64,000 bases of DNA, from the IMG/VR virus record IMGVR_UViG_3300045988_142718, one strand, 5' to 3'. The notes under the pieces are model-generated. The model saw nothing but the letters and a program-made list of their open reading frames with translations, searched no databases and was not told where the DNA came from. Of the stretch, positions 1 through 64,000 are shown piece by piece. Every line of letters begins with the position of its first letter. Positions within the stretch are counted from its first letter, which is position 1. The position numbers were made by a program, and so were the translations under genes. Origin of the DNA: a virus.

Positions 1-984
1 TGGAGAGCTGGAGGACCTAGTGGTATTAAGTTGGATTATCCTGCAAGCTTCCAGCATACGGTTACTGGAGATTATTATTTCTATGCTCTATTCATGAAAG
101 ATGAAGAACCAGAACCAGAACAGGTATTGATTAAAACCAATTCTGATAGAGGTGGTTTAACTGAACCAATGTCTCAATATTATGCTAAGGGTTCAAGGGT
201 AACCATTACCGCTACTCCGTGGTCAGATTATAATTTCGTTGAATGGAGACTTGGAGGTAGGGATGGACAAGTAGTATCTAGATCTGCTAGTTATACATTC
301 ACTGCTAATTCCAGTGCTACATATTGGGCTGTATTCAAAGAGAAACCAGAAGAGACATATCCAGTACATATTAAAGTAAGTACTGATGGAAAATGTCAAT
401 ATGTTCTTTCACATAGCACTGCTTCTGGTGGAAGTCAAGCTCCAGATACTGGAGTAACATCTGCTACTACAACTAAGGATTGGAATTTGCCTAAGGGTGC
501 TGTAATCCAGGTAGTAGCTCAGGATGGTAGTTCTAAATTCAATAGATGGGAATATACGGTTAATGGAGAGTACACTGGTACTACGGATCATCAAGTTCAA
601 TTTGTGGTTCCTGGAGCTCTTAATATCGATATTAAAGCGGTTAGTAAAGAAGATCCAGAACCTCCACAACAGACCGTGAAAGTTTCACTGAATCTCACAA
701 AAAATAATACTCCTTCAATTGGAGATATTAATATCTATAGAAATGGTAGTATTATGGGGACACATAAACTTTCAAGTTTACCATTATCATTCCCAGCTCA
801 AACTTTTGTTGTAGGGGATAAACTTCATATTGGTTTGCCCGGTGTAGTAGTAACTCGAATTAGAACTGCACATCAAGTAAGTGGTGATTACCGAGATTAT
901 ACTGATTCTGGTAATACTTCTCGGGATATAACCATAGAAGCGGGTTCAACCATTATAAGCTGGGCAATAGAAGGTAAAGGTTAA
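1..984 (+). CDS. Structural/adhesin-like protein, C-terminal part (ORF open at left window edge)
   Basis: Frame 1 has no stop from nt 1. Two ~50-aa modules resemble divergent InlB B-repeats (VTITATPWSDYNFVEW..YTFTANSSATYWAVFKEK; VIQVVAQDGSSKFNRWEY..IDIKAVSKE). Confidence 0.5.
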   Translation, partial: WRAGGPSGIKLDYPASFQHTVTGDYYFYALFMKDEEPEPEQVLIKTNSDRGGLTEPMSQYYAKGSRVTITATPWSDYNFVEWRLGGRDGQVVSRSASYTFTANSSATYWAVFKEKPEETYPVHIKVSTDGKCQYVLSHSTASGGSQAPDTGVTSATTTKDWNLPKGAVIQVVAQDGSSKFNRWEYTVNGEYTGTTDHQVQFVVPGALNIDIKAVSKEDPEPPQQTVKVSLNLTKNNTPSIGDINIYRNGSIMGTHKLSSLPLSFPAQTFVVGDKLHIGLPGVVVTRIRTAHQVSGDYRDYTDSGNTSRDITIEAGSTIISWAIEGKG

Positions 985-1097
985 TTCTTCTGTTCTTAGG
1001 TTTTTTATATGTTGGTGGGAGAGGGTACCTTGTGAAAGGCCTTCTCCTTACTATTTTTTAATGTAAATCCTATGTTAAACTAAAATTTCATAACAAA

Positions 1098-1481
1098 ATG
1101 TTACTCAAGAAGTTAATTATTATGTTGAACATGCTTTTAATGTTCACAGTGGGAATCGCTGCTCAAACTGCAATGGGTTTAAGTAAAGAAGTTGTTGAAC
1201 CTGGGCTTGTAACGGACTTTGCATCTTTTACAGGGATCATGACTTTAATCTCATTGGTAGTAACCCAGCTATCAAAATTAATTCCATCCATCGAAGAAAA
1301 GAGATGGGCTAAACCATTAGTTTCAATTGTAGTGGGAATTTTATCATGCTTATTCGGATGGATACTACAAATTTCTCCAGTATTAGAGGGATTAATCTGG
1401 TATATGGTAATTCCATATGGAGTATTTGCTGGGCTTTCTGCTTGCGGATTGTATAGTATACTTAAACCATTAATCGAATGA
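1098..1481 (+). CDS. Small multi-pass membrane protein, holin-like
   Basis: 127 aa with 3-4 hydrophobic helices (LLMFTVGIAA, IMTLISLVV, LVSIVVGILSCLFGWIL, VIPYGVFAGLSACGL). Sits after a structural gene. Confidence 0.4.
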   Translation: MLLKKLIIMLNMLLMFTVGIAAQTAMGLSKEVVEPGLVTDFASFTGIMTLISLVVTQLSKLIPSIEEKRWAKPLVSIVVGILSCLFGWILQISPVLEGLIWYMVIPYGVFAGLSACGLYSILKPLIE

Positions 1482-1534
1482 ATCTTTCCTCCCAAACGGG
1501 AATAGGTATAACATTATAATAAGATAACACATTT

Positions 1535-1570
1535 AACCCAGACTCTATCAATTAGGGCCTGGGTTTTTTG
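1535..1570. terminator. Hairpin terminator between convergent genes
   Basis: Stem AACCCAG (1535-1541) / CTGGGTT (1559-1565) followed by a T-run. Confidence 0.5.
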
Positions 1571-1577
1571 TTGTAGA

Positions 1578-2225
1578 TTATCCCCATGTTTCTTTCATAT
1601 CTTCGATAGCTTCATGAATTTCCTTGTTAAGCGTAGAGATATATTTAATGTAAAGCTTAGTCCTGGGCAATTCGAAGAAATCTAATAAAGAGCTAGTTGT
1701 AAGCCTGGGTTTAGATTCTTCACTGTAAAAGAAAGGAGGAGGACTCATCTGTAATTGAAATAACAGATAAGCATCAGCAGAAAGGTTAGCTCTCATAAAT
1801 TCATGGATCTCAGATATCCTTTCTTGTTTAACCCTTTCATCTTCTGATAAATCAGATAAATCTTCTTTTGCTCCTTCAAAGCAATCTTCGAAAGAAGCAA
1901 TAGCAACATTAAAATCCAAAGATTGTTTGGAATAAGCATTGATTAATAATCGAGTCTTATATAATTGAAGAGAGCTAATGATGGTAGCCTTAAATTTTTC
2001 TGGGTTCTCAGTACTCAGATTATAATACTTCCGAAATACATAAAGTAACTTGTCATAAAAATATGAGATTATTATATCTCTTGAAACATTGAATCTTCTT
2101 GGGTCAATGTTTTTAGCTAACTTCCTAATCAAAGGTGTCATGCTCTTATAATAAAAATTGAAGAGTTCGACATCATATTCTTCGGGTAATTCTTTCAGCC
2201 TATTGATTTCACCTTCTGCAATCAT
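1578..2225 (-). CDS. Hypothetical protein, possibly a sigma-factor-like transcription protein
   Basis: 215 aa, the only minus-strand gene in the left 45 kb. Has its own TATATTTGCA promoter. Helical, with only loose resemblance to sigma region 2/4 organisation. Confidence 0.3.
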   Translation of the reverse strand: MIAEGEINRLKELPEEYDVELFNFYYKSMTPLIRKLAKNIDPRRFNVSRDIIISYFYDKLLYVFRKYYNLSTENPEKFKATIISSLQLYKTRLLINAYSKQSLDFNVAIASFEDCFEGAKEDLSDLSEDERVKQERISEIHEFMRANLSADAYLLFQLQMSPPPFFYSEESKPRLTTSSLLDFFELPRTKLYIKYISTLNKEIHEAIEDMKETWG

Positions 2226-2234
2226 AATTCCGTT

Positions 2235-2262
2235 GTTTTAAATAAATGTTTATGCAAATATA
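2235..2262 (-). promoter_or_regulatory. Bacteroidetes-type promoter (minus strand), 28-bp copy identical to 3869-3896
   Basis: The reverse complement reads TATATTTGCATAAACATTTATTTAAAAC. The -7-like element lies 27 nt upstream of the ATG at 2225. Confidence 0.6.
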
Positions 2263-2405
2263 TAAATAATATTCTTTTATTATGAGCTCAGGGTAATAAA
2301 ATTTAACCCTAATCAGGGAAGTAACTGATATATAAGGAGTTATAATTAGGATAACCTAAGGAACAATTTACTACTATCAATTTTCAAAACAAACATATAG
2401 ATAAC

Positions 2406-3857
2406 ATGGCAAAGAAAGATAAGAACAAATTTGCTTTCGGAACAGACTTTCAGCAAGAGATATTACATTATATCATAAAAGATAAAAATGGTATCCTTGC
2501 GTTGAACCAGGTCAAGGATTCCTATTTTACTCTCATCAATCATCAAGTTATTGCAAAAGCATTAGCTAAGCTTTCCAAAAAGAATAAACGAATCCCTAAA
2601 AATGCTTCAGTACTTAATCAGGAGATACAGGATTTACTTTCTGTGAAAGGGATTGCAGATTTAGTTACTAAGGATGATTTGGTTGAGATTAAACATACAG
2701 TAGAAAAACTTTATTCAGAGCCTTTATTGGATGGAGAGGATATCCGAGAAAAGGTTTTGAAATTTTCTGTGTTTGTTCAAATGAAGGATTTGAATGATAA
2801 TTTCGATTTATCGGATTTTAATCAATATGATGAATATTCTAAGCGTATTGCTAAACTTCTTTCAAGGACAAAGGAAAGAAAAGATCAACCATTATACTTG
2901 GTTAAAGATGTGGTAGAACGTCAATTTGTGAGACAATCTGATCCTATGGTATTACCTACCCCATTTAGGCAATTGAATCACTTAGCAAATGGTGGAGGAT
3001 TCCCAAAAGGTTCAATCATTGTTGCATTGGATAAATCGAAAGCAACCAAAACTTTCACATTGGTTAATGTTGCGAGAAGTTATTTAAAAATGCAAAAGGT
3101 TGTTCTTTATATAGATATGGAAAATGGAGCCAGTGAAATTATGACTCGTATGGAACAATCAACGTTGAACAGAAGTAAAAATGATTTGTTGTCTGGTGAT
3201 GTGGATAAACTGGAACAAAAACATTTAAGAAAATATCGAAGACTGGGTTCAGAATTCATCGTAAAAAAATTACCCGCAAATGTTGGGACAGTTTCTGATA
3301 TTGCTTCAACAATCGATGAAATATACAATGATACTGGGATGAAGGTTAATGTATTGGTAATCGACTTCATGGGGAAGATGGGATCATTAGGAAAACATGA
3401 AGATGATTTTAATCGTATATCCAATGTATACATAGAGGTTGGTAACCTTGTAATGGAAAAAGATATTGATATCGTATGGACTGCTCAACATGTTACTCGT
3501 CAAGGAGAAGTAAGAAGAGAAACAAGGTATGAAGAATCCGATATAGCAAAATGTATGGACATCTCTCGTACTGCTTCATTTGTTTTTGGGTTAAACTCTA
3601 CTCAAGAAGAAAGAGAACATGGAGTTCAAAGATGGGAAACAGTAGTTGCAAGGGATGCTCCTTCTTGGGGAAGGTGTTTATTTAACATTGACCTGGAAAA
3701 ACAGAGATTCCAGGAATTCACAGTTGCTCAGAGAAAAGCATACGATGAAAAGGTTGCTCCCAATTTAGACAAGCAACTAAAATCTTCAAACTCATTCAAG
3801 AAAAGGGATAAGCCAGTAGCTGACCCAGAAAAAATGAAAAAAGCAAAAGATATATAA
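2406..3857 (+). CDS. DnaB/gp4-like replicative helicase (RecA-fold ATPase)
   Basis: LPTPFRQLNHLANGGGFPKGSIIVALDKSKATKT (DnaB-type P-loop region, deviant Walker A). Walker B is VLVIDFMG. Lies beside the primase gene. Confidence 0.6.
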   Translation: MAKKDKNKFAFGTDFQQEILHYIIKDKNGILALNQVKDSYFTLINHQVIAKALAKLSKKNKRIPKNASVLNQEIQDLLSVKGIADLVTKDDLVEIKHTVEKLYSEPLLDGEDIREKVLKFSVFVQMKDLNDNFDLSDFNQYDEYSKRIAKLLSRTKERKDQPLYLVKDVVERQFVRQSDPMVLPTPFRQLNHLANGGGFPKGSIIVALDKSKATKTFTLVNVARSYLKMQKVVLYIDMENGASEIMTRMEQSTLNRSKNDLLSGDVDKLEQKHLRKYRRLGSEFIVKKLPANVGTVSDIASTIDEIYNDTGMKVNVLVIDFMGKMGSLGKHEDDFNRISNVYIEVGNLVMEKDIDIVWTAQHVTRQGEVRRETRYEESDIAKCMDISRTASFVFGLNSTQEEREHGVQRWETVVARDAPSWGRCLFNIDLEKQRFQEFTVAQRKAYDEKVAPNLDKQLKSSNSFKKRDKPVADPEKMKKAKDI

Positions 3858-3868
3858 TATATAATATG

Positions 3869-3896
3869 TATATTTGCATAAACATTTATTTAAAAC
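3869..3896 (+). promoter_or_regulatory. Bacteroidetes-type promoter
   Basis: TATATTTGCATAAACATTTATTTAAAAC, 33 nt upstream of the ATG at 3912. Confidence 0.6.
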
Positions 3897-3911
3897 TTAA
3901 AATTTAAAACT

Positions 3912-4283
3912 ATGGTAACAACTTGTTCAATTTGCGGTACTACAGAAGCAGTAGATCCTGGGGAATTCAATAAATGCCTTTTACGAGATATCATGGAAGA
4001 AAGGAAATGTTGCTTTCATTGTGCTTTTTGGATTAATCATCTGGGTTTATATAAGGATGACCCAAAATGGTTGGTTATTGATGGAGCTTCTTGGATAGTA
4101 TGTCCTTACGTACCCGCTTCTGAGAGAGGACGTAGTTTCATGGGATGTGGAGGAAGAGAAATGAAAGCTATCACAGAAGATGGTAGAGAATTTTTCTCCA
4201 ACAATTGGTGGCATCAGGGAGACATCCCAGAGAGGTTTTTAAAACTCATCGATAAATCTCACTTTGCTAAATGGGTTAGGTAA
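3912..4283 (+). CDS. Cys-rich hypothetical protein (putative zinc-binding)
   Basis: 123 aa with CSIC..C..CCFHC motifs. Confidence 0.5.
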   Translation: MVTTCSICGTTEAVDPGEFNKCLLRDIMEERKCCFHCAFWINHLGLYKDDPKWLVIDGASWIVCPYVPASERGRSFMGCGGREMKAITEDGREFFSNNWWHQGDIPERFLKLIDKSHFAKWVR

Positions 4284-4285
4284 TC

Positions 4286-5242
4286 ATGTATAATAAAAAT
4301 TTCAGGTCATTATTGGGTGCTTACTTCTTAGCTCATGGATTTGAAGATTATAGAAGGGGTTGGTTAAAGGGTCCATACTTTAGCTGCCCCTTCTGTGGTA
4401 GAGAGGGTAAGCTTGGAGTAAATCCTTCAACAGATTTCTATCATTGTTTTCGATGTAACTCTAAAGGAAATCTCCTCGATTTAGTTTTAATTCTAGAGCG
4501 ATTAGAAACCTTTAATGAAGGATTAAAAGTATTAGAACAGTATAAGGATTCTGGATATCGAATAAAGGAAGAAAGGGTAGAGCTAAAGCAATTAGCCCCT
4601 ATGATTCTCCCAGAAGGTTTCAGATTACTTAATCAAGGAACTTCCCAAATAGCTAAGTCAGCAAGAGCTTATATAAAGGGTAGAGGATTTGATCCCAACC
4701 AATTATCCAAATTAGGTTGGGGATACTCCACAGATGAAAAACATTTCGGATATCTGATTATCCCATATTATAAGGATCACAAGATTATATATTATAATGC
4801 AAGGAATTTTCTTTCAACTGGACCAAGATATTTAAATCCAGATATCGAAGAATCCTCTTTAGGTAAATCACAAATCCTATATAATGAAGAGGCTCTTTAT
4901 ATGTATAAATCTGTTTATCTTTGTGAAGGAGTTTTTAATGCTATTACACTTTCTCAAAATAGGGGAATCTGTACTGCGGGTAAATTTGTTTCATCCTACC
5001 AAGAAAACAAAATTATCAAATCTCCAGTAGAAAGGATTATCCTATGCTTAGATGGAGATGCAATAGAACAAGCAATTCAATTAGCACTTAAATTATGCTT
5101 ATACAAACAAGTCAAGCTAGTTATTTTCCCAAAAGATAAGGATGCTAATGATCTTGGATTAAGGAAATCTTTGCATCTAATATATAATACAAAATATATG
5201 AATTACCAAGAATTAATTCAACTAAAACATGAACTCACATAA
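4286..5242 (+). CDS. dnaG: DNA primase, DnaG-type (CHC2 zinc finger + TOPRIM)
   Basis: CPFCGREGKLGVNPSTDFYHCFRCNSKGN zinc finger. TOPRIM region: LCEGVFNAITL ... LCLDGDAIEQA. Confidence 0.75.
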   Translation: MYNKNFRSLLGAYFLAHGFEDYRRGWLKGPYFSCPFCGREGKLGVNPSTDFYHCFRCNSKGNLLDLVLILERLETFNEGLKVLEQYKDSGYRIKEERVELKQLAPMILPEGFRLLNQGTSQIAKSARAYIKGRGFDPNQLSKLGWGYSTDEKHFGYLIIPYYKDHKIIYYNARNFLSTGPRYLNPDIEESSLGKSQILYNEEALYMYKSVYLCEGVFNAITLSQNRGICTAGKFVSSYQENKIIKSPVERIILCLDGDAIEQAIQLALKLCLYKQVKLVIFPKDKDANDLGLRKSLHLIYNTKYMNYQELIQLKHELT

Positions 5243-5243
5243 A

Positions 5244-5402
5244 ATGAATAAAGGTATGGAAATATTACAGAATCTTTGGAGATGTTTAAAGTCTGACCCT
5301 GATACATTATCAGATGAAGATTATTTTACTTATTATGCTCCTGTTGCATGTTTAGGTATGATTGGATTTATATCGTTTACCATAATATTGCTTATGTTCT
5401 AA
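5244..5402 (+). CDS. Small membrane protein (52 aa), below the ORF-track size cut-off
   Basis: ATG at 5244. C-terminal hydrophobic helix ACLGMIGFISFTIILLMF. Its TAA overlaps the next ATG (TAATG). Confidence 0.3.
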   Translation: MNKGMEILQNLWRCLKSDPDTLSDEDYFTYYAPVACLGMIGFISFTIILLMF

Positions 5403-6220
5403 TGAGAGATCCAAGTATACACATAAAAGAATCTGACTTAATCGAGCTTCTCAAGGATTATATCCCTAAAGGTAAAGTCCTTGAGATTACAAAAAAAGCT
5501 AAGAAGTATGCTTGCATCAAAAGGTCAATGGTTGCTACAAATCAAAAACAAAGGAAGGTAGTAAATACATTATTATCTTCGGATAAAGAGGATGCAAGCT
5601 TAGTTGCTCAGATTATTCAAATGTTACGAATAAAACAGGGTCATACTGGAGTACGAAAGATTAAAGAAAATGGAAGAGAATGGCCTCAGATAAAGGAATT
5701 AACGAATGCTTGCAATAGCTTCTGTGAAGTAAATAACCTGGATAAAAAAGAAGGTTATGTAAAATACTTAGAGATTGCGTTCAAACATATCAAATCCTTT
5801 TATGGGTATCTCTCGAAACTTATTAATCTCTATGATAAGGTAATCGAAGAGTATAGGGTTACTCAAGAATTATCGAATATAGATACCAATGATGCTATTG
5901 AGATGCACTCTGCATATGTTTCAATGATTGCTAGTAAAACGGGATTACAAGAAACATATTTGGATGATCCAGTTAAACTTAATTACTTTGCAAAAGCTGC
6001 AACAGAAGCAAAAAATTTAGGTTGTGATTATGATACCTGGATAGAAGCTCAATTTGATGCTCTATCATTTTGTAATGGGATTCCCTTACCAGAACAACTG
6101 TTTGGGATGAAAGCTAAGGAAAGGTTAATGAAATACCTATATAAATATAACATATCATTGGATAATAATCCCAACTCTCAACCTAAGAATTCAGATTGGG
6201 ATCAAATATTAAACTCATGA
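5402..6220 (+). CDS. Hypothetical protein
   Basis: ORF-track frame 5348-6220. Start moved to the first ATG after the small upstream ORF (TAATG coupling). Confidence 0.5.
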   Translation: MRDPSIHIKESDLIELLKDYIPKGKVLEITKKAKKYACIKRSMVATNQKQRKVVNTLLSSDKEDASLVAQIIQMLRIKQGHTGVRKIKENGREWPQIKELTNACNSFCEVNNLDKKEGYVKYLEIAFKHIKSFYGYLSKLINLYDKVIEEYRVTQELSNIDTNDAIEMHSAYVSMIASKTGLQETYLDDPVKLNYFAKAATEAKNLGCDYDTWIEAQFDALSFCNGIPLPEQLFGMKAKERLMKYLYKYNISLDNNPNSQPKNSDWDQILNS

Positions 6221-7677
6221 ACACAGTTAAAATTACATTGACAGGAAATAAGGGGACTCTATCTGGGCCCCCTGTTTTGTTGAAAAAGGTCTATGATAGG
6301 CTTCGGATCAAACATCCTAATGCTTGGTATTTAATGCAAAGAACCCGGGGTAAATGGGATGGGTATGTAAAATACCTCTCAGATTATGGGGACTTCCAAA
6401 TAGGATTATTAAATCACATCTGTAAGCAATTAAAGGAATTAGATTCATCAGTAAAAATTATAATTCAAGATAACAGGTTAAAGTTACCAATTAAACCAAA
6501 GATGGTAACTAGATTAGGCAATTATCAATTAAGAGATATACAAAAAGATGTAATCAAAAGCTTTATTAATAATTCTGTTGAGGGCCATCCTTTTTATATA
6601 GGTGTAATCAATGCAGCAACCAATAGCGGAAAAACACTTATCATGTCTGCTATACATGAGTGTTTTCAAAGGAAGTTGAGAACTTTAGTGATTATTAATA
6701 ATTCCCAAATCTTTGCTCAAGCCAAAAAAGAATACAGGGAATATTTGCCTGGTGAAGATATTCAATTTATTCAAGGCAAAAATCTGAAATTTGGAAATTT
6801 CAATGTTGGGATGGTTCAAACAATGTCTCAGAAAATTAAAGAGATTCGAAATGAATTATCCAAGATTGATATTGTTTTGGTTGATGAAGCTGATGTTGCT
6901 GATAATAAACAATTCAAAACTGTGTTAAGTTATCTCTATAATGTTCGAATAAGATTGGGATTATCCGGGAGTATTTATATGTCCAAATTAAAAAAGGACC
7001 TTATTCATAATATGAACCTTCGAAGTTTCTTTGGTGATGAGATCCATATTATTACCAAACAAGATATGGTAAAGAAAGGATATTCTACACCGGTGATAAT
7101 TAAGATCACAGAGGGAAACTCACATAATCCTCATTTAGTAGCGGATGGATGGCTCGATACATTTAAAAAGGCAGTTATAGAAGATCCAGTAGCAAAAAAG
7201 AAATCAGCTGAAAGAGTTTTATATAATATTAAATATAATCGACTACCAGCAATTGTTGTTACTCGATTTATTGAACATGCGGAAAGTTTATATAAATATT
7301 ATACTAATCACCCAGAACTCAAGGATTATAATATAAGGGTAATCGATCACACATCGAAAAACCGAGAATCCATAATTAACCAATTTGCTCAGGGAAAAAT
7401 CGATGTATTAATCACCACCTATATTATAAAGCGAGGTATAAATTTACCTTTAGCTGTTTATTTACAGAATGCAGCTGGCTCAGATTCAGAGGAAGATATT
7501 TCCCAAATCTGTGGTCGTATGGAAAGAACATTTAAAGGTAAAAAGAAATCCTATCTCGATGATATGTATTATTATGGGCAATATTTAGAACGGCATAGTA
7601 AACATCGTATCAATTATTATATAAGGACTGGAATGAAAGTTATTAATCTTAAAAAGAAACGAAATGGAAAGCTATGA
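6217..7677 (+). CDS. Superfamily-2 DEAD/DEAH-type helicase
   Basis: Motif I is AATNSGKT, motif II is VLVDEADV, motif VI is QICGRMERT. ATG at 6217 overlaps the upstream stop (ATGA); the track start at 6196 is a TTG. Confidence 0.7.
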   Translation: MNTVKITLTGNKGTLSGPPVLLKKVYDRLRIKHPNAWYLMQRTRGKWDGYVKYLSDYGDFQIGLLNHICKQLKELDSSVKIIIQDNRLKLPIKPKMVTRLGNYQLRDIQKDVIKSFINNSVEGHPFYIGVINAATNSGKTLIMSAIHECFQRKLRTLVIINNSQIFAQAKKEYREYLPGEDIQFIQGKNLKFGNFNVGMVQTMSQKIKEIRNELSKIDIVLVDEADVADNKQFKTVLSYLYNVRIRLGLSGSIYMSKLKKDLIHNMNLRSFFGDEIHIITKQDMVKKGYSTPVIIKITEGNSHNPHLVADGWLDTFKKAVIEDPVAKKKSAERVLYNIKYNRLPAIVVTRFIEHAESLYKYYTNHPELKDYNIRVIDHTSKNRESIINQFAQGKIDVLITTYIIKRGINLPLAVYLQNAAGSDSEEDISQICGRMERTFKGKKKSYLDDMYYYGQYLERHSKHRINYYIRTGMKVINLKKKRNGKL

Positions 7678-7744
7678 TTGGGATTGGGAGGATGATGAAG
7701 ATATCCCAGATTATGAAGAGGATGATTCTTTTGAGATACCTTAA
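7664..7744 (+). CDS. 26-aa highly acidic ORF overlapping the helicase 3' end (small peptide or +1-frame C-terminal tail)
   Basis: MESYDWDWEDDEDIPDYEEDDSFEIP. Lies in the +1 frame relative to the helicase, and that frame stays open back across the A-run CTTAAAAAGAAA. Confidence 0.25.
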   Translation: MESYDWDWEDDEDIPDYEEDDSFEIP

Positions 7745-7977
7745 TTTTTCTGAGAAAACTAACTAAGCAAAAAAGCTAAGCTTTAAATAAGTTTAGGTTT
7801 TTAGGTTAGTTTTGGGGGGAAGGAAAAGAAGATATAGATAAAGAATATCAGAATAGAAAGATAGAAATTCTCAATATAAAGAAAATAGGATATCAAATAT
7901 CAAGGATTAAGGATATAAGGATATCCTATTATCATTTATAAAGGAAATTACATAATGTAATAAAGCATTAAATAAAT

Positions 7978-8451
7978 ATGATACAAACATTAACACTTTC
8001 AAGTAGGAATACTGGAGATTATTTTTTATCTTCAGATGGTCTCCAATTATATCATCGAGAAAGGGACCTAATTAATTTAAATCTGTATGATGATTGCTTT
8101 GGGTGTGTATTTTATATTCCTTCAAATAGGCAATCCTGTTTTAAATGTGAAAAACTCCCTGATGTAGAATGTTTAGCTCAATCTAATTTTCAAATGGTTG
8201 ATGTATATTATTCGTTTATGATTTTATATGAAAACTTAGAATCAGCTGGGTTGAAGATGTATACCAGTTTGAATGAGATACAAAATATGCTTTCAGAGGA
8301 TATTCAAAGTCTATTTATATCTGCGTACAATACATTGCTCACTAAAGATATACTTAGAATTCTTAAAAAGCCTTTAAATAAGGGATATGAATTAGAGTTA
8401 TCAGTAAGAAATGATGAATTAATGATTAAATATACATGGAAACAGAATTAG
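7978..8451 (+). CDS. Hypothetical protein
   Basis: 157-aa ORF after a 233-bp intergenic region. Confidence 0.55.
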   Translation: MIQTLTLSSRNTGDYFLSSDGLQLYHRERDLINLNLYDDCFGCVFYIPSNRQSCFKCEKLPDVECLAQSNFQMVDVYYSFMILYENLESAGLKMYTSLNEIQNMLSEDIQSLFISAYNTLLTKDILRILKKPLNKGYELELSVRNDELMIKYTWKQN

Positions 8452-8792
8452 AAAAACTTGAAAAACAGAGAAAAGACCTTTTCAACGAACTGGATTTGTT
8501 AAGGGAATTTGAAACAGAATCAATGATTGATTATAATGAGCCTATTGATTGTAAAGCTGATCAGGAGCTTAGTTTGGTTCCTCGAGGTGCTTGCAAATAT
8601 TGCACCTTACATTGTGATCAATGCTCTTTGAGATGTAACAGATTCCTTCAATATTATAATAGGAATAAGCTTATCTTTTCTAATAATCTGTTCAAGGTTA
8701 ATCCCAAGTATGAACAGAAGATTAAGGAACAGGTTATTTCTATAGATAAGAAAATCAAAATAATCGAATATAACAATGGCAAAGAAGAATAA
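8436..8792 (+). CDS. Hypothetical Cys-rich protein
   Basis: 118 aa with a CKYCTLHCDQCSLRC cluster. Confidence 0.5.
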   Translation: METELEKLEKQRKDLFNELDLLREFETESMIDYNEPIDCKADQELSLVPRGACKYCTLHCDQCSLRCNRFLQYYNRNKLIFSNNLFKVNPKYEQKIKEQVISIDKKIKIIEYNNGKEE

Positions 8793-9156
8793 ATTACCGG
8801 ATATTAAAGGAGCTCAGGTTTTAGTTCCCACCAATGTATCAGAGATTATTGGTACAAGAGATGATTGCTTTGGCAAAGAATATGACCTCTCTACATCAGA
8901 ATGTAAAAGATGCGGAGACTCTGAGTTATGTGCAGTATGCTTTGCTCAGTTTATGAATAAGACTCGCAAACAGGTAGAAGAAGAAAATACTTTCAAGGAT
9001 ATGGAAAGTATGGTTGATCCTAAACTTGTTGCTAAGTATATGCGGGGATTAAAAAGAAAAGGGTCAGAGAAAAAAGAAGTAATCCATGCTGCAATGGAAA
9101 AGTTTAATCTAGATAAGAAGACTACAAGAACCATTTATAAATCATTAAAGAAGTAA
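8776..9156 (+). CDS. Hypothetical Cys-rich protein
   Basis: 126 aa with CFG..CKRCGDSELCAVC. Confidence 0.5.
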   Translation: MAKKNKLPDIKGAQVLVPTNVSEIIGTRDDCFGKEYDLSTSECKRCGDSELCAVCFAQFMNKTRKQVEEENTFKDMESMVDPKLVAKYMRGLKRKGSEKKEVIHAAMEKFNLDKKTTRTIYKSLKK

Positions 9157-9158
9157 CC

Positions 9159-9989
9159 ATGGATAGTAGAAACATTAAAGAACCTACTCCTCAAATAGAG
9201 GGTGGAAAACATTTGGAGAAAATCTATGATCTCCAAAAAGAATTATTGGATTCTTACATTAAGATCGAAGGATTGCCTTCATATCCCATAGATGTAAATT
9301 CCAAAAAGAGCCAGATCATTCTAAAGGATTTTACTGGTAGGGTAATCGAAGAACTTGGAGAGGGATATGAATCTATGCTCAAGGTTTTCAATAAGAGATT
9401 AGATTACATAAAGGATATGGATAACAAAGAAACATTCCTTTATATTAAAGCTGAAGCACAAAACCTAAATGAAGAACTAGCTGATGCTTTACACTTCTTC
9501 ATGGAATTGCTTATCTACACAAATATTCATCCAGAAGATATTTACCAATACTGTAAAACAACAGCCAAGAATTTAGGGATTCCCTTATATGATTGCTGTT
9601 GCTTAAGACAGGTACTCAACTTTTCCAGAAACATGGTAATGGGATCAGAGATTGACCTACCCAATAAATCCCTTATCAAAATTGTCCATGAAGAAGATGA
9701 ATGTATCCCAGTGGGATGGGAAACTAGTGAAGACTTTGTTAGAAGATGTGCAATCCAATTATGGGATGTGACATATTCTTTATCTATTGCAAGGAATTGC
9801 CTTAAAAACAAGCCATGGAAACAATCCGGAGAATTAACAGATGAAAATCTGTATCAGAATTTACTTTGTGAATCATTCGTAAAATTATGCGGATTTTACG
9901 CATTAATGGGTTATACAGATAAAACCCTATTTGCAGTATACTTCAAGAAAAACATGGTTAATAAATTTCGTATAGCAAGTCGTTATTGA
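9159..9989 (+). CDS. All-alpha NTP pyrophosphohydrolase (MazG / dimeric dUTPase-dCTPase superfamily)
   Basis: Acidic metal-binding motifs EELGEGYE and NEELADALHFFMELL. Immediately upstream of the ThyA-family genes. Confidence 0.55.
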   Translation: MDSRNIKEPTPQIEGGKHLEKIYDLQKELLDSYIKIEGLPSYPIDVNSKKSQIILKDFTGRVIEELGEGYESMLKVFNKRLDYIKDMDNKETFLYIKAEAQNLNEELADALHFFMELLIYTNIHPEDIYQYCKTTAKNLGIPLYDCCCLRQVLNFSRNMVMGSEIDLPNKSLIKIVHEEDECIPVGWETSEDFVRRCAIQLWDVTYSLSIARNCLKNKPWKQSGELTDENLYQNLLCESFVKLCGFYALMGYTDKTLFAVYFKKNMVNKFRIASRY

Positions 9990-9990
9990 T

Positions 9991-10884
9991 ATGGATACAA
10001 TCAATAAGCAATTAAAAGTAAGGCAAGTATTTTATCCTACCTCCCAAGCTGCTTGGGAGGGTATTAATGAAATATTTATTAAAGGGGATCCAATTCTTTT
10101 TACTGAAGGTGAAGGAGGAAGGATCTCCTCCTCTGCGATTTATGCCTATAATGTTGTTGTTAATATTAGGAAAGCTTGGATGGACCCAGAATTTGATTTT
10201 GGTAAGCTTTTCAATTATCAGAAAACCAAATGGAATCTTCTTTTGAATAATTATGTAAACTTTAATCAGTTGGACCTAATGAGATCTCAAGTTAGGTCTA
10301 CTGAATTAAAGAGAAGCCATTACAATTATTCATTCGACTTTGATAATACACATTCTAATGGGAAAGGTTGTTTAATAGCAGCTTCTTTTTGTAGAAGAGA
10401 TGATTTGGATATTCCAATTATAATTGCAAACTTAAGATCTTCGGAGATTACAAAGAGATTGGCATTTGACCTTTTATTATTACAGAGATTGGGAGAATAT
10501 GTATATGGAGAGGACCAAACATTTATGATTCAATTAAACTGTAATCAGATGTATGCTGCCTTAGAAACCTTAATAATGTATGATACTCATAAATCGATAA
10601 AGAAAGTCACCAAGGGACTCGATTCTGTTTGGATTCAAAAGGTCCTTAAGATGTTGAAGTTCTTTAAAACTTGTGATGAAAAGGATGTAAAATATAAAGT
10701 ATATCGAAGAACATTAGCTTGCATACAACCAGGAAAAGTTCCCGGAAAGAAAGAGATAACCCTTTGTGCTAAGGATTTGCTATTAGGATATGACGATATT
10801 CCATACCCGGAATCCTGTATTTCATATACAGCTCGTCAGGCATTTAAAAAGAAATATTTAAAACAAAAGGAGGATAAGAAATGA
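9991..10884 (+). CDS. Divergent thymidylate-synthase-fold paralogue
   Basis: GKGCLIAASF...IIIANLRSSEITKRLAFDLLLLQRLGEYV parallels PCSMYYDF...ICYHQRSSDLV...LMEYMAEQTG of the next gene. Confidence 0.4.
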   Translation: MDTINKQLKVRQVFYPTSQAAWEGINEIFIKGDPILFTEGEGGRISSSAIYAYNVVVNIRKAWMDPEFDFGKLFNYQKTKWNLLLNNYVNFNQLDLMRSQVRSTELKRSHYNYSFDFDNTHSNGKGCLIAASFCRRDDLDIPIIIANLRSSEITKRLAFDLLLLQRLGEYVYGEDQTFMIQLNCNQMYAALETLIMYDTHKSIKKVTKGLDSVWIQKVLKMLKFFKTCDEKDVKYKVYRRTLACIQPGKVPGKKEITLCAKDLLLGYDDIPYPESCISYTARQAFKKKYLKQKEDKK

Positions 10885-11675
10885 GAATCTACACTTCAAG
10901 TTATGAATTAATGTCGGAGACTATGCGGAACTGTATTGAGATGGGTTCTATAGTTAGACCCAAATCTTATCAGAACAAAAACATTGAAGGACAAGAGGAT
11001 TACATTACAAAAGAAGTAATCTGTCATCAGTACTGTTTAACTTCTTTGGGAGACCCAAAATGGTTATTCTTAGCTGATAAAAGGAGTAAACAATGGGTAG
11101 AAGAGGAATTCAAGGAAAGAATCCATGATCCTTTAGAGAGCCCAGATAAATTCTCCCATATTAACCCAGGATCAGCATTCCTTATCAGAGAAGATGTTTG
11201 GAGACCATTCTTAGTAAATGGGAAATTCGATTATACCTACAATGAAAGATTAAGATTTGGATGGACTGATTCTAAAGGAATTAATCACCAAGATCGGATT
11301 TGGGATGCTTTAAAAGCAGTAAGGGATGAGTTAATTAGGAACCCAGATACTCGCCAGGCAGTAATCCCAATCTTTCATCCGACAGATGTAAAATATATTG
11401 GAGGAGAAAGAAGAGTACCTTGCTCAATGTATTATGACTTCTTAATCCGAGAAATAAAAGGTAAAAAGAGATTACACATCTGTTATCACCAAAGGTCATC
11501 CGATTTGGTAACTCATTTTGGTAATGATGTATACCTTGCATGGAAACTTATGGAGTACATGGCTGAGCAAACAGGGAATGAACCAGGATATTTATATCAC
11601 ACTATCGATTCCCTCCATTCATATAAAAAGGACTGGGTATTACTCAAACAATGTTTGGATGATATCACAGAATGA
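10881..11675 (+). CDS. ThyA-family enzyme (thymidylate synthase or dNMP hydroxymethylase; substrate unresolved)
   Basis: NPDTRQAVIPIFHP; catalytic-Cys motif RVPCSMYYDF; YHQRSSDLVTHFGNDVYLAWKLM; IDSLHSY. Start overlaps the upstream stop (ATGA). Confidence 0.7.
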   Translation: MRIYTSSYELMSETMRNCIEMGSIVRPKSYQNKNIEGQEDYITKEVICHQYCLTSLGDPKWLFLADKRSKQWVEEEFKERIHDPLESPDKFSHINPGSAFLIREDVWRPFLVNGKFDYTYNERLRFGWTDSKGINHQDRIWDALKAVRDELIRNPDTRQAVIPIFHPTDVKYIGGERRVPCSMYYDFLIREIKGKKRLHICYHQRSSDLVTHFGNDVYLAWKLMEYMAEQTGNEPGYLYHTIDSLHSYKKDWVLLKQCLDDITE

Positions 11676-11756
11676 ATGAATAATTGGGAAAAAGAATGGA
11701 TTAAAACTTTAGCCTCTATCATGATTTGGTAGAGGCTTCTTAATTTATATAAGAAT

Positions 11757-14700
11757 ATGGGCAAACCAAAAACAAAATATCACATCTTGGAGAACGAGCA
11801 ACAATTAGATATGTTAATTGATGCTTGTAAGAAAACTGGATATGCTTCGGTAGACTTTGAGACTACTGGTAATCGAATATATAATAATGATTTTTATCCT
11901 ACGATTTTAGGGGTATGCTTCGAACCAGGTAGGGCAGGAGTAATCCCTTTAGGTCATTTCGATTCGAAATTTAAAAAATCCTGGAAAACAAAGCTTCAGA
12001 AATTTGGAGAAGAAGTTATTGCTAACGAAAATATTGTTAAGGTTGCATGGAATGCTAAATTTGATATGCAAGTATTTCACAAATATGGTATCTTTCATAA
12101 AGGTAGGTTATTTGATGGGATGCTTGCTAAATATGTTTTGGATGAGGCTAAGCCAAATGATCTAAAGTCCATGGTTAGAAGGTTCCTTCCTAAATTTGGA
12201 GATTACGAAGAAGATTACGAGGGATGTAATCTACCCTGGGATCAAAAACCTTTATTAGGATTATCCCAGTACTGTGCTATAGATACTGATATGTGTTTAA
12301 GATTATTCCTATTCTTCGAAAAGAAGATGATGGATAAGAAATTCTATCATCTATTCAGAAATCTTATTATGCCAGCTTCTAACCTATTAACAAAGGTAGA
12401 GACAAGAGGACAAAGACTTGATAAAGAATGGCATGGGAAATTAATGGGGGAATATCCAAGAAGGATACTAGAAGCAGAAACCAAGGTAAGAGCCCTTAAA
12501 AAGGTAAAGAGATTTGAGAAATCCCTCATCCAACAGAGATTGGATAAAGCAATATCGAAGATAGAAGAAGAGATCAGAGAATCTAAGAAAGTAATAAAAA
12601 CATCAGATGATTCTCGAAAAATTGCTTCTGCTGAAAGGTCAATTAAAAATAGAGAAGAAAAGATTGCCAGATTAATGGCTGGAGAATTTAATACTAAATC
12701 AGAGAAAGCCATAATAGAACCCATAAATTTTGGGTCAGCTTCACAAATGACACAACTCCTTTTCACTGATCCAAAAGGATTCAGATTTCCAGTAGTAAAA
12801 TATACACAAAAAGATAAAAGGGATACCGATAACCCTTCTTCATCAGAAGCAGTATTATTGGAATTACAAAAAACAGATAAAACTGGATTTATTGATACGC
12901 TTCTAGAATTAAGGGGACTTAAACAGATTAATAATATGTTTGTAAAGGGATTTGCAAACTTAGTTCAAGATGATGGCAGATTGCATCCAAAATTTAATAT
13001 TCATGGTACTCGTACAGGGAGATTATCATCAGCAGACCCAAACAGTCAGCAGCTCCCCAGGGTTGCAACGGATCCAACAATTAGACGTTGTTTGGTTGCA
13101 TCTCCAGGTAGACTCTATCTAATGATGGATTATAGCCAATGTATAGATGGGGATTCTTATATCTTTTGTAATACCGGAATAAAGAAGTTAAAAGAGATTA
13201 TTCCTGGGAAAGATAAAATTTGTATGATTGACCCCCAGCATAAAAACAAACACCGAGTTCTCAATATAAAGGTTCTTGCAAATAAGGGTAAGGCAGAATG
13301 CCTAAGGATTACAACAAATACTGGTAGGCAACTGATATTAACAGAAGAACATCCAGTAAAAACTAAACAAGGATTTACATTAGCTAAAGACCTTAAATTA
13401 AATGGTACATTATATATCGAAAACTTATTCGGTACTAAATCTGTTGGTAGGCTTCTCATAAATTCAGATGAAGCATACATTGCGGGATTATTCTATGGTG
13501 ATGGTCATTACCCTAAAGAAAAATCTGGTAAAAGAAAACCAACTGATATGTCCATATTCTTTTCAACTGGATCGGACAGAGAGGAATTACAACCTTTACT
13601 GGATAATTACTTTGGTTGTGAATTCTATGGGCCAAAAAATACTTCAAGGGGTATTAGAGGTCATAGTGATAAGGTTCTCTCTTTTTATAAGAAATACCCA
13701 AAGAAGGATTCTCATGAAATGGAAATCCCAAAGAGGATCCTAAAGTCGGACTTCGAATCCAAGATGAATTTTATTGGAGGTCAAATTGACTCAGATGGTT
13801 CTATTGGTAATGGTAGGTTTAGGTATACTTCTGCTTGTGAACCTTATATTCGACAATTACAACTACTCTTTCAATCAGTTGGGTTTCATGGTATAATCAG
13901 AAGTACAACTACGATTTTAAATGAGAATGAGTATACAGAATATCATTTAATCGTAAATTATGGGTTATCCAGACTTAAGCCCTACTTGAGACTTAAAAGA
14001 AAAAAACAAGAAATTATTGATTGGGAATTGAGCAAACAATATGCCGTCCCTGCAAATAAAACCTCTCACTGTTCCACACAAAGAATACCTTTAGAAATTT
14101 ATCAAGATTTGCCCAGAACTTCAGAATTTCATAAAACTTATAGGAATTCTTTAAGAAAGGGTAGACTTATACACAGTACATTAGAAACATATATTGATGA
14201 ACTTTCTGAACTTGATTCTAGATGGTTGGATGTACATCATTTTATGTATGAGCAAATTACTAACATAGAAAAGGTTGGTAAACGAGAAGTATACGATATG
14301 GAAGTTGAAAACTTACATGAATTTAATCCCAATGGTATCCGGGTTCATAACTGTGAACTTAGACTAATGGCTCACCTATCAAAATGTAAAGGTTTGTTGG
14401 AAGCATTTGCAAAAGGTTGGGATCCTCACTTATCAGTAGCATGTAAAAAATATGGAGTAAATTACGATGATATTTATCCAATATATAAAGATGAACAACA
14501 TCCAGATTATACCACATGGAAAATTCGAAGAAAGCAAGCTAAGCACATTGTTTTCGGATGTATCTATCATATTGGTGCAGCTAAACTTGCAGAAGAACTT
14601 TCAGACCCAAAAACAGGGTTAGTAGTAACACCAAAAGAATCACAGGGATTCTTGGATGATTTTTTTAAGGACTTCCCAGAAGTAAAGAAGTTCATGGACA

Positions 14701-15260
14701 ATCAGATGAAGTTTATCCATAAGCATGGATACATAAAAACATTATTCGGTAGAAAAAGAAGATGCCCAGAGATCTTTGGTGATAATCAGATGCAAATTGT
14801 AGCTGCTGAGAATGCCGCAATCAATACCCCATCACAGTCTGCTGCTTCTGATATGGCATTGTTTACATCAATCCTAATTGATGAGCTCATTCAAAAAGGA
14901 GAATTTCCAGATTTACAAGAAGTAGGTACTGTCCATGACTCCATATATTTTGATACATTACCTCAAGACATCAATCCAAAGACCGTATATCAACTTTGGG
15001 ACATGGCAAGAAATCCCAGTACAAAAGAATGGTTCGGATTCCAAATCGATGACATAGATATGTCAATGGATTTCGAAGTAGGAAGGTCCCAGGGAGAAGA
15101 ATTACCCTTTGCAGTGGGATATGATTATAATCGATTATTAAATTTCAAAGGGGAATGGAAAGGGTCCAAGGAAGAAGAATATTATTTTTCACTGGTAAAC
15201 AAATGTAAATCAGTAGATATCAAGGACTATCCAAAGGTTTACCCAGAGTATTTCAAGTGA
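11757..15260 (+). CDS. polA: Family-A DNA polymerase with 3'-5' exonuclease domain, interrupted by an intein
   Basis: Exo motifs SVDFETTG, NAKFDMQV, YCAIDTD. Motif A is split: LMMDYSQ | intein | CELRLMAHLS. Motif B is RRKQAKHIVFGCIY, motif C is VGTVHDSIYFD. About 763 aa after splicing. Confidence 0.85.
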   Translation: MGKPKTKYHILENEQQLDMLIDACKKTGYASVDFETTGNRIYNNDFYPTILGVCFEPGRAGVIPLGHFDSKFKKSWKTKLQKFGEEVIANENIVKVAWNAKFDMQVFHKYGIFHKGRLFDGMLAKYVLDEAKPNDLKSMVRRFLPKFGDYEEDYEGCNLPWDQKPLLGLSQYCAIDTDMCLRLFLFFEKKMMDKKFYHLFRNLIMPASNLLTKVETRGQRLDKEWHGKLMGEYPRRILEAETKVRALKKVKRFEKSLIQQRLDKAISKIEEEIRESKKVIKTSDDSRKIASAERSIKNREEKIARLMAGEFNTKSEKAIIEPINFGSASQMTQLLFTDPKGFRFPVVKYTQKDKRDTDNPSSSEAVLLELQKTDKTGFIDTLLELRGLKQINNMFVKGFANLVQDDGRLHPKFNIHGTRTGRLSSADPNSQQLPRVATDPTIRRCLVASPGRLYLMMDYSQCIDGDSYIFCNTGIKKLKEIIPGKDKICMIDPQHKNKHRVLNIKVLANKGKAECLRITTNTGRQLILTEEHPVKTKQGFTLAKDLKLNGTLYIENLFGTKSVGRLLINSDEAYIAGLFYGDGHYPKEKSGKRKPTDMSIFFSTGSDREELQPLLDNYFGCEFYGPKNTSRGIRGHSDKVLSFYKKYPKKDSHEMEIPKRILKSDFESKMNFIGGQIDSDGSIGNGRFRYTSACEPYIRQLQLLFQSVGFHGIIRSTTTILNENEYTEYHLIVNYGLSRLKPYLRLKRKKQEIIDWELSKQYAVPANKTSHCSTQRIPLEIYQDLPRTSEFHKTYRNSLRKGRLIHSTLETYIDELSELDSRWLDVHHFMYEQITNIEKVGKREVYDMEVENLHEFNPNGIRVHNCELRLMAHLSKCKGLLEAFAKGWDPHLSVACKKYGVNYDDIYPIYKDEQHPDYTTWKIRRKQAKHIVFGCIYHIGAAKLAEELSDPKTGLVVTPKESQGFLDDFFKDFPEVKKFMDNQMKFIHKHGYIKTLFGRKRRCPEIFGDNQMQIVAAENAAINTPSQSAASDMALFTSILIDELIQKGEFPDLQEVGTVHDSIYFDTLPQDINPKTVYQLWDMARNPSTKEWFGFQIDDIDMSMDFEVGRSQGEELPFAVGYDYNRLLNFKGEWKGSKEEEYYFSLVNKCKSVDIKDYPKVYPEYFK
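13140..14351 (+). mobile_element. Intein (404 aa) with LAGLIDADG homing endonuclease, inserted in Pol motif A
   Basis: Starts CIDGDSYIF. Block B is LTEEHPV. LAGLIDADG motifs are YIAGLFYGDGHY and FIGGQIDSDGSI. Ends VYDMEVENLHEFNPNGIRVHN followed by Cys+1. Confidence 0.8.
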
Positions 15261-15294
15261 ACTAATTAAATTAAATTTTAAACATACATATATT

Positions 15295-15528
15295 ATGAAA
15301 GATGAAAAACGAGGGATAATCATATCCCTAATAATTTGGGTTTTACTTATGTTTATGTCCATTACTCGATGGATGGGTGATGGAATCCTAAAAGAGATTG
15401 GGGATTACATTGCTATCACATTTGGCGTAATAATTACTCTGTTGGTGGGAATAGGAACTTGGAGTATGAGATCATTTATTAAACAATATGGAGGAACAGA
15501 AGATGAGGATAGTACAAAGAGGAATTAA
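15295..15528 (+). CDS. Small membrane protein
   Basis: 77 aa with two hydrophobic helices. Confidence 0.5.
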   Translation: MKDEKRGIIISLIIWVLLMFMSITRWMGDGILKEIGDYIAITFGVIITLLVGIGTWSMRSFIKQYGGTEDEDSTKRN

Positions 15529-15790
15529 TCTTAGGGTAACTAAACCTAAGCCCATAATTTGCCCCAAATGCGGATGTGCTTTTGAAGTACAGAGTCCCAG
15601 GGATGTAATCCATTCAGTTCATCCAGTTAATACAAATTTCGTTGAACAGATGATTGTTATATGCCCAAATTCTTCCTGTAGATTTGAACATAGACTTTCT
15701 TTTGAAAAGATCAAATCTATAAAACAGAGCTTTCCAGATTATCCATGGGATAATGGGTCCAATACATCAATAGACACCATAACTACCTAA
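15488..15790 (+). CDS. Zinc-ribbon protein
   Basis: CPKCGC ... CPNSSC pair. Confidence 0.45.
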   Translation: MEEQKMRIVQRGINLRVTKPKPIICPKCGCAFEVQSPRDVIHSVHPVNTNFVEQMIVICPNSSCRFEHRLSFEKIKSIKQSFPDYPWDNGSNTSIDTITT

Positions 15791-15795
15791 GATTT

Positions 15796-16242
15796 ATGAG
15801 GGATTCCAGTATAAAAGAACTTAAGAGGGAGTCCTCTATAAATCACCTAACAGTAAGGGTAAGAGGTAAAAAACTCGATATAGACCTATCAAAGGAATTG
15901 GCAATTAATGAAACTTCCATTAATAAACTGATCTCAGAAAATCCTTCAAGTTACTCCTTAATCTCAATTTTAAAATCCAAGGCAGTAGCCGAGAGGGATC
16001 AATTAGAAAGGGAAAAGGATAGGATCTTTTCTCAAGTTTATGTTTCTGTGGTAGACAGTAATCCTAAAGCTACAAAAGAATACGCAACACATAAAGCAAA
16101 TGCTAACACAAAATATCAAGTTGCAAATGATAAATTTTTGGAAGCTAAGGAATACGCAGATAAATTAATTTCTATCTGTAAAGCTTTTGAAATGAAAGCT
16201 CAACTACTACAAACATTCTCATCCAATATCAGAAAAGAGTGA
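15796..16242 (+). CDS. Hypothetical helical protein, possibly a UvsY-like recombination mediator
   Basis: 148 aa, all-helical. Lies in the SSB/RecA neighbourhood. Only loose pattern similarity to T4 UvsY. Confidence 0.25.
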   Translation: MRDSSIKELKRESSINHLTVRVRGKKLDIDLSKELAINETSINKLISENPSSYSLISILKSKAVAERDQLEREKDRIFSQVYVSVVDSNPKATKEYATHKANANTKYQVANDKFLEAKEYADKLISICKAFEMKAQLLQTFSSNIRKE

Positions 16243-16279
16243 ACACTATTTATTAATCACATAAAATTATTATCTTATT

Positions 16280-16642
16280 ATGAATGTTATTCAGAACTTA
16301 CTTACTAAAGAAGCTGCATTAAGAGTATCTCAGAATATTCCAGGTACTCCAACTGAAGATCGGATCCTTTTAGCAGTACCTAAAGATGATGCAAGGACTG
16401 CCAGTGGTTTAATCATTCCAGGTAAACCAGAAGATTATCCCAGAAAAGGGGTAATCGTAAAAATGGGATTAATGGAGCAAGACAGAAAGATCAATAAACA
16501 TTTAGAAATTGGTCAAATCGTTACTTATGGGAATTACGCTGGAAAGGATATTTCTTTCGATAATGGATATTCTTTAGAATCCGTTAAATTTGTGGTACTC
16601 TCAATTGAAGAGGTTATCTATATAGAACAAAACAATCATTAA
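16280..16642 (+). CDS. groES: GroES/Cpn10-like co-chaperonin (functional analogue of T4 gp31)
   Basis: DRILLAVPKDDARTASGLIIPGK...KGVIVKMG...GQIVTYGNYAGKDISFDN...VVLSIEEVIYI follows the GroES pattern, including a mobile-loop-like segment. Confidence 0.6.
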   Translation: MNVIQNLLTKEAALRVSQNIPGTPTEDRILLAVPKDDARTASGLIIPGKPEDYPRKGVIVKMGLMEQDRKINKHLEIGQIVTYGNYAGKDISFDNGYSLESVKFVVLSIEEVIYIEQNNH

Positions 16643-16656
16643 TATTTTGATATATC

Positions 16657-17436
16657 ATGAAGAAAGTAAAAACAGAAAAGAAAGGTCTTTCCATGAGGGA
16701 AAAACTTTTGGCTAGAAAAAAAGAGCTGGAGAAGAAAGGATCCGGTGGTGGAATGATTTATCCCAAAGAGGGAACCATTCGCTTCAGAATAAAGGATCCG
16801 GGAGAAGATTGCGAACTAGCTATCGAAATTATTCAGTTCTACTTAGGGCCAAAATTAGGTGGAGTAATCTCTCCAGCTACCTTCAACGAAGATTGCCCAT
16901 TCATGGAGAAATACCTGGAACTAAAGGAAAGTAAGGATGAAGATGATAAACTTCTTGCAAAGAAACTGGTTCCAAAAAGAAAATATGTAATCGCAGTAGT
17001 TGCATATAAAGATGAAAAGGGAAAAGAAGTCGATGAACAGAACATTGATAAACCAATGTTAATCCCCAAACAAGCTTACCAGGATATCATTGATCTCTAC
17101 TTGGATGAGGATGAATGGGGAGATATGACTTCCATCAAAAATGGATACGATTTGAAATTAACCCGTTCTGGTAAAGGTCAAATGGATACCACTTATACCA
17201 TTTCACCATGTCAGAAAAAACCTCTGGATAAGAAATATGCTAAGCCAGTTAATCTTGAGGAAATGGTAAGAAAACATATCCTTCCTTACGATGAACTAGA
17301 GGATAAATTAAACGAATTTCTTTGTGGTGGGGTTGATGATGATGATGATGAAGATGATACTCCAAAAAAGAAAAAGAAATCCTTAAAGGACAAGGATAAG
17401 AAGAAAAAGAAAAAAGCTAAAGGCTCTGATATTTAA
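16657..17436 (+). CDS. Single-stranded DNA-binding protein, T4 gp32-like
   Basis: GTIRFRI..., CPFMEKY, KRKYVIAVVAY, NGYDLKLTRSGKG parallel gp32 segments. Acidic DDDDDEDD tract near the C-terminus. Confidence 0.5.
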   Translation: MKKVKTEKKGLSMREKLLARKKELEKKGSGGGMIYPKEGTIRFRIKDPGEDCELAIEIIQFYLGPKLGGVISPATFNEDCPFMEKYLELKESKDEDDKLLAKKLVPKRKYVIAVVAYKDEKGKEVDEQNIDKPMLIPKQAYQDIIDLYLDEDEWGDMTSIKNGYDLKLTRSGKGQMDTTYTISPCQKKPLDKKYAKPVNLEEMVRKHILPYDELEDKLNEFLCGGVDDDDDEDDTPKKKKKSLKDKDKKKKKKAKGSDI

Positions 17437-17463
17437 AAAATCCATATCACTCGTAATAAAGTT

Positions 17464-17501
17464 AAAGGGAGTATGCCTTCAATTGGGTTGCTCCCTTTTT
17501 T
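17464..17501 (+). terminator. Rho-independent terminator
   Basis: Stem AAAGGGAG / CTCCCTTT followed by a T-run. Confidence 0.55.
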
Positions 17502-17526
17502 AATCTAAAACAAATCATCATACACT

Positions 17527-19800
17527 ATGGCAAAGAAAGTAAAGATAGGGATAAAGGTCCCAACATCCAGCGAGCTTAATAGAAGGTATGGGAATTTATT
17601 AATTAATCCCAGTACACAAGAAAGACCCAAGTTATGGTTACCCTCAAGATTCTTAGCTTTAAATTATCAGTATGGTGGAGGAATCCCTTTTGGTAAGATA
17701 CTGGAAGTCATGGGCCAAGAATCAAGTGGGAAAGCAGTTCCTTTGGATTCTCCAGTTTTAACCCCTACTGGATATAAATTAATGGGAGAATTATCTCTAT
17801 CAGATAAAGTAATGGACCCAGTTTCTGGGGATCCAATCTCCATTATTGGAATATACCCTCAAGGGTTAAAACGAGTATACAAGGTTACATTTAGAGATGG
17901 TGCTTCAGCAGAATGCTCAGAGGATCATTTATGGGAAGTACAATTCAGATCTCACAATCAGTATAAGTCTCAAGTATTAACCCTAAAAGAGATTTTAGAA
18001 AAAGGGTACAGAACAAAAAGGGCTTCTGGTAAAGGTAAATTTAAATATAAATATAACATACCAAGTACCATACCGTTAAACTTTGAAAAAAAAGAGTTAC
18101 CCATTCATCCATATATATTGGGATACATATTAGGTGATGGAGGTTTAGGTAGAGCAAATTATATTATGTTTAATATTGGATTAGAAGATGCTGATTCATT
18201 TAAACATAATATTTCTAAGTTCCTTAAAGAAGGGGCTGAATTAGAAGATAAGGGCATCTATGAAAATCCATTTGGGAAAACTCATAGATTTATCTTAAAG
18301 GGGTATTCAAAGGAAATAAGATCCTTATGCTTAGAGGGGAAATTATCCTCAGATAAGTTTATCCCGGAAGATTACCTTTGGTCTTCAGTAGAAGATAGGA
18401 AGTACTTATTATCGGGATTACTTGATTCTGATGGTACTATTGGTGAACAGCACAATCGAGCAAAATACTCCTCACGATTTAAGTTCTCATCCACTTCTTC
18501 AAAGATGATAAAACAGTTAGTACAAGTAGTACGATCACTTGGGGGATTTATAACAGAACCAAAATCGAAGGTTCGAGAACGTCAGTTCGAGGGTTATGAA
18601 AAAAGAATTTCAAAGGAGATTAGAACTGGAGGTAGATTGCCATTTAATCCATTCATGTTAGAGAGAAAAAGAAAACAGTATCAAGTAAAAATAGAGAACC
18701 AAACCAAATCCGCTAATTATAGAAGGTCCATTATCGATATCTCATATATTGGTAAAAAAGAATGTCAATGTATAAAGGTAAGTTCTGAAAGAGGGTTATT
18801 CATGTTGAATGATTTCATTGTTACTCATAATACTCTGGTAGCTTATGACTTTGCATATTGTACCCAACAATTGGGAGGCCATGTTATTTGGGTTGATGCC
18901 GAGCAATCTTGGGATAATTCATGGGCAGAACAAAACGGAATAGAATTGGATAAAGTTACAATCATCAGTTCAACCGAGATAGAAACAATTTCTGATGCTA
19001 TTGCCGATTTATCCATTCTATGGAGAAGCAAGTTAACTCATAATGAACCAATCCTTCTAGTAGTGGATTCTATAGCTGCTATGGACTGTACAGAAAACAT
19101 TAATATAAAAATGACCGATTGTAAAGCCGAGATGGGGGGCAGAGCTAAGGCATTGTATAAAATGTTTAGGATCAGAACAGAACTTCTCTCTAAGCTGGGC
19201 ATCACTCAAATTTATATCAATCAATTAAGGGTAGCTTTAAATGTGGGATTTGGTCAAGATAACACTACTTCAACTGGAGGGAAAGCTCTTGGATTCTATG
19301 CTTCTATCCGTTCTGCATTTTATGCTGGAAAACAAGTTACTAAAAAGGTAAAGGGTAAAGAAAGAAAGGTAGGGAAGTTAGTAAGTATACGCCCAATTAA
19401 GAACAAGGTATCACCCTTGAGGAATACAATCTCTAAAGCTCCCATATATTTCAATCCAAAATACGTTGAATATGTGGGTTTTGATAGATATCATGGATTT
19501 GCAGATATTCTGGTTGAAGAAGACGTATTGGAGAAAACCTCTGGAGGCATCTATAAGTATAAGGGAAAAACAGTTGCAAGAGGTGAAGAGAAATTTCAAT
19601 CTGTAGTAGAAGAGGATGATAAGCTTAGAAGAAAATTGATTAAAGCTTGTGGAATAAACACTATCAGTGTTACCCAGAGTAAAATTGATGAGCTTGTAGA
19701 AAAGGGTATAAACCTCTTCCCAGTAGATGGAAATTTGGATTATGAATCTCAATCCGATGATTCAGAAGATGAAGAAGAGGAAGAAGAATTCGAAGATTAA
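17527..19800 (+). CDS. recA: RecA recombinase interrupted by an intein in the P-loop
   Basis: GKILEVMGQESSGK | intein | TLVAYDF..VIWVDAEQSWD..LVVDSIAAM..MGGRAKALYKMFR..IYINQLR..TTSTGGKALGFYASIR. About 391 aa after splicing. Confidence 0.85.
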   Translation: MAKKVKIGIKVPTSSELNRRYGNLLINPSTQERPKLWLPSRFLALNYQYGGGIPFGKILEVMGQESSGKAVPLDSPVLTPTGYKLMGELSLSDKVMDPVSGDPISIIGIYPQGLKRVYKVTFRDGASAECSEDHLWEVQFRSHNQYKSQVLTLKEILEKGYRTKRASGKGKFKYKYNIPSTIPLNFEKKELPIHPYILGYILGDGGLGRANYIMFNIGLEDADSFKHNISKFLKEGAELEDKGIYENPFGKTHRFILKGYSKEIRSLCLEGKLSSDKFIPEDYLWSSVEDRKYLLSGLLDSDGTIGEQHNRAKYSSRFKFSSTSSKMIKQLVQVVRSLGGFITEPKSKVRERQFEGYEKRISKEIRTGGRLPFNPFMLERKRKQYQVKIENQTKSANYRRSIIDISYIGKKECQCIKVSSERGLFMLNDFIVTHNTLVAYDFAYCTQQLGGHVIWVDAEQSWDNSWAEQNGIELDKVTIISSTEIETISDAIADLSILWRSKLTHNEPILLVVDSIAAMDCTENINIKMTDCKAEMGGRAKALYKMFRIRTELLSKLGITQIYINQLRVALNVGFGQDNTTSTGGKALGFYASIRSAFYAGKQVTKKVKGKERKVGKLVSIRPIKNKVSPLRNTISKAPIYFNPKYVEYVGFDRYHGFADILVEEDVLEKTSGGIYKYKGKTVARGEEKFQSVVEEDDKLRRKLIKACGINTISVTQSKIDELVEKGINLFPVDGNLDYESQSDDSEDEEEEEEFED
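17734..18831 (+). mobile_element. Intein (366 aa) with LAGLIDADG endonuclease; candidate class-3 intein
   Basis: Begins with Ala (AVPLDSPVLTPTG). Block B is SEDHLW (Trp two residues after His). YILGYILGDGGL and LLSGLLDSDGTI. Block F is ECQCIKV. Ends FIVTHN followed by Thr+1. Confidence 0.7.
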
Positions 19801-19928
19801 AGTAGTGGTAGCCATTGTCCCAAAAGGGAGGATGGTACCTTGCTTTCAAGTAGTATCTGCAGGCTCATTAAATAATCCCAGAGTTATATTTTTATATCAA
19901 GAATTACAATGAAAGAAGAAAGGATATT

Positions 19929-20510
19929 ATGAAAAAGAGAGATATTATTATAGATAAAGGTATATCTGGTGCTTACTATGCTGATAAGTTTTTACCAGAT
20001 AACCTACCTGGCTACCCCGGTTATCATATATCCAAGTTCGGCAAAGTTTATAGTCGATGGGATATCAATGGTAAAGGGGTACTGAGGGTTCGATGGCATT
20101 TAAAAAGGCCTCAACCTAACCGGTTAGGTAGGCTATTAGTAGGTATTACGAATGGAAAGAAAACTAAGAAATTTCAAGTACATCGATTAGTAGCAATGGT
20201 ATACATTCCAAATCCCAATAATTATCCAAATGTTTGCCATAAAGATAACAATCCCCAAAATAATCGTGCAAGTAATCTATATTGGGGAACTCAAAAAATG
20301 AACATGAACCAGGCATCACTGGAGGGTAGGATGGTATCCAAGGTAAAGGGGTTACCAAAGAAACTTTCTGATTTACAGATCAGTTATATACCAAAATTAT
20401 TTGAGAGAGGGTTTTCATATAGAGATATCTCTTATATTTTTAACAGAGAAGCTTCTACTGCTACAATTAAGAGGTGGCATTTTTTGTATATTAAAAAATA
20501 TGGATTATGA
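19929..20510 (+). CDS. Free-standing HNH homing endonuclease (NUMOD4 + HNH_3-like)
   Basis: GYHISKFGKVYS... HRLVAMVYIPNPNNYPNVCHKDNNPQNNRASNLYWGTQKMN. Confidence 0.7.
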   Translation: MKKRDIIIDKGISGAYYADKFLPDNLPGYPGYHISKFGKVYSRWDINGKGVLRVRWHLKRPQPNRLGRLLVGITNGKKTKKFQVHRLVAMVYIPNPNNYPNVCHKDNNPQNNRASNLYWGTQKMNMNQASLEGRMVSKVKGLPKKLSDLQISYIPKLFERGFSYRDISYIFNREASTATIKRWHFLYIKKYGL

Positions 20511-21427
20511 TAAAAAGTGAAGACCGGTTGTTATTGGTGGATGGGAATAATGTTATTTTGAGAGCTTACTTTTCCATGAAGAATAAAGGGTTCTCAAACG
20601 GTAAGATTCCAACGGGTGCAGTATATGGGTTCTTTAAAATCCTATACTCAAACATTGTAAGGTTTAAAATCACTTCAGTAGTAGTATGTTTCGACTGTCA
20701 TAGGTCTAAACTAAGGACTGATATGTACCCAGAGTATAAAGCTCATAGAAAAAGGATTTCAGAAGATTGGGATCAGATTTTCAAGGTACAGTTTCCCATT
20801 ATTAAACGTATCTTAAGGAACTTAGGAATTGTTTATGTATGGGATAACAAAAGGATCAATGAAATGGAAAGTGATGATTATCTTGCATTGCTTTATCAAA
20901 AGAATTGCTTATCTCAAGTATACCTATTATCATCAGATGAAGATTTTGTTCAACTTCTAGCATTTCCAAATATCAAATTGATAAATCCTTCTAAAGATAT
21001 GCTAGTAACACCTAAAAATTGTAAAGATGTATATGGGTATACACCAGAACAAGCAGTGGATATGAAAATCCTATGTGGAGACACATCTGATAACATTTCA
21101 GGAATAAAAGGGGTAGGTCCTAAAACTGCTTTAAAATTCTTAGAAGAGTATGGAAGTATAAGGGAGTTCTTAAAATCTGATCATGGAGATAAGAAATTCC
21201 CTAAATCAGAATTAGAACCAATATTCAAACGAAACCAACTGTTGATAGATCTGTTCTATTATCTAACAAAGGTTAATCCAGAAGTAATCCCATATCATGA
21301 TAAAAAACATGCAATGGATAAGATTACCTTAAATGAGATATTTGAGAAATATCAACTCAAATCTTTCATGTCATCAGAATTTATGAAACCATTCAAACAA
21401 TTAAAAACTTACAAATATGAAGAATAA
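20507..21427 (+). CDS. 5'-3' exonuclease / flap endonuclease (PIN + H3TH)
   Basis: LLLVDGNNVILRAYF; ESDDYLALL; GDTSDNISGIKGVGPKTALKFLEEYGS. Confidence 0.8.
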   Translation: MIKSEDRLLLVDGNNVILRAYFSMKNKGFSNGKIPTGAVYGFFKILYSNIVRFKITSVVVCFDCHRSKLRTDMYPEYKAHRKRISEDWDQIFKVQFPIIKRILRNLGIVYVWDNKRINEMESDDYLALLYQKNCLSQVYLLSSDEDFVQLLAFPNIKLINPSKDMLVTPKNCKDVYGYTPEQAVDMKILCGDTSDNISGIKGVGPKTALKFLEEYGSIREFLKSDHGDKKFPKSELEPIFKRNQLLIDLFYYLTKVNPEVIPYHDKKHAMDKITLNEIFEKYQLKSFMSSEFMKPFKQLKTYKYEE

Positions 21428-22127
21428 GAGGATAGTAATCTGTGGTGCAAGTGGGGTTGGCAAATCAACCATAGCCAGAGCTATTTCAGAGGAGTTTGGA
21501 ATTAAATATGTTTCTGGGAGTTTATATGATTTAATGCCCAATCTCCCAAAAAATCATTATGATTTAAATACCAAGTATGATACCAATGAAAAACACAAAA
21601 GGAATTTCCAAATCCTAAACCTAAGGTATCATCAGTATATGGAATTAGAAGGTAGCTTTGTTACAGATCGTAGTCTGTATGATACTGCGGGTTATGAGAT
21701 CCAAGAAAATTCCATGGGACTCCCAACCTGTGAAACACATGATTTTATCGAAAAGATAAATGCTATCAATTATGATCTTATGTTAAAGGAAAAAGAGATA
21801 ACTCATATTATCTTCATTCCTTACAAAAGAGCTCAATTTGAAAGATGGGAATTCGAAAACGATGGCAAACGTATTACCAATAAATACTTCCAATACATGG
21901 TAAGTGCTTGTCAAACTTTGGTATTCAATGTCATTGGAGTAGAGCAATCTTTTGGCCAGCTTATCAGAAACATATTCAGTAAAAACAAGGTTGGTACTTT
22001 ATTTGTACATGATACCGACTGGGAAGTAGAAGACGGATATGATCCAATCGATGGGATTAAATTCTTAGAATTAAATGAGATGGATCATAATAAACGAATG
22101 AAAGCAATTAGAAAGTTTTTAAAATGA
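21417..22127 (+). CDS. P-loop nucleoside/nucleotide kinase
   Basis: IVICGASGVGKSTIARA Walker A; DRSLYDTAGY motif as in deoxynucleoside/dNMP kinases. Confidence 0.55.
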   Translation: MKNKRIVICGASGVGKSTIARAISEEFGIKYVSGSLYDLMPNLPKNHYDLNTKYDTNEKHKRNFQILNLRYHQYMELEGSFVTDRSLYDTAGYEIQENSMGLPTCETHDFIEKINAINYDLMLKEKEITHIIFIPYKRAQFERWEFENDGKRITNKYFQYMVSACQTLVFNVIGVEQSFGQLIRNIFSKNKVGTLFVHDTDWEVEDGYDPIDGIKFLELNEMDHNKRMKAIRKFLK

Positions 22128-23104
22128 AAAAGGAAGTTATAGCATTAGCTTTCTCGGATATTCATCTAAATAATTGGACCAAGTTCAATCAAAATGGGAG
22201 TCGAACAGATTCCCATTTTTTGATTTTAGACAAAATTTTCAGAGAAGCAATAAAACAAAAGATCCCAGTTTTCTTTTGCGGTGATTTAGTACATACTCCA
22301 GAAACAATCAATATGGAGTTATATATTAAGATGTCCAAGTATTTCGATAAATATTCAAATGAGCCAAAGCTTCAAGTATTTGGAATCTCTGGTAATCATG
22401 AAATACCAAATTTGAACACATATGATCAAAGGTCAGATTCTTTCTTAACAGCTCTTGATCTTCAATATCATTGGTTTCATTGTATGGATTGGAAAACTAT
22501 CCAGTGGCCAACATTTGCATTGCATGGCATACCATATCTGGATCATAATGTTGGTTTAAAGCAAGCATTAAAAGAAACAAAAGTAATTAAGGGTAAAAAG
22601 AATATCCTATTACTACATACTGATTATGCTGGAGCCCGAGATACAGATGGTAGAGAAGTTGGTTCTGTAGAAAACTTCGATAGAACATTACTCAGAAAGT
22701 TCGATTTGGTATTATGTGGACACATACATAAATTTCAGAAATTAGAGAAACATGTATACATGGTTGGAGCACCTTTACAACAAAGGTTCACAGATGAAGG
22801 AAACAAAATGGGTTATCTTAAGATTTATTCTGATATGTCCATTGAGTTTGTTCATATTAAAGGATTGCCTAAGTTTAAGACAGTGGGCAGTGTGGAGGAA
22901 ATTAAAGAGGACGGAAATTATTATAGAGTTCTCAAACCTAAGGCCTCTAATGATGAGTTCAGCTCAGAAAGCAAGGTTATACAGAAAAACTATTCGAAAG
23001 TTAAAGCAGGTAGACGATATCTTCGAATACAAGGTATCAAAGATCCTGAAAAGAAGAGACTTCTTATTGAAATACTTGAAAAGGCAGAGGAGGAAGAAGT
23101 ATGA
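22124..23104 (+). CDS. sbcD: SbcD/Mre11-type nuclease (T4 gp47-like)
   Basis: Calcineurin-like phosphoesterase motifs FSDIHLN, CGDLVH, GNHE, LLLHTD, CGHIH. Confidence 0.75.
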   Translation: MKKEVIALAFSDIHLNNWTKFNQNGSRTDSHFLILDKIFREAIKQKIPVFFCGDLVHTPETINMELYIKMSKYFDKYSNEPKLQVFGISGNHEIPNLNTYDQRSDSFLTALDLQYHWFHCMDWKTIQWPTFALHGIPYLDHNVGLKQALKETKVIKGKKNILLLHTDYAGARDTDGREVGSVENFDRTLLRKFDLVLCGHIHKFQKLEKHVYMVGAPLQQRFTDEGNKMGYLKIYSDMSIEFVHIKGLPKFKTVGSVEEIKEDGNYYRVLKPKASNDEFSSESKVIQKNYSKVKAGRRYLRIQGIKDPEKKRLLIEILEKAEEEEV

Positions 23105-24822
23105 TTAAATTCATGAATATGGAGATAAAAGGATTCTGTTCTATTCAGGATCTTAGTATAACATTGGGTACAGAAGGAATCCATCTGGTTAAAGGAAATA
23201 CGGGTTCGGGGAAAAGCACCTTCTTGAATGCTATCAGTTGGTGTTTATATGGTAAAACATTAAAAAACATAAAAGATGTAAATACCTTAGAATCCTGGAG
23301 ACCCAATGATTATAAGGGTACAATGGTAAAAATCTTTTTTGAGAAAGATGGCTCAATACATCAGATAATACGATGTCAAGAATATAAAGGTAAAGTAGAA
23401 GAGGCTAAAGGAGGAAACAGATTACTCTATCTAATCGATGGAGCCCAAGTAAAAGAAAAATCCAAACCAAAGATTCAAGAACTTATCGAAAAAGATTTGG
23501 GTAGTAGCTTTAGGCTTTTCAAAAACACAATCACATTCGGTCAAAGACTCCAGCGTATAGCTGAATCATCTGGTCCTGATAAAAAGGCTTTGTTCGAAGA
23601 AGCTTTCGAAATAGGTTATATTACTGTAGCAAAGAACATTGCTATGGTAATGAAAAAAGAAACACAACAGAAATATGATGAAGCATACTATCGAGTTAAA
23701 TCCATAACTGAAAGATATGAAGATGCAAGAAAAAGTTATGAAAAATTCCGAGATAGTGAAAGGAATTATAAAAAGATCTTCAGAGAACAGGTTGATCAGA
23801 TCGAAAATAAAATTACATTGAGACATGAGAAACTTGTTAGATTGGAGAAAAAGTTCGATGAAAACCTGCTAACTAAGCGCTTAAAAAATTTGGAGCATCT
23901 TAAGAGAGAGTTAACCAAACTTAAAAAAGAAGAACTTAATACCAATCAACAACTAACCAAAATCACAAGTAAAAAAGGGGTCCTGGAATTTATTGAATCC
24001 ATCATGGGTTTATTACAGAAAGGGAAATACAAGGTTGCATATAATGACCTTAAAACCTTATCCTCACATTTCAAATCATCGGAAGAGATTAAGGATAAAA
24101 AATTTAAGACCCAGTCAAAAATCTACGATGTAGAATCTTTTTGTAGAGAACAAGAAGATATTAAAGATGATATTACTACTTTAAAGGGTGAAATTACTAA
24201 CCTGATAAAAGAAAAGGGAAACTTAAGATTAGAGAGAATAAACATAATCTCACCTCAGTATCGAAAACAGAGAAAGGAATTAAAAGCTAAGTTAGAAAAA
24301 CATCGTAAAAATTGTGAAAATCAGAAAAAGGCATTAGAAAACCTAAATTGGGTAATCAATGACCCATTAAGTAATTCTGGGATGAAAACTTTTATTTTCG
24401 ATGCTTCATTAAAATCCTTGAACGATTGTTTGGATGATTACAGTAGTATAATCGGATTTAATATAAAGTTCACAGTAAACACAGAATCATCAAAAAGGGA
24501 TTTTGTAACCTTAATCGATAAAGATGGCCAATTGCTTCAATACGAAGAATTATCCGGAGGTGAACAACAATTGGTAAATGTGGCTATGGCATTTGCATTA
24601 CACTCTATCACAAGCGTATCATTGGGAATAAATTTACTTTTCTTGGATGAACTTTTCGAAAACTTAGATAAGGCAAATATCGAAATCGTAATGGACTTAG
24701 TGAAATATATAGGTAATGGGAAAAGCATTTATATAATCACTCACCAAGAGAATTTTTCAATCTCAGGTTCTAATACGATTAAGGTAAAAAAAGACAATGG
24801 TATTACCACTATAATCCCATAA
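23101..24822 (+). CDS. sbcC: SbcC/Rad50-type ATPase (T4 gp46-like)
   Basis: GNTGSGKST Walker A, long coiled-coil middle, LSGGEQQ signature, LLFLDELFENLD Walker B/D-loop. Confidence 0.8.
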   Translation: MIKFMNMEIKGFCSIQDLSITLGTEGIHLVKGNTGSGKSTFLNAISWCLYGKTLKNIKDVNTLESWRPNDYKGTMVKIFFEKDGSIHQIIRCQEYKGKVEEAKGGNRLLYLIDGAQVKEKSKPKIQELIEKDLGSSFRLFKNTITFGQRLQRIAESSGPDKKALFEEAFEIGYITVAKNIAMVMKKETQQKYDEAYYRVKSITERYEDARKSYEKFRDSERNYKKIFREQVDQIENKITLRHEKLVRLEKKFDENLLTKRLKNLEHLKRELTKLKKEELNTNQQLTKITSKKGVLEFIESIMGLLQKGKYKVAYNDLKTLSSHFKSSEEIKDKKFKTQSKIYDVESFCREQEDIKDDITTLKGEITNLIKEKGNLRLERINIISPQYRKQRKELKAKLEKHRKNCENQKKALENLNWVINDPLSNSGMKTFIFDASLKSLNDCLDDYSSIIGFNIKFTVNTESSKRDFVTLIDKDGQLLQYEELSGGEQQLVNVAMAFALHSITSVSLGINLLFLDELFENLDKANIEIVMDLVKYIGNGKSIYIITHQENFSISGSNTIKVKKDNGITTIIP

Positions 24823-24842
24823 TACTTAAAATTCAATACCAA

Positions 24843-25355
24843 ATGTCAGTGAACAGTAAAAATAAAGGATCCAAAGCTGAAAGGGAACTTGCTAAGGTAT
24901 GGGAAAGATGGACTGGCTATAAATTTTCTCGAACTCCCATGTCAGGAGGTTGGGCTAAATCTATCGAATCTTTTGGAGATTTAACCTGTACTGATCCGAA
25001 ACATAGCCACAAATTCCCTTTCAGTGTTGAATGTAAATCCTATAAGGGTATAACATTCAATGATATTCTAAAAGGTACAAAATCCGATGTACTTAGGTTT
25101 TGGGAACAAGCCTCATATGATGCTAACCGATGTAATAAAATCCCATTATTATTTATGAGAGAGAATGGGATGGCAAAGCAAACCTATTTTTTAGTATGCG
25201 ATGTAAAAGTGGGAAAGCTAATCGTAGATTTATCCAAGAAAAGCTTAGACATGATTGCTTTGAGCTGTTCATTGGGGGATCTACTGGTGTTCAATTCAAA
25301 CGACTTAACGGCGATTCCCTATAATGAATTCTATAAAGCAGTAAGGAAATTATGA
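24843..25355 (+). CDS. PD-(D/E)XK-type nuclease, putative Holliday-junction resolvase
   Basis: KGSKAERELAKVW...GDLTC...FSVECKSYKG pattern (E..D..ExK). Confidence 0.4.
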   Translation: MSVNSKNKGSKAERELAKVWERWTGYKFSRTPMSGGWAKSIESFGDLTCTDPKHSHKFPFSVECKSYKGITFNDILKGTKSDVLRFWEQASYDANRCNKIPLLFMRENGMAKQTYFLVCDVKVGKLIVDLSKKSLDMIALSCSLGDLLVFNSNDLTAIPYNEFYKAVRKL

Positions 25356-26068
25356 AAAAAAGAGAATATGTATGGTGTATATGCCATATAGATAATAAAC
25401 TTTATGGTTCAATCGAAGCTGAGCTTAAAAAAGCAAAATATGATGATATCAAAGTATACATTCCAACACTTTCAATATTAAAAAAACGAAGTAAAGGAAA
25501 AGATATCTATGAGGATGTACCCATGCTATTCTCTTATGGCTTTATCAGAATGAGAAAAGAAAAAGCATTCTCAAGGGTATTCCTACATCGATTAAAAAAG
25601 GTGATCCCAGGAATCCATTCTTGGGTAAAGTCTCCAGAGACAATGCACCCAAGGAAAATAAAAGCTCGGATTCAAAATGCCGAAGATTGGGATGACTTCT
25701 CTATTGTAGCAACAGTATCCAGAAAAGAAATCAGAAGATTAAAAAGACTCTCCAAAGAAAACAAGGTTTATTCTAAGTATGATATTGCCCAATTAACAGT
25801 GGGAAGTTATATCGTATTAAGAGGGTATCCTTTTGATGGTGTTCAAGCAACAGTATTAGAGATAAACCTTAACACACAAAATGTAAAGGTAAAATTATTC
25901 CCAAATGGGGGTGAAATCGAAATATGGTTACCTTTTGAGAATGTTCTTTACAGTACATACTTGGATTATGATCCAGATAAATTAGCTTATGATCATGCCG
26001 AGGATAATATTAGCAATTCTTATAAATTAACTACAACACAAGAAGAGGACTCATTATGGATGGATTAG
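25352..26068 (+). CDS. NusG-like transcription elongation/antitermination factor (NGN + KOW)
   Basis: NGN-like N-terminus (VWCICHID..SIEAELKK..VYIPT..VPMLFSYGFIRM). KOW-like region: VGSYIVLRGYPFDGVQATVLEINLNTQNVKVKLF. Confidence 0.5.
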   Translation: MKKREYVWCICHIDNKLYGSIEAELKKAKYDDIKVYIPTLSILKKRSKGKDIYEDVPMLFSYGFIRMRKEKAFSRVFLHRLKKVIPGIHSWVKSPETMHPRKIKARIQNAEDWDDFSIVATVSRKEIRRLKRLSKENKVYSKYDIAQLTVGSYIVLRGYPFDGVQATVLEINLNTQNVKVKLFPNGGEIEIWLPFENVLYSTYLDYDPDKLAYDHAEDNISNSYKLTTTQEEDSLWMD

Positions 26069-27042
26069 TAGATAACAAAGCATGGAATTGTCTTACTAAA
26101 GAAGAACAACAATCCTTATCTCTTTCAATTTCCTATGGTAAATCCTCCTGGGAAGTTGGAGAGATAATGGGAATCGTACATTACAAGTACTTGGAATTAA
26201 AAGAAAGATCAGAAAGGCTTTTCAGATTGTTTCATGATTTTTTCGAACTTCATGATAACATCTTTAAGCCTGTTCGTTGTGTTGATCAAAGATTTGTAGA
26301 TTATATAGAAGCTTGTATAGAACGAAGAGTTACAAGAAAACAAGCTTCTGACCCTTTTGGAGATGCTGCAATGTATGTGGCTCCAATTAAAACTCAATTC
26401 CTAATAAAACAGATGGCTCTATTAAAAGAGTCTACCGATCCATGGGATATCGATACATATAAACTTATCATGGAATTCGATAGATGGAATAATTGGAGAA
26501 TCCTTCCAAGGAAAATTCAACAGCCATCTGCATATAAAAGAAGGAATAATCGAAGAGATATCTTTTATATCAAATACATCTGTAGCTTGGATTCTGAGCA
26601 AGTTCAAAATCTCATAGATCAATATTGGTATTCAAGGAAGAAACAATGTTATTACTTTGTTGTATTCGATTATGATAGGTTCGATGATGGGTATCAGATA
26701 GTACCTGTAAAAAAACGAGACAGTACTTTAGAGAAGCTATCTAAACTTTATATCTATGTATTTGATGATAAAGACATGGCTGATGTATATGGCTACTTGG
26801 TAGTAGAATTCCAATATGGGAATAAGACTGCAAAGAAAGGTCAAGCGTTCTGGCCAAATTATCGTCAAACAATCGAAAAAGCAGTAAACTACAACAGTGT
26901 AAACAATCTAGATTTTTATGCTGAGAAATTAGATTATGCTTATCAGAATAATGATAAACAGAAGTTACTGAATTTCGAAAAGAGAGAAAAGAAAAAACGT
27001 AAAGGATTACAAAGAGCTAACGAAAACTCATTTTACATATGA
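26056..27042 (+). CDS. Protein with N-terminal sigma-70 region-4 / LuxR-like HTH
   Basis: LTKEEQQSLSLSISYGKSSWEVGEIMGIVHYKYLELKERSERLFRLF resembles the sigma region 4.2 HTH. Confidence 0.4.
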   Translation: MDGLVDNKAWNCLTKEEQQSLSLSISYGKSSWEVGEIMGIVHYKYLELKERSERLFRLFHDFFELHDNIFKPVRCVDQRFVDYIEACIERRVTRKQASDPFGDAAMYVAPIKTQFLIKQMALLKESTDPWDIDTYKLIMEFDRWNNWRILPRKIQQPSAYKRRNNRRDIFYIKYICSLDSEQVQNLIDQYWYSRKKQCYYFVVFDYDRFDDGYQIVPVKKRDSTLEKLSKLYIYVFDDKDMADVYGYLVVEFQYGNKTAKKGQAFWPNYRQTIEKAVNYNSVNNLDFYAEKLDYAYQNNDKQKLLNFEKREKKKRKGLQRANENSFYI

Positions 27043-28142
27043 AAGCATTAGAAGAAAAGTACAAAGATTACAGAGATTTGTATTACAAATACTTTGTATG
27101 GATGGGAGATGCTACAAAACCGGGAACTTACATTCCTTTATCCAGAGTAGACTTAGTAAACGGTTTAGGTGAAATTGGGGATGGTACCATTAATTTTGCC
27201 GAGCTCCTGACATTAGAACACCTTCTTAATAGAAAAGGTACAATGTATGCTACTGCCTTTACAAGGTTAGTATATGCTGCCAAGAATTATTTCAAGGGTT
27301 CCTTTATTACTAACAAAACCTATGATGGCTTTTTTGTGAGGGATGATATTAATCCATTAATGGCCGAAAAATTTAACCTTGAGTATATTGATTCGATGGC
27401 TTATAATTCATTGAAACTAACATCTTCAGAAGATCCTTGTTATTCACCTTTTGTTTCTCAAGATCAAGTATGGAACCTAATGTTGCCTATGTTCTTTACA
27501 GATTTTGGTTTACAGAACAGATTAAAATCAATCTTAGATTATATCATTGTAAACAAGCATAAGGTATATAATCCCTATCTCTCTGAAATCTTACATTATT
27601 ATACATTTTTACCTTCAATGAATGAAAAGAGGGTTAAACCCTGGGATAGGATTTATAACAGGATGAAACATTTCAAACCCAACATCAAGGTAAAAAGGGG
27701 AGCTAATAATTGGTATTTCTCTTATGGGTTTAGGGCAGTATACAATAAACTTGGTGGAGCTCAAGTTAAAACATTCTGGCATAAACTTTGGTACATTCCA
27801 TTCATTTGGTCAGCCGATAGAGTATATCATCCATATATCTGTAAATGGTTTAACATCAGAGTAAAGAGAACTTCTTATTATTCGATGGGATTATTTGCTT
27901 GGTATAATAAAGGTTTCGAAAAGAGGTACATAAAGCAATTTAACAAAGCCTTAGAAAAGGGAGAATTCTTTGAACCTCAAATATTACCTTATATCTCAAA
28001 AGAACATCGAAAAAACATAAACTTCGAAAAGTTCAAAGAAGTAATGGAATCCTATCCTGAATTGGATACCTCTAAACCAATTGACTCACCAGTACATTTC
28101 CTAATTTTGTATAATATTTTAAAGATGGATTATTGCATATAA
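27039..28142 (+). CDS. Hypothetical protein
   Basis: 367-aa ORF, translationally coupled to the upstream gene. Confidence 0.55.
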   Translation: MKALEEKYKDYRDLYYKYFVWMGDATKPGTYIPLSRVDLVNGLGEIGDGTINFAELLTLEHLLNRKGTMYATAFTRLVYAAKNYFKGSFITNKTYDGFFVRDDINPLMAEKFNLEYIDSMAYNSLKLTSSEDPCYSPFVSQDQVWNLMLPMFFTDFGLQNRLKSILDYIIVNKHKVYNPYLSEILHYYTFLPSMNEKRVKPWDRIYNRMKHFKPNIKVKRGANNWYFSYGFRAVYNKLGGAQVKTFWHKLWYIPFIWSADRVYHPYICKWFNIRVKRTSYYSMGLFAWYNKGFEKRYIKQFNKALEKGEFFEPQILPYISKEHRKNINFEKFKEVMESYPELDTSKPIDSPVHFLILYNILKMDYCI

Positions 28143-28155
28143 TATATAATATATG

Positions 28156-28165
28156 TATATTTGCA
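28156..28165 (+). promoter_or_regulatory. TATATTTGCA promoter element
   Basis: Exact 10-mer 25 nt upstream of the ATG at 28191. Confidence 0.6.
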
Positions 28166-28190
28166 TCATAAATTAAAATTCAATAAAAAT

Positions 28191-28919
28191 ATGGCAACAG
28201 ATAAAAAACAACAAAAACCAGCTCGGTATTGGCATTCAGAATTAAAATACCGAGACATTAAAAAAATGGCAATCGAAAGAGGGATGCCATTCCCCGAGGT
28301 GGTTTCTTCAGATTTTTATTCTCTGGTATCATTCATCGATTCTGAAAGGGCTCAAAAACCTAATCCAGATTTGGTATTACAATTTGATCTCTGGTTAGAA
28401 GGAATCTTAAAAGAAAGAGGTGCTGATTACTTAGTAAAACCCTCTCTCAGATTATCATATGTATCTGATGAAATGAGAGAAGGATCTAAGGAAAAACCCG
28501 CTAAAGAGAAAAAGGTAAAAGAAAAGAAACCCCCAAGAGAAAGAGATTCTAATAATCTTCTCAAGGGAACAAAAAAATCCTATACCTTTGAACTTGCAAA
28601 GAAAGGGTATTCATTGGATAGAATCAAACGAAGAGTATTAAAGAAATTCCCAGAAGCTTCTGAAAAATCCATCATTATCTGGTATAGACAAGCTTTGGGT
28701 ATTAAACATATAGCTAAACCCAAAGAAGAAAGAAAACCCAGAGTAAAAAAGGAAAAGACTCCAGAACAGATTAAAGCTTCCAGATTAAGGGCTCGAGAAA
28801 GAAAGAAGGAAAGGGCATTATTAAGGAAGCAAGCTAATGAAAGAACAGAAGCTTACAGAGAGTCACTTAATAAAAAGAAACGAAATGGAAAAAGAAAGAA
28901 AAAAGCCAAAGCCATTTAA
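28191..28919 (+). CDS. Lysine/arginine-rich protein
   Basis: The track start at 28161 is a TTG inside the promoter; the first ATG is at 28191. Long KE/KR-rich C-terminal half. Confidence 0.55.
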   Translation: MATDKKQQKPARYWHSELKYRDIKKMAIERGMPFPEVVSSDFYSLVSFIDSERAQKPNPDLVLQFDLWLEGILKERGADYLVKPSLRLSYVSDEMREGSKEKPAKEKKVKEKKPPRERDSNNLLKGTKKSYTFELAKKGYSLDRIKRRVLKKFPEASEKSIIIWYRQALGIKHIAKPKEERKPRVKKEKTPEQIKASRLRARERKKERALLRKQANERTEAYRESLNKKKRNGKRKKKAKAI

Positions 28920-29304
28920 AGTAAATGAGGATAGGATTTATGCAAATAAGTTCTATCCTTATTATTTTACAGAAGATTTAAGAGTAAACGTAGTACCAGT
29001 TAAATTCTATACTCGTTACCAAGCAAAGCTCACTTTAAAAGGGCAATTTGGAAAAGATTGGCATAAATATCTCAAAATTGCCACTGGAAGGATGATCCTT
29101 AGTAGAGGCTGGAAATTTGGAAAAAATTCGGTAATGATAGAAGGAAAACACCATCAGATTAGAAGGTATTATATCCCTTTAGAATGGAATTATAACAAGA
29201 GAAAGAGAAAAGTCTTTAGAAGACTCATGGATAAAACTCTAAAGATTGGAAAACGTTCTATGATTAATCAATTCTTAAAAACATATTACATGCAAACATT
29301 ATGA
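28885..29304 (+). CDS. Hypothetical basic protein
   Basis: Track ORF 28837-29304. The ATG at 28885 lies in a 21-bp repeat shared with 7650-7670. Overlaps the upstream gene end. Confidence 0.45.
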   Translation: MEKERKKPKPFKVNEDRIYANKFYPYYFTEDLRVNVVPVKFYTRYQAKLTLKGQFGKDWHKYLKIATGRMILSRGWKFGKNSVMIEGKHHQIRRYYIPLEWNYNKRKRKVFRRLMDKTLKIGKRSMINQFLKTYYMQTL

Positions 29305-29906
29305 GAAGTAATCCTAAAATATCATCATTCAAAGATCCTTTATTTTTCGAAGGATTATTGAAGTATCATGATGCTTCATATTTAAGGTGGAATCGATTAA
29401 CGGATAAGCAACAAAGGCAATTCAAGGAATATAATTTATTGCCGGATCAATTGAATCTTGCTTTGAAAGTTTTACATCGATTAAAAACTGAATATCAAAC
29501 CGAGAGTGTACCATTTGCAATAAACATCGTTTCATTGATCTATGATAAATACAATGAATGGTTAACTACTCAAGATATCGAAAGAAAACATTTATCTGAA
29601 GACAGGGCTCATAAAGAACTTCTATTCAGAGGATTTGTTTTACTTGATAAATTTCATGTAAAACCTAAAAGGAGCTATGTGATGACTGCTTTCCCAGTTA
29701 AGGGTAAATTTTACATCCATCCTTTCGAAATGGGGAGTAACTATAGGATGACAAACGGGAAGAGGGAACTTCCTCATCTCTGGGATAACTTTATTAAAAT
29801 CGGATTATCCGGGTATACCAGAGTTATCTACCCCGAAATGGAACATTTTCCCAATCTCTCATCGAAACAATCGAACCAATTAAAAATTGATTGGGATATT
29901 GCATAA
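29301..29906 (+). CDS. Hypothetical protein
   Basis: 201-aa ORF with an ATGA overlap to the upstream gene. Confidence 0.55.
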   Translation: MRSNPKISSFKDPLFFEGLLKYHDASYLRWNRLTDKQQRQFKEYNLLPDQLNLALKVLHRLKTEYQTESVPFAINIVSLIYDKYNEWLTTQDIERKHLSEDRAHKELLFRGFVLLDKFHVKPKRSYVMTAFPVKGKFYIHPFEMGSNYRMTNGKRELPHLWDNFIKIGLSGYTRVIYPEMEHFPNLSSKQSNQLKIDWDIA

Positions 29907-29921
29907 TAAATTTAATGTATA

Positions 29922-29931
29922 TATATTTGCA
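29922..29931 (+). promoter_or_regulatory. TATATTTGCA promoter element
   Basis: 24 nt upstream of the ATG at 29956. Context is near-identical to 38541-38575. Confidence 0.6.
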
Positions 29932-29955
29932 TTGTCAAAATAAAAATAAAAAGAT

Positions 29956-30207
29956 ATGGAAACAAAAATAACATTACAAAAAAACATATTAACCCAGAAT
30001 GCTATCAAGGTAGACGAAGTAACCTATCGCTGCAACTGGGCTAATGAAAAGATTTTAGAAGATGAGAGAGAAGAAAAAACCTTCAATTCTCTTGAGGAAC
30101 TAAAATCTTATGTTTCAACTTTCACTCCCCTGAATCAAAGATTATACAGGGAAGCTAAGAAAAAGAAACTTCCATATTATTTAATGAAACAACTCGAGAA
30201 CAAATAA
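29956..30207 (+). CDS. Hypothetical protein
   Basis: 83-aa ORF with its own promoter. Confidence 0.5.
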   Translation: METKITLQKNILTQNAIKVDEVTYRCNWANEKILEDEREEKTFNSLEELKSYVSTFTPLNQRLYREAKKKKLPYYLMKQLENK

Positions 30208-30241
30208 CTATCATTTATCAACAATTTAAAACATTACAATC

Positions 30242-30748
30242 ATGGCTAGAAAAAAAGAAGCTAAAGTAGAAGTAGTTAACGAAGTAGCAATCAGCAAAAC
30301 ATTGGTATTGGTAACCTATTCAGATGGCACCTCCGAAATCCGATTTAAATTGACTTCAGATGAACTTGAGAAATTGGTAGCTGCAGTTTCTCCTGCCGAA
30401 GAAGAAGATGAAGAAGAAGATGAAGAAGAAGATGAAGAAGAAGATGAAGAAGAAGATGAAGATGAAGAAGAAGATGAAGAAGAAGATGATGAGGATGAAG
30501 AAGAAGATGATGAGGATGAAGATGATGAGGATGAAGAAGCCGCTGCTCCTTCTCCCGAAGAATTAGCTGGTATGGACTTCGAAGAACTGGAAGATGTCTG
30601 CGATGATCACTCCCTGGATGTAGACCCGGACGATTACGAAGAAGAAGACATCGAAAAGTTCCGCAAGGCAATCGCCAAGGAATTGGGTATCACTTTACCG
30701 AAAGCCAAGAAAGAAACTAAGGCAAAAGGTAAAAAGGGAAAGAAATAA
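30242..30748 (+). CDS. Polyacidic protein (47-residue uninterrupted D/E run) with lysine-rich C-terminal tail
   Basis: EEEDEEED... run encoded at 30398-30538. Flanks have G/C-richer, expression-type codons. C-terminus is KAKKETKAKGKKGKK. Confidence 0.65.
   Translation: MARKKEAKVEVVNEVAISKTLVLVTYSDGTSEIRFKLTSDELEKLVAAVSPAEEEDEEEDEEEDEEEDEEEDEDEEEDEEEDDEDEEEDDEDEDDEDEEAAAPSPEELAGMDFEELEDVCDDHSLDVDPDDYEEEDIEKFRKAIAKELGITLPKAKKETKAKGKKGKK
30398..30538 (+). repeat. Coding microsatellite: GAAGAAGAAGAT x5 perfect (30398-30457), then degenerate copies
   Basis: Read directly from the sequence. In frame, it encodes the D/E run. Confidence 0.9.
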
Positions 30749-30765
30749 CCCAACTATAGGATAAA

Positions 30766-30845
30766 ACAAGGTCTGGGATAAAAATGAACACATTATTCAT
30801 CATCTCTAATTATCTCGTCTAACAAAAAGTAATCCCAGACCTTGT
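30766..30845 (+). repeat. 14-bp perfect inverted repeat with 52-nt spacer carrying the GGTCTGGGAT motif
   Basis: ACAAGGTCTGGGAT (30766-30779) / ATCCCAGACCTTGT (30832-30845). Confidence 0.8.
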
Positions 30846-30902
30846 AAAAAACGAACACATCTAAATTAACACATATCATTAACAATCAAAAATTAAATTA
30901 TC

Positions 30903-31313
30903 ATGGCAAAAGCTAAAGAAACTAAGAAGGCTATGTCTGCAGAAGAAAAAGCAGCAAAGAAAAAAGCTCGTTTGGAAGCTATCAAAAATCGTCCTGAGGG
31001 TCAAAGATGCAACAGCAAACAGATTGATGTAATCGGAACAGATAACGGTACAGTCGAAACTTGGGGTTACCCAGTAGTTGCTGCTCGTAAACACATCGGA
31101 GTTCTTACTACCACAATCGTAAAGGATAAAGACGGTAACGTTATCTCTACTGCTTCAACTTGGGTTCCTGGAGACCTTACCATCAAGGCAAAGAAAGGAC
31201 ATGGTATTATCACTGGAGTAAAACCCAAGAAGGAAAAGGAAGAAGATACTGATACTGAGAAAGATGAAGCTGAAGAAGCTCCCAAGGCAAAGAAATCTAA
31301 GAAAAACGATTAA
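30903..31313 (+). CDS. Basic, probably highly expressed small protein
   Basis: 136 aa with K-rich termini. Codon usage is like the capsid gene. Followed by a hairpin terminator. Confidence 0.6.
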   Translation: MAKAKETKKAMSAEEKAAKKKARLEAIKNRPEGQRCNSKQIDVIGTDNGTVETWGYPVVAARKHIGVLTTTIVKDKDGNVISTASTWVPGDLTIKAKKGHGIITGVKPKKEKEEDTDTEKDEAEEAPKAKKSKKND

Positions 31314-31347
31314 GTAAAAATAACCTATATTCGAATTTTTGGGAAAA

Positions 31348-31377
31348 GGGGATCCTTAACTGGGTTCCCTTTTTTTC
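31348..31377 (+). terminator. Rho-independent terminator
   Basis: GGGGATCC / GGGTTCCC stem (two G-U pairs), 6-nt loop, T7 run. Confidence 0.5.
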
Positions 31378-31393
31378 GTATAAACATCTTATC

Positions 31394-31597
31394 ATGGAAG
31401 ATAAAGAAAAATCAATCATATTCATGGCACTAAGCAATCAAATATTGATTTATCAAAGTAAACTAGAAAACCATGAATATGAAGATGAAATAGAAAAAGA
31501 GATTTATAAATCTATCATAGAAGAAAGTATGAGCCTTTTAGATAGGTTTATGCCCAAAGAGCCTTCATCACATCCAATACCCAGACCCACCTTTTAA
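31394..31597 (+). CDS. Hypothetical protein
   Basis: 67-aa ORF. Confidence 0.45.
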   Translation: MEDKEKSIIFMALSNQILIYQSKLENHEYEDEIEKEIYKSIIEESMSLLDRFMPKEPSSHPIPRPTF

Positions 31598-31634
31598 AGA
31601 TAAGGAATTATATTGCAGTATGAAAAATAATATT

Positions 31635-31644
31635 TATATTTGCA
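31635..31644 (+). promoter_or_regulatory. TATATTTGCA promoter element
   Basis: 23 nt upstream of the ATG at 31668. Confidence 0.6.
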
Positions 31645-31667
31645 TAAAGAAAAAATAATAAAAAAAT

Positions 31668-32033
31668 ATGGTAACTAAACTACAAAGGATCATCGATAAC
31701 ATCGAATTAGTAAGACTCAGAAGAGAAGAATATTACAAAGCTTCCCCAAAAGGGAAGGCCCTTATTCAAAAAGAGATTAATATCCTTCTCCGAAGAATCC
31801 GAGATATGGTACAAGATATTTCAAATGTTGGGAAAGGAGACATTTCGAAAGTTACCTATGTTATCAAAAATTCTGAAGGAACTAAAACTTTCGAAGAAGA
31901 ATTCATAGGATTAGATGAAGAGGAGATTAAGAAACTTTTCGAAGTTAGAAAATTCTTTACTGCTTCATCAAACTATGAAATCCTAAGAATCGAAAAATAT
32001 CATACCCAGATCAGGGAAATATCTACTAATTAA
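31668..32033 (+). CDS. Hypothetical protein
   Basis: 121-aa ORF with its own promoter. Confidence 0.55.
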   Translation: MVTKLQRIIDNIELVRLRREEYYKASPKGKALIQKEINILLRRIRDMVQDISNVGKGDISKVTYVIKNSEGTKTFEEEFIGLDEEEIKKLFEVRKFFTASSNYEILRIEKYHTQIREISTN

Positions 32034-32068
32034 AAACATATCATTAACACATTAAAATTCATAAGAAC

Positions 32069-32605
32069 ATGAAGGAAAAAGCAAGCAAAACAAAGAAATC
32101 GAAGATCCCAGTTCCAGAAAACCAGGAAGCTTTGGCAAAGGTAAAGGAAGTAAAAAAGGAAATGGAAGCCTACTACAAGAAAAACAAATTGGATCCCACT
32201 AAGGATTACACCAAGGATAAAAAACATGGTGCCATTATCTCCAAATGGATTCAGGTCTTGGAAGTAAATCGTAAAAAGGTAAAGGATTCCACTCCTCAAG
32301 AAATCCATCACAAAAAGTCCGAGGATAAAAACAGAAAGCCTAAAGCTGAAAAGGCAGTAAAGGTTGCTAAGGATGGTAGAAAGGTAGCTAAATACGATTA
32401 TCCTTTAGTGGATGGTAGAGAAATGACTTCAGAAGAAAAGAAAAAATATCGCATCAAAATGCGAAAAGAATCTAAGGGAGGTGCTTCTAAACCGAAGAAG
32501 GAAACTACCAAAGAAACCAAGAAGGTAGAATCTAAAAAGGTTACCAAGGAAAAAAAGGATAAAAAGGTAAAGGGTAAGGATAAAAAGAAAAAAGCTAACG
32601 ATTAA
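32069..32605 (+). CDS. Lysine-rich protein, member of a YxYP...KxFRxKxR paralogue set
   Basis: 178 aa, very K-rich. Motif KYDYPLVDGREMTSEEKKKYRIKMRKE. Confidence 0.6.
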   Translation: MKEKASKTKKSKIPVPENQEALAKVKEVKKEMEAYYKKNKLDPTKDYTKDKKHGAIISKWIQVLEVNRKKVKDSTPQEIHHKKSEDKNRKPKAEKAVKVAKDGRKVAKYDYPLVDGREMTSEEKKKYRIKMRKESKGGASKPKKETTKETKKVESKKVTKEKKDKKVKGKDKKKKAND

Positions 32606-32631
32606 GTTGGTTGCCATTTTTATATAAACCC

Positions 32632-32675
32632 AAAAGGGGAAGTATCCATATCTCAATTTGGGTCTTCCCCTTTTT
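32632..32675 (+). terminator. Rho-independent terminator
   Basis: AAAAGGGGAAG / CTTCCCCTTTT stem plus T-run. Confidence 0.6.
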
Positions 32676-32696
32676 CATTTTAAAAAACTATCAATC

Positions 32697-33548
32697 ATGG
32701 AAGAAAATAAAATCATCATAAAACCCAAGATGAGGATCACCCTATTGGATTCAGAACTTCGATGTATATCGGATAGATTAGTAGATCAGGCTACTGAATT
32801 CATGCAAGGAGCTAAAGTAAAGCATACTGATCCAATTAAGCTGGAAGTAGTATTAACTTCTAAAAATGATGTTGAATCACTTAAAACTTATTTAGATCAA
32901 CTAGTAGGTAATCTACCTATAAAGGTTATTGGAACCAGAGGAAGGCCTGCTTCTACTTCTTCGAAAGAATTAGAATCTCCAAGAGAGGATATTTATCTCA
33001 AGGTTGAAGAGATGAGTAAAACTGAAAGCCAGGATGAGATAATTAAATACCTTCGTTCATTAGGCTTTGTATTCCTATTAACCGAGGATTTCTTACATTA
33101 TTTCCCTGACTTTAAATTCAGAGCCAAGGATATTGGGGAAGCTAACAGAAATGGCCAATACATTAATTCCTATCAATGGCTTGTAAGAAGGATTAAGATG
33201 GCCAAAGATCCCAAATCTGATAAATATGATCCTCAGATTATCTTTGGATTCTATCTCAATGAAAGAAATCCCAGATTTGTAGGTTATCTCTATAAAGACT
33301 TCAAATCTCGAATGAAGGCTTATATTCCGGATAAAACTAAGATTACCTTTGCTTCATTCGAAATGGCGAAGATGCCCCCATATATGGAAGAAACGGAAAG
33401 ATTAAAATGGTCTACAGAAATGAGGCAATTAATGCTAGACCCAGAAAAGAAACCTTCAAAATTCTTTATCAGATGGGCTCCAGATATTCTTTTACCCGAA
33501 TCACATAAAGAAAAACTAAAACATCTCGATATCACATTCAAAGGGTAG
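32697..33548 (+). CDS. Hypothetical protein
   Basis: The track start at 32658 lies inside the terminator; the first ATG after it is 32697 (MEENKII...). Confidence 0.55.
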   Translation: MEENKIIIKPKMRITLLDSELRCISDRLVDQATEFMQGAKVKHTDPIKLEVVLTSKNDVESLKTYLDQLVGNLPIKVIGTRGRPASTSSKELESPREDIYLKVEEMSKTESQDEIIKYLRSLGFVFLLTEDFLHYFPDFKFRAKDIGEANRNGQYINSYQWLVRRIKMAKDPKSDKYDPQIIFGFYLNERNPRFVGYLYKDFKSRMKAYIPDKTKITFASFEMAKMPPYMEETERLKWSTEMRQLMLDPEKKPSKFFIRWAPDILLPESHKEKLKHLDITFKG

Positions 33549-33565
33549 CTTCTGCTACCCTTTTT
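33543..33565 (+). terminator. Rho-independent terminator
   Basis: GGGTAGC-TTCT-GCTACCC followed by TTTTT. The stop codon lies in the stem. Confidence 0.65.
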
Positions 33566-33614
33566 CGTACCATATAAAGTATAAAAAAGGTATTTATAAT
33601 AAGAATAAATTTTA

Positions 33615-33624
33615 TATATTTGCA
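33615..33624 (+). promoter_or_regulatory. TATATTTGCA promoter element
   Basis: 36 nt upstream of the ATG at 33661. Confidence 0.6.
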
Positions 33625-33660
33625 TTGGTATAATTTATTATTAATTTTAAACATATAAAA

Positions 33661-33825
33661 ATGGAACAGAACAAAGAAAAGACATTACCAAAAGGACATT
33701 ATGATTCTTTTGCTGCTCAATTATCCAAGGATATCCAAAGAGCTCAAGAGGAAATCTCTAAAAAAGAAGGCTTTGAAAAGGTACATCAATCTGTAAACCC
33801 AATTTCACAAAATTACGTAGGATGA
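33661..33825 (+). CDS. Small hypothetical protein (54 aa), below the ORF-track cut-off
   Basis: ATG follows the promoter. The stop overlaps the next ATG (ATGA at 33822). Confidence 0.4.
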   Translation: MEQNKEKTLPKGHYDSFAAQLSKDIQRAQEEISKKEGFEKVHQSVNPISQNYVG

Positions 33826-34283
33826 AATTAAACATTAGTACAGAGGTAGCGGAGTTAATCTCTCATATTGCAGATGTACAGATTAAGGCTCTCTTAGATA
33901 TTCAACAAGGTAATTACCAAATTGATGAAGAGGATCAGGAATTATTAATGCAATATCAAGCTACAATTCAAACTGTACAAAGGGAAGCAAAGGTTGTAAT
34001 CTCTCATTTCCAGGATATGAAAAGGGAACCATTATTAATAGGTATCACTTCAAATCAATTCCTATCTATAATGCGGCATATCCTATTTCGAATAGAAGAA
34101 GAGTATCCAAATAAACAAGCAGTTATTCAATTATGGGATATCTTCTTCTACATAGAAAGGGAAAGAACACCCGAAATCAAATTAATGGTCAAATCGAATA
34201 AAAAACAAAACAATGGGAAAAGCATTAGCATCAACAACAATCGAATTAGAAGGAGCAAAGACAATCCAGTTTCAACCAGATAA
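33822..34283 (+). CDS. Hypothetical protein
   Basis: 153-aa ORF. Confidence 0.55.
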   Translation: MKLNISTEVAELISHIADVQIKALLDIQQGNYQIDEEDQELLMQYQATIQTVQREAKVVISHFQDMKREPLLIGITSNQFLSIMRHILFRIEEEYPNKQAVIQLWDIFFYIERERTPEIKLMVKSNKKQNNGKSISINNNRIRRSKDNPVSTR

Positions 34284-34284
34284 C

Positions 34285-34539
34285 ATGGAAGGAGTAGATT
34301 CTTCTAATTTATACAAAATCTGTAAAGGTTATATCCATGATAAAGAAAATCAAAAGGAAATACCTTATGTAGCAGTAAACTTTAAAAAGAATCCTGGCCT
34401 TCTTTATATCTATGAGGGTATTCATCCAAAGGTTTATCAAGAATTCAGAGAAGCTCCCTCTAAAGGGCAATTCTTAAATCGAGAAATTATTCCTTCTGCG
34501 AAATCAACTTATAAAGTTCATGTACCTGGATTAAGATGA
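34285..34539 (+). CDS. KTSC-domain-like protein
   Basis: SSNLYKICKGY...VAVNFKKNPGLLYIYEGIHPKVYQEFREAPSKGQFLNREI fits the KTSC pattern. The track start at 34213 overlaps upstream by 71 nt, so the ATG at 34285 is preferred. Confidence 0.45.
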   Translation: MEGVDSSNLYKICKGYIHDKENQKEIPYVAVNFKKNPGLLYIYEGIHPKVYQEFREAPSKGQFLNREIIPSAKSTYKVHVPGLR

Positions 34540-34892
34540 GTAAGAAAACATTCTTTATATCGTTATCAGTAGTTCTTGGGATTTTATTCCTGGGAACTAC
34601 TCCCCCAAAGGTTAAAGAGCAACCCAAATGGGAAAAGCCAGAATCTGGGAAATGGTGCTTGGGATATGATTATAAAAATCATCGATACAGATATGATACT
34701 TCACCAAAAACCAAATCCCAGCCAACTAAAACAGTAATCAAAAAAGCTCATCATAGTTTCGAATTATATGAGAATGGGAACTTTACTAAGGAACAAGCAA
34801 AAGATCTTGAATATTACATTCAATCCCAGAAAAGTACCCATGATTACTACCCAGAAGATATCCAAGAATTAATAGAATATTATTTGGATTAA
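34536..34892 (+). CDS. Secreted/membrane-anchored small protein
   Basis: N-terminal hydrophobic segment FFISLSVVLGILFLG. Confidence 0.5.
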   Translation: MSKKTFFISLSVVLGILFLGTTPPKVKEQPKWEKPESGKWCLGYDYKNHRYRYDTSPKTKSQPTKTVIKKAHHSFELYENGNFTKEQAKDLEYYIQSQKSTHDYYPEDIQELIEYYLD

Positions 34893-34906
34893 ATAAATAA
34901 TATATG

Positions 34907-34916
34907 TATATTTGCA
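34907..34916 (+). promoter_or_regulatory. TATATTTGCA promoter element
   Basis: 43 nt upstream of the ATG at 34960. Confidence 0.6.
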
Positions 34917-34959
34917 ATAAATAAAAAATCAATTATTAATTAATAAAACATTTACAGCT

Positions 34960-35391
34960 ATGACAACGAAATCAACATCTCAGAAAGTAAAAGCAACAAA
35001 GGTTGAATCTAAAAAAGTAAAGGCTTTAAATCCTAAGGTAGAAGAAGCTAAAGCGAAAACTTCTAAAAAGGTAAAGGCAACCAAGATTGAATTGCCTTCA
35101 ACCAAATTGGAGAAAAAGAAATCCAAGGTAGCTAAGGAAGTTACTCCAGTTACCAATACTGCTCTCATGGAACAGGTGGTATCGAAAAGGGAGATCAAAT
35201 ACATCTATCCCGATGATTGCATTGATACCCTTGCCAGAAAACAATTCCGTCAAAAGGTAAGGAACAAAATACATAAAATGGAGAACCAACTTTTCAAAAT
35301 GTCGGATAAAACATCTAAGGAATATCTGAAAATTTCCAAAGAACTCAAGGCATATTATTCTGCCAATGTCAAAGAAGGTGCTGCCATATAA
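34960..35391 (+). CDS. Lysine-rich protein, YxYP...KxFRxKxR paralogue
   Basis: KVKATKVESKKVKA... repeats. Motif KYIYPDDCIDTLARKQFRQKVRNKI. Confidence 0.6.
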   Translation: MTTKSTSQKVKATKVESKKVKALNPKVEEAKAKTSKKVKATKIELPSTKLEKKKSKVAKEVTPVTNTALMEQVVSKREIKYIYPDDCIDTLARKQFRQKVRNKIHKMENQLFKMSDKTSKEYLKISKELKAYYSANVKEGAAI

Positions 35392-35402
35392 TATAAACCA
35401 AA

Positions 35403-35431
35403 TTAGGAGGATACTTACTATATCCTCCTAA
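35403..35431 (+). terminator. 11-bp perfect hairpin (terminator or operator; no T-run)
   Basis: TTAGGAGGATA-CTTACTA-TATCCTCCTAA. Confidence 0.4.
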
Positions 35432-35462
35432 TATGTACAACGAAATTTAAAAGGTTTATATT

Positions 35463-35750
35463 ATGGCACTTATAATCGGATTACCAGAAAAAGAGATTCA
35501 AAAGGTAAACAAAGACCTTTATGAATTACACAAACGAGTTATTCTCAATTACCTTTTATCAAGGTCTCTCGAATTAAGGTCCAGAAAAAAATTCTTCATA
35601 GTATATGGACATTACATTACAGAGAAAAACATTCACGAGTATTTCTATACACCTATACATATATTCGTTCAACTTTTAATCCGAAACGAATTATGGAGAT
35701 GCCGAAAATATCACAAAGATACTAACACTAAAAAACGTAAAAGAAAATGA
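35463..35750 (+). CDS. Hypothetical protein
   Basis: 95-aa ORF. Confidence 0.45.
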   Translation: MALIIGLPEKEIQKVNKDLYELHKRVILNYLLSRSLELRSRKKFFIVYGHYITEKNIHEYFYTPIHIFVQLLIRNELWRCRKYHKDTNTKKRKRK

Positions 35751-35980
35751 ATACAGAAACATTTTTCGTAACAGGGAGTAATGCCTATAACATCTTAGAG
35801 GTATTATTGGATAATGAATTCCTTTGGGACAAAGCCCAGTATAAATGTTATTATGGGTATTACATTAATGGTAAAACCAATAAAGTGATTGCCTTTGATA
35901 ACAGAACTGGGCATTGTAATACCGAAGAATTCGAAACTGTAGAACAAGCTAAAGAATGGTTAGGGTATGAAGACAATTGA
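35747..35980 (+). CDS. Hypothetical protein
   Basis: 77-aa ORF, coupled to the upstream gene. Confidence 0.45.
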   Translation: MNTETFFVTGSNAYNILEVLLDNEFLWDKAQYKCYYGYYINGKTNKVIAFDNRTGHCNTEEFETVEQAKEWLGYEDN

Positions 35981-36296
35981 TCACATCAAAAAGTATGGAT
36001 TGGATAAAAACAACAAAAGTTTATCCAAGTTAGAAAAGGATGAATTCTTTAAGGACTTAGAAAAAGAGCTCTTAGAAAGAATTCAAGAGAGGGAGAAAAA
36101 TTATCCTGGAGATTTGCCCTACAAAATCTTTCAGAATTTGGTTAAACAGGTTAATGATAAATTCTGGGCAATCTCAAATAAGAAAAAAGGAATTGCTTTT
36201 ACCTTCGAATTATGGAATGCCTTTTTTGCAATCAAGGTAATTCCTATTCGAAATAAATATTTCCCAGAAATGGAGAAATTTAAACATAAAAAGTAA
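35967..36296 (+). CDS. Hypothetical protein
   Basis: 109-aa ORF. Confidence 0.5.
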   Translation: MKTIDHIKKYGLDKNNKSLSKLEKDEFFKDLEKELLERIQEREKNYPGDLPYKIFQNLVKQVNDKFWAISNKKKGIAFTFELWNAFFAIKVIPIRNKYFPEMEKFKHKK

Positions 36297-36303
36297 AATT
36301 ACA

Positions 36304-36341
36304 GCAGAGCTCGAGACTAACCTTGAAGGCTCTGCTTTTTT
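36304..36341 (+). terminator. Rho-independent terminator
   Basis: GCAGAGC / GCTCTGC stem followed by TTTTTT. Confidence 0.6.
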
Positions 36342-36361
36342 AATCCTTAAATATCACAGAT

Positions 36362-36646
36362 ATGAAACTTTCAGGGCAACACATTAATGAGGCTTGGCTA
36401 TACATTGTTACCAAGACAGTTCTTCTCACTAAAATAGGAGAAAATAAAGAAGTAAACATGGATGTTCAAATCACTGGTAACAGTTTAATAATTAAAATAT
36501 TGGACTACAGAGAAATCATTGAACCCAACTACTTCGAAAATCTTAAGGAAGAACTTCAAAGATTCAAATCAGAGTATGAAAACCTTCTAATCAGAGAAAC
36601 TTCGATAGGAAACGAACATAGGTATCTCATAACATTAATCCCATAA
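36362..36646 (+). CDS. Hypothetical protein
   Basis: 94-aa ORF. Confidence 0.5.
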   Translation: MKLSGQHINEAWLYIVTKTVLLTKIGENKEVNMDVQITGNSLIIKILDYREIIEPNYFENLKEELQRFKSEYENLLIRETSIGNEHRYLITLIP

Positions 36647-36650
36647 AATT

Positions 36651-37001
36651 ATGCAAATAAATGATATATTTACAGACCTTCATGGTAACCAATATGAAAT
36701 AATGGATTTCCATGTTTTGGGCCCAGATTATCCACTATTCCAGGATAACAGGGATGCCATACTCACATCATCTACTCAAGATGAACATATTAACCTTATC
36801 ATAAGAGGAAATGATCAACTTATCATATATAATGAACATCATAAAGTATATTGGATGTATGACATCAAGTTTATTCAACATTTTGATAAATTTGACATAA
36901 GAAAGGGTTTTTACAATGAAAAGAATACCAAGGGTAACAGGTCTAACCGCAATGATGGTAGAATATCATCAAACAGTAAGTCCAGAAATAAAAGACGTTA
37001 A
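36651..37001 (+). CDS. Hypothetical protein
   Basis: 116-aa ORF. Confidence 0.45.
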   Translation: MQINDIFTDLHGNQYEIMDFHVLGPDYPLFQDNRDAILTSSTQDEHINLIIRGNDQLIIYNEHHKVYWMYDIKFIQHFDKFDIRKGFYNEKNTKGNRSNRNDGRISSNSKSRNKRR

Positions 37002-37767
37002 GAAGAAGAACATCATTACCCATGTAGTAAATCAATGGGCACTTAATAATGGATTACTTTGTGGAGTAATCCATAATCCTTCATCATTAGCTTCATATCT
37101 GGGATGCGATATTGAGGATATCAATATGGTCCTAAGAGAAAGGTTATTAAATAATCGAATCTGGGATAAACAAAATCAAGAAGAGATATTAAATGCCATT
37201 ACTGGTATGTCCATCAGTATGGCAATGGAAGATCGAATGGAAGCTGCTTCTCAAGTAGAAATATTAAAAAGATCCCAGGGAGATCACTATGTACCTTTCA
37301 TATCTGCAGAACTTAGACAAGCTTTAGATTTGAAGATGAAAGCTGGAGCACAATTATCTTCAATGATTAAGAATATCATGGGTGGTACAACTAATGTCTT
37401 CAATATTAACAATCAAAGTTCTGCTGGAGTAATGGAGCAAAACAACTTTGTTACTAAAGAAGATGCTCTAAAAATCTTAGAGGAAGAACATACTAAACAG
37501 AAAGAATCTTTTAATGAAAAGGATGCTAAATTCTTAGAAGAACATTATGAGTTAGATGCTTTGCCAGATGTATCTGCTAAGACTCAACAAGGATTGGATG
37601 TAACTAAGGAAGGTCTGGATGCAGTAAAGACAGAGCTTATTCAGATTACAGATAATTATAAGATACATAGGGAAGAACCTGAAGATGTGGATTTTCATGA
37701 GATCCGAAGAGAATTAGAAATGAACATAGATTCAGAAGACGATCCAGAAATGGACAACTATAATTAA
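36916..37767 (+). CDS. Hypothetical protein with acidic C-terminus
   Basis: 283-aa ORF. Start uncertain because it overlaps the upstream ORF by 86 nt. Confidence 0.5.
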   Translation: MKRIPRVTGLTAMMVEYHQTVSPEIKDVKKKNIITHVVNQWALNNGLLCGVIHNPSSLASYLGCDIEDINMVLRERLLNNRIWDKQNQEEILNAITGMSISMAMEDRMEAASQVEILKRSQGDHYVPFISAELRQALDLKMKAGAQLSSMIKNIMGGTTNVFNINNQSSAGVMEQNNFVTKEDALKILEEEHTKQKESFNEKDAKFLEEHYELDALPDVSAKTQQGLDVTKEGLDAVKTELIQITDNYKIHREEPEDVDFHEIRRELEMNIDSEDDPEMDNYN

Positions 37768-37912
37768 ATGTTTTACATACATCATTAACAAAAACAAATT
37801 TCGTTGTTTTAGCATTTTAGTAATTATGTTATGCGTTCAAGAACAGTAATGTTAACCTAAATCTTGATGCTCGTTTTATACGTTAATAATCTTATTATTC
37901 GACACTGGAACT

Positions 37913-37937
37913 GGGTAGTTGGGAAACTACCCTTTTT
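37913..37937 (+). terminator. Rho-independent terminator
   Basis: GGGTAG-TTGGGAAA-CTACCC followed by TTTTT. Confidence 0.65.
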
Positions 37938-37998
37938 CGTAGATATCCAGCTACTCTTACCATCCTATTTAAATTTTGCGTATTAAATACAAATAAAG

Positions 37999-38008
37999 TA
38001 TATTTGCA
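37999..38008 (+). promoter_or_regulatory. TATATTTGCA promoter element
   Basis: 32 nt upstream of the ATG at 38041. Confidence 0.6.
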
Positions 38009-38040
38009 AATAAAATATTAATCATTAAAAAACAAAAACG

Positions 38041-38499
38041 ATGACTTCATCACAGATTACATTACTCAAGCAACTGATAGATTCTACAGATTATAGAGTC
38101 TATGTAAAACTCAATGGAAAAAGAGAATTAGCTACTCAACTAAGAATTGGATCAAAGAAATCCCAAGCAATCCTTCAATGTTACAGCTTTTCATGCAATC
38201 CATATCAATTAACTACATCAATGGTTGATATCTACAGAGTGAGTAGACCTTTAGAATTCTTTTCATCTAATGGGAACAACACATTAAACTTTCAAGGATT
38301 AACCTGGCTTTGTATTAAACAAAGAGAAGTAAGGCCCGGAGATATCTTACTAGATGCAAAGAACTTAAAAGATACCTATTTAGCTACTACAATGGTATCA
38401 GAAGTAGATAACACAATCTTTGCTTTTTGCCCTATTCAAAAAGAAATCATCTCCTTGATATACATTGAAGATGTAGTGGCTATTAGGGCTGTTTTTTAA
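38041..38499 (+). CDS. Hypothetical protein
   Basis: 152-aa ORF with its own promoter. Confidence 0.55.
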   Translation: MTSSQITLLKQLIDSTDYRVYVKLNGKRELATQLRIGSKKSQAILQCYSFSCNPYQLTTSMVDIYRVSRPLEFFSSNGNNTLNFQGLTWLCIKQREVRPGDILLDAKNLKDTYLATTMVSEVDNTIFAFCPIQKEIISLIYIEDVVAIRAVF

Positions 38500-38545
38500 G
38501 CCCAAATTAATAATGTAAATATATTTGTATTTAAAATATAATGTA

Positions 38546-38555
38546 TATATTTGCA
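38546..38555 (+). promoter_or_regulatory. TATATTTGCA promoter element, preceded by the variant TATATTTGTA at 38520-38529
   Basis: 49 nt upstream of the ATG at 38605. Confidence 0.55.
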
Positions 38556-38604
38556 TTGTCGAATAAAAATAAAATTTATTAATCATTTAAATGCAATTAC
38601 AAAT

Positions 38605-38910
38605 ATGGTATCTGAGTATCAATTCAACAGTCAAGAAGTCTGCATATTTCCTAAAGAAAATGGGCTTTACATTATCTCAGTAATTCGCTATTACTACACA
38701 AGGAAAAATCATTCCGAACCTAAACTTACAAGCGAATCAAATTGGAGATGGGAAACCAATTGCAAGGAACTTGTGCTCAAACTTCAATCTAATAACATTA
38801 GAACGAGGGCTTTTACTCAACAGCTAATTGTATTGGCTAAACAATTTGGAATATTAACTCATAAAAATTACACAAATCATGCTAAGGATTATATCAAACA
38901 GGGATTCTAA
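38605..38910 (+). CDS. Hypothetical protein
   Basis: The track start at 38551 lies inside the promoter; the first ATG is at 38605 (MVSEYQF...). Confidence 0.5.
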   Translation: MVSEYQFNSQEVCIFPKENGLYIISVIRYYYTRKNHSEPKLTSESNWRWETNCKELVLKLQSNNIRTRAFTQQLIVLAKQFGILTHKNYTNHAKDYIKQGF

Positions 38911-39139
38911 TTCAGTTACAGTACAAGCTTTGGATAAAAATGCTCAAGAGATCCTATTAAGAGCATTCCTGGATGAATCAAGAACAGATTGTACCGGACA
39001 CTCATGGCATTTCAAGGATGCCTATGTATACTACGAGAATCAAATAGTAACCATAGTTTCTTCAAAAGATTCTAGGGATAAGTATCAGAAGAAGCTATTC
39101 GTTACTTCATTAGTTAACACAATAATTGAATTCAGATGA
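38879..39139 (+). CDS. Hypothetical protein
   Basis: 86-aa ORF. Confidence 0.45.
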   Translation: MLRIISNRDSNSVTVQALDKNAQEILLRAFLDESRTDCTGHSWHFKDAYVYYENQIVTIVSSKDSRDKYQKKLFVTSLVNTIIEFR

Positions 39140-39636
39140 AAGTAAAACAATTCATAGGATTAATGATACTAGCTCTCTCCCCAATGGGAGCTGGTATCCT
39201 TTATGCTCTTTATCAAACAGAGTTTAAGCCAAATGCAAATCATGCTCACTACACTTGGCCTAATGGAGAAGTAAAAACAGAAAGAGAAGTAACTCTAACG
39301 GATGAAGAAAAGAGGCTCATAGTTCAAGATGGCATTTTAAAAGCATATGAATTACATACTGAAAGTATCATTACAAGATTAAAGGATGAGATTCAGATAA
39401 TTAAGGATTCAGGAGAAAATTCTAGCGATATTAAATCTGGAAGACTAGAATATTTGCAACATAATCTAATCTATGCCACTAGAATTAAAAAACTTATCGA
39501 AAAGATGAGAGATACTGGATTAGATTATACAAAAGAGGTAGAAATCCAGGTAGAACTTCAAGAGAGAAACCAATATAATTATGAACAAGGTAAATATAAA
39601 CAATCGAACGTATGCCGAAAAGAAATAAAATGGTGA
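39136..39636 (+). CDS. Membrane-anchored hypothetical protein
   Basis: N-terminal helix FIGLMILALSPMGAGILYALY. Confidence 0.5.
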   Translation: MKVKQFIGLMILALSPMGAGILYALYQTEFKPNANHAHYTWPNGEVKTEREVTLTDEEKRLIVQDGILKAYELHTESIITRLKDEIQIIKDSGENSSDIKSGRLEYLQHNLIYATRIKKLIEKMRDTGLDYTKEVEIQVELQERNQYNYEQGKYKQSNVCRKEIKW

Positions 39637-39941
39637 AATTCCTCCAAGAGGTAAAACCAATCATAGAAGACATCAAAATCATGGGTTATAAGAACTCAAC
39701 AAAGAACCTAATAGGTAAAATGGAGATTTCTATTAAGGTTGAAAACAAGAATGATCTTTTAGATCTCCAGGTTGAACATCTTCCCAATGTGGATAAAGAA
39801 CATTTCGAATACAAGGGCAACAAGGGCAATGATTTAGTCCTTATCACAATGTACTTCAATAATTATGATGAAAGGAATACTTGGTCACAACATTGGAAAG
39901 AATACCCTTCAATCGAATCATTCCTAACAGGGCAAGCCTAA
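39612..39941 (+). CDS. Hypothetical protein
   Basis: 109-aa ORF. Confidence 0.5.
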   Translation: MPKRNKMVKFLQEVKPIIEDIKIMGYKNSTKNLIGKMEISIKVENKNDLLDLQVEHLPNVDKEHFEYKGNKGNDLVLITMYFNNYDERNTWSQHWKEYPSIESFLTGQA

Positions 39942-39956
39942 CAAGCTTGCCTTTTT
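39931..39956 (+). terminator. Rho-independent terminator
   Basis: GGCAAGC / GCTTGCC stem followed by TTTTT. The stop codon lies in the loop. Confidence 0.65.
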
Positions 39957-39993
39957 AATTTAATAAAATAGTATGCAGTATTAAAAATAATAT

Positions 39994-40029
39994 TTATATT
40001 TGCATTGTAATATTAATCATATAAAAAAT
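39994..40029 (+). repeat. 36-bp exact direct repeat (promoter cassette), copy 1
   Basis: TTATATTTGCATTGTAATATTAATCATATAAAAAAT, identical to 43004-43039. Contains TATATTTGCA 33 nt upstream of the ATG at 40038. Confidence 0.9.
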
Positions 40030-40037
40030 GTAATAAC

Positions 40038-40379
40038 ATGGAACCAAGAGAGCTTATTTACAACGTTTACAAAAACATTGTCTCTATCAAAAATTCATTT
40101 GATGACACAAACCTTTGGTGCAACCCATATAAAATAATCCAGGGATTAACTCCTATGACTCCGGGATATGTTATTTCAATGGGATATACTCCTCACATTG
40201 ATATAGAGGAATACCTTTCAGAAGAGTTCATGGAGAAGCTTAAGCTCTGCTTTCAGAAATATCAGAAAGATGCAATCATTTGGATGGTAAATCATCCAAG
40301 TATGTTTCAAGTAAGGGTATACGTATATCCTTTACCAAATTTTCCCAAACAATCAACAGTTTTATTATCAAATCAATAA
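40038..40379 (+). CDS. Hypothetical protein
   Basis: 113-aa ORF with its own promoter. Confidence 0.55.
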   Translation: MEPRELIYNVYKNIVSIKNSFDDTNLWCNPYKIIQGLTPMTPGYVISMGYTPHIDIEEYLSEEFMEKLKLCFQKYQKDAIIWMVNHPSMFQVRVYVYPLPNFPKQSTVLLSNQ

Positions 40380-40461
40380 AAACATTCATCATTATGGCAA
40401 CAACAGCAACTCAAATCTGCGGAGCAACAAATATTATTATTAACGAAAAAGCATAAAAGCT

Positions 40462-41094
40462 ATGACAACAAAAGAAATCAAAAACTGGGAATGGATCAAA
40501 TCAGTAGAGGTCCAATATATGGGATTCTTAACCCAATATTTAGGAACTGCAACCGATAGTAAGGGATTTGTTGAACTAATGAAACAACTTAGATTAGATG
40601 AAGCAATAGCTTACCTAAAAGATGACCTTGGAAAAGGTAGTTCAGAACCAAGCTATTACAAATTCCAATTCTATACCAAAACAATGCAGTTCACAAAAGA
40701 AGAAGAGTTCTGGGAAGCTATTAGTAAGGGTTCAATACCCGAAATCGAACAACTAAAAGGAAAGGAATTACTGGATACTTTAGAAGCTCTAAGAACCATT
40801 CTCCATCCAACAGTAAGAGCATTACTAGAATCCTATATAATAGATATGGTAATGCCCATACCAGGAATTATTTCCTTCTTATTGATAGTGAAACCCAAAC
40901 AAGAAATTGAGCCAGGCACAATAATGTTTCGTATCAGATATCTGATGGAAGGATGTATAGACCATGAGCCAACACCACTACTCAAGGAATATCATATCCA
41001 CCTAAACGCTCAACCAAAAGAAGGCCAAGAAAATCCCTTTATAACACAAATCATATTAATATCAAAGAAATTAACTACCATCACAATCAAATAA
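40462..41094 (+). CDS. Hypothetical protein
   Basis: 210-aa ORF, the last gene before the ORF-free region. Confidence 0.55.
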   Translation: MTTKEIKNWEWIKSVEVQYMGFLTQYLGTATDSKGFVELMKQLRLDEAIAYLKDDLGKGSSEPSYYKFQFYTKTMQFTKEEEFWEAISKGSIPEIEQLKGKELLDTLEALRTILHPTVRALLESYIIDMVMPIPGIISFLLIVKPKQEIEPGTIMFRIRYLMEGCIDHEPTPLLKEYHIHLNAQPKEGQENPFITQIILISKKLTTITIK

Positions 41095-41819
41095 TAATCA
41101 TTATCCTTAACTATGAAAAGGTTTACATTTCCCACCAACAAACACAATTTAAATCAAAGCTCATCATACTTCAAGGATAATAAAAGAATCCCTTACACTC
41201 ATCCAAAAAACAATGATCATAGAATAAGGATTATATAATCACATACATTAGGATCCCAAAAAACACAAACAAAAAAGAAATCGAATAAATAAATCCCAGT
41301 TCTATGATATAAATAATCCAATAATCCCCATATCACAAGGATTATATACCCATAACCCAAAACAACACCTAAAAAAGAAAATCATAAGTCAATGATAATA
41401 TATAAACCCATTATCACATAAAGCCAATGATCACCTACAACACAAACAAAATAAAAATCATCATATGAGATATCCTTGATATTATCCTAGATCCCAAAAA
41501 ACAAACATAATCCTAAAGATAACGCATAAAGGGATATCATATCAATGATAATATAATCCCTATCCTTATCACCAAAAACCAAACACATAAAAATAAAATC
41601 CCCATTATAACAATGATAAAAGGAATCCTATATATAACCTACATACAAAAAATAAAAAATAATAAAGGTATATATAATAGGATTAAATAAAATATGAAAT
41701 ACATATCAAATACACTATCAAATAGAAGCTATATAACATGGGTATAACACGGGGGCGAAATTTACTCGATAGCACGAACTATACATACGTATCTCTAAAC
41801 CATAGAGTTTTCAAGTTTT

Positions 41820-41896
41820 AAGGCCCTAAAATTTGCATACGTGTTGTGTACATTTTTTCGAAAAATTAGGTCTGGGATTTGAGGATTTAGGGCCTT
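41820..41896 (+). repeat. 11-bp inverted repeat with 55-nt spacer in the core, followed by a T-run
   Basis: AAGGCCCTAAA (41820-41830) / TTTAGGGCCTT (41886-41896). The spacer contains AAATTTGCAT and GGTCTGGGAT. Confidence 0.75.
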
Positions 41897-41961
41897 TTTT
41901 ACCCTAAAACGTCAACTTAGCTCACTTTTAGCACTTTTGACTTTTTTAACCCATTTTTTAC

Positions 41962-41987
41962 AAACATATCCAAAACATATCCAAAAC
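41962..41987 (+). repeat. 11-bp tandem repeat, about 2.4 copies (AAACATATCCA)
   Basis: Read directly from the sequence; the period is about one helical turn. Confidence 0.8.
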
Positions 41988-43003
41988 TGTACTTTTTTTC
42001 GAGCACAAGTTAAAAATAGCCGGCTTTAGAAAAAAATATCAAACTCTCAACTTCAAGATTTTAGGATAAATTTTAGGGTTATCTATGGATAAATTAAAAT
42101 CACAATCGAAGCTAAAAACAATGTCTTTTATTTATTAATCTAGAACATAATAGAGGGTAATCTTTCTAGTTACTTAGAATTAAAGTAAAATTTACTAGAG
42201 GTATGTTAAATTAAATATTTAATCGAAAGTCTGGGATTATGATAAAATTCGATGATTATTATAAAATGATTGCCTTGAATTCGATGATTTTTAATAAATT
42301 TGGTTCAATGATTCGATGATTTTATTAAATCCTTGATCTGGGATAATGATTTTATTATAACCCTTATTATTATATTATATATAATATATAGGATTATGTT
42401 CTGTGTTCTGAGATTATTATAATCCTTGATTCGATGATATGTTATCATATTATATAAGCTTTGTGTTTTCTTTTGTAGGATCTGTTTTCATAGCTCTTAT
42501 TATATTATTATATAATATAAGGGATATGATTATAATCCTTGATCTGTGATCTGATGATGTTTTATATTATATTATATTATTATATATATATGATTATTAT
42601 TATATATATGATTATTATTAATTTTTTGATAGAAGCTTGTTTTTGGGCTATATTGGAGCTATGTTGATTTTTTTAGGGCCTTATTATATATAATATATAT
42701 TATAATAGGATAATTATAATAGGATAAGGATTTTATTCGATGATCCTATGTACATTGTGTTCAAGGATATTTTTATTTTTCGATGTGTTTTTTGGGCTAA
42801 CCAAGAAGGTATAGGATTTGGCTCAAGGCTTTAAGTATAATATAATAAGGCCTTAGATCATTGTGTCCATTTAATTCGATGTAAGGATTCAAGGCCTTAT
42901 TATATACCATGGATGGCCCTAAGTTTAAATAATCTTTCGAAGTGAGCCTTGAATCAGAGCCCAAATTTTATATGCGTATTATATTATATATAATATATAA
43001 TGA

Positions 43004-43039
43004 TTATATTTGCATTGTAATATTAATCATATAAAAAAT
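43004..43039 (+). repeat. 36-bp exact direct repeat (promoter cassette), copy 2
   Basis: Identical to 39994-40029. TATATTTGCA at 43005-43014, 34 nt upstream of the ATG at 43049. Confidence 0.9.
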
Positions 43040-43048
43040 TATTGCCCT

Positions 43049-43456
43049 ATGAACACAACAGATCAGTTATTTAATAACACAATCCTATTCCAGGATACAG
43101 AGAACATCGAAGGAACAGTAAAAAATGTTTATCTGAGACAATTCTTTTATGAATCCTTAGGAATGGATGATCCTAGAGGTTATAATCTTTGGTCAAGGAT
43201 TTTTAATCGCTTTTCTAAAGTTGATTCTAGTATGGTTCGAATTTTACCTAATGATCCTGAGAAATTAGTTTGGTTCTTAGAATTATCGATTACAGATAAC
43301 AGAGACCAAATTATATCGGAGAATTATGATAAGGCATTATCCTTCTATAAGGAAACATTAAATGAAATCCAAGATTACCTTGACCTATCTAATGCCTTTC
43401 AATATATAGGATTGGGTAATACGAAATTATATATCACATTCATAGCTGAAATTTAA
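43049..43456 (+). CDS. Hypothetical protein
   Basis: The track start at 43010 is inside the promoter; the first ATG is at 43049 (MNTTDQLF...). Confidence 0.55.
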   Translation: MNTTDQLFNNTILFQDTENIEGTVKNVYLRQFFYESLGMDDPRGYNLWSRIFNRFSKVDSSMVRILPNDPEKLVWFLELSITDNRDQIISENYDKALSFYKETLNEIQDYLDLSNAFQYIGLGNTKLYITFIAEI

Positions 43457-43549
43457 TGCTAGCCTGTTCGATACATCGAATACTAATTATCTTATGAAAA
43501 TAAATCTTAATCATACTCAATAGGAATATTACTCTAATCAAATCTGTAT

Positions 43550-43586
43550 AAGGTAGCTCGCTTGGGATAAGTAGGCTACCTTTTTT
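43550..43586 (+). terminator. Rho-independent terminator
   Basis: AAGGTAGC / GCTACCTT stem followed by TTTTTT. Confidence 0.6.
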
Positions 43587-43935
43587 ATTTGTGTTCTTTT
43601 ATCTTTACTTTGTAAAACCTGCTAGCTAAGGCCTTAATTCTTTGAGCCCATCCTACTTTCAGGATATCTTTATACGATATATTATATAAAACCTGCTAAC
43701 CAAGCGTAAGGCCCTGTAAGCCCAAAAGGCCATAATAATCTCCATTGATGGCCCTAAATAAAGGCCTTCAAAAACCAGCCAACTAAGGCCTTGATTTTTT
43801 AGGCAGGTAGGTAGGTAATGATGAAGGCAGGGTGATGGTGAGCAATGATATTTTAATAAATAAAATCTATTTGTTTAATAGAAAAATTCAATAAAAATTT
43901 TTCTCAAAATATTTTTGTATTTAAAAAATTCATTG

Positions 43936-43945
43936 TATATTTGCA
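43936..43945 (+). promoter_or_regulatory. TATATTTGCA promoter element
   Basis: 45 nt upstream of the ATG at 43991. Confidence 0.6.
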
Positions 43946-43990
43946 ATACAGAAAAACAAATAAAACGTATCACTTTAAAAATTAAAAGTC

Positions 43991-44506
43991 ATGAATGCAA
44001 ATGTAAATGAAAATGTGTTATTAAATGGAGTAAACAACAATGTAGAAGAATCTGCAAAAGTTGAAAAAAAGAAAACACAAAAAACAACTGCAAAAAAGAG
44101 CACAAAAAAAGAAAGTGCAAAAGTAGAAAAAAAAGAAATAGAAAAAATTTCTTTTTCCAAATTACTCGAAACATTGGACACAACGGGATTGCATACCAAT
44201 TCAGGTTTAAAGAAAGAGAATCTATATAACTCTTCCATTTATGCGGATTGTTTAACAGATAAAGATAAAAAGTCTGTTAGACGCAAAATTCGTAATCTTT
44301 TGGACAATTTTATAGGAAGCATTATTCGTTCAGAAAAGAATAAAACAATTTGCGAAAATCATTGCAAACAATTCAAATTATTTTATGAGCAAGTTTATAG
44401 AATAAATGATTTTTCCGTAGAAAGTTTAGTTTCTAATAATACAGATGAATTAAAAAAAGAGAATTTAAAGAAAATGCTTGAAATTGTAAAAAAGAATTTG
44501 AAATGA
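43991..44506 (+). CDS. Lysine-rich protein, YxYP...KxFRxKxR paralogue
   Basis: SAKVEKKKTQKTTAKKSTKKESAKVEKKE N-terminus. Motif SSIYADCLTDKDKKSVRRKIRNLL. Own promoter and strong terminator. Confidence 0.6.
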   Translation: MNANVNENVLLNGVNNNVEESAKVEKKKTQKTTAKKSTKKESAKVEKKEIEKISFSKLLETLDTTGLHTNSGLKKENLYNSSIYADCLTDKDKKSVRRKIRNLLDNFIGSIIRSEKNKTICENHCKQFKLFYEQVYRINDFSVESLVSNNTDELKKENLKKMLEIVKKNLK

Positions 44507-44595
44507 AAAAAGAAAAAATAAAAGAGTGCATAATATTTGCACTCTTATTCCTTATATATATTTGGTGTTGCTGTAATTCATAAATAATAATAAAG

Positions 44596-44636
44596 AGAGT
44601 ATATTTTTGTCCCCTATAAAATATACTCTTTTTTTG
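44596..44636 (+). terminator. Strong rho-independent terminator
   Basis: 12-bp stem AGAGTATATTTT / AAAATATACTCT followed by a T-run. Confidence 0.7.
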
Positions 44637-44968
44637 CTTTAATGGGCAACCCTTCCCCTCTCTTATTCATATAAGATTTTTCGATAAAGCCTATAAGGGA
44701 TTTCCTTCATTTCCCTTCTTCCTTTAGGATTGCCACAACTTTTTTCTGAAAACACAATAAGGGATTTCATTTAAATCTTTGAATTATATTACCCTTACAT
44801 ATCTTTTGTATTCATATTGGATTTTTATGATATGATTATTCGATGAGATGTTATCCTTTATTTCATTTGTTTATCCTTTATTGGGATTCAAGGTTTTTTA
44901 TCCCTTATGCTTTATCACATTAGGATTTTTATTTTTCATTTTATGTTTGTTTGTTTGGGGACTCTTAC

Positions 44969-45006
44969 AATAAAGGCCCAAGATAAAAATACCCCAGGCC
45001 TTTATT
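44969..45006. terminator. 10-bp hairpin downstream of the minus-strand fibre-like gene
   Basis: AATAAAGGCC / GGCCTTTATT with an 18-nt loop. Confidence 0.4.
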
Positions 45007-45026
45007 ATTAATCACTAAGGATTTTT

Positions 45027-45614
45027 TTAATCTACTGGGCTCTTTCCAGCTTTTAATACGTACCCAGTAAATGAAAAGTTATATCTACCAGTATTAACTG
45101 CAGTGATATTTACACTTTCAAGAAATAATACGTTTTCTACCCATGGGTATCCATTTTTCATACTGGTTGAACTACCGTATCCCGAAAAGTATGAAAATAA
45201 ATCTTCTGATAAATTATAAATACATAATCCATTATTGCCATCTATGGGCATAGCATATGTTACGATTACTACCAGATCACCTTTATGGAAGCTTTCATTG
45301 ATTTGATTTAAGGCTGATTGGATACTGTCTAAAGTGCAATTTACTTTTATGGAGACTGTGGATTTATTTGGAGCCATAACCATCTTTCTAGCGGTTTCAT
45401 TAGTATCCAACTGGGTACTGAAGATAGAACCTTTTCCTATTAATTCTTTGTACTTATCTCCAGATGGGATGCTTTCGATTCCCAATCTTAGGGCTTCAAA
45501 GGATGGCTGAGATCCTGGGTCTACCCCTTTATTTCTCAGAGCATCCCTTAAATTGGTTTTTGCTTGGTTGATGGATGATGTTAATGATTGGATCCTTTCT
45601 TTCAATGTAGGCAT
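45027..45614 (-). CDS. Fibre/receptor-binding-like protein sharing an N-terminal module with 45916-47112
   Basis: MPTLKERIQSLTSSINQAKTNLRDALRNKGVDPGSQPSFEALRLGIESIPSG aligns with the N-termini of two neighbouring ORFs. Confidence 0.4.
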   Translation of the reverse strand: MPTLKERIQSLTSSINQAKTNLRDALRNKGVDPGSQPSFEALRLGIESIPSGDKYKELIGKGSIFSTQLDTNETARKMVMAPNKSTVSIKVNCTLDSIQSALNQINESFHKGDLVVIVTYAMPIDGNNGLCIYNLSEDLFSYFSGYGSSTSMKNGYPWVENVLFLESVNITAVNTGRYNFSFTGYVLKAGKSPVD

Positions 45615-45687
45615 GATGTGTAGGGATTAAAATTAATGATGAATATTAAAAAGATTAATAATGTGTTTATACTATAAACACATTCGA

Positions 45688-45825
45688 TTACATCTCGTTA
45701 TTGTGAGATGAAGAAGTTTTTTTTTGGTTCTTTATTGATCCTTTATTTAATGATATGGATCTCAATAATGTTTTTGCATTACTGATTTGTGTAGTTAGAG
45801 CTTCAATTCTTGATTTGAGTGACAT
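45688..45825 (-). pseudogene. Orphan 45-aa fragment of the same N-terminal module
   Basis: MSLKSRIEALTTQISNAKTLLRS..., then a degenerate tail. Below the ORF-track cut-off; found by reading the minus strand. Confidence 0.4.
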
Positions 45826-45837
45826 ATTCGTGATGTA

Positions 45838-45877
45838 TTAAAGTTAATATTATAAGATTAAAGTTAATATTATAAGA
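45838..45877 (+). repeat. 20-bp tandem duplication (TTAAAGTTAATATTATAAGA x2)
   Basis: Exact; read directly from the sequence. Confidence 0.9.
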
Positions 45878-45896
45878 TAGTATCTTATAATATTAA
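45864..45896. promoter_or_regulatory. 33-bp perfect palindrome in a divergent intergenic region (operator or recombination-site candidate)
   Basis: TTAATATTATAAGATA-G-TATCTTATAATATTAA. Confidence 0.6.
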
Positions 45897-45915
45897 TCAC
45901 TAAGGCAATAATACA

Positions 45916-47112
45916 ATGAGTTTAACATCAAGAATTCAGGATCAAAAAGATCACATTACACAAGCAAAAAAAGATTTATGTTCGAAGGTTGGGATTCCCA
46001 GTGAACCCCTACCAAGTTTTTCAGAGATCATAGGCTCTGTTCCCTCTCCCACATTATCAGAAGGTATTATAAGATGGGATATCCCAGAAACTTACCAAGA
46101 GGGTATTGTTACATATTATTTCCAATCTTTTCAAAGGCCATGGATAAAGATTTGTGGACCAAATCAATTAATCACTGAGATAAATTATACCTCAAGTAAA
46201 AATCATTTTACATTAGAGGCAATACACAACTTAATAACTGGGAAGACAAAAACTAGAGTATCTCAACCTTCTCCAAGTGTAGGAGGGGTGGCTGATCCAA
46301 AACCATTCAGGTCATACCATAGTAAATATTATATGGAGATCTATGACCCAGATTCATTCGAAGTTCAATTGCATGTTTTGGATCATACTAAAGAAGTACC
46401 AGAAGTAGTACATAGAACAACTTACAGTAAGAACAGAGCTTTTTTAGGATATGCAGATGGAGTATTGGATGCTGAAGGAAACTTTTGGTTCTGGGATTGT
46501 AAGTTAGTTAGTGGTAACATGAACCTTTATTATTGGAGTGGAAAACTTAATGAGAATGGGGTTCCTACTTTTACAAACAATGGTACCAGATGGGAAAAGG
46601 TTTCTATAGCTACTTCTACTGGAGCATGGGACCCTCACCTTTATGTGGATTTCGATGAAAATAAGGATTTTCTTTATGTATTATCGGATAGATTTAATTA
46701 TAAATGGGATCACAAAACTAGCCAATTAATCTCCGATGGCTTTAGTACTAATTGGGTTGGACCAAGTGTTAATAAATATTGGGTTGGAATATTAAGAAAA
46801 ACAGATGAAACCAATAACAAGGATTATCATTACTGTTTTTTTCAAGATCCGACTAGCTATAAAGTACACTTACTGGCATGGGATGAAAATAGCCAAAGGT
46901 ATAAAAACTTTGGCCCCTTGTATTCAAATTATGTTGCTACAAGTAGTGATATAATCCAGTTTGGATTTTTCAATTATAATGGTAATATTTATATCATGTA
47001 TCAAGTTAAAGGAAAGGATGATACAACAGATTATAGGGCTACCTTTATATTGAATAACATTGGTCAAATCGATAAAATATTCCCAAAAGAGAAATATGGA
47101 ATAACACAATAA
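45916..47112 (+). CDS. Fibre/receptor-binding-like protein (shared N-terminal module, beta-rich C-terminal domain)
   Basis: MSLTSRIQDQKDHITQAKKDLCSKVGIPSEPLPSFSEIIGSVPSP. The C-terminal part is W/Y/N-rich. Confidence 0.4.
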   Translation: MSLTSRIQDQKDHITQAKKDLCSKVGIPSEPLPSFSEIIGSVPSPTLSEGIIRWDIPETYQEGIVTYYFQSFQRPWIKICGPNQLITEINYTSSKNHFTLEAIHNLITGKTKTRVSQPSPSVGGVADPKPFRSYHSKYYMEIYDPDSFEVQLHVLDHTKEVPEVVHRTTYSKNRAFLGYADGVLDAEGNFWFWDCKLVSGNMNLYYWSGKLNENGVPTFTNNGTRWEKVSIATSTGAWDPHLYVDFDENKDFLYVLSDRFNYKWDHKTSQLISDGFSTNWVGPSVNKYWVGILRKTDETNNKDYHYCFFQDPTSYKVHLLAWDENSQRYKNFGPLYSNYVATSSDIIQFGFFNYNGNIYIMYQVKGKDDTTDYRATFILNNIGQIDKIFPKEKYGITQ

Positions 47113-47153
47113 AAAATCCCTATCTACTTTCTCAAGCAAATAGGGATAAAAAA
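47110..47153. terminator. Bidirectional hairpin terminator between convergent genes
   Basis: ATCCCTAT (47116-47123) / ATAGGGAT (47140-47147), flanked by A-runs on both sides. Confidence 0.55.
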
Positions 47154-47235
47154 CCTGACCCATAAGAGTCCGCGATTACGTTTTTTTGATTACGCTGAAA
47201 AATCAATTCTCAATTTTAAAAACATTTACCAAAAC

Positions 47236-47655
47236 CTATTCGTTTATAGTTTCCTTCTGTAGACTTTCCAATAACTCATTCAATTTCATAGAGTAGCCAT
47301 CTAATTCTTCTGTAGAATATGAATTATTAGGGATTCCCTTTTTAAAGTTTTCTAGTGCACTCTGCAATTTAGAAGCAGTATTTCCTAAGCAATATTCTTT
47401 CCAAATTCTTTTAGATTCACTTCCATGAACCAATATTGTGAACTGGGTTCCCTTTAAATTCAAAGGGGTCAAAGATTTAATCTTTCGATCATATTTGGGA
47501 TTTACTGATATCCCATTCGAGAGTAGGGCAGAATTTTTATTTACATCGATTACCTTACAGAGTTCACAATGTGATGGGCCTTTGATTAAAACTTCTTGAT
47601 CTTTGGATAACAATTTGATGTTTTTATCCTCTTTTTTAACAGATTTCTTTTTCAT
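47236..47655 (-). CDS. Hypothetical protein
   Basis: 139-aa ORF. Confidence 0.5.
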   Translation of the reverse strand: MKKKSVKKEDKNIKLLSKDQEVLIKGPSHCELCKVIDVNKNSALLSNGISVNPKYDRKIKSLTPLNLKGTQFTILVHGSESKRIWKEYCLGNTASKLQSALENFKKGIPNNSYSTEELDGYSMKLNELLESLQKETINE

Positions 47656-47750
47656 GTGATTAATTTTTAATTGTGATATTGTATAGTAAACACATAATTT
47701 TACAGGGTATGAGCAATACTAATAGCATTTTTCATATACAAAATGGAGTG

Positions 47751-48284
47751 TTATAAATCTTTTAAATACCTTGAAAGGTTTTTTCTGGACCTCCCATCAA
47801 TTTTTGAAATGAAGACAGTGGAGAACCCCATTTGTTTAAGCAATCTTACCCAAAATATCTCAAATGTAGTAAATTTGGGCCCTGTTCTGGGAGTAATTTT
47901 ATAAACAATGTTATCTTTACCCGACTTAAATAAGGAACCACTCCGATTTTCAGCGACCATTTGTTGCATATTTTCAGACTGAGTTCCCCATTTTAGGTTT
48001 GAAAAATGGTTATTTTGAGGATTGTTGTCCAAGTGCATCACCAAAGGCTTATTTTCTGGATTTGGTATATGTGCTATAGCTACTAATCGGGAAACTTGGT
48101 ATTTATATACTTTTCCATTTTTACGTAACTGTACTCGTAAACGACCTTTGTGTGAAATCATAGGGTTAACTTTTCTCCAAAATTTAGCTTTACCCCTACC
48201 ATTTCTTGACCTTATTGTCCAAATAATTCCTTTTGGACTAACATAATACCCCCAAAATCCTGGTATATTGTCATGTTTTACCAT
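47751..48284 (-). CDS. Free-standing HNH homing endonuclease (NUMOD4 + HNH_3-like)
   Basis: PGFWGYYVSPKGIIWT...VSRLVAIAHIPNPENKPLVMHLDNNPQNNHFSNLKWGTQSEN. Paralogue of 19929-20510. Confidence 0.7.
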   Translation of the reverse strand: MVKHDNIPGFWGYYVSPKGIIWTIRSRNGRGKAKFWRKVNPMISHKGRLRVQLRKNGKVYKYQVSRLVAIAHIPNPENKPLVMHLDNNPQNNHFSNLKWGTQSENMQQMVAENRSGSLFKSGKDNIVYKITPRTGPKFTTFEIFWVRLLKQMGFSTVFISKIDGRSRKNLSRYLKDL

Positions 48285-48303
48285 AAAAAATAAGTATTAA
48301 GTT

Positions 48304-49338
48304 ATGAAAGTTTTTAATGTTATAGGAATTAGTTGTGGGCATATTGGGCTTCACCCTTTCCTAAATGAGAAAAGATTCAAAATATTAGCTAATATGGATA
48401 GTCGTAGTTGCTTCCACACACCAAAAGAGGAGCAATGGAAGGAGAATTATGGAAAAATCTCTTTTTATCGGAATCCTAAAAGCATATATGATCATGTGGG
48501 TACTCAGAAAGTACATGTGCTAATCTCTCACCCCGCCTGTGGAGGACAATCTATACTCAGAATCAGTAGAAAAAAGGATTTTAAATCTACCGAAGAGCAA
48601 AAGGCAGACCCTACAATGGTAAATTTTATCGAAAGTGTTCATCATTTTAAACCTCATGTATTTTTATTGGAAAATTTACCTAAATTACTAGAAGTAATCC
48701 CAGAAAATCAATGGGAAAATGAAATATTCCCAGATTATAACCTGGTTTTTCACAACCATTCAGTTTCAGAATGGGGCAATTCTCAAATATCAAGGAACAG
48801 ATTAGTAATAATAGGAGTAAAAAAGAGCTCTCTTTTATTCGAATTAGAGCAATTTCTTTTTGTTAAACAAATGAGAGCTCTTAAGACAACTCAAGATTTA
48901 TTATTTAATCTTCCAAAGAATGGTAATATAATTGAGGATTTGGGTAAAATCGTTTCAATGTTTCACCCAGACGATAAAAATAAAACCAAATTATCCCTGA
49001 AACAAGTACAAAGATTATGGACAAATGAATTCAAAGACGAGTGGAAATGGCCTTGGGTTAATTCTAAAGGGTCTAGAGGGACATTACCCGGTGTATATAG
49101 AAATAAACCGAATGGTTATCCAATGACCGCTAGGAAAGCGGATAGACAGTTTAAATGGAATGGTTTACCAATGTCTCCAAGAGAGCTTGCAAGGATAATG
49201 GGAATCCCTGATAAATTTAAAATTCACATCGAAGAAGATAGGAAAAATTATTGGATAAACAAGGGAAGGTTAATCGTTACTCAGACCTTCCCTTATGAAA
49301 TAGGATTATGGTTTAAAGAATGCCTATTAAACCGTTAA
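48304..49338 (+). CDS. Divergent DNA (cytosine-5)-methyltransferase-like protein
   Basis: HPACGGQS (motif IV-like, AC instead of PC), FLLENLPKLL (motif VI ENV-like), SQISRNRLVIIGV (motif VIII-like), MSPRELARIMGIPDKF. Confidence 0.5.
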   Translation: MKVFNVIGISCGHIGLHPFLNEKRFKILANMDSRSCFHTPKEEQWKENYGKISFYRNPKSIYDHVGTQKVHVLISHPACGGQSILRISRKKDFKSTEEQKADPTMVNFIESVHHFKPHVFLLENLPKLLEVIPENQWENEIFPDYNLVFHNHSVSEWGNSQISRNRLVIIGVKKSSLLFELEQFLFVKQMRALKTTQDLLFNLPKNGNIIEDLGKIVSMFHPDDKNKTKLSLKQVQRLWTNEFKDEWKWPWVNSKGSRGTLPGVYRNKPNGYPMTARKADRQFKWNGLPMSPRELARIMGIPDKFKIHIEEDRKNYWINKGRLIVTQTFPYEIGLWFKECLLNR

Positions 49339-49658
49339 TCTTTCCCTCTTCTAGCCTGGGATTCACGCTTTTTATTTTGATACTTTTTCCAAGCTAAGTT
49401 AAATTTGATAGCAAAGACTTTACTTTGCTTTCGAATTTTCTTAGCTTTCTCAATAGATTCAAGGATATCTGCTAAATCCTTGACATTGGTCCCCTGATTC
49501 ACTTCATTGAGATATTTTAATCTCAACTTTTCAACAATCATCGAAGATTTATAATAACTGATCCGATTACTGAGAAATTTAAAAAGGATCATGTTCTCTG
49601 CTAAAGTTAAGGGAGAATCCTTTTTCGATGTCCGAGATAAAATTGAAATTACATTCAT
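49335..49658 (-). CDS. Hypothetical basic protein
   Basis: 107-aa ORF, convergent with the methyltransferase-like gene. Confidence 0.45.
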   Translation of the reverse strand: MNVISILSRTSKKDSPLTLAENMILFKFLSNRISYYKSSMIVEKLRLKYLNEVNQGTNVKDLADILESIEKAKKIRKQSKVFAIKFNLAWKKYQNKKRESQARRGKD

Positions 49659-49715
49659 ATGATTAATTTTTAAAGTTTGCGAATTTCAATAGAACCGATA
49701 AAAATCCTTACGGTT

Positions 49716-49766
49716 CCTTGGTCTGGGATCTCCTATAATATATATAATACATATAGGATATTAAAG
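49716..49766 (+). promoter_or_regulatory. Composite element CCTTGGTCTGGGAT - AT-run - ATAGGAT upstream of the morphogenesis genes (candidate late promoter/regulatory site)
   Basis: Same architecture as 42331-42398 in the ORF-free region. Exact GGTCTGGGAT at 49720-49729. Confidence 0.3.
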
Positions 49767-49859
49767 TATCAGACTGTAATTATATACTTTGGTGAAATCA
49801 TAAAAACCCCCTAAAGAGGGTTTTTAGATTTCCTCTTTAAGGGAAGAGAGGTTTTTAGT

Positions 49860-50615
49860 ATGATAAGAAAAGGAAGGGATGCAAGGGAAGAAAAATTCGA
49901 ACCTAAAAATTATCACAATCCTATGAAACACAGAGATGAAATTTTTTCATGGGTCATGGCAATCCTAATTTTATTTTCAATGATTGGGGTTTCCTGGGTG
50001 ACCTATAAAATCACAAAACGAAAATTTAAAAAGGAATCATCGAATAATTTCGAAAACCAAAAAACAGACACAGTTTATATCCCAGAGATTTTTACAATCC
50101 CTGAACCTTTCGAAATTATTATGAATCCTTCAAAGGTTGAAATTTATCGAAAGGATACAACTTCAAAGTATAATGAATTTTCCCTTCGGGAAAAAGATTT
50201 GGTGTTGTTCACACCAAATCAATTAGACAGCTTGATTATTGATTTGAATTATTTGAAGAATCTTCCAATGAATCCAAAACTATTATCACTTGATTTGAAT
50301 CAAAACCAGTTGAGCTTGGGATTATCGGATATTAATGGGATCACGTCTAGAATATCTTATCCATTAAACCTTCAGAATTATTCCTATAGGTGGAATGGAA
50401 ATTCTTTAACAAGCAAAAAACAGCCAAATTTTAAATTTTATCCAACACTTGGATATCAATATCGAATTTTAAATAATTTTCATGACATTGATCTCAAGTT
50501 AAATTTCAAGACTAAGGGATTTAATTACGAACTTGGGCTAAACGGATTTTACTATCCCAAATTCAAGAGTGATCCTGGATGGGATATCACAATAGGTTTA
50601 ACCTATGATTTTTAA
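49860..50615 (+). CDS. Membrane-anchored beta-rich protein with an OMP-like C-terminal strand
   Basis: TM helix VMAILILFSMIGVSWVTY. C-terminus GWDITIGLTYDF ends in Phe, as in outer-membrane beta-barrels. Confidence 0.3.
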   Translation: MIRKGRDAREEKFEPKNYHNPMKHRDEIFSWVMAILILFSMIGVSWVTYKITKRKFKKESSNNFENQKTDTVYIPEIFTIPEPFEIIMNPSKVEIYRKDTTSKYNEFSLREKDLVLFTPNQLDSLIIDLNYLKNLPMNPKLLSLDLNQNQLSLGLSDINGITSRISYPLNLQNYSYRWNGNSLTSKKQPNFKFYPTLGYQYRILNNFHDIDLKLNFKTKGFNYELGLNGFYYPKFKSDPGWDITIGLTYDF

Positions 50616-50629
50616 AAGAAGAAAAGAAA

Positions 50630-53137
50630 ATGGCGAAAAAGGAAATAGATACCTCTCATCTGAATGCTCAACAATTTAGAGAATTGGTTCAAGTACAAAA
50701 GGATGTCTTTTACTTCTCAACATTTGCTTATGTGGTTCACCCAGTAAGAGGTAAAACAAGGTTCCTTTTATACCCATACCAAAAATCAGTACTGTATTGC
50801 TTCCTAAAACATCGATTTAATATCATCCTAAAATTCAGGCAAGCGGGGATCACAGAATTGATTTCTCTTTATTGCTTATGGCTAACGATGTATCACCCAA
50901 ACAAAAAGGTGAACATCATCTCCATCAAGGATTCTGTAGCAAAGAAGGTATTAAAGAAAATCAAATACATGTACAAGAATCTCCCAGAACACTTAAAAGT
51001 TCCCATCGTAAATGGTAGAATGGGAGAGCTGGGAACAGCCTGTATAACAGGCGATACCATGATCCTTGGTACTAAAACTGATTTCCCAATTCAATCCATA
51101 GCTCCATCTGAAAAGGGTTATTTAGATGTATCCGGTTTGAATATAAGGGTTCTTACAGAGAATGGTACTTTTGAAAGGATTATGAAAACTTTCAATAAGG
51201 GTAAGCTAAAAACTTACACAATTGTAAATGATCGCGGGTTAACCCTGAGATGTACTCCAAAACATAAATTATTAACTACCAAAGGTTGGAAAACTGTAGG
51301 AGAGATCCTTAAAAACAATCTAACAGTGATTTTTAAGGATACCAAAGAACTTGTAAACTTAGCTCCACCAAAGGTAGAGAAACCAGTTACGGAGGAGATA
51401 AGAGAAACTAACATACCCGGGTATTGGGTATCCAATCTTGGTAGGGTGTTTACTACTAAAACCAAGAAAGGTAAAGGTCACGGTAGGGATGGTATAAATC
51501 CCTATGGGACAGAACTAAGGGTAATGGTTACTATGGTTAATCGACATGAGAGGGTCAAATTAACATACAAAGGTTCTCGTCAAGTGTATTCTGTACATAG
51601 ATTGGTATGGGAAGCTTTTAAAGGACCTATCCCCGAAGGGATGATTATTGACCATATCAATGGTAATGGTTGTTGTAATTGGATAACTAACTTGCAAGTG
51701 ATAACCTATTCGGAGAATACCAGAAGGGCTTTTACTATGAATAGAGTCTTAAAACAGTCTGTTCGTCAAACAGAGACATTATCATATAAACAGATAGGTC
51801 GAGTAAAAGAGCTTTTAAAAAGGGATAAATACCTAAATAGAGAAATAGCCAAACGAGTAAGTGGTGGGGATAAAGACCTATTGGATCAGAAGAAAGTATC
51901 TCGTATCAGTAGGGGAAAAAATTGTAGTGATATATATATCAGTAAGATAACTAAGGTAGATACTACCCTAGAAACCATATATGACATGGAGGTAGAGAAT
52001 TACCATAGTTATATAACTACTAATGGGTATATAAATCACAATTCTACAATTGAATTTAATAATGGTTCTTTTATAGAATCCATCCCAACTTCGGAAGAAG
52101 CAGGACGTTCAGAATCCCTTTCTTTATTGGTAATCGATGAGGCTGCAATTGTAAGATGGGCTTCACAGATTTGGTCTGCAAGTTTCCCCACACTTTCCAC
52201 TGGTGGGAGTGCTATCCTAAATTCAACTCCCTATGGAATTTCTGGCTTCTATCATTCAAAATGGGTTGAAGCGATTACAGATTCTGATTCTCCTTTTCAC
52301 CCTATTCGATTATATTGGAAAATGCACCCCGAGCGAGATCAGAAATGGTACGATACAATGTCCAAAGCTTTGGGCCCAAGAAGAACTGCCCAAGAAATTG
52401 ATGGTGACTTCCTTTCTTCCGGTAGTACTGTATTTGATCTTACAGATATTAAGGCAATAGAAGATACCCTATCGGAATACCCAGTAATCGAAACAAGGTT
52501 TAATGGCCAGTTAAGAATCATGGATAAACCAAAACAAGGTGTAAGATACTTTATTGGTGCTGACGTTGCTACGGGACGTTCTAATGACTACTCAGCTTTT
52601 ACTTTGGGTGATTCTAATGGAGAAGAAGCTGCAGTATTTAAAGGGAGAATCCCAGTAGAGAAGTATGCTAAAATCTTGGGCAATCTGGGAAAAGAATTCA
52701 ATTGGGCAACAATTGCCCCTGAAACTAATGATATTGGTTTGGCAGTAACAACTTTACTTCAAATCGAAGGATATCCTCAATTGTATTATCATAAAAAGCT
52801 TCTCAAAAAGAAAGGAAAGTCAAGGCCAGAAGTAGAACAATATCCCGGATGGATAACCACATCTAAGAACCGATCCCTAATCATTGATGGATTGGAAGAA
52901 GATATCAGAAAAGATAACATTACAATTAAGGACCCATTTTTTGTTCAAGAGGCTTATACCTTTATCTATGATTCAATAGGCAGGCCAGTAGCAATGGGTA
53001 AACACAACAGAAACAATCAAACCTCAGACATTGACATGGATGAGGAAACCTATTCGGATGATAGTATTTTTGGTAAAGCAATATACAATCATGTGAGGAA
53101 GAATTACAAACCTTCATTGATAATTCAACCTAAATAA
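50630..53137 (+). CDS. terL: Terminase large subunit interrupted by an intein
   Basis: FRQAGITELISLY (terminase-type deviant Walker A) ... GELGTA | intein | STIEFNNGSF..SLLVIDEAAIV (Walker B). C-terminal nuclease-domain-sized region. About 501 aa after splicing. Confidence 0.75.
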   Translation: MAKKEIDTSHLNAQQFRELVQVQKDVFYFSTFAYVVHPVRGKTRFLLYPYQKSVLYCFLKHRFNIILKFRQAGITELISLYCLWLTMYHPNKKVNIISIKDSVAKKVLKKIKYMYKNLPEHLKVPIVNGRMGELGTACITGDTMILGTKTDFPIQSIAPSEKGYLDVSGLNIRVLTENGTFERIMKTFNKGKLKTYTIVNDRGLTLRCTPKHKLLTTKGWKTVGEILKNNLTVIFKDTKELVNLAPPKVEKPVTEEIRETNIPGYWVSNLGRVFTTKTKKGKGHGRDGINPYGTELRVMVTMVNRHERVKLTYKGSRQVYSVHRLVWEAFKGPIPEGMIIDHINGNGCCNWITNLQVITYSENTRRAFTMNRVLKQSVRQTETLSYKQIGRVKELLKRDKYLNREIAKRVSGGDKDLLDQKKVSRISRGKNCSDIYISKITKVDTTLETIYDMEVENYHSYITTNGYINHNSTIEFNNGSFIESIPTSEEAGRSESLSLLVIDEAAIVRWASQIWSASFPTLSTGGSAILNSTPYGISGFYHSKWVEAITDSDSPFHPIRLYWKMHPERDQKWYDTMSKALGPRRTAQEIDGDFLSSGSTVFDLTDIKAIEDTLSEYPVIETRFNGQLRIMDKPKQGVRYFIGADVATGRSNDYSAFTLGDSNGEEAAVFKGRIPVEKYAKILGNLGKEFNWATIAPETNDIGLAVTTLLQIEGYPQLYYHKKLLKKKGKSRPEVEQYPGWITTSKNRSLIIDGLEEDIRKDNITIKDPFFVQEAYTFIYDSIGRPVAMGKHNRNNQTSDIDMDEETYSDDSIFGKAIYNHVRKNYKPSLIIQPK
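51041..52042 (+). mobile_element. Intein (334 aa) carrying a NUMOD4/HNH_3-type endonuclease
   Basis: Starts CITGDTMILGT. Block B is RCTPKHKLLT. IPGYWVSNLGRVF...HRLVWEAFKGPIPEGMIIDHINGNGCCNWITNLQVITYSEN. Ends IYDMEVENYHSYITTNGYINHN followed by Ser+1. Confidence 0.75.
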
Positions 53138-53145
53138 CAAAATAT

Positions 53146-54642
53146 ATGGTATTACAATCAATTGGGAATTGGTGGTTAAACTTAATTGGTGTTCGGAGGG
53201 ATGATTCGAATGCCTATAAGGATAAACCAAAGTCTGACCCCAATCCAAGAACCACAGCCCCTATCCCACCAGGTAGGGTTTCTGTGTCTAATGATACTAC
53301 TGATATGTTATCTGTATTAAAGGGAGAAGCTGACTTTGTTACTCCTTCTTTTCGTACAGAAATCATCCCACTTATCAGAAGTCTTTATAAGGTTAACCCG
53401 GATGTAGGTATAGCTGTTCAGGATATGTTTAAGTTGGGAAATACGAAACATTTTATCGAATTCCCACATAATACTCCGGAAGAAGCTTTAAAAATGAGGA
53501 AGCATCTCCAGGATGTTTCTAAAACCTGGTCTAATTATACAGCAGGTATCTTTGGCTTAGTAAACAAGATGTTTGTTCAAATGCTTGTTTCTGGTGCCAT
53601 GAGTATGGAAGCAGTACCAAAAAAAGACCTATCTGGGATTGAAAGCATTATCTTCATTAAACCAGAGGACATTGTATTCCAAAGAGATCAAAATGGTAAA
53701 TATCGACCCTACCAATTGAACAAAACTTGGAATCATGGTAAATCAGAAAGGTTAATTGAACTTAACCTAAATACCTACATCTACCTTTCAATGTTCAATG
53801 ATACTGATGAACCTTATGGGATTCCAACTTTCATGGCTGCATTGGATTCATTAAAGACCCAATCAGATATGAAAATTAATACCAAGCATATTATGGAATT
53901 GGTTGGTATGATGGGATTCTTAGAAGCCAAAATGGCAAAGCCAGATATATTACCAAATGAAAATCCTAAAGCCTACGAAGCCAGATTAAATCGAATGCTT
54001 CGGGAGTTAAAGGTTAACACAAGGGAAGGATTAAAAGATGGTACTGTAGCTGGCTTTATCGATGATCATGAATTCAAGTTAAATTCCACTACCAAGGATA
54101 TGGGTAACTTGGATAAACCCTGGAATATGAATCAACAATCAGTGGCTAATGGTTTGGGTATTTCTGGTTCTCTTATCGGGGTATCCAATGACAACAAAAC
54201 AGAGGGTGGAACAAGTATCATGTTCTCCAAAATGATCTCTCAGCTTGCGAATTTACAGGAATTTGCAGTTTATGCTCTTGAATTTATCTATTCACTAGAA
54301 TTGAGATTAGCTGGACTCCCGAATAAAGGATGTAAGGTTAGATTCTTTACTTCTACGATTAATGATGAAGTCAAAATTCAACAGGGTAAAGAGTATAAGA
54401 TTCGTAATCTTAATTCTCTATATGCAGCTGGTATCATTAGCCAAGATCAATATGCCTTCGAAATGGGTTATGAAAAGCCCAATGAAAAGGAACCCAGAGT
54501 TCCATTAAACAAATTAGAAGATGGTGATGATGGGGCTAAAAAACAGAAAAGGGAAGCTGACAAGGATAAATCCGATAGATCACAAAGGGATAAGTCCAAA
54601 ACAGTTCCTAAACGAAAAGATGGTGACACTAAAGAAAGGTAA
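53146..54642 (+). CDS. Portal protein
   Basis: 498 aa, immediately downstream of terL and upstream of the protease/scaffold gene. Charged C-terminal tail. Called by position and size. Confidence 0.55.
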   Translation: MVLQSIGNWWLNLIGVRRDDSNAYKDKPKSDPNPRTTAPIPPGRVSVSNDTTDMLSVLKGEADFVTPSFRTEIIPLIRSLYKVNPDVGIAVQDMFKLGNTKHFIEFPHNTPEEALKMRKHLQDVSKTWSNYTAGIFGLVNKMFVQMLVSGAMSMEAVPKKDLSGIESIIFIKPEDIVFQRDQNGKYRPYQLNKTWNHGKSERLIELNLNTYIYLSMFNDTDEPYGIPTFMAALDSLKTQSDMKINTKHIMELVGMMGFLEAKMAKPDILPNENPKAYEARLNRMLRELKVNTREGLKDGTVAGFIDDHEFKLNSTTKDMGNLDKPWNMNQQSVANGLGISGSLIGVSNDNKTEGGTSIMFSKMISQLANLQEFAVYALEFIYSLELRLAGLPNKGCKVRFFTSTINDEVKIQQGKEYKIRNLNSLYAAGIISQDQYAFEMGYEKPNEKEPRVPLNKLEDGDDGAKKQKREADKDKSDRSQRDKSKTVPKRKDGDTKER

Positions 54643-54647
54643 ACATT

Positions 54648-56147
54648 ATGGGACAATTTAAAAAAGGGAAACAGGATACCATAGTAATTGGAGAAGGCCA
54701 TTCTCTAATGCTTGGGCATATGCCAAACTCGATTCCTTCAGATGCCTATTCAGAATTAAACTTTGGCTTAAACAAGTCAGGGATAGAGAGTTATGGTTTT
54801 TGGAATAATTCCATTAATTATAACACATTTTATCCGGGAGTAACCCAAGAGGAATTTATGCCTAAGGATACTGATTTCATTGAACCAGTTTATCGATTGC
54901 TTTCCGAGGTAATTGTAAACAAAGAATGGAACCCAGTAGACTTCAGTCGTAATGGAGCATTAAAAGCTTCATTAAAAATGTTGGTAGGGCAAACAGTTAA
55001 CTGTGATCATTCAACTGATGTAGCAAATGCAATCGGTAGTGTAAAACAAACCTTCTGGCAAGAATCATTTAAACAGGATGGCATCGTAATCCCTGCGGGA
55101 ATTAACGGAGTATTAAAAATTGATGCTAAGGCAAATCCCAGACTTGCTAGAGGAATATTAATGGACCCACCAAGCATTCATTCCAATTCAGTATCTGTAA
55201 GATTCATTTGGGATAAATCACATCCGAACTTGGATGAAGATGAATTCTGGAATAAATTGGGTACATATGATGAAAAGGGTAATCTGATTTGTAGAGTAGT
55301 AAAGGAAATCGTATCCTATTACGAAACTTCTCTGGTATCTCACGGAGCTGACCCATTTGCCCAGAAAATCGATGAAAATGGGAATATCAATGATCCGAAA
55401 TTTGCTTCGAAACAAAGTTACTCGGCAAACAGAGGTAATGATATCGAATATTATTTCATGGATTATAAAAAACTCATAGATACTGAGAGTATTAACAATA
55501 CTACGGTATTTAATATGAAATCTGATAATTCATCCGATCATTCAAACAACAAAAATTCTATCAATATGAAAGAAAAGGAATTGCTTGCCCTCTTAGTAGG
55601 TACAGGGATGTTAACACTTGCCGAGGGCAAGGAAGTTAACCTTGACAACGTTAAAGAGGCAGTTACTTCATTGGTAGCTTTGAAAAATTCTTTAGAAACT
55701 CAGGTAGAGGAATTGAATAATTCCAAAACTGGTTTGGAATCCAAGGTTACTGAGTTAACTGCTAAGGTAACTGAATTGGAAAATGCAGCTCAGGTTAACA
55801 AAGTAATGGCAGAACTGGGAGCCAATTATTTGAAGAGCTTGCAGGAAAGCACAGTAGAAACTTACAAAAAGATCTATGGTGAAAAGGCTGATGAAGCAAT
55901 TGTAACCTTGATCACAGGAACCTCCGATGTTGCTCAGCTAACTGCATTAAAGAAAACTTATGATGCAGAACTGGAAAAACAGTTCCCTTTAACTTGTTCT
56001 GCATGTGGTTCTCACGATGTAACTAGAGCTTCTTCTCAGGCTGAGGATGAAGAAGGTACTACCTCTACAGACAAACCCAAATCTCTTCAGGACATTGCTC
56101 GCAACATAGCAAGCAACAAAAACAAAGGGTCAATCATTTTTAAATAA
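54648..56147 (+). CDS. Prohead protease (HK97/S78-like) fused to a coiled-coil scaffold domain
   Basis: ETSLVSHGADPFA resembles the E-x-S-L-V..PA motif of HK97-type proteases. C-terminal heptad region LETQVEELNNSKTGLESKVTELTAKVTELENA. Confidence 0.45.
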   Translation: MGQFKKGKQDTIVIGEGHSLMLGHMPNSIPSDAYSELNFGLNKSGIESYGFWNNSINYNTFYPGVTQEEFMPKDTDFIEPVYRLLSEVIVNKEWNPVDFSRNGALKASLKMLVGQTVNCDHSTDVANAIGSVKQTFWQESFKQDGIVIPAGINGVLKIDAKANPRLARGILMDPPSIHSNSVSVRFIWDKSHPNLDEDEFWNKLGTYDEKGNLICRVVKEIVSYYETSLVSHGADPFAQKIDENGNINDPKFASKQSYSANRGNDIEYYFMDYKKLIDTESINNTTVFNMKSDNSSDHSNNKNSINMKEKELLALLVGTGMLTLAEGKEVNLDNVKEAVTSLVALKNSLETQVEELNNSKTGLESKVTELTAKVTELENAAQVNKVMAELGANYLKSLQESTVETYKKIYGEKADEAIVTLITGTSDVAQLTALKKTYDAELEKQFPLTCSACGSHDVTRASSQAEDEEGTTSTDKPKSLQDIARNIASNKNKGSIIFK

Positions 56148-56166
56148 TCTCTAAAAGTCAATCAAT

Positions 56167-56640
56167 ATGGCAGACTTCACTAAATTCGGAGGAACTACTC
56201 CTCGAGTGGTGATTTACAAAAGTGAATCCCACAAATTACATCAGGCATTCCCTGTTAAAGCTTCCGCAAATATTTATGCTGGAAACCCGGTAGCAATTAC
56301 CGCTGATGGTACAATTGAATTGTTGACAAAGGGTAACGAAGCTAACTACTTGGGAATCGCAGTTACCGATAACATTAACCCAGCTTACAAAGAATCAGCA
56401 AATGCAGGTCGTATGGAAGTAACAGTTGCTGTTCAGGGTTTCATGATTATCAATGCAATCTCAGAAGCCAAGTTAGATGCGGGTCCAGTAGAAATTGGTA
56501 CTGGCATGGATGCTAACCATTTCACTAAGTTCAAAACTTTCCCTCAGGCTGATGCTGCTGCAGCAACTTGTCCCGTGAATTTTATCTCCCTGACAAAAGC
56601 TTCAGCAAAAGATGAGCTGATTCAGGTATTATGTAAATAA
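56167..56640 (+). CDS. Head decoration/cement protein (DUF2190-like)
   Basis: AGNPVAITADGTIELL...YLGIAVTD...VAVQGFMIINA...AGPVEIG pattern. Lies between the protease and capsid genes. Confidence 0.4.
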   Translation: MADFTKFGGTTPRVVIYKSESHKLHQAFPVKASANIYAGNPVAITADGTIELLTKGNEANYLGIAVTDNINPAYKESANAGRMEVTVAVQGFMIINAISEAKLDAGPVEIGTGMDANHFTKFKTFPQADAAAATCPVNFISLTKASAKDELIQVLCK

Positions 56641-56658
56641 CAAAAAGAACAGAAAGAT

Positions 56659-57771
56659 ATGTCTGAAACAAAGAAGAATTTAACAAAAGAAAACTTGCTC
56701 AAGGAATTGCCCGAAATGGGAAAAAACCTTGATGCAATCAGAAAAGGTACGAATACCGAATTATCTGCCGATATCTCAATGGCAGAAGTAGTAAACGAAC
56801 GATATGGGATTTCAATGGATCAGTATCTCTCCACTTTGGGTATCGATACAAGAAAAGATACATTGCAGAACCTTTTCACAATGCCAGATCAGTCAGTTCG
56901 TTGGGTAGTCCCAGAAATCATCCGTGCTGCTATCATATTGGGTCTTCGTCAGGCTCCATTCTATCCGAACATCATTGCTGGTGATCAACCGGTAAATGGT
57001 TTGCAGGTAACTATGCCGTACATCAACATGTCTGATGCTGCTCCTGCAAGAGTAAACGAAGCTGAAACAATTCCGTTGGGAACAATCTCTTACGGACAGA
57101 AACAAGTTTCTATCTTCAAAATCGGTAAGGGTATCAAAATTACTGATGAAGTTAAAAACTACGTTTCTCTGGATGTGATGGGAATTTTCCTTCGTGACTT
57201 TGGTATTCAGTTGGGGTATGCAATGGATAACCTTGCAATCGACACTGGTATCAATGGAGATAAAATCGATGGTTCCGAATCCGCTCCAGTTATTGGCGTA
57301 GGTACAATTGAAGGTATTCAATATCGGGATTTGCTTCGTATCTGGATTCGTGGTTCTCGTATGGGCCGTAACTTCACATCAATGATTGGAGGAGAAGACG
57401 AAGCATTGAATATCCTTGATTTGCCCGAATTCAAGGTAAGATCAAATGGTACTACAGAAGCTACTCTGAATCTCCATACTCCGGTACCTAACCGTGCAGA
57501 CTTCTGGATTCATGGTGGTATCCCTGCAAAGCAGTTGATGCTTATCGATAAAGCTGCTGGTATGATTAAGCTTACTGCTCAGCCTCTGATGTTGGAATCC
57601 GAAAGAATCGTTTCCAATCAGACTGAAGCTATGTATGCTTCTCTTACTACTGGCTTCTCAAAAATGTACAGAGATGCAATCGTTATGTTGGATTCCAGCA
57701 AGGTATTCTCTTCCAATGGATTCCCAGAATATATGAACCTGGATCCTCTGATGTCAGTAAATCTGGAGTAA
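56659..57771 (+). CDS. Major capsid protein (HK97-fold expected)
   Basis: 370 aa. Position after protease/decoration genes. G/C-richer, expression-type codons. Strong downstream hairpin. Confidence 0.6.
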   Translation: MSETKKNLTKENLLKELPEMGKNLDAIRKGTNTELSADISMAEVVNERYGISMDQYLSTLGIDTRKDTLQNLFTMPDQSVRWVVPEIIRAAIILGLRQAPFYPNIIAGDQPVNGLQVTMPYINMSDAAPARVNEAETIPLGTISYGQKQVSIFKIGKGIKITDEVKNYVSLDVMGIFLRDFGIQLGYAMDNLAIDTGINGDKIDGSESAPVIGVGTIEGIQYRDLLRIWIRGSRMGRNFTSMIGGEDEALNILDLPEFKVRSNGTTEATLNLHTPVPNRADFWIHGGIPAKQLMLIDKAAGMIKLTAQPLMLESERIVSNQTEAMYASLTTGFSKMYRDAIVMLDSSKVFSSNGFPEYMNLDPLMSVNLE

Positions 57772-57801
57772 TTTCCTTTTTCTTCGGTCTTTTTCTATCT
57801 C

Positions 57802-57836
57802 ATCCCAGCTCATACATTTTCATGGGCTGGGATTTA
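57802..57836 (+). terminator. Hairpin terminator after the capsid gene
   Basis: ATCCCAGC / GCTGGGAT stem followed by TTTAT. Confidence 0.55.
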
Positions 57837-57868
57837 TCACATAACAACATATAAAAATAATTTAAGAT

Positions 57869-58291
57869 ATGAAGTATTTGAAATTAGGTGATAACGCAAC
57901 CTCATTCTATGATATGGGGACTGGCCTTAAAATTTCCGGTAAAGATGTAGTTGCTGTAAACGAAGCCTACATTAATCAAGGTAAAAGAACAAGAAGAGCT
58001 CTTCAGGGTGGTCATTTGATTTATGCAACCAAAGAAGAGTATGAAGAAGCTAACGGTGTAAAGGCAGAATCCGAAAACAACACCGTAGAAAGCCTTTCGA
58101 AGAAATTCTATAATCTCTACCAGTCTGGGAAATCAACAAAGGAATTAGCTGATGCTTTCAATAAGGCTCAGTTGGTGAAGATTGCTGAAGCTGCGGAATT
58201 GGAAGTAGAAGAAGCAGATACAAAATCCAGTTTGGTAGAAGCCATCATCGAACAGATCGAATCCACCGATGAGGAAACTGATGAAGAGTAA
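57869..58291 (+). CDS. Small structural-module protein with a Rho_N/HeH-like helix pair and acidic tail
   Basis: KELADAFNKAQLVKIAEAAELEVEEADTKSSLVEAIIEQI. Confidence 0.4.
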   Translation: MKYLKLGDNATSFYDMGTGLKISGKDVVAVNEAYINQGKRTRRALQGGHLIYATKEEYEEANGVKAESENNTVESLSKKFYNLYQSGKSTKELADAFNKAQLVKIAEAAELEVEEADTKSSLVEAIIEQIESTDEETDEE

Positions 58292-58354
58292 ACCCCTCTC
58301 AACATACTCAATATAAATTCATAATGGGGCGAATGCCCTAAAAGTCCTAAAAAT

Positions 58355-59251
58355 ATGGTAACAAATTTTTCATTCCAAAAAAACGGGTTATCAGTATCTT
58401 TTAGAGACCTTTCAACCGGAGTCCCAGATGGTAGTACATATCACTGGGACTTTGGCGATTTTAAAGGGTCCGAAGAGAGAAATATTACCCATGAATATGA
58501 AAGCTCTGGGTTTTACATAGTGACCCTTAAAATCACAGCTCCTGCAGTTGGGGAAGAAGAACCTCAAGTAGGTGAAAAACAATTAAGGTTAGGAATCAGT
58601 GATATGTCCAAAACACAACTCTCAGATTCAATATATAACCTTATCAATTCCTATATCCCAGAAAGTTTACTTCCTTACCTTTCGGATATCGACAAACAAG
58701 CCTACATCGAAAAATGGCAATTATATATCCAACCTCTTGTTTGTCGACCCTGTGGAAAAGAAATCCCATTAGAAGAATATAACAATGAGCTTGCTTATGA
58801 AGCTCTAGAAAACCAATTGATAATGGAGTTATCCGCTTATGATTTCCTTACAGTGGGGATCATTAATATGATGAGATCAGCTACGGATATAATCCAAAAC
58901 GAAACAAACAGCTCAACACAAAAACCTGGAGAAGGTGAAGGTGGAGAAGCTAATGCAAACCAAAGAGTAAAGGCAATCACAACAGGCCCAACAGAAGTTC
59001 AATTCTACGAAGGATTATCTGGAGACTCAGCTTCATCTTTGGCTAAAACAATTACAGGAGCATTACAACCGGGTGGAGTAATTGATACATTAAAGGCTAA
59101 TCTATGTATGCTTGCGGGAAGGCTATGTATTTATCTCCCAATCTGTAATCAACCTAGAACAGTTAAAGTTCCTAAGGTTGTTAATCGAAGAAAACCAGGA
59201 CCAATCGGAGGTCCCAATCCAATCAGTATATTAAATCCTTCAAACATTTAA
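58355..59251 (+). CDS. PKD-domain structural protein
   Basis: FSFQKNGLSVSFRDLSTGVPDGSTYHWDFGDFKGSEERNITHEYESSGFYIVTLKIT is a canonical PKD pattern. Confidence 0.6.
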   Translation: MVTNFSFQKNGLSVSFRDLSTGVPDGSTYHWDFGDFKGSEERNITHEYESSGFYIVTLKITAPAVGEEEPQVGEKQLRLGISDMSKTQLSDSIYNLINSYIPESLLPYLSDIDKQAYIEKWQLYIQPLVCRPCGKEIPLEEYNNELAYEALENQLIMELSAYDFLTVGIINMMRSATDIIQNETNSSTQKPGEGEGGEANANQRVKAITTGPTEVQFYEGLSGDSASSLAKTITGALQPGGVIDTLKANLCMLAGRLCIYLPICNQPRTVKVPKVVNRRKPGPIGGPNPISILNPSNI

Positions 59252-59255
59252 AGCT

Positions 59256-61229
59256 ATGAGTGTATTTATTGGATATCCCAGTTTCATGGCATATCAAATG
59301 ATGAAAGGTAAAAAAGGTAATAATGATGGCTTTCCATCTATTCCCGGTAGGATTGCAAGATATTCCGCTTCCGGTCTTACTAATGAGCAGATGAAAGAAA
59401 ATCCTGTGTGGGTAGATAAGACAGGTAATGGACATGACTTGCAAATGAAGAACTTCCTTTGGGGTGGGATGTCCGGGGTTGGCGGTTATGGCGATGAAAA
59501 TTACCAAACATTCTACAAATTCACATTAGACGATTATGTCTTTATAGCTAGTCCACCTGGTGTTAAGCACATGAATTTTACGTTTAGGGTAACGGGGTTA
59601 CAGCCTAGAAATAAATTAACATTAGCTTTTTTTGGAACAACGAATACTGTCTACGGTACATGGGACAAAGATGGCATATATACTGTTGATGCTGATATTG
59701 TTGAGGCAGGGAAACCAACATACTTTTATAACGGATATAGCGCAACCAGAGGAGAGTTTACGATTGAAATTCTTCCCCTCTACCCTGGTTTTATCCTCAG
59801 TGACGGAGTAGACGACTTTGCGGTTACAGAGAAGGAGCTTAACTTCGAGGATACTTACACGGTGTACACGGCGTTTATTCCGTTCCAGGATGATCCGGTA
59901 AGAACTATGGCTTTGTGCGGTAAAGACAGGTTGAAAGATTTTTATATGTATTATTCCAGTTTGGATAGTATAGGATTTTTTTCTGTTGATAAGTCAGTGT
60001 CGACATTACTAAGCAATGGATTTAACTTGATGGTTTGCAAAAAGACATCAGACAAGATGCTTATTAAAAATCTAATCACGGGGCAAGTAGCAGAAGTATC
60101 AGTAGATGATTTAATCTATAATCCCGGATTATATTATTTATGGAGAAGTGCTACTATTGCGAATTATTCTAAAACCGCTATCGCCGGTCAAATCATCGAC
60201 AATGGACATTTCACTACAGACGAAGAAGATGAAAAGGTTCTGAACTGGCACAAGAAGCAATACTCCTGGCTATTCCCCGACCAAGCATGGACAGTAACCG
60301 GCAAAACCAACGAAGGTACCGACAGGGCTACCATAGCTAACATAACGGGCAATGGTAATAACCTTGTATTGAGAAACTTTGGATTTGCAGAGAATAGTGG
60401 GTATGGGTCGTACGTTTGCAATTTTAATGATACTTCTACTTGGATTTACTATACCTATAACGGTACAATTGAAATAACAAGTTCTACCATTCATGTAACC
60501 GAAGCAAAAACTGCCAGACCTTTTCTCGAAAAGAATGCATCTAGTGGTGGGTATAATAAAGTGAAAATTAAAGTTACTGGCATAAAAGATGGGGAAATTT
60601 TAAAGTTTATGTCTGATGAAGACAGAGATAATACAATTAATATTGAAAAAGATGGTATTTATTCTTTACCCGGAAGTGATAAACTGTATTACGGTTTTAG
60701 ATTATCTAATTCTACTAATACTTATCCTTTTAATTGTGACATTACTATAGAACAAATCCCCGACTACGAAGGCTACCTGGTGACGGACGGGGTGGATGAT
60801 AAGATAGTCAGTGCTAAACCAATCACATTCGCAGAGAAGTGGACTGTTGTAACCGATACTATATTCCTTGGAGCAAAAGTTGTATCTGCCGGAATTTTAG
60901 TCCAAAAAATATTTTCTATAAATGATTGTCTGGAATATGGAAGAGTTGAAGTCAATGTGTGGAATGGTGCACAATCAAAGATACCAACATCGTCTATTAA
61001 AGCAATATCTTCGGACGGTAAAATCTATGATGCAGATTGGAATGAATATCAGGCAGAACCTGGCACGATTGAAATATCTAATGGTTATTTGGTTATTGCT
61101 ACATCACATTCCCAGATCCAATACTGTCAAATAGCGTTCAAGAATCTCGGAATTTATAACAATCAAATCCTTACCAAAGAGGATTGCATCAAGGCTTATA
61201 ACTACTTACAAACATTAAAAGCAAAGTAA
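59256..61229 (+). CDS. Structural protein with two LamG/concanavalin-A-like lectin modules (receptor-binding candidate)
   Basis: Internal duplication: DKTGNGHDLQMKNF...GFILSDGVDDFAVT versus NITGNGNNLVLRNF...GYLVTDGVDDKIVS. Confidence 0.45.
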   Translation: MSVFIGYPSFMAYQMMKGKKGNNDGFPSIPGRIARYSASGLTNEQMKENPVWVDKTGNGHDLQMKNFLWGGMSGVGGYGDENYQTFYKFTLDDYVFIASPPGVKHMNFTFRVTGLQPRNKLTLAFFGTTNTVYGTWDKDGIYTVDADIVEAGKPTYFYNGYSATRGEFTIEILPLYPGFILSDGVDDFAVTEKELNFEDTYTVYTAFIPFQDDPVRTMALCGKDRLKDFYMYYSSLDSIGFFSVDKSVSTLLSNGFNLMVCKKTSDKMLIKNLITGQVAEVSVDDLIYNPGLYYLWRSATIANYSKTAIAGQIIDNGHFTTDEEDEKVLNWHKKQYSWLFPDQAWTVTGKTNEGTDRATIANITGNGNNLVLRNFGFAENSGYGSYVCNFNDTSTWIYYTYNGTIEITSSTIHVTEAKTARPFLEKNASSGGYNKVKIKVTGIKDGEILKFMSDEDRDNTINIEKDGIYSLPGSDKLYYGFRLSNSTNTYPFNCDITIEQIPDYEGYLVTDGVDDKIVSAKPITFAEKWTVVTDTIFLGAKVVSAGILVQKIFSINDCLEYGRVEVNVWNGAQSKIPTSSIKAISSDGKIYDADWNEYQAEPGTIEISNGYLVIATSHSQIQYCQIAFKNLGIYNNQILTKEDCIKAYNYLQTLKAK

Positions 61230-61249
61230 CAAATTAAAATAAATAGAAT

Positions 61250-61906
61250 ATGAAATACGCAATTGTAGACATCGTGTGGTGCAAGTCCCACGGGATAGAA
61301 GTCCTACCGGAAATGAGGACAAGTACGGATCAAAGCAAGGTAATCTTGCATGAGGAATACCTTGCACCCTTCGATGATGAAGATTTTCCTCGCTATAGTT
61401 TTAGCGATCCGTCTTTTGTCGAACTACTGAATAGTGAAGAATGGACTTATCCAGAAGGAGAACAACCCGTAATCAATAGGCAGTTCAGCAGATTATTGGC
61501 TTTGGACGAACTGGATAAAGAAGCTACAGAAGAGATAAATACATATGACCTTTCCCCGTCGGAAGCCTTACAGGTCAAAGATCGATACCCCGAATGGGAA
61601 ACCGGAATTGATGTCGTTAAAGGGCACAAATACCAATATGGTGAGGAGCTTTGGGAAGTATTGCAAGGTCACAAAACACAGGAAAATTGGAAACCCTCTT
61701 TGGAAACAGCCTCCCTTTGGAAACGGGTTGATGAAGAACATGCAGGGACAAAGGATGATCCTATTCCTTATGCACCCCCAATGGAAATATTCAAGGATAA
61801 GTATTATACCCAATCCAAGGTATTATATAAATGTATAAGAGACAGTGGTCAACCATTATCTCATAATCTGTCTGATTTAGTAGGAAACTACGTAGAGAAA
61901 GCTTAA
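61250..61906 (+). CDS. Structural-module protein with a CBM5/12-like aromatic motif
   Basis: YPEWETGIDVVKGHKYQYGEELWEVLQGHKTQENWKPSLETASLWKRV. Confidence 0.35.
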   Translation: MKYAIVDIVWCKSHGIEVLPEMRTSTDQSKVILHEEYLAPFDDEDFPRYSFSDPSFVELLNSEEWTYPEGEQPVINRQFSRLLALDELDKEATEEINTYDLSPSEALQVKDRYPEWETGIDVVKGHKYQYGEELWEVLQGHKTQENWKPSLETASLWKRVDEEHAGTKDDPIPYAPPMEIFKDKYYTQSKVLYKCIRDSGQPLSHNLSDLVGNYVEKA

Positions 61907-61915
61907 TACCAATCT

Positions 61916-62380
61916 ATGGCATTCTTAGTTAACGATTCGATATGGAAAAAATATAAGCATATCGTACAAAACTTCATTGACCAAGATGCAGGGTTACAAG
62001 AAGTGATTTGGTTAAAACATATCCAATATCCTTTACCATTTGGTGAAGATGATGATGAAAATAATTATGAAAGAATCCCTCTCCAAGCTCTAATCAATTA
62101 CAATGCTTTCAGAACATGGCCTTTAAATGTAGGTACACCTTCTGGTGAATTGGATGAGATTAACTGTGCTATGTTAGTCTCACAAAAACAGCTTGTAGAA
62201 AAAGGGCTCACCAATAATAAGGGATATTGGACATTTGATGCTGCATTAGATAGATTCATCATTAATGGTGAATTATACATCTCAAAAGGTGATACTCAAG
62301 TAGCCCAGGCAAAAGATGAACCTATAGTATTTCAAGTATTACTCAGAAGACAAGAAGATGGCACAGATACAACGAATTAA
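61916..62380 (+). CDS. Hypothetical structural-module protein
   Basis: 154-aa ORF. Confidence 0.5.
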   Translation: MAFLVNDSIWKKYKHIVQNFIDQDAGLQEVIWLKHIQYPLPFGEDDDENNYERIPLQALINYNAFRTWPLNVGTPSGELDEINCAMLVSQKQLVEKGLTNNKGYWTFDAALDRFIINGELYISKGDTQVAQAKDEPIVFQVLLRRQEDGTDTTN

Positions 62381-64000
62381 AACTGGTGATACAAATTGGG
62401 GAGATGAAGCAACTAAGCTAAACACCAATTTCAACCAGTTAAATCAAAATAAGGTAGAGGCAGTCCCAGGTTCAAGGTTAATCACCGAAGAGGAAGCTCA
62501 GAAGTTAAATGATTTACAGAACTTGGAACAACCGAATTTAAACGAAACAAATCAAAGTAGTTTTGCTTATGTAAAGGGCCAAGAAAAAATCCAATTGATT
62601 ATGAAGGCCCAAGAATTACAGAACCCCCCTACTTCATCCACATTAACCTACCAAGTAAACGGTGAAACTTTCAGTTATAAAATTGGTCAATTTGTAAGGG
62701 CAATCGTAGATGGAGAGCCCAAGATTTATCAATTATATCGCATTGTAAACGGTTCTGCTGCATGGAAAGAAACAAACACGGGTTCTGGTGGTGGAGGTGA
62801 AGTTTCTGGATATGCCGAAGGATTCAGTTGGTACGAATTAACCAATCCAGGAGATATTAAGCCAGTAAATGGGATTACCCTAAGTAAATCCTTAGTAACC
62901 TATACAATTGCAGAAAGTGGAATTACTGGTGATACTACAAACATCTACAGCTTAATCGTTTGGGACCCAACTGATGCTACAGATAAAACAGTAACTTACA
63001 AAGCTAGTGCTGGATTAACAGTAGAAATCAATGAGGGAGTAATTGCTAATATTACAGCAGAACCCGGTGATTATACGATTACAATTACTACAGTAGATGG
63101 GTCTCATACTGCAACATTAAATGTAAAGATTCAACCTTTAGAGCCTGCTAATGTTCCAGTTGAATCCATATCCGTCAGTAAATCAGAGGTAGAGATAGAT
63201 ACAAATAATAGGGGGGGGATTGACGTATCACAGTACATTACAGTTTTTCCTGACAATGCTACGGATAAATCAGTAACCTATAAGATATCAAGTTCTGATT
63301 CGAAGTATGCAACAGTTTCATCTAGTGGCATAGTAACAGCTAAATCAATAAACGGGCCATTCACAGTAAAGGTAAAATCGGTTAGTAATCCAGAAGTTGT
63401 AGCTACAATTAATATGAAAGCATATACAACGTTAACCGGTATATCGAAGTTAAATGACATGGTAATAGAGGGTCAAAATCAATCGGCTACCTTTAGAATA
63501 TCGATAATACCAACTTATGCAAATCGATATGACCCTTTCACTGTTCAATCTTTAAACCCAGACATAGCTTCAGTAAGAGCTTCTGGAGCTGATACTTATA
63601 CTGTAACCAGTGTAGGATTGGGTACTACCCAGATATTGGTTACTAATGGGCCCATAAGTGAGCAATTCGATGTAACTGTACAAAGGGCAAACATTGCAGT
63701 AAAAAAAATAACATTATCAGAACAGAATAAATCAATGCTAGCTGATGATAAGTTTACACTAACTGCAACAGTGGAACCTACCGATGCTACAGAAGAAATT
63801 GATTGGAGTGTTATTCCATCCGATCTCTTGGCAGTATCCTACCCAAACAATAAAACTGCAAATATCACTGCCTTATTAAAGGTAGGGATTGCAACTGTAT
63901 CTGCTGCAAACAAAGACAGGAGTTCAGTAGCAATATGTACCATTAAATGTAGTGGAGGTATCTCAGTGGTATCACTTAATTTCCAACCAGTACAAGGTTC
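62358..64000 (+). CDS. Large fibre/adhesin protein with multiple Big_2 (bacterial Ig-like) domains; ORF open at right window edge
   Basis: Not in the ORF track because it has no stop. ATG at 62358, frame open to 64000. Repeated P..AT.K.VTY.SS....ATV...G.VTA modules (e.g. FPDNATDKSVTYKISSSDSKYATVSSSGIVTAK). Confidence 0.65.
   Translation, partial: MAQIQRIKTGDTNWGDEATKLNTNFNQLNQNKVEAVPGSRLITEEEAQKLNDLQNLEQPNLNETNQSSFAYVKGQEKIQLIMKAQELQNPPTSSTLTYQVNGETFSYKIGQFVRAIVDGEPKIYQLYRIVNGSAAWKETNTGSGGGGEVSGYAEGFSWYELTNPGDIKPVNGITLSKSLVTYTIAESGITGDTTNIYSLIVWDPTDATDKTVTYKASAGLTVEINEGVIANITAEPGDYTITITTVDGSHTATLNVKIQPLEPANVPVESISVSKSEVEIDTNNRGGIDVSQYITVFPDNATDKSVTYKISSSDSKYATVSSSGIVTAKSINGPFTVKVKSVSNPEVVATINMKAYTTLTGISKLNDMVIEGQNQSATFRISIIPTYANRYDPFTVQSLNPDIASVRASGADTYTVTSVGLGTTQILVTNGPISEQFDVTVQRANIAVKKITLSEQNKSMLADDKFTLTATVEPTDATEEIDWSVIPSDLLAVSYPNNKTANITALLKVGIATVSAANKDRSSVAICTIKCSGGISVVSLNFQPVQG

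What the first reader, a model, noticed from the sequence alone, without database searches (positions are those of the whole stretch)
17734..18831. RecA P-loop intein with the hallmarks of a class-3 (Trp-Cys-Thr) intein
RecA is split exactly inside Walker A (GQESSGK | ... | TLVAY).

- The insert has intein block A, but it begins with Ala rather than Cys or Ser (AVPLDSPVLTPTG).
- Block B reads SEDHLW, which places Trp two residues after the conserved His (position B12).
- Block F reads ECQCIKV, which places a Cys where class-1 inteins carry Asp F4.
- Block G reads FIVTHN|T, which gives Thr at G5.
- The combination of a non-nucleophilic residue 1 with the W(B12)-C(F4)-T(G5) triplet defines class-3 inteins. 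These splice through a branched thioester on the block-F cysteine.
- Class-3 inteins are the minority class. This one also retains a LAGLIDADG endonuclease.
- The other two inteins in this phage look like standard class-1 inteins.
Basis: partly seen in the sequence, partly recalled or inferred. Interest (0 to 1): 0.65.

Follow-up and report, generated by a model that had tools for sequence, protein, structure and literature searches.

The report
Class-3 intein splitting a phage RecA

Summary
ORF 17527-19800 encodes a 757-aa RecA precursor. Residues 70-435 (nt 17734-18831) form a 366-aa insert between Lys and Thr of Walker A (GQESSGK|T).

Intein-free homologues read GxxSSGK(S)LxAYDFAY, which fixes both boundaries. 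Ala is therefore residue 1.

Profile alignments place His65/Trp67, Cys346 and Thr364-His365-Asn366 on the experimentally defined residues of three class-3 inteins. These are the Bethlehem prototype (Trp67/Cys320/Thr339), Msm DnaBi1 (Trp67/Cys118/Thr137) and MchDnaB1 (Trp67/Cys124/Thr143).

Among 152 distinct related inteins retrieved, His, Cys and Thr are invariant and Trp is present in 151. Residue 1 varies (A, Q, Y, P, G, E and others).

AlphaFold gives a confident PI-SceI-like model (pLDDT 89.5), with a HINT domain plus a LAGLIDADG endonuclease.

The most likely mechanism is splicing through a thioester on Cys346, which restores the RecA P-loop. The endonuclease mediates homing.

This is a new member of a known kind. 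A profile of the family hits more than 14,000 cluster representatives at E<=1e-30, and class-3 inteins with an endonuclease are common in phages. Splicing itself is untested.

Side finding: near-identical phages differ at four intein or homing-endonuclease sites.

The parts
17527..19800 (+). recA precursor ORF (757 aa, stop codon included)
   Evidence: ORF list. Pfam RecA 7.7e-29 for the precursor and 3.4e-35 for the in-silico spliced product.
17527..17733 (+). N-extein (aa 1-69), ending in Walker A GQESSGK
   Evidence: Sequence. Aligned with intein-free homologues P0042, P0047 and the L007 RecA.
17734..18831 (+). Intein, 366 aa (Ala1 to Asn366)
   Evidence: Boundaries come from empty-site alleles. 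Profile hits to class-3 intein structures. AF2 model with pLDDT 89.5 and a PI-SceI-like fold.
17734..17772 (+). Block A (AVPLDSPVLTPTG); residue 1 is Ala (GCA), not a nucleophile
   Evidence: It aligns to ALALDTPLPTPSGW of Msm DnaBi1 (6BS8).
17917..17934 (+). Block B core SEDHLW: Ser62 (B7), His65 (B10), Trp67 (B12)
   Evidence: It aligns to Ser62/His65/Trp67 of the Bethlehem prototype and to His65/Trp67 of MchDnaB1 and Msm DnaBi1. His is invariant and Trp is present in 151 of 152 family members.
18061..18708 (+). LAGLIDADG homing-endonuclease domain (approx. intein residues 110-325). Motif 1 is at 18118-18144 and motif 2 at 18406-18438.
   Evidence: Pfam Hom_end 21.5 bits (cut-off 21.1) and LAGLIDADG_3 19.3 bits (below the 22.5 cut-off). 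The motif Gly/Asp residues are near-invariant in alignment A2. Foldseek matches to PI-SceI at 1e-16 and I-Tsp061I at 2e-5.
18760..18780 (+). Block F core ECQCIKV; Cys346 (nt 18769-18771) is F4, the predicted initiating nucleophile
   Evidence: It aligns to Cys320 of the Bethlehem intein, Cys124 of MchDnaB1, Cys118 of Msm DnaBi1 and engineered Cys107 of gp41-1_WCT, which is Asp in wild-type gp41-1. It is invariant in 152 of 152 family members.
18814..18834 (+). Block G FIVTHN|T: Thr364 (G5), His365, Asn366 and Thr+1. Thr+1 is also the Walker A Thr.
   Evidence: It aligns to Thr339-His340-Asn341-Thr+1 of the Bethlehem intein and to Thr143 / Thr137 of the DnaB inteins.
18832..19797 (+). C-extein (aa 436-757), the RecA core from Walker A Thr onward
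   Evidence: Pfam RecA stretch 438-633. The match is continuous after splicing.

Best explanation
The insert is a full-length class-3 intein, made of a HINT splicing domain plus a LAGLIDADG homing endonuclease. It sits between Lys and Thr of the RecA Walker A motif.

**Inferred splicing pathway**
1. The thiol of Cys346 (block F, position 4) attacks the Lys69-Ala70 peptide bond. Block-B His65 and Trp67 and block-G Thr364 assist. This forms a branched thioester that carries the N-extein.
2. The acyl group moves to the hydroxyl of Thr+1, giving the standard block-G branched ester.
3. Asn366 cyclises and releases the intein.
4. An O-to-N shift restores GQESSGKT and therefore an ATP-binding RecA.

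**DNA level.** The endonuclease domain is expected to cut intein-free recA alleles of co-infecting phages at the P-loop coding sequence and to drive homing.

**Shown here:** the anatomy, the boundaries, the family membership, the residue correspondence and the fold.

**Inferred from the family:** the chemistry and the endonuclease activity.
For: **Boundaries and residue 1.** Homologues with an empty site read GK(S)LxAY.

**Residue correspondence.**
- Family HMMs align query S62/H65/W67/C346/T364/H365/N366/T+1 to Bethlehem gp11 intein Ser62/His65/Trp67/Cys320/Thr339/His340/Asn341/Thr+1. These are the residues mutated in PMC2807308.
- A profile of 30 family members has 6RIX (MchDnaB1, 3.5e-24), 6RIZ (gp41-1_WCT) and 6BS8 (Msm DnaBi1, 8.3e-23) among its best PDB hits. 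The invariant Cys falls on Cys124/Cys107/Cys118 and the Thr on Thr143/123/137 (residue numbers).

**Conservation.**
- Among 152 distinct related inteins, H 152, W 151, C 152, T 150/150, H 150/150, N 149/149 and +1 T/S 149/149. Residue 1 varies: A, S, Q, G, E, R, Y, F, D, M, P.
- A second sample of 220 inteins in 144 cluster representatives shows the same signature in about 200.

**Fold.** The AF2 model has pLDDT 89.5 and pTM 0.89. Foldseek finds PI-SceI at 1.3e-16 with TM 0.67, and the best-scoring mini-intein match is the class-3 DnaB intein 6BS8.

**A working extein.** The spliced product gives one continuous RecA match.

**Selection.**
- Between the window and P0028, the intein is more conserved than the exteins (pN 0.175 against 0.25).
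- Against L004, the intein has few changes, but they give omega of about 0.06.
Against: - There is no experimental evidence of splicing for this protein.
- The WCT signature alone is not sufficient. Grafting it onto gp41-1 gave mainly C-terminal cleavage (PMC7664689).
- Pfam's Intein_splicing model does not detect the insert, and LAGLIDADG_3 is below its cut-off.
- The homologues were retrieved by similarity to the query and aligned with HMMs built from the same family. The conservation counts are therefore not independent of the query.
- Model coordinates could not be inspected, so the distance from Cys346 to the scissile bond was not measured.
Confidence: 0.88

Rival explanations
1. It is a class-1 intein with shifted boundaries, starting at one of the Ser residues of GQESSGK. 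A conventional N-terminal nucleophile would then start splicing.
For: Ser67 and Ser68 lie 2-3 residues upstream of the junction. Eight family members have Ser at residue 1.
Against: Intein-free homologues keep the whole GxxSSGK followed by S/T-L-x-A-Y, so any shift would delete Walker A residues. F4 is Cys rather than Asp, and B12 is Trp. Residue 1 varies freely (Q, Y, P, E, R) in close relatives that keep WCT.
Confidence: 0.01
2. It is a class-2 (KlbA-like) intein, in which the +1 residue attacks the N-terminal junction directly without a block-F intermediate.
For: Residue 1 is Ala, as in the KlbA inteins.
Against: Class 2 is defined by the absence of the WCT triplet, whereas this intein has it. 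To my knowledge, KlbA inteins use Cys at +1. The +1 residue here is Thr, a poor nucleophile for direct attack on an amide (my inference). The closest characterised relatives are all class 3.
Confidence: 0.03
3. It is a decayed or cleavage-only insert. The intein no longer splices productively, so the phage RecA is inactive or only partly matured.
For: Splicing was not tested. WCT alone can give cleavage without ligation. One relative, P0036, has lost its first LAGLIDADG motif, which shows that decay occurs in the lineage.
Against: All catalytic residues are intact and conserved across relatives 43-99% identical. The ORF is open in many near-identical metagenome copies, and one cluster alone has 633 members. 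Non-synonymous divergence of the intein is lower than that of the exteins. The exteins keep a complete RecA core.
Confidence: 0.06
4. It is the same class-3 intein, but it acts as a conditional switch. Cys346 is reversibly trapped by a disulfide or by metal binding with Cys344 (F2) or Cys61 (B6), so RecA maturation depends on the redox or metal state of the infected cell.
For: Msm DnaBi1, a P-loop class-3 intein, is reversibly inhibited by a disulfide between its F4 Cys and a second Cys, and by zinc. In this family Cys occurs at B6 in 107 of 152 members and at F2 in 74 of 152.
Against: These are only sequence hints, and the geometry was not measured. The extra Cys residues are not invariant. 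Nothing indicates that this phage experiences such a signal.
Confidence: 0.1

Closest known systems
Mycobacteriophage Bethlehem 'DnaB' intein (MP-Be; encoded in gp11, AY500153 nt 7260-9971), the class-3 prototype
   Same: No N-terminal nucleophile, and the same catalytic residues: His65, Trp67, block-F Cys, Thr-His-Asn|Thr. Both are full length with two LAGLIDADG motifs and are encoded by phages. The query-family HMMs align to it over blocks A-B (3.5e-19) and F-G (1.1e-10).
   Different: Residue 1 is Pro rather than Ala. The host protein is gp11, which this record annotates only as a hypothetical protein and the 2010 paper calls DnaB. The insertion site is not GK|T (the N-extein ends ...SQDQ). 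It is 341 aa against 366 aa. Splicing has been shown experimentally only for MP-Be.
Msm DnaBi1 (PDB 6BS8) and MchDnaB1 (PDB 6RIX/6RIY), class-3 mini-inteins in the DnaB P-loop
   Same: Ala1, Trp67, F4 Cys (118/124) and G5 Thr (137/143). Both are inserted in a Walker A loop where the +1 Ser/Thr is also the Mg-coordinating residue. They are among the best profile hits in the PDB (paper details).
   Different: They are bacterial mini-inteins without an endonuclease. The host is DnaB, +1 is Ser, and block B has DxxH where this intein has SxxH.
gp41-1 intein (PDB 6QAZ) and its engineered WCT variant (6RIZ)
   Same: The closest solved sequence by single-sequence search (6RIZ 6.4e-12, 6QAZ 7.2e-9). 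It shares CSE(E/D)HL in block B and the THN ending.
   Different: The natural gp41-1 is a split class-1 intein with Cys1, Phe at B12 and Asp at F4, and it has no endonuclease. Its WCT graft does not splice.
PI-SceI (yeast VMA1 intein) and archaeal VMA inteins
   Same: The overall two-domain architecture, HINT plus LAGLIDADG endonuclease. These are the best structural matches (E 1.3e-16, TM 0.67).
   Different: Class-1 chemistry (Cys1), a different host protein, and about 16% sequence identity.
Other inteins in RecA-family recombinases: Mtu/Mle RecA inteins and the Pyrococcus horikoshii RadA P-loop intein
   Same: The host is a RecA-family recombinase. The RadA intein also sits in the P-loop and blocks ATPase function until spliced (cited).
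   Different: To my knowledge these are class-1 inteins that start with Cys. The Msm DnaBi1 paper overlays the Mtu RecA intein as its class-1 comparator, with Asp422 at the block-F position. Also from memory, the mycobacterial RecA inteins are not inserted in the P-loop. Structural similarity of the Mtu RecA mini-intein to the model is weak (E 0.03-0.05).

Membership tests
Class-3 inteins | Residue 1 is not Cys, Ser or Thr | tested here: met
   Ala70 (GCA, nt 17734-17736). The boundary is fixed by empty-site homologues.
Class-3 inteins | Trp at block B position 12, two residues after the block-B His | tested here: met
   Trp67 aligns to Trp67 of the MP-Be, Msm DnaBi1 and MchDnaB1 inteins and to engineered Trp65 of gp41-1_WCT.
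Class-3 inteins | Cys at block F position 4 (Asp in class 1) | tested here: met
   Cys346 aligns to Cys320 (MP-Be), Cys118 (Msm), Cys124 (Mch) and Cys107 of gp41-1_WCT, which is Asp107 in the wild type.
Class-3 inteins | Thr at block G position 5, followed by His-Asn | tested here: met
   Thr364-His365-Asn366 align to Thr339-His340-Asn341 of MP-Be and to Thr137/143 of the DnaB inteins.
Class-3 inteins | [quoted passage not shown] | tested here: met
   Thr436 of the precursor (ACT, nt 18832-18834). In the family, +1 is T in 123 members and S in 26.
Class-3 inteins | A non-nucleophilic residue 1 goes together with WCT among relatives | tested here: met
   Relatives with A, Q, Y, P, G, E, R, F, D or M at residue 1 all keep W-C-T. 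The two class-1 inteins of the same phage have Cys1 and Asp at F4.
Class-3 inteins | Splicing strictly requires the block-F Cys and passes through a block-F branched thioester | not testable with these tools
   This needs expression, mutagenesis and mass spectrometry. It is inferred only from membership.
Inteins in general (HINT fold) | HINT splicing fold with blocks A, B, F and G | tested here: met
   AF2 pLDDT 89.5. Foldseek finds PI-SceI, 6BS8, 6RIZ and Hedgehog 1AT0. Pfam PF14890 gave no hit.
LAGLIDADG homing endonucleases | Two LAGLIDADG helices, each ending in a conserved acidic residue | tested here: met
   LGYILGDGG (129-137) and LLSGLLDSDGT (225-235). G134-D135-G136 and L229/D231/G234 are invariant or near-invariant in alignment A2. 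Helices 126-135 and 219-233 appear in the model.
LAGLIDADG homing endonucleases | Match to curated family profiles above threshold | tested here: inconclusive
   Hom_end scores 21.5 bits against a cut-off of 21.1, a marginal pass. LAGLIDADG_3 scores 19.3 against 22.5, a fail.
LAGLIDADG homing endonucleases | Site-specific cleavage of the intein-free allele | not testable with these tools
   This needs an in vitro cleavage assay on empty-site recA DNA.
Class-2 (KlbA-like) inteins | No N-terminal nucleophile and no WCT triplet | tested here: not met
   The WCT triplet is present.
Class-1 inteins | Cys or Ser at residue 1 starts an N-S/N-O acyl shift; Asp is usual at F4 | tested here: not met
   Ala1 and Cys at F4.
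RecA recombinase (host protein) | A RecA core with an intact Walker A after removal of the insert | tested here: met
   The spliced sequence gives one continuous PF00154 match (3.4e-35, residues 39-267) and reads GQESSGKT.

The most novel reading that the evidence does not exclude
The intein is more than a selfish passenger. It works as a conditional switch on phage recombination. The nucleophile Cys346 lies in a CxC motif (Cys344/Cys346) and faces a frequently conserved block-B Cys61. Oxidation or metal binding could therefore hold RecA as an inactive precursor until conditions in the infected cell change, as shown for the mycobacterial DnaB class-3 intein.

A related and less speculative reading is that this intein family spreads by hopping between P-loops of different ATPase genes within one phage lineage. 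The closest relative of the recA intein sits in the P-loop of the AAA-like ATPase gene two genes downstream of recA, in a near-identical phage.
Probability: 0.1. Interest if true: 0.55.

Novelty: new member of a known kind. Interest (0 to 1): 0.25.

Why it matters
The finding adds RecA to the list of P-loop ATPases that host class-3 inteins. I found no report of this in the papers searched. The 2025 actinophage survey lists four class-3 host proteins and does not mention RecA.

It also shows that standard annotation misses the element. Pfam's intein model is silent, and where a source names these 757-aa proteins it calls them RecA/RadA recombinase.

In practical terms it is a natural, full-length, Thr+1 class-3 intein closely related to the engineering workhorse gp41-1. 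That could be useful for comparing class-1 and class-3 chemistry on similar scaffolds.

Biologically, the phage lineage is a compact natural system for studying intein gain, loss and site switching. It has five intein sites and one free-standing HNH gene, and four of these elements differ in presence between two near-identical genomes.

None of this changes what is known about how class-3 inteins work.

Tried and rejected
- **Megablast of the gene against deposited phages:** no match. A protein-level search found only intein-free RecA relatives from human faecal phages, plus about 30%-identical inteins in other phage ATPases.
- **Bethlehem right arm** (gp62, annotated as DnaB-like helicase): no intein there. 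The prototype intein is in gp11.
- **Tori & Perler 2011 (PMC3133030):** not held in the library.
- **Literature searches for a phage RecA P-loop class-3 intein:** nothing specific found.
- **Profile search of the representative library with the mini-intein alignment A1:** It was repeated with the full-length alignment A2.
- **dN/dS:**
  - It was saturated against P0028 (69% identical).
  - Against L004 it rests on few substitutions, so it is only weak support.
- **L004 as evidence of homing:** rejected. Its identity profile shows a divergent C-extein cassette with a crossover inside the intein's 3' end. The cause is recombination between two intein-bearing alleles or an assembly chimera.
- **L007 as a clean intein-minus partner:** rejected. 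Its whole recA allele is only 66% identical to the window's.
Full report
**1. What is in the sequence**

The + strand ORF 17527-19800 encodes 757 aa. Pfam sees RecA (PF00154, 7.7e-29) in two stretches separated by a long insert. The insert gives weak Hom_end and LAGLIDADG_3 hits and no Intein_splicing hit.

- AVPLDSPVLTPTG at the start
- CSEDHLW at residues 61-67
- two LAGLIDADG motifs, LGYILGDGG (129-137) and LLSGLLDSDGT (225-235)
- ECQCIKV at residues 343-349
- FIVTHN at residues 361-366, followed by TLVAYDF

The flanks read GQESSGK | T, which is a RecA Walker A motif cut between Lys and Thr. When the insert is removed in silico, the 391-aa product gives one continuous RecA match (3.4e-35).

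**2. Boundaries**

A database search with the precursor returned hundreds of relatives from metagenomic phage contigs of about 50-85 kb. Many have an empty site and read GEQSSGKSLMAYDFAY or GEESSGKSLIAYDFAY.

Among the RecA-family proteins among the 120 listed hits:
- 38 have the site occupied, and all of these have Thr at +1.
- 58 have it empty, with Ser in 54 and Thr in 4.

The insert is therefore exactly Ala70 to Asn435. Residue 1 really is Ala, and no shift to a nearby Ser is compatible with the empty alleles.

In more distant occupied alleles residue 1 is Gln (P0038, P0041) or Tyr (P0039, P0040). The rest of the signature is kept.

**3. Test of the class-3 assignment**

The defining features were taken from the paper that founded the class (PMC2807308). 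They are a non-nucleophilic residue 1 that co-varies with Trp (block B position 12), Cys (block F position 4) and Thr (block G position 5), plus Ser or Thr at +1. Most such inteins sit in ATPase P-loops.

I tested the block positions by alignment to characterised inteins rather than by eye.

(a) Single-sequence search of the PDB. The best hits are gp41-1_WCT (6RIZ), gp41-1 (6QAZ), Msm DnaBi1 (6BS8) and MchDnaB1 (6RIX/6RIY).
- The query's HLW lies on the engineered Trp65 of 6RIZ.
- The second Cys of ECQC lies on engineered Cys107, which is Asp107 in the wild-type class-1 protein.
- The Thr of VTHN lies on Thr123.
- Residue numbers are from PMC7664689.

(b) Profile search of the PDB. A profile of 30 diverse family members (A1) has these best hits:

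| PDB entry | Intein | E-value |
|---|---|---|
| 6RIX | MchDnaB1 | 3.5e-24 |
| 6RIZ | gp41-1_WCT | 4.7e-23 |
| 6BS8 | Msm DnaBi1 | 8.3e-23 |

The invariant Cys column falls on Cys124 of MchDnaB1 and Cys118 of Msm DnaBi1. The Thr column falls on Thr143 and Thr137. These are the catalytic residues named in PMC7664689 and PMC6195587.

(c) The prototype. I located the intein in mycobacteriophage Bethlehem gp11 (AY500153 7260-9971; residues 141-481, starting with Pro). HMMs built from the query family align to it at 3.5e-19 (blocks A-B) and 1.1e-10 (blocks F-G). They place query Ser62/His65/Trp67/Cys346/Thr364/His365/Asn366/Thr+1 on Ser62/His65/Trp67/Cys320/Thr339/His340/Asn341/Thr+1. These are the residues whose mutation defined the class.

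All sequence criteria are met.

**4. Conservation among relatives**

A search with the intein alone found about 115 further proteins. They carry 25-43%-identical inteins, mostly in GK|T/S P-loops of other ATPases. The hosts include PhoH (at three different sites), AAA_24, SNF2, terminase, thymidine kinase, ABC, IstB-like and DnaB-like proteins.

Across 152 distinct intein sequences:

| Position | Count |
|---|---|
| B10 His | 152 of 152 |
| B12 Trp | 151 of 152 |
| F4 Cys | 152 of 152 |
| G5 Thr | 150 of 150 |
| G6 His | 150 of 150 |
| G7 Asn | 149 of 149 |
| +1 Thr / Ser | 123 / 26 |

Residue 1 is mostly Ala but also S, Q, G, E, R, Y, F, D, M and P.

An exhaustive profile search of 1.84 billion cluster representatives gave 44,961 hits at E<=1e-3 and 14,138 at E<=1e-30. 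In the top 144 proteins, about 200 of 220 intein copies show the H-W-C-T-H-N-(T/S) signature.

Two caveats apply. These sets were retrieved by similarity to the query and aligned with family HMMs, so they are not independent samples. What they show is membership of a very large and coherent family.

**5. Fold**

AlphaFold2 on a 24-sequence alignment gave a confident model, with mean pLDDT 89.5 and pTM 0.89.

Foldseek against the PDB finds the following:
- The whole-length architecture of PI-SceI (1.3e-16, TM 0.67) and the archaeal VMA inteins.
- LAGLIDADG enzymes for the middle domain.
- Among mini-inteins, the class-3 DnaB intein 6BS8 as the best match, followed by gp41-1 (including its WCT variant 6RIZ), the fungal Prp8 intein and MchDnaB1.

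I could not read coordinates, so active-site distances were not measured.

**6. How it most likely works**

By membership, splicing proceeds in four steps:
1. Cys346 attacks the Lys69-Ala70 bond and forms a block-F branched thioester.
2. The N-extein is passed to Thr+1.
3. Asn366 cyclises.
4. An O-N shift restores GQESSGKT.

Thr+1 is also the Walker A Thr, so RecA cannot bind Mg-ATP until splicing occurs. Msm DnaBi1 shows the same dual use of the +1 residue.

The endonuclease domain has both catalytic motifs intact. It is as conserved as the splicing domain between the window and P0028 (73% against 75% and 73% aa identity, with exteins at 65%). I therefore take it to be functional, at roughly 60% confidence. 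A relative, P0036, has lost motif 1, which fits the usual intein life cycle.

None of the chemistry is shown here. The failed gp41-1 graft is a reminder that WCT alone does not guarantee splicing.

**7. Context**

- The window is an AT-rich phage (33.8% GC).
- Its nearest deposited RecA relatives come from human faecal phages and lack the intein.
- recA lies in a replication and recombination module: PolA, Cpn10, gp32-like SSB, RecA, 5'-3' exonuclease, AAA-like ATPase, Mre11-like and SbcC-like genes.
- The phage's other two inteins, in PolA and in the terminase-like ORF, carry class-1 signatures.

**8. Comparison with what is known, and novelty**

- Class-3 inteins, their phage association, their preference for P-loops and their LAGLIDADG-bearing full-length forms are all established.
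- In actinophages they make up 287 of 784 inteins.
- What may be new is only the host protein. I found no report of a class-3 intein in a RecA P-loop. To my knowledge, the known RecA and RadA inteins are class 1; one search treats the Mtu RecA intein as class 1.
- Verdict: a new member of a known kind.

**9. Things seen on the way**

Contig L007 is 95-98.6% identical to the window on both sides of recA. It differs in four ways:
- It lacks the PolA intein precisely.
- It lacks the HNH gene next to recA.
- It carries an intein-free recA allele that is only 66% identical to the window's.
- It carries a class-3 intein in the P-loop of the AAA-like ATPase gene, which is intein-free in the window (ORF 21417-22127).

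That intein (P0124, 41% identical) belongs to the group P0121-P0124, the closest non-RecA relatives of the recA intein. Once again the empty allele has Ser at +1 and the occupied allele has Thr. This pattern suggests P-loop-to-P-loop switching within one phage lineage, together with either co-conversion or a target-immunity role for the Ser/Thr codon. Both ideas are untested.

Noticed in passing
window 21417-22127 (+); L007 6001-7752: This AAA-like ATPase gene (P-loop CGASGVGK|STIARAIS) is intein-free here. In a near-identical phage, P0124 (extein 95.8% identical, cluster of 983 sequences) carries a class-3 intein in that P-loop. That intein belongs to the group P0121-P0124, the closest non-RecA relatives of the recA intein (P0124 41% identical). 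This suggests P-loop-to-P-loop extein switching within one phage lineage.
   Followed up: partly
window 18832-18834 and 21417-22127; RecA homologues P0001-P0120: Thr/Ser rule at +1. All 38 occupied recA P-loop sites have Thr at +1, while 54 of 58 empty sites have Ser. The same holds for the AAA-like gene (empty GKS, occupied ...THN|T). Possible causes are co-conversion, a splicing preference or endonuclease-resistant target alleles. None of these was tested.
   Followed up: partly
window ~17566-19930 versus L007 3819-4988: In a phage 95-98.6% identical in the flanks, the whole recA gene is a different allele. It is intein-free, 389 aa long and only 65.8% identical at the protein level. The recA intein therefore travels with a divergent extein cassette and is not a clean presence/absence polymorphism.
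   Followed up: yes
window 13143-14351 (PolA intein within ORF 11757-15260): The class-1 LAGLIDADG intein in DNA polymerase A (DYSQ|CIDG...IRVHN|CELR) is precisely absent from L007, whose flanks are 95-96% identical (the L007 alignment joins window 13142 to 14352).
   Followed up: partly
window 19929-20510 (+): A free-standing HNH_3 endonuclease gene with an HTH_38 domain lies between recA and the 5'-3' exonuclease gene. It is absent at this position in relatives L005 and L007, so it is probably a separate homing-endonuclease insertion.
   Followed up: partly
window 19240-19275 (GFGQDNTTSTGG); P0025, P0031, P0037, P0040, P0041: There is a second intein site in this RecA family: GFG(Q/K)DN(T/S)|CLH...GVVVHN|T(S/T)TGG, with a class-1 signature and LAGLIDADG_2 plus Intein_splicing Pfam hits. 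It is empty in the window but occupied in P0025, which is otherwise nearly identical to the window and represents 135 sequences. It is also occupied in most of the more distant RecA relatives.
   Followed up: partly
L004 (ENA contig, 2497 nt) versus window 17461-19920: This is a mosaic recA. It is 97-100% identical over the N-extein, most of the intein and the 3' end, but 53-80% identical over the C-extein (18841-19740). Identity starts to fall within the last ~110 nt of the intein. The cause is recombination between two intein-bearing alleles or an assembly chimera.
   Followed up: partly
window 17914-17916 (Cys61), 18763-18765 (Cys344), 18769-18771 (Cys346): Extra cysteines lie next to the predicted nucleophile: a CxC motif in block F and a Cys at block B position 6. 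In the family, the B6 Cys occurs in 107 of 152 members and the F2 Cys in 74 of 152. This is reminiscent of the redox and zinc trap described for Msm DnaBi1.
   Followed up: no
window 50630-53137 (+): An 835-aa terminase-like ORF carries an intein with class-1 signatures (GTA|CITGD...YINHN|STIEF). Its endonuclease is an HNH_3/NUMOD4 type rather than LAGLIDADG.
   Followed up: partly
P0110, P0115-P0119 (metagenome PhoH-like proteins): Single PhoH-like proteins carry two or three related class-3 inteins at different sites: GK|A..., LPG|PQPLD... and MRGR|A.... This includes copies that start with Pro, like the Bethlehem prototype.
   Followed up: no

Follow-up and report, generated by a model that had tools for sequence, protein, structure and literature searches.

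Replication origins that consist of iterons and AT-rich DNA are found in lambda (ori) and in iteron plasmids, and origins made of a promoter and an unwinding element are found in T4 (oriF/oriG) and T7. The ORF-free phage locus described here appears to share with them spaced direct repeats, bent DNA, a meltable AT-rich segment and nearby promoters, and it likewise is a unique site, non-coding or embedded, with lineage-specific repeats. It differs from these origins in having neither an initiator gene in cis nor DnaA boxes, its AT-rich arms measure hundreds of bp instead of 40–100 bp, and these arms are not entered by transcription from any canonical promoter.

The untranslated repeat region 3, or iss, of the lytic phage T5 is a gene-free stretch of 1.2–1.7 kb in a phage with its own PolA-type replisome; the genome has fixed ends, and the region belongs to its long terminal repeat, beside the pre-early genes (dmp, A1, and A2), with eight paired DnaA boxes within inverted repeats (Davison, bioRxiv 10.1101/866236). 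Our locus is similarly a gene-free stretch in a phage with its own PolA-type replisome, but it has circular assemblies, a T4-like terminase, and no enrichment of DnaA boxes. Moreover, the T5 repeats are conserved in order, whereas the arms of the present locus are hypervariable, and a mirror-image strand composition is not part of the T5 iss description (Davison, bioRxiv 10.1101/866236).

With regard to transcription, the locus resembles rut sites such as lambda tR1, in which a G-poor, unstructured RNA with more C than G follows a gene and is followed by a hairpin, although the arm is roughly 10 times longer and far less C-rich than classical rut sites. A likeness to antitermination by NusG paralogues (RfaH/ops; Bacteroides UpxY/opsX) lies in the NusG-like protein encoded by the phage. 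Such factors are recruited by sequence-specific, structure-free elements in long untranslated leaders (PMC11685472), but unlike the RfaH/UpxY systems, the locus has no conserved YGCGNAGCR-type ops, and the UpxY match of the phage protein is far below the family cut-off.

Phage identity and genome setting

Judging from the window, which is the whole 64-kb stretch of DNA that was analyzed, the source phage is a member of the candidate family "Flandersviridae", a human-gut Bacteroides phage with a genome of about 80 kb. Its layout is colinear with that of the family, comprising a structural block, a DnaB/DnaG/PolA module, and a block of about 20 kb of unknown ORFs. The near-identical relative PPYF01000036.1 (L048), which has a K-rich protein with 98% identity and also contains the conserved block A described below, is entered as Flandersviridae in a published table (Benler et al., 2021). 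These phages are among the most often detected in the human gut, and no cultured member is apparent in the family literature. The family-defining paper is silent on the locus, a search of its text for non-coding, intergenic, and origin being without a match.

The ORF-free region forms the mid-part of the accessory-gene block of about 20 kb, at a distance of 12–40 kb from the replication genes. The phage-encoded replisome includes DnaB, primase, PolA, SSB, a RecA-like protein, and an exonuclease, and a recognizable replication initiator was not found among the phage genes. Consequently, an unannotated origin is expected somewhere. A blastn search of INPHARED with the ORF-free region as the query returned zero matches. 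In the host search, a 21-mer from the core was not found in isolate genomes, and protein matches were confined to mis-binned MAG contigs. The proteins of the flanking genes had no family or fold match and no initiator or DNA-binding domain; the K-rich protein was rejected as a DNA-binding partner, both its sequence and fold searches being without a match.

Extent, composition, and repeats of the region

Between positions 41095 and 43048, no ORF was longer than 55 aa, the longest being located at 42797–42964 on the minus strand. The claim of the earlier note that the region is ORF-free and unusual amid gene-packed DNA was thus borne out, and no other gap between genes in the 64-kb window comes near it in size. 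Since at least 18 independent near-identical assemblies carry the region, it is not an assembly artefact.

Base counts agreed with the description of an A/C-rich, G-poor left arm and a T/G-rich right arm. The left arm (41095–41740) contains 50% A, 19% C, 7% G, and 24% T, the core (41741–42230) has an about even composition, and the right arm (42231–43003) contains 31% A, 9% C, 16% G, and 44% T. At the 646-nt scale, the GC skew of the left arm is −0.55, compared with a minimum of −0.13 outside 40.9–45.1 kb, where the background has a mean of +0.09 and an sd of 0.08; nowhere else in the 64 kb is G depleted so strongly. The skew of the right arm at the same scale reaches +0.38, compared with a maximum of +0.33 elsewhere, and therefore the left arm alone is a gross skew outlier. 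The G-poor stretch begins at about 40971, within the 3′ end of the gene 40462–41094, and is non-coding from 41095. It is closed by a run of five G residues, and a G5 or longer run also ends the arm in the relatives L025, L030, and L032. The features of the region are listed in Table 1.

Table 1. Features of the ORF-free region and of the neighboring third array, with window coordinates
Feature	Position	Strand	Basis
Left arm, G-depleted, A/C-rich, indel-rich array	40971..41740	+	Composition, skew, relatives' alignment
G5 run closing the G-poor arm	41751..41755	+	Read from sequence
Hairpin, 11-bp stem AAGGCCCTAAA / TTTAGGGCCTT, then T6 run	41820..41900	+	Fold
Core segment with phased T/A tracts and 11-bp tandem repeat	41905..42060	.	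Sequence, periodicity
GGATAAATT twice	42064..42095	+	Locally variable core patch
Block A, unique conserved stretch of ~110 nt	42114..42235	+	blastn blocks, nhmmer
Right arm, T/G-rich, very AT-rich, indel-rich array	42231..42790	.	Sequence, duplex stability
Hairpin/palindrome, 15-bp perfect stem built on AAGGCCTT	42840..42905	.	Fold
Predicted Bacteroidota-type early promoter of the gene with ATG at 43049	42972..43014	+	Promoter matrix
Third, smaller hypervariable array	44650..45010	−	Composition, fold

The two arms had also been described as mirror images of each other. This holds for the base composition, but the motif content is barely mirrored: when the left arm was compared with the right arm in reverse complement, the shared 6–9-mers gave z = 0.2–2.0 against composition-matched nulls. 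The motif coordinates reported earlier were all recovered, apart from small corrections. Three of the four window copies of CCAAAAAACA are located in the left arm (41203, 41256, and 41494), and TGTTTTTGG / TGTTTTTTGG occur in the right arm at 42638 and 42786. The right arm also contains five of the seven window copies of TTCGATGAT, at 42248, 42280, and 42312 with an exact spacing of 32 bp, and at 42430 and 42736. The five left-arm copies of CAATGAT were confirmed, and a sixth was added at 42306. The count of more than 20 AGGAT/ATCCT words proved correct, with 15 copies of AGGAT and 10 of ATCCT, an enrichment of about 2.6-fold. GGCC and CTAG were enriched 5-fold and 2-fold, respectively, with GATC at expectation; an explanation of the region by restriction sites or palindromes was rejected in view of the GATC count and because the GGCC words are mainly hairpin stems.

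Anatomy and conservation among relatives

In 30 of 34 related loci, the largest ORF-free gap (698–1885 bp) lies 0.9–2.2 kb upstream of the gene for the K-rich protein. These loci span two clades, one of which has a K-rich protein with only 32–35% identity. The exceptions are L044, a probable chimeric contig, and L081, L085, and L106, in which the gap at this place is shorter (about 0.7 kb). The gap was thus kept in the 30 loci and not replaced there by ordinary coding genes, the outcome that had been named as speaking against a functional region. The neighboring genes come and go, with a 210-aa gene absent in L008 and other genes flanking the gap in L025, L030, and L032.

The core is conserved to the same degree as the neighboring genes, in contrast to the freely varying arms. 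Both arms are hypervariable among close relatives, and L025, L030, and L032 each have their own repeats in the same place. Conservation among relatives, which the earlier note had made a condition for its boxes, differs by position: the core and block A were kept, but the putative iterons differ even between near-identical strains.

The core opens with a hairpin of −20.4 kcal/mol (z = −0.99), which is unchanged in six relatives and, with its T-run, would be terminator-like for rightward transcripts. This inverted repeat had been described as enclosing a promoter-like TTTGCA; the hairpin is present, but the TTTGCA at 41832 is non-canonical, and the promoter matrix of the phage gives it less than 3 bits. 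The adjoining segment 41905–42060 has 96–100% identity among the relatives. Its 11-bp tandem repeat, CATATCCAAAA twice, was found as described, with the coordinates corrected from 41962–41987 to 41965–41986. The AAA/TTT periodicity of the whole core (41741–42230) is 9.75 bp, with a power of 1.54 against a 95% null value of 0.85. Helically phased A-tracts were found in the core only and not in either arm, and the core DNA is proposed to be bent intrinsically. The GGATAAATT pair was confirmed with copies at 42064 and 42087, a spacing of 23 bp and not 22 bp as first given; this patch varies in L006 and L008, with an identity of 0.89 in its bin.

Block A contains three boxes of the G[GT]TAAAAT type, with spacings of about 28 and 21 bp, along with several CTAG words. 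With nhmmer it matched 41 sequences (E = 1e-17 to 1e-20), in every case co-oriented with the flanking genes. It is kept in near and intermediate relatives and was not detected in the distant clade, and its anchoring pattern TAAAAT..CTAG occurs a single time in the window. The predicted consensus RNA structure has zero pairs on both strands. A small RNA or peptide in block A was rejected on this ground and because no intact ORF exists; a 34-aa ORF called in L025 is broken in the window by stops and a 1-nt indel. A core as conserved as the genes, with block A reaching further out and without an ORF or RNA structure, is the conservation pattern that a DNA site would have, and we counted it in favor of an origin. 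In the left arm, the small ORF 41113–41238 was likewise rejected as a gene, since a 10-nt deletion breaks the frame in L004; its start context recurs, but with merely 3–8 codons in L030 and L032.

Duplex stability in the 64 kb is lowest in the right arm, in the stretch from 42321 to 42720, whichever scale between 60 and 400 bp is used, and the inner left arm has the second-lowest duplex stability at scales of 200–400 bp. AT-palindrome modules occur at 42368, 42498, 42565, and 42682 in the right arm. The large palindrome that follows (−25 kcal/mol, z = −4.7) is unchanged in the relatives, and the Rfam matches to "mir-1245" on both strands (E = 0.3 and 1.1) were rejected as palindrome artefacts.

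Transcription restarts, by prediction, at a single promoter. Bacteroidota housekeeping-sigma promoters were defined by a −33 TTTG and a −7 TAnnTTTG that are separated by AT-rich DNA and precede a gene. The predicted promoter at the right end of the region consists of a −33-like ATGCG, an AT-rich spacer, and the −7 box TATATTTGCA at 43005–43014, 35 nt before the ATG at 43049, and its form is identical to that of 12 other window promoters. It scores 39 bits with the promoter matrix, and no other match of at least 12 bits was found in 41000–43000. A promoter array was rejected, there being one canonical promoter and sigma-70-type matches at chance level. For the regulatory hub that the earlier note had offered as an option, this promoter and the core hairpin with its T-run are direct sequence evidence. 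The 23-bp AT repeat to which attention had been drawn does occur only at 42368 and 42977, but the copy at 42977 is the spacer of this ordinary promoter.

Candidate replication origin

The best explanation of the region is that it serves a Flandersviridae phage as a control region that acts in cis and is conserved across the family. As for its function, our best reading, which we hold tentatively, is an origin of bidirectional replication at a place where transcription stops and starts again. We infer that proteins bind here, that the DNA opens, and that replication is initiated. The unique core and the flanking AT-rich DNA would together form the origin. Proteins would bind to short direct repeats of the core and the inner right arm, namely the three block A boxes, the 11-bp tandem repeat, and the three TTCGATGAT boxes spaced at 32 bp, all of which are strain- or lineage-variable in their copies, and the core DNA would be bent. 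The easily melted adjoining arms would open and admit the DnaB-type helicase, primase, and PolA. On the left side, the G-poor unstructured trailer, hairpin, and T-run would end rightward transcription from the upstream genes, and on the right side, the one host-type promoter would restart it.

The mirrored A/C versus G/T composition would then be mainly the footprint of strand-asymmetric mutation, and not of mirrored binding sites. Forks would always depart from the core in both directions through arms without sequence constraint, and the duplication of repeats would amplify the bias. The skew has the polarity of an origin, with C/A excess on the left and G/T excess on the right, and the asymmetry extends to the synonymous sites of the flanking genes. 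At the 4-fold sites of plus-strand genes, the GC skew in the window is −0.41 ± 0.06 to the left and −0.05 ± 0.11 to the right; the respective values are −0.54 and −0.27 in L025, −0.30 and −0.04 in L030, and −0.36 and −0.12 in L032. The greatest left-to-right jump in 4-fold skew in the window, +0.44, is at 43.0 kb. The strength and local nature of the skew had been taken to speak against a mutational cause, but this argument is weakened, because the same polarity is present at flanking 4-fold sites and the arms are unconstrained in sequence. This local asymmetry can be checked on hundreds of public genomes.

The suggestion of an origin is thus compatible with the lowest duplex stability, the phased core tracts, the direct repeats, and the 4-fold skew jump. 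However, the total GC skew has no genome-scale turn at 42 kb, and there is neither a DnaA-box cluster nor a neighboring initiator gene. DnaA boxes are no more frequent than expected by chance, and the region has one site with a single mismatch. Distant genes have similar 4-fold skew on both sides (−0.20 at 2–28 kb and −0.16 at 50–62 kb), so that the effect is local and could be produced by differences between gene classes. The minus-strand genes to the right of the region match the replication prediction in only three of five lineages, and the cumulative 4-fold skew, once detrended, is lowest at 46.2 kb and not at 42 kb. An odd non-coding stretch adjoining the helicase gene (7678–7977) is an alternative origin candidate. 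A conserved and unique cis-acting region offers a handle on these phages, being a spot at which to seek the replication origin in existing metagenome read depth, as well as a candidate part for shuttle or reporter constructs.

Alternative explanations

The main rival explanation concerns transcription and is possible, though on the unlikely side. According to it, the left arm is an oversized Rho-utilization (rut) zone that ends long rightward early/middle transcription together with the hairpin and T-run, the right arm likewise stops leftward antisense transcripts, and the core is merely the protected promoter-upstream region of the next unit. A NusG/UpxY-like factor of the phage itself might permit later read-through, as in a timing switch of the lambda N/Q style. 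The left arm indeed comes after the last gene of a long plus-strand run, and it is G-poor with more C than G 3′ of a gene, the C/G ratio being 2.7 over 646 nt; for a Rho-dependent terminator, at least about 80 nt of this kind would be expected on the transcribed strand. Its plus-strand RNA is unstructured, with −0.109 kcal/mol/nt compared with −0.228 ± 0.020 in the controls (about 6 sd), and the left arms of relatives, including distant ones, are likewise so (−0.056 to −0.104 kcal/mol/nt) despite sequence turnover; a composition that is kept while the sequence turns over is what a rut site predicts. The hairpin and T6 are invariant. The third array, which is located outside the ORF-free region, 3′ of the minus-strand gene 45027–45614, is A/C-rich on the minus strand and, over 44650–45000, G-poor on the strand of the gene that it trails; it ends in a GGCC-stem hairpin (44969–45008, z = −6.25). 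Finally, a NusG NGN domain was recognized in ORF 25352–26068 (Pfam PF02357, E = 6.7e-5), a match that passes the cut-off of that family, and among the NCBIfam models this ORF comes closest to the UpxY antiterminator family (E = 1.5e-7, far below the cut-off).

However, arms of 640–770 nt have about 10 times the length of known rut sites, and the C content is just 19%. The YC-dimer spacing of 12–13 nt is marginal in the left arm (p = 0.045) and not significant in the left arms of three of four relatives, with p = 0.025 in L025 and no significance in L006, L010, and L030; it gave p = 0.005 in the third array and no significance in the right arm. Other gene ends of the phage are ordinary hairpin terminators that are not G-poor, and the right arm is fed by no minus-strand gene or promoter. 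The sole ops-like site, CTGCGGAGCA at 40417–40426, was rejected, as it sits in a non-conserved insert. Block A, the phased tracts, and the synonymous-site skew jump are left unexplained by a transcription barrier.

It is clearly unlikely that the arms are without function, being repeat expansions or recombination scars in the accessory block, so that just the terminator, the promoter, and block A matter. The arms would then be remnants of promoter spacers and leaders from cassette shuffling, amplified by slippage. They are indel-rich and modular, their length varies between lineages from about 100 nt to about 770 nt, and real promoters have spacers similar to the AT-palindrome modules of the right arm. 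In addition, 33 nt of promoter and leader are duplicated at 39999 and 43009, and neighboring genes have been gained and lost between relatives. Nevertheless, the strand bias and the lack of structure in left-arm RNA are kept in lineages without alignable arm sequence, which points to constraint or a persistent directional process. The same compositional pattern was not found in any other intergenic region of the window, and the non-coding gap itself is retained at this place in 30 of the 34 loci.

A very doubtful variant of the transcription explanation combines it with a protected site. The mirror arms would be two giant, composition-only transcription insulators, with outward Rho-loading on both strands, shielding a unique site (block A, as an origin or a regulator-loading site) from incoming RNA polymerase, and they would be opened late by the UpxY-like NusG paralogue. 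If true, this would be a temporal switch like that of lambda N/Q, built from different parts, in a very common gut phage family.

One or more non-coding RNA genes are highly improbable, whether the left arm were to yield, for example, an unstructured A/C-rich RNA that serves as a sponge or decoy, or the core a small RNA. Transcription almost certainly continues into the left arm as a 3′ trailer, the core is conserved yet ORF-free, and the hairpin and T-run could terminate a small RNA, but Rfam 15 gave merely chance or palindrome matches even at E < 5, the core fold z-scores were +0.24 and −1.03, block A has no consensus pairs, and no phage-type promoter was found inside the region. A large structured RNA was rejected on the Rfam result and the core z-scores, and a giant hairpin between the left and right arms was rejected because just 74 of the 646 left-arm bases pair with the right arm. 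The divergent non-coding transcripts proposed earlier likewise received no support from the promoter scans.

It is equally improbable that the region is a genome terminus, terminal repeat, or pac/cos site in a circularized assembly, or, as a special case, a T5-like injection-stop region. Many contigs break here, the GenBank relatives MT121964 and MT835790 start near the equivalent place, and a large untranslated repeat region resembles the T5 iss. The breaks, however, are scattered over 41.7–43.1 kb (window equivalents 41731, 42323, about 42624, 42752, 43014, and many more). They sit at the core/arm borders or within AT repeats, and the co-occurrence of six strains in one sample explains breaks of this kind. 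The region offers an explanation for assembly breaks in these phages. Paired DnaA boxes of the T5 iss type were not found. The large terminase TerL has T4 gp17 as its best solved-structure match (E = 4e-18) and is published as branching with Ackermannviridae, which suggests headful packaging; its gene is located 7.6 kb downstream of the region. The terminus or pac option of the earlier note is therefore disfavored by the scattered contig ends, the T4 gp17-like terminase, and the genome-length contigs of 78–83 kb that run across the region. The ends of these contigs are found at a (GAA)n coding repeat near 30.4 kb, which is the sole pile-up of ends, and a physical terminus near 30 kb was rejected because the pile-up coincides with this repeat.

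Results

The genes of the window, nearly all on the + strand over 64 kb, comprised a replication module, numerous small genes and the start of a structural block (Table). The 64-kb window showed neither an integrase nor a partition gene nor a tRNA, and the contigs of relatives measured 74-83 kb. This layout agrees with what has been published on the candidate family "Flandersviridae", whose hosts are Bacteroides and Parabacteroides (Benler et al., 2021, PMC8008677). A near-identical relative, PPYF01000036.1 (L048), is entered as Flandersviridae in a table of that paper, which also places OGPH01000157.1, the representative of a published cluster, in the family; the cluster includes OGPO01000092.1 (L101), a contig of the more distant clade. 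A word search of this family-defining paper found no description of the non-coding region. Intein or HNH homing-endonuclease insertions were present in each of PolA, the RecA-like protein and the large terminase.

Table. Coordinates of the features in the window
Feature	Position	Remark
DnaB-type helicase	2406	Replication module
Primase	4286	Replication module
Helicase	6196	Replication module
Non-coding stretch	7678-7977	300 nt long, after helicase gene; C-poor, purine-rich
PolA with intein	11757-15260	Replication module
SSB	16657	Replication module
RecA-like protein with intein	17527-19800	Replication module
Free-standing HNH gene	19929-20510	
Exonuclease	20507	Replication module
SbcCD	22124/23101	Replication module
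RusA	24843	Replication module
NusG-like ORF	25352-26068	
Small genes	28-50 kb	~20 kb; function unassigned
Acidic (E/D)n protein	30242-30748	(GAA/GAT)n tract
33-nt identical sequence	39999-40031, 43009-43041	TATTTGCATTGTAATATTAATCATATAAAAAAT
ops-like match	40417-40426	CTGCGGAGCA
210-aa gene	40462-41094	Directly upstream of region
Left arm	41095-41740	
Core	41741-42230	
Hairpin	41820-41900	11-bp stem, then T6
AAGGCC/GGCCTT inverted pairs	41820/41886, 42840/42891, 44969/44999	Hairpin stems
Block A	42114-42235	~110-nt conserved block
Right arm	42231-43003	
Promoter site	43005-43014	
Hairpin terminators	43550-43590	End other units
K-rich protein	43991-44506	
Third hypervariable array	44650-45000	
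Divergent intergenic stretch	45615-45915	Minus-strand/plus-strand gene
Free-standing HNH gene	47751-48284	
TerL with HNH/intein insert	50630-53137	Structural block
Portal	53146	Structural block
Protease	54648	Structural block
Major head protein	56659	Structural block

The longest ORF overlapping 41095-43009 had at most 55 aa, which bears out the earlier note's account of an ORF-free region. The small ORFs present were not conserved among relatives, and a coding region was therefore ruled out. The contrasting arm composition also held, with 7% G in the left arm and 9% C in the right arm. At 646-nt resolution, the left-arm GC skew of -0.55 lay ~8 sd under the rest of the window, while the right-arm value of +0.38 was barely outside the range of the remaining window. 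Cumulative skew, a check proposed in the earlier note and run here on the window, made no turn at the region, and the skew is therefore a local feature. The arms, described as mirror images, were so in base composition; words shared in inverted orientation were few (z <= 2), so that the mirroring concerns composition and does not amount to inversely repeated binding sites. All listed motifs were found in place, with the spacing of GGATAAATT corrected to 23 bp and a sixth copy of CAATGAT added. Regularly spaced repeats occupied the core and inner right arm, comprising the 11-bp tandem repeat, two copies of GGATAAATT, three boxes in block A and three copies of TTCGATGAT at 32-bp spacing. AAGGCC/GGCCTT words were ~15-fold enriched over 41820-45010 (GGCC 5-fold over 41.1-45.0 kb), often formed hairpin stems as inverted pairs, and also filled the non-coding DNA of the distant relatives MT121964 and MT835790.

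Thirteen promoter sites in the window carried TTGCA or TTTG at -33, an AT-rich spacer and then TATATTTGCA (the TTTGTA variant in two of the 13), a form which we take to be the Bacteroidota promoter type with -7 TAnnTTTG. Since a matrix built from these sites found a single site in the region, with no match above 11 bits in its remainder, a promoter array was ruled out. At each of its two positions, the identical 33-nt sequence covered the -7 box and leader of a different gene, which points to recombination between the junctions of gene cassettes.

The relatives recovered comprised nine IMG/VR contigs, ~40 metagenome contigs of the near clade and another ~40 from a more distant one. The largest ORF-free gap (0.7-1.9 kb) lay 0.9-2.2 kb upstream of the gene for a lysine-rich (K-rich) protein in 30 of 34 loci, distant clade included, and its first third was A/C-rich in most of them. 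Small ORFs occupied part of that third in the distant clade, in which block A was not detectable. The element order of the window recurred in the intermediate relatives L025, L028, L030 and L032 (K-rich protein 56-66% identical), where a G-poor, A/C-rich arm immediately 3' of the last upstream gene was followed by a G5 run, a GC-richer core with GGCC-containing words and lineage-specific short direct repeats, a block clearly homologous to block A, AT-rich DNA and a canonical promoter. Among close relatives, 41800-42300 was 96-100% identical (89% in one patch), and conservation there and at the right edge (42800-43050) equalled, and did not exceed, that of the adjoining genes.

The 210-aa gene was missing from one relative (L008), and other relatives had indels of up to ~300 alignment columns at 40401-40450. 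The K-rich protein was conserved family-wide, and its gene always lay 1-2 kb downstream of the non-coding region. In the N-terminal part, KK..AKK units were repeated a variable number of times; the C-terminal helical domain, confidently predicted, had no sequence or fold match.

At all scales tried, the right arm at 42321-42720 was the least stable duplex of the 64 kb, and the inner left arm was the second least stable at 200-400 bp. A/T tracts were phased at ~9.75 bp in the core only, which suggests that the core DNA is bent. Just left of the region, + strand genes were far more C-over-G at their 4-fold degenerate sites than those just right, with left and right skews of -0.41 and -0.05 in the window, -0.54 and -0.27 in L025, -0.30 and -0.04 in L030, and -0.36 and -0.12 in L032; each of the four differences amounted to ~2-3 standard errors. 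When boundaries were scanned across the whole window, the biggest jump (+0.44) fell at 43.0 kb.

Discussion

Based on the duplex instability, phased core tracts, spaced repeats, DNA-site conservation pattern and skew polarity, we tentatively rank first a bidirectional replication origin in a transcription stop/start region. The polarity, with A/C in excess to the left and G/T to the right, matches a bidirectional origin and not a terminus. The earlier objection that the skew is too strong and local to be mutational was weakened, because the sequence of the arms can drift freely, because the arms grow by duplicating modules already skewed, and because synonymous sites show a weaker bias of the same sign over ~10 kb. 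T4 replication starts from origins and later switches to recombination-primed replication. A phage with a RecA-like recombinase might likewise start at an origin and then switch; fork polarity would then be consistent near the origin only, and the skew local. The case against this reading is substantial, however: a genome-scale skew turn was absent, distant genes on either side were equal in 4-fold skew, minus-strand genes fitted in only three of five lineages, and the cumulative minimum lay at 46.2 kb. No DnaA-box cluster or recognisable initiator gene was found either, the putative iterons were variable, and a second odd non-coding stretch adjoins the helicase gene. This stretch, an alternative origin candidate, contained a G6 run and repeated GGATATC/AAGGAT words, and its GC skew of +0.52 was the window maximum at the 300-nt scale.

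By appearance, the nearest known system is the T5 iss, an untranslated repeat region of 1.2-1.7 kb (Davison, bioRxiv 10.1101/866236), but the DnaA-box pairs that define it are lacking here, and a terminal-repeat setting is unsupported for this region. In terms of the mechanism proposed, the region comes closest to iteron/unwinding-element origins and to the promoter-plus-unwinding-element type known from T-phages. Of the features that define such origins, among which initiation is the decisive one, several were found and two were not, and the region was therefore filed as a candidate non-coding origin/control region of a phage. It is unusual in how large its hypervariable arms are and in their mirrored strand composition.

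The main rival acts at the RNA level and is possible, if on the unlikely side: the left arm would be a Rho-loading site. The arm has the defining compositional properties of such a site, ends a long run of co-directional genes and is followed by the hairpin, which was invariant in relatives. The + strand of the arm was exceptionally unstructured as RNA or single-stranded DNA, a property shared by relatives with arms too diverged to be aligned. The phage also carries what appears from domain matches to be a NusG paralogue, with a Pfam NusG N-terminal (NGN) domain (E = 6.7e-5, over the cut-off) and the Bacteroides UpxY antiterminator family as best NCBIfam match (E = 1.5e-7, far under the cut-off). 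However, the arm is much longer than known rut sites, its C content is low, its YC spacing is only marginally periodic, and the right arm has no known transcription source. The Rho reading is also silent on block A and the synonymous-site jump. It is compatible with an origin.

The sole GCGNAGC of the window lies in CTGCGGAGCA, which conforms to YGCGNAGCR, the non-template hairpin consensus of Bacteroides opsX (PMC11685472), and resembles opsE (CTGCGAAGCATA); it sits in a short insert found in three of 21 relatives checked, and the match is therefore probably due to chance.

The third, smaller array, A/C-rich on the minus strand, lay behind a minus-strand gene. The arms of close relatives were indel-rich, with modules gained or lost; repeat expansion without function nevertheless seems doubtful to us. 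A terminus or pac site, also raised in the earlier note, or a T5-iss-like site is highly improbable, as contig ends were scattered over 41.7-43.1 kb, most often where core and arm meet or within AT repeats, one sample contained six strains together, TerL was closest to T4 gp17, and genome-length contigs ran through the region and broke near 30.4 kb at a (GAA)n coding repeat. An RNA gene is equally improbable: Rfam gave no gathering-score match in the region (at E < 5, only chance matches and one palindrome artefact), which rules out a described family, and a large structured RNA was ruled out since folding of the core was, for both strands, no better than that of shuffled sequence, block A had zero consensus pairs on either strand, and the arms formed no hairpin with each other.

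Three independent IMG/VR contigs terminated inside the tract encoding the strongly acidic protein, and several ~80-kb contigs started at about its distance upstream of the K-rich gene; this recurrent assembly break point could be mistaken for a genome end. In L044 (OGOJ01000027.1, 124 kb), similarity to the window began abruptly at the equivalent of 42685, within the AT-rich right arm, and the DNA upstream of this point was unrelated, which is probably a chimeric assembly join; IMG/VR contig 3300045988_160889 (115 kb) also exceeds the ~80-kb genome. The divergent intergenic stretch contained two tandem copies of AAGTTAATATTATAAGAT followed by the palindrome TTATAAGATAGTATCTTATAA, and looks like an operator.
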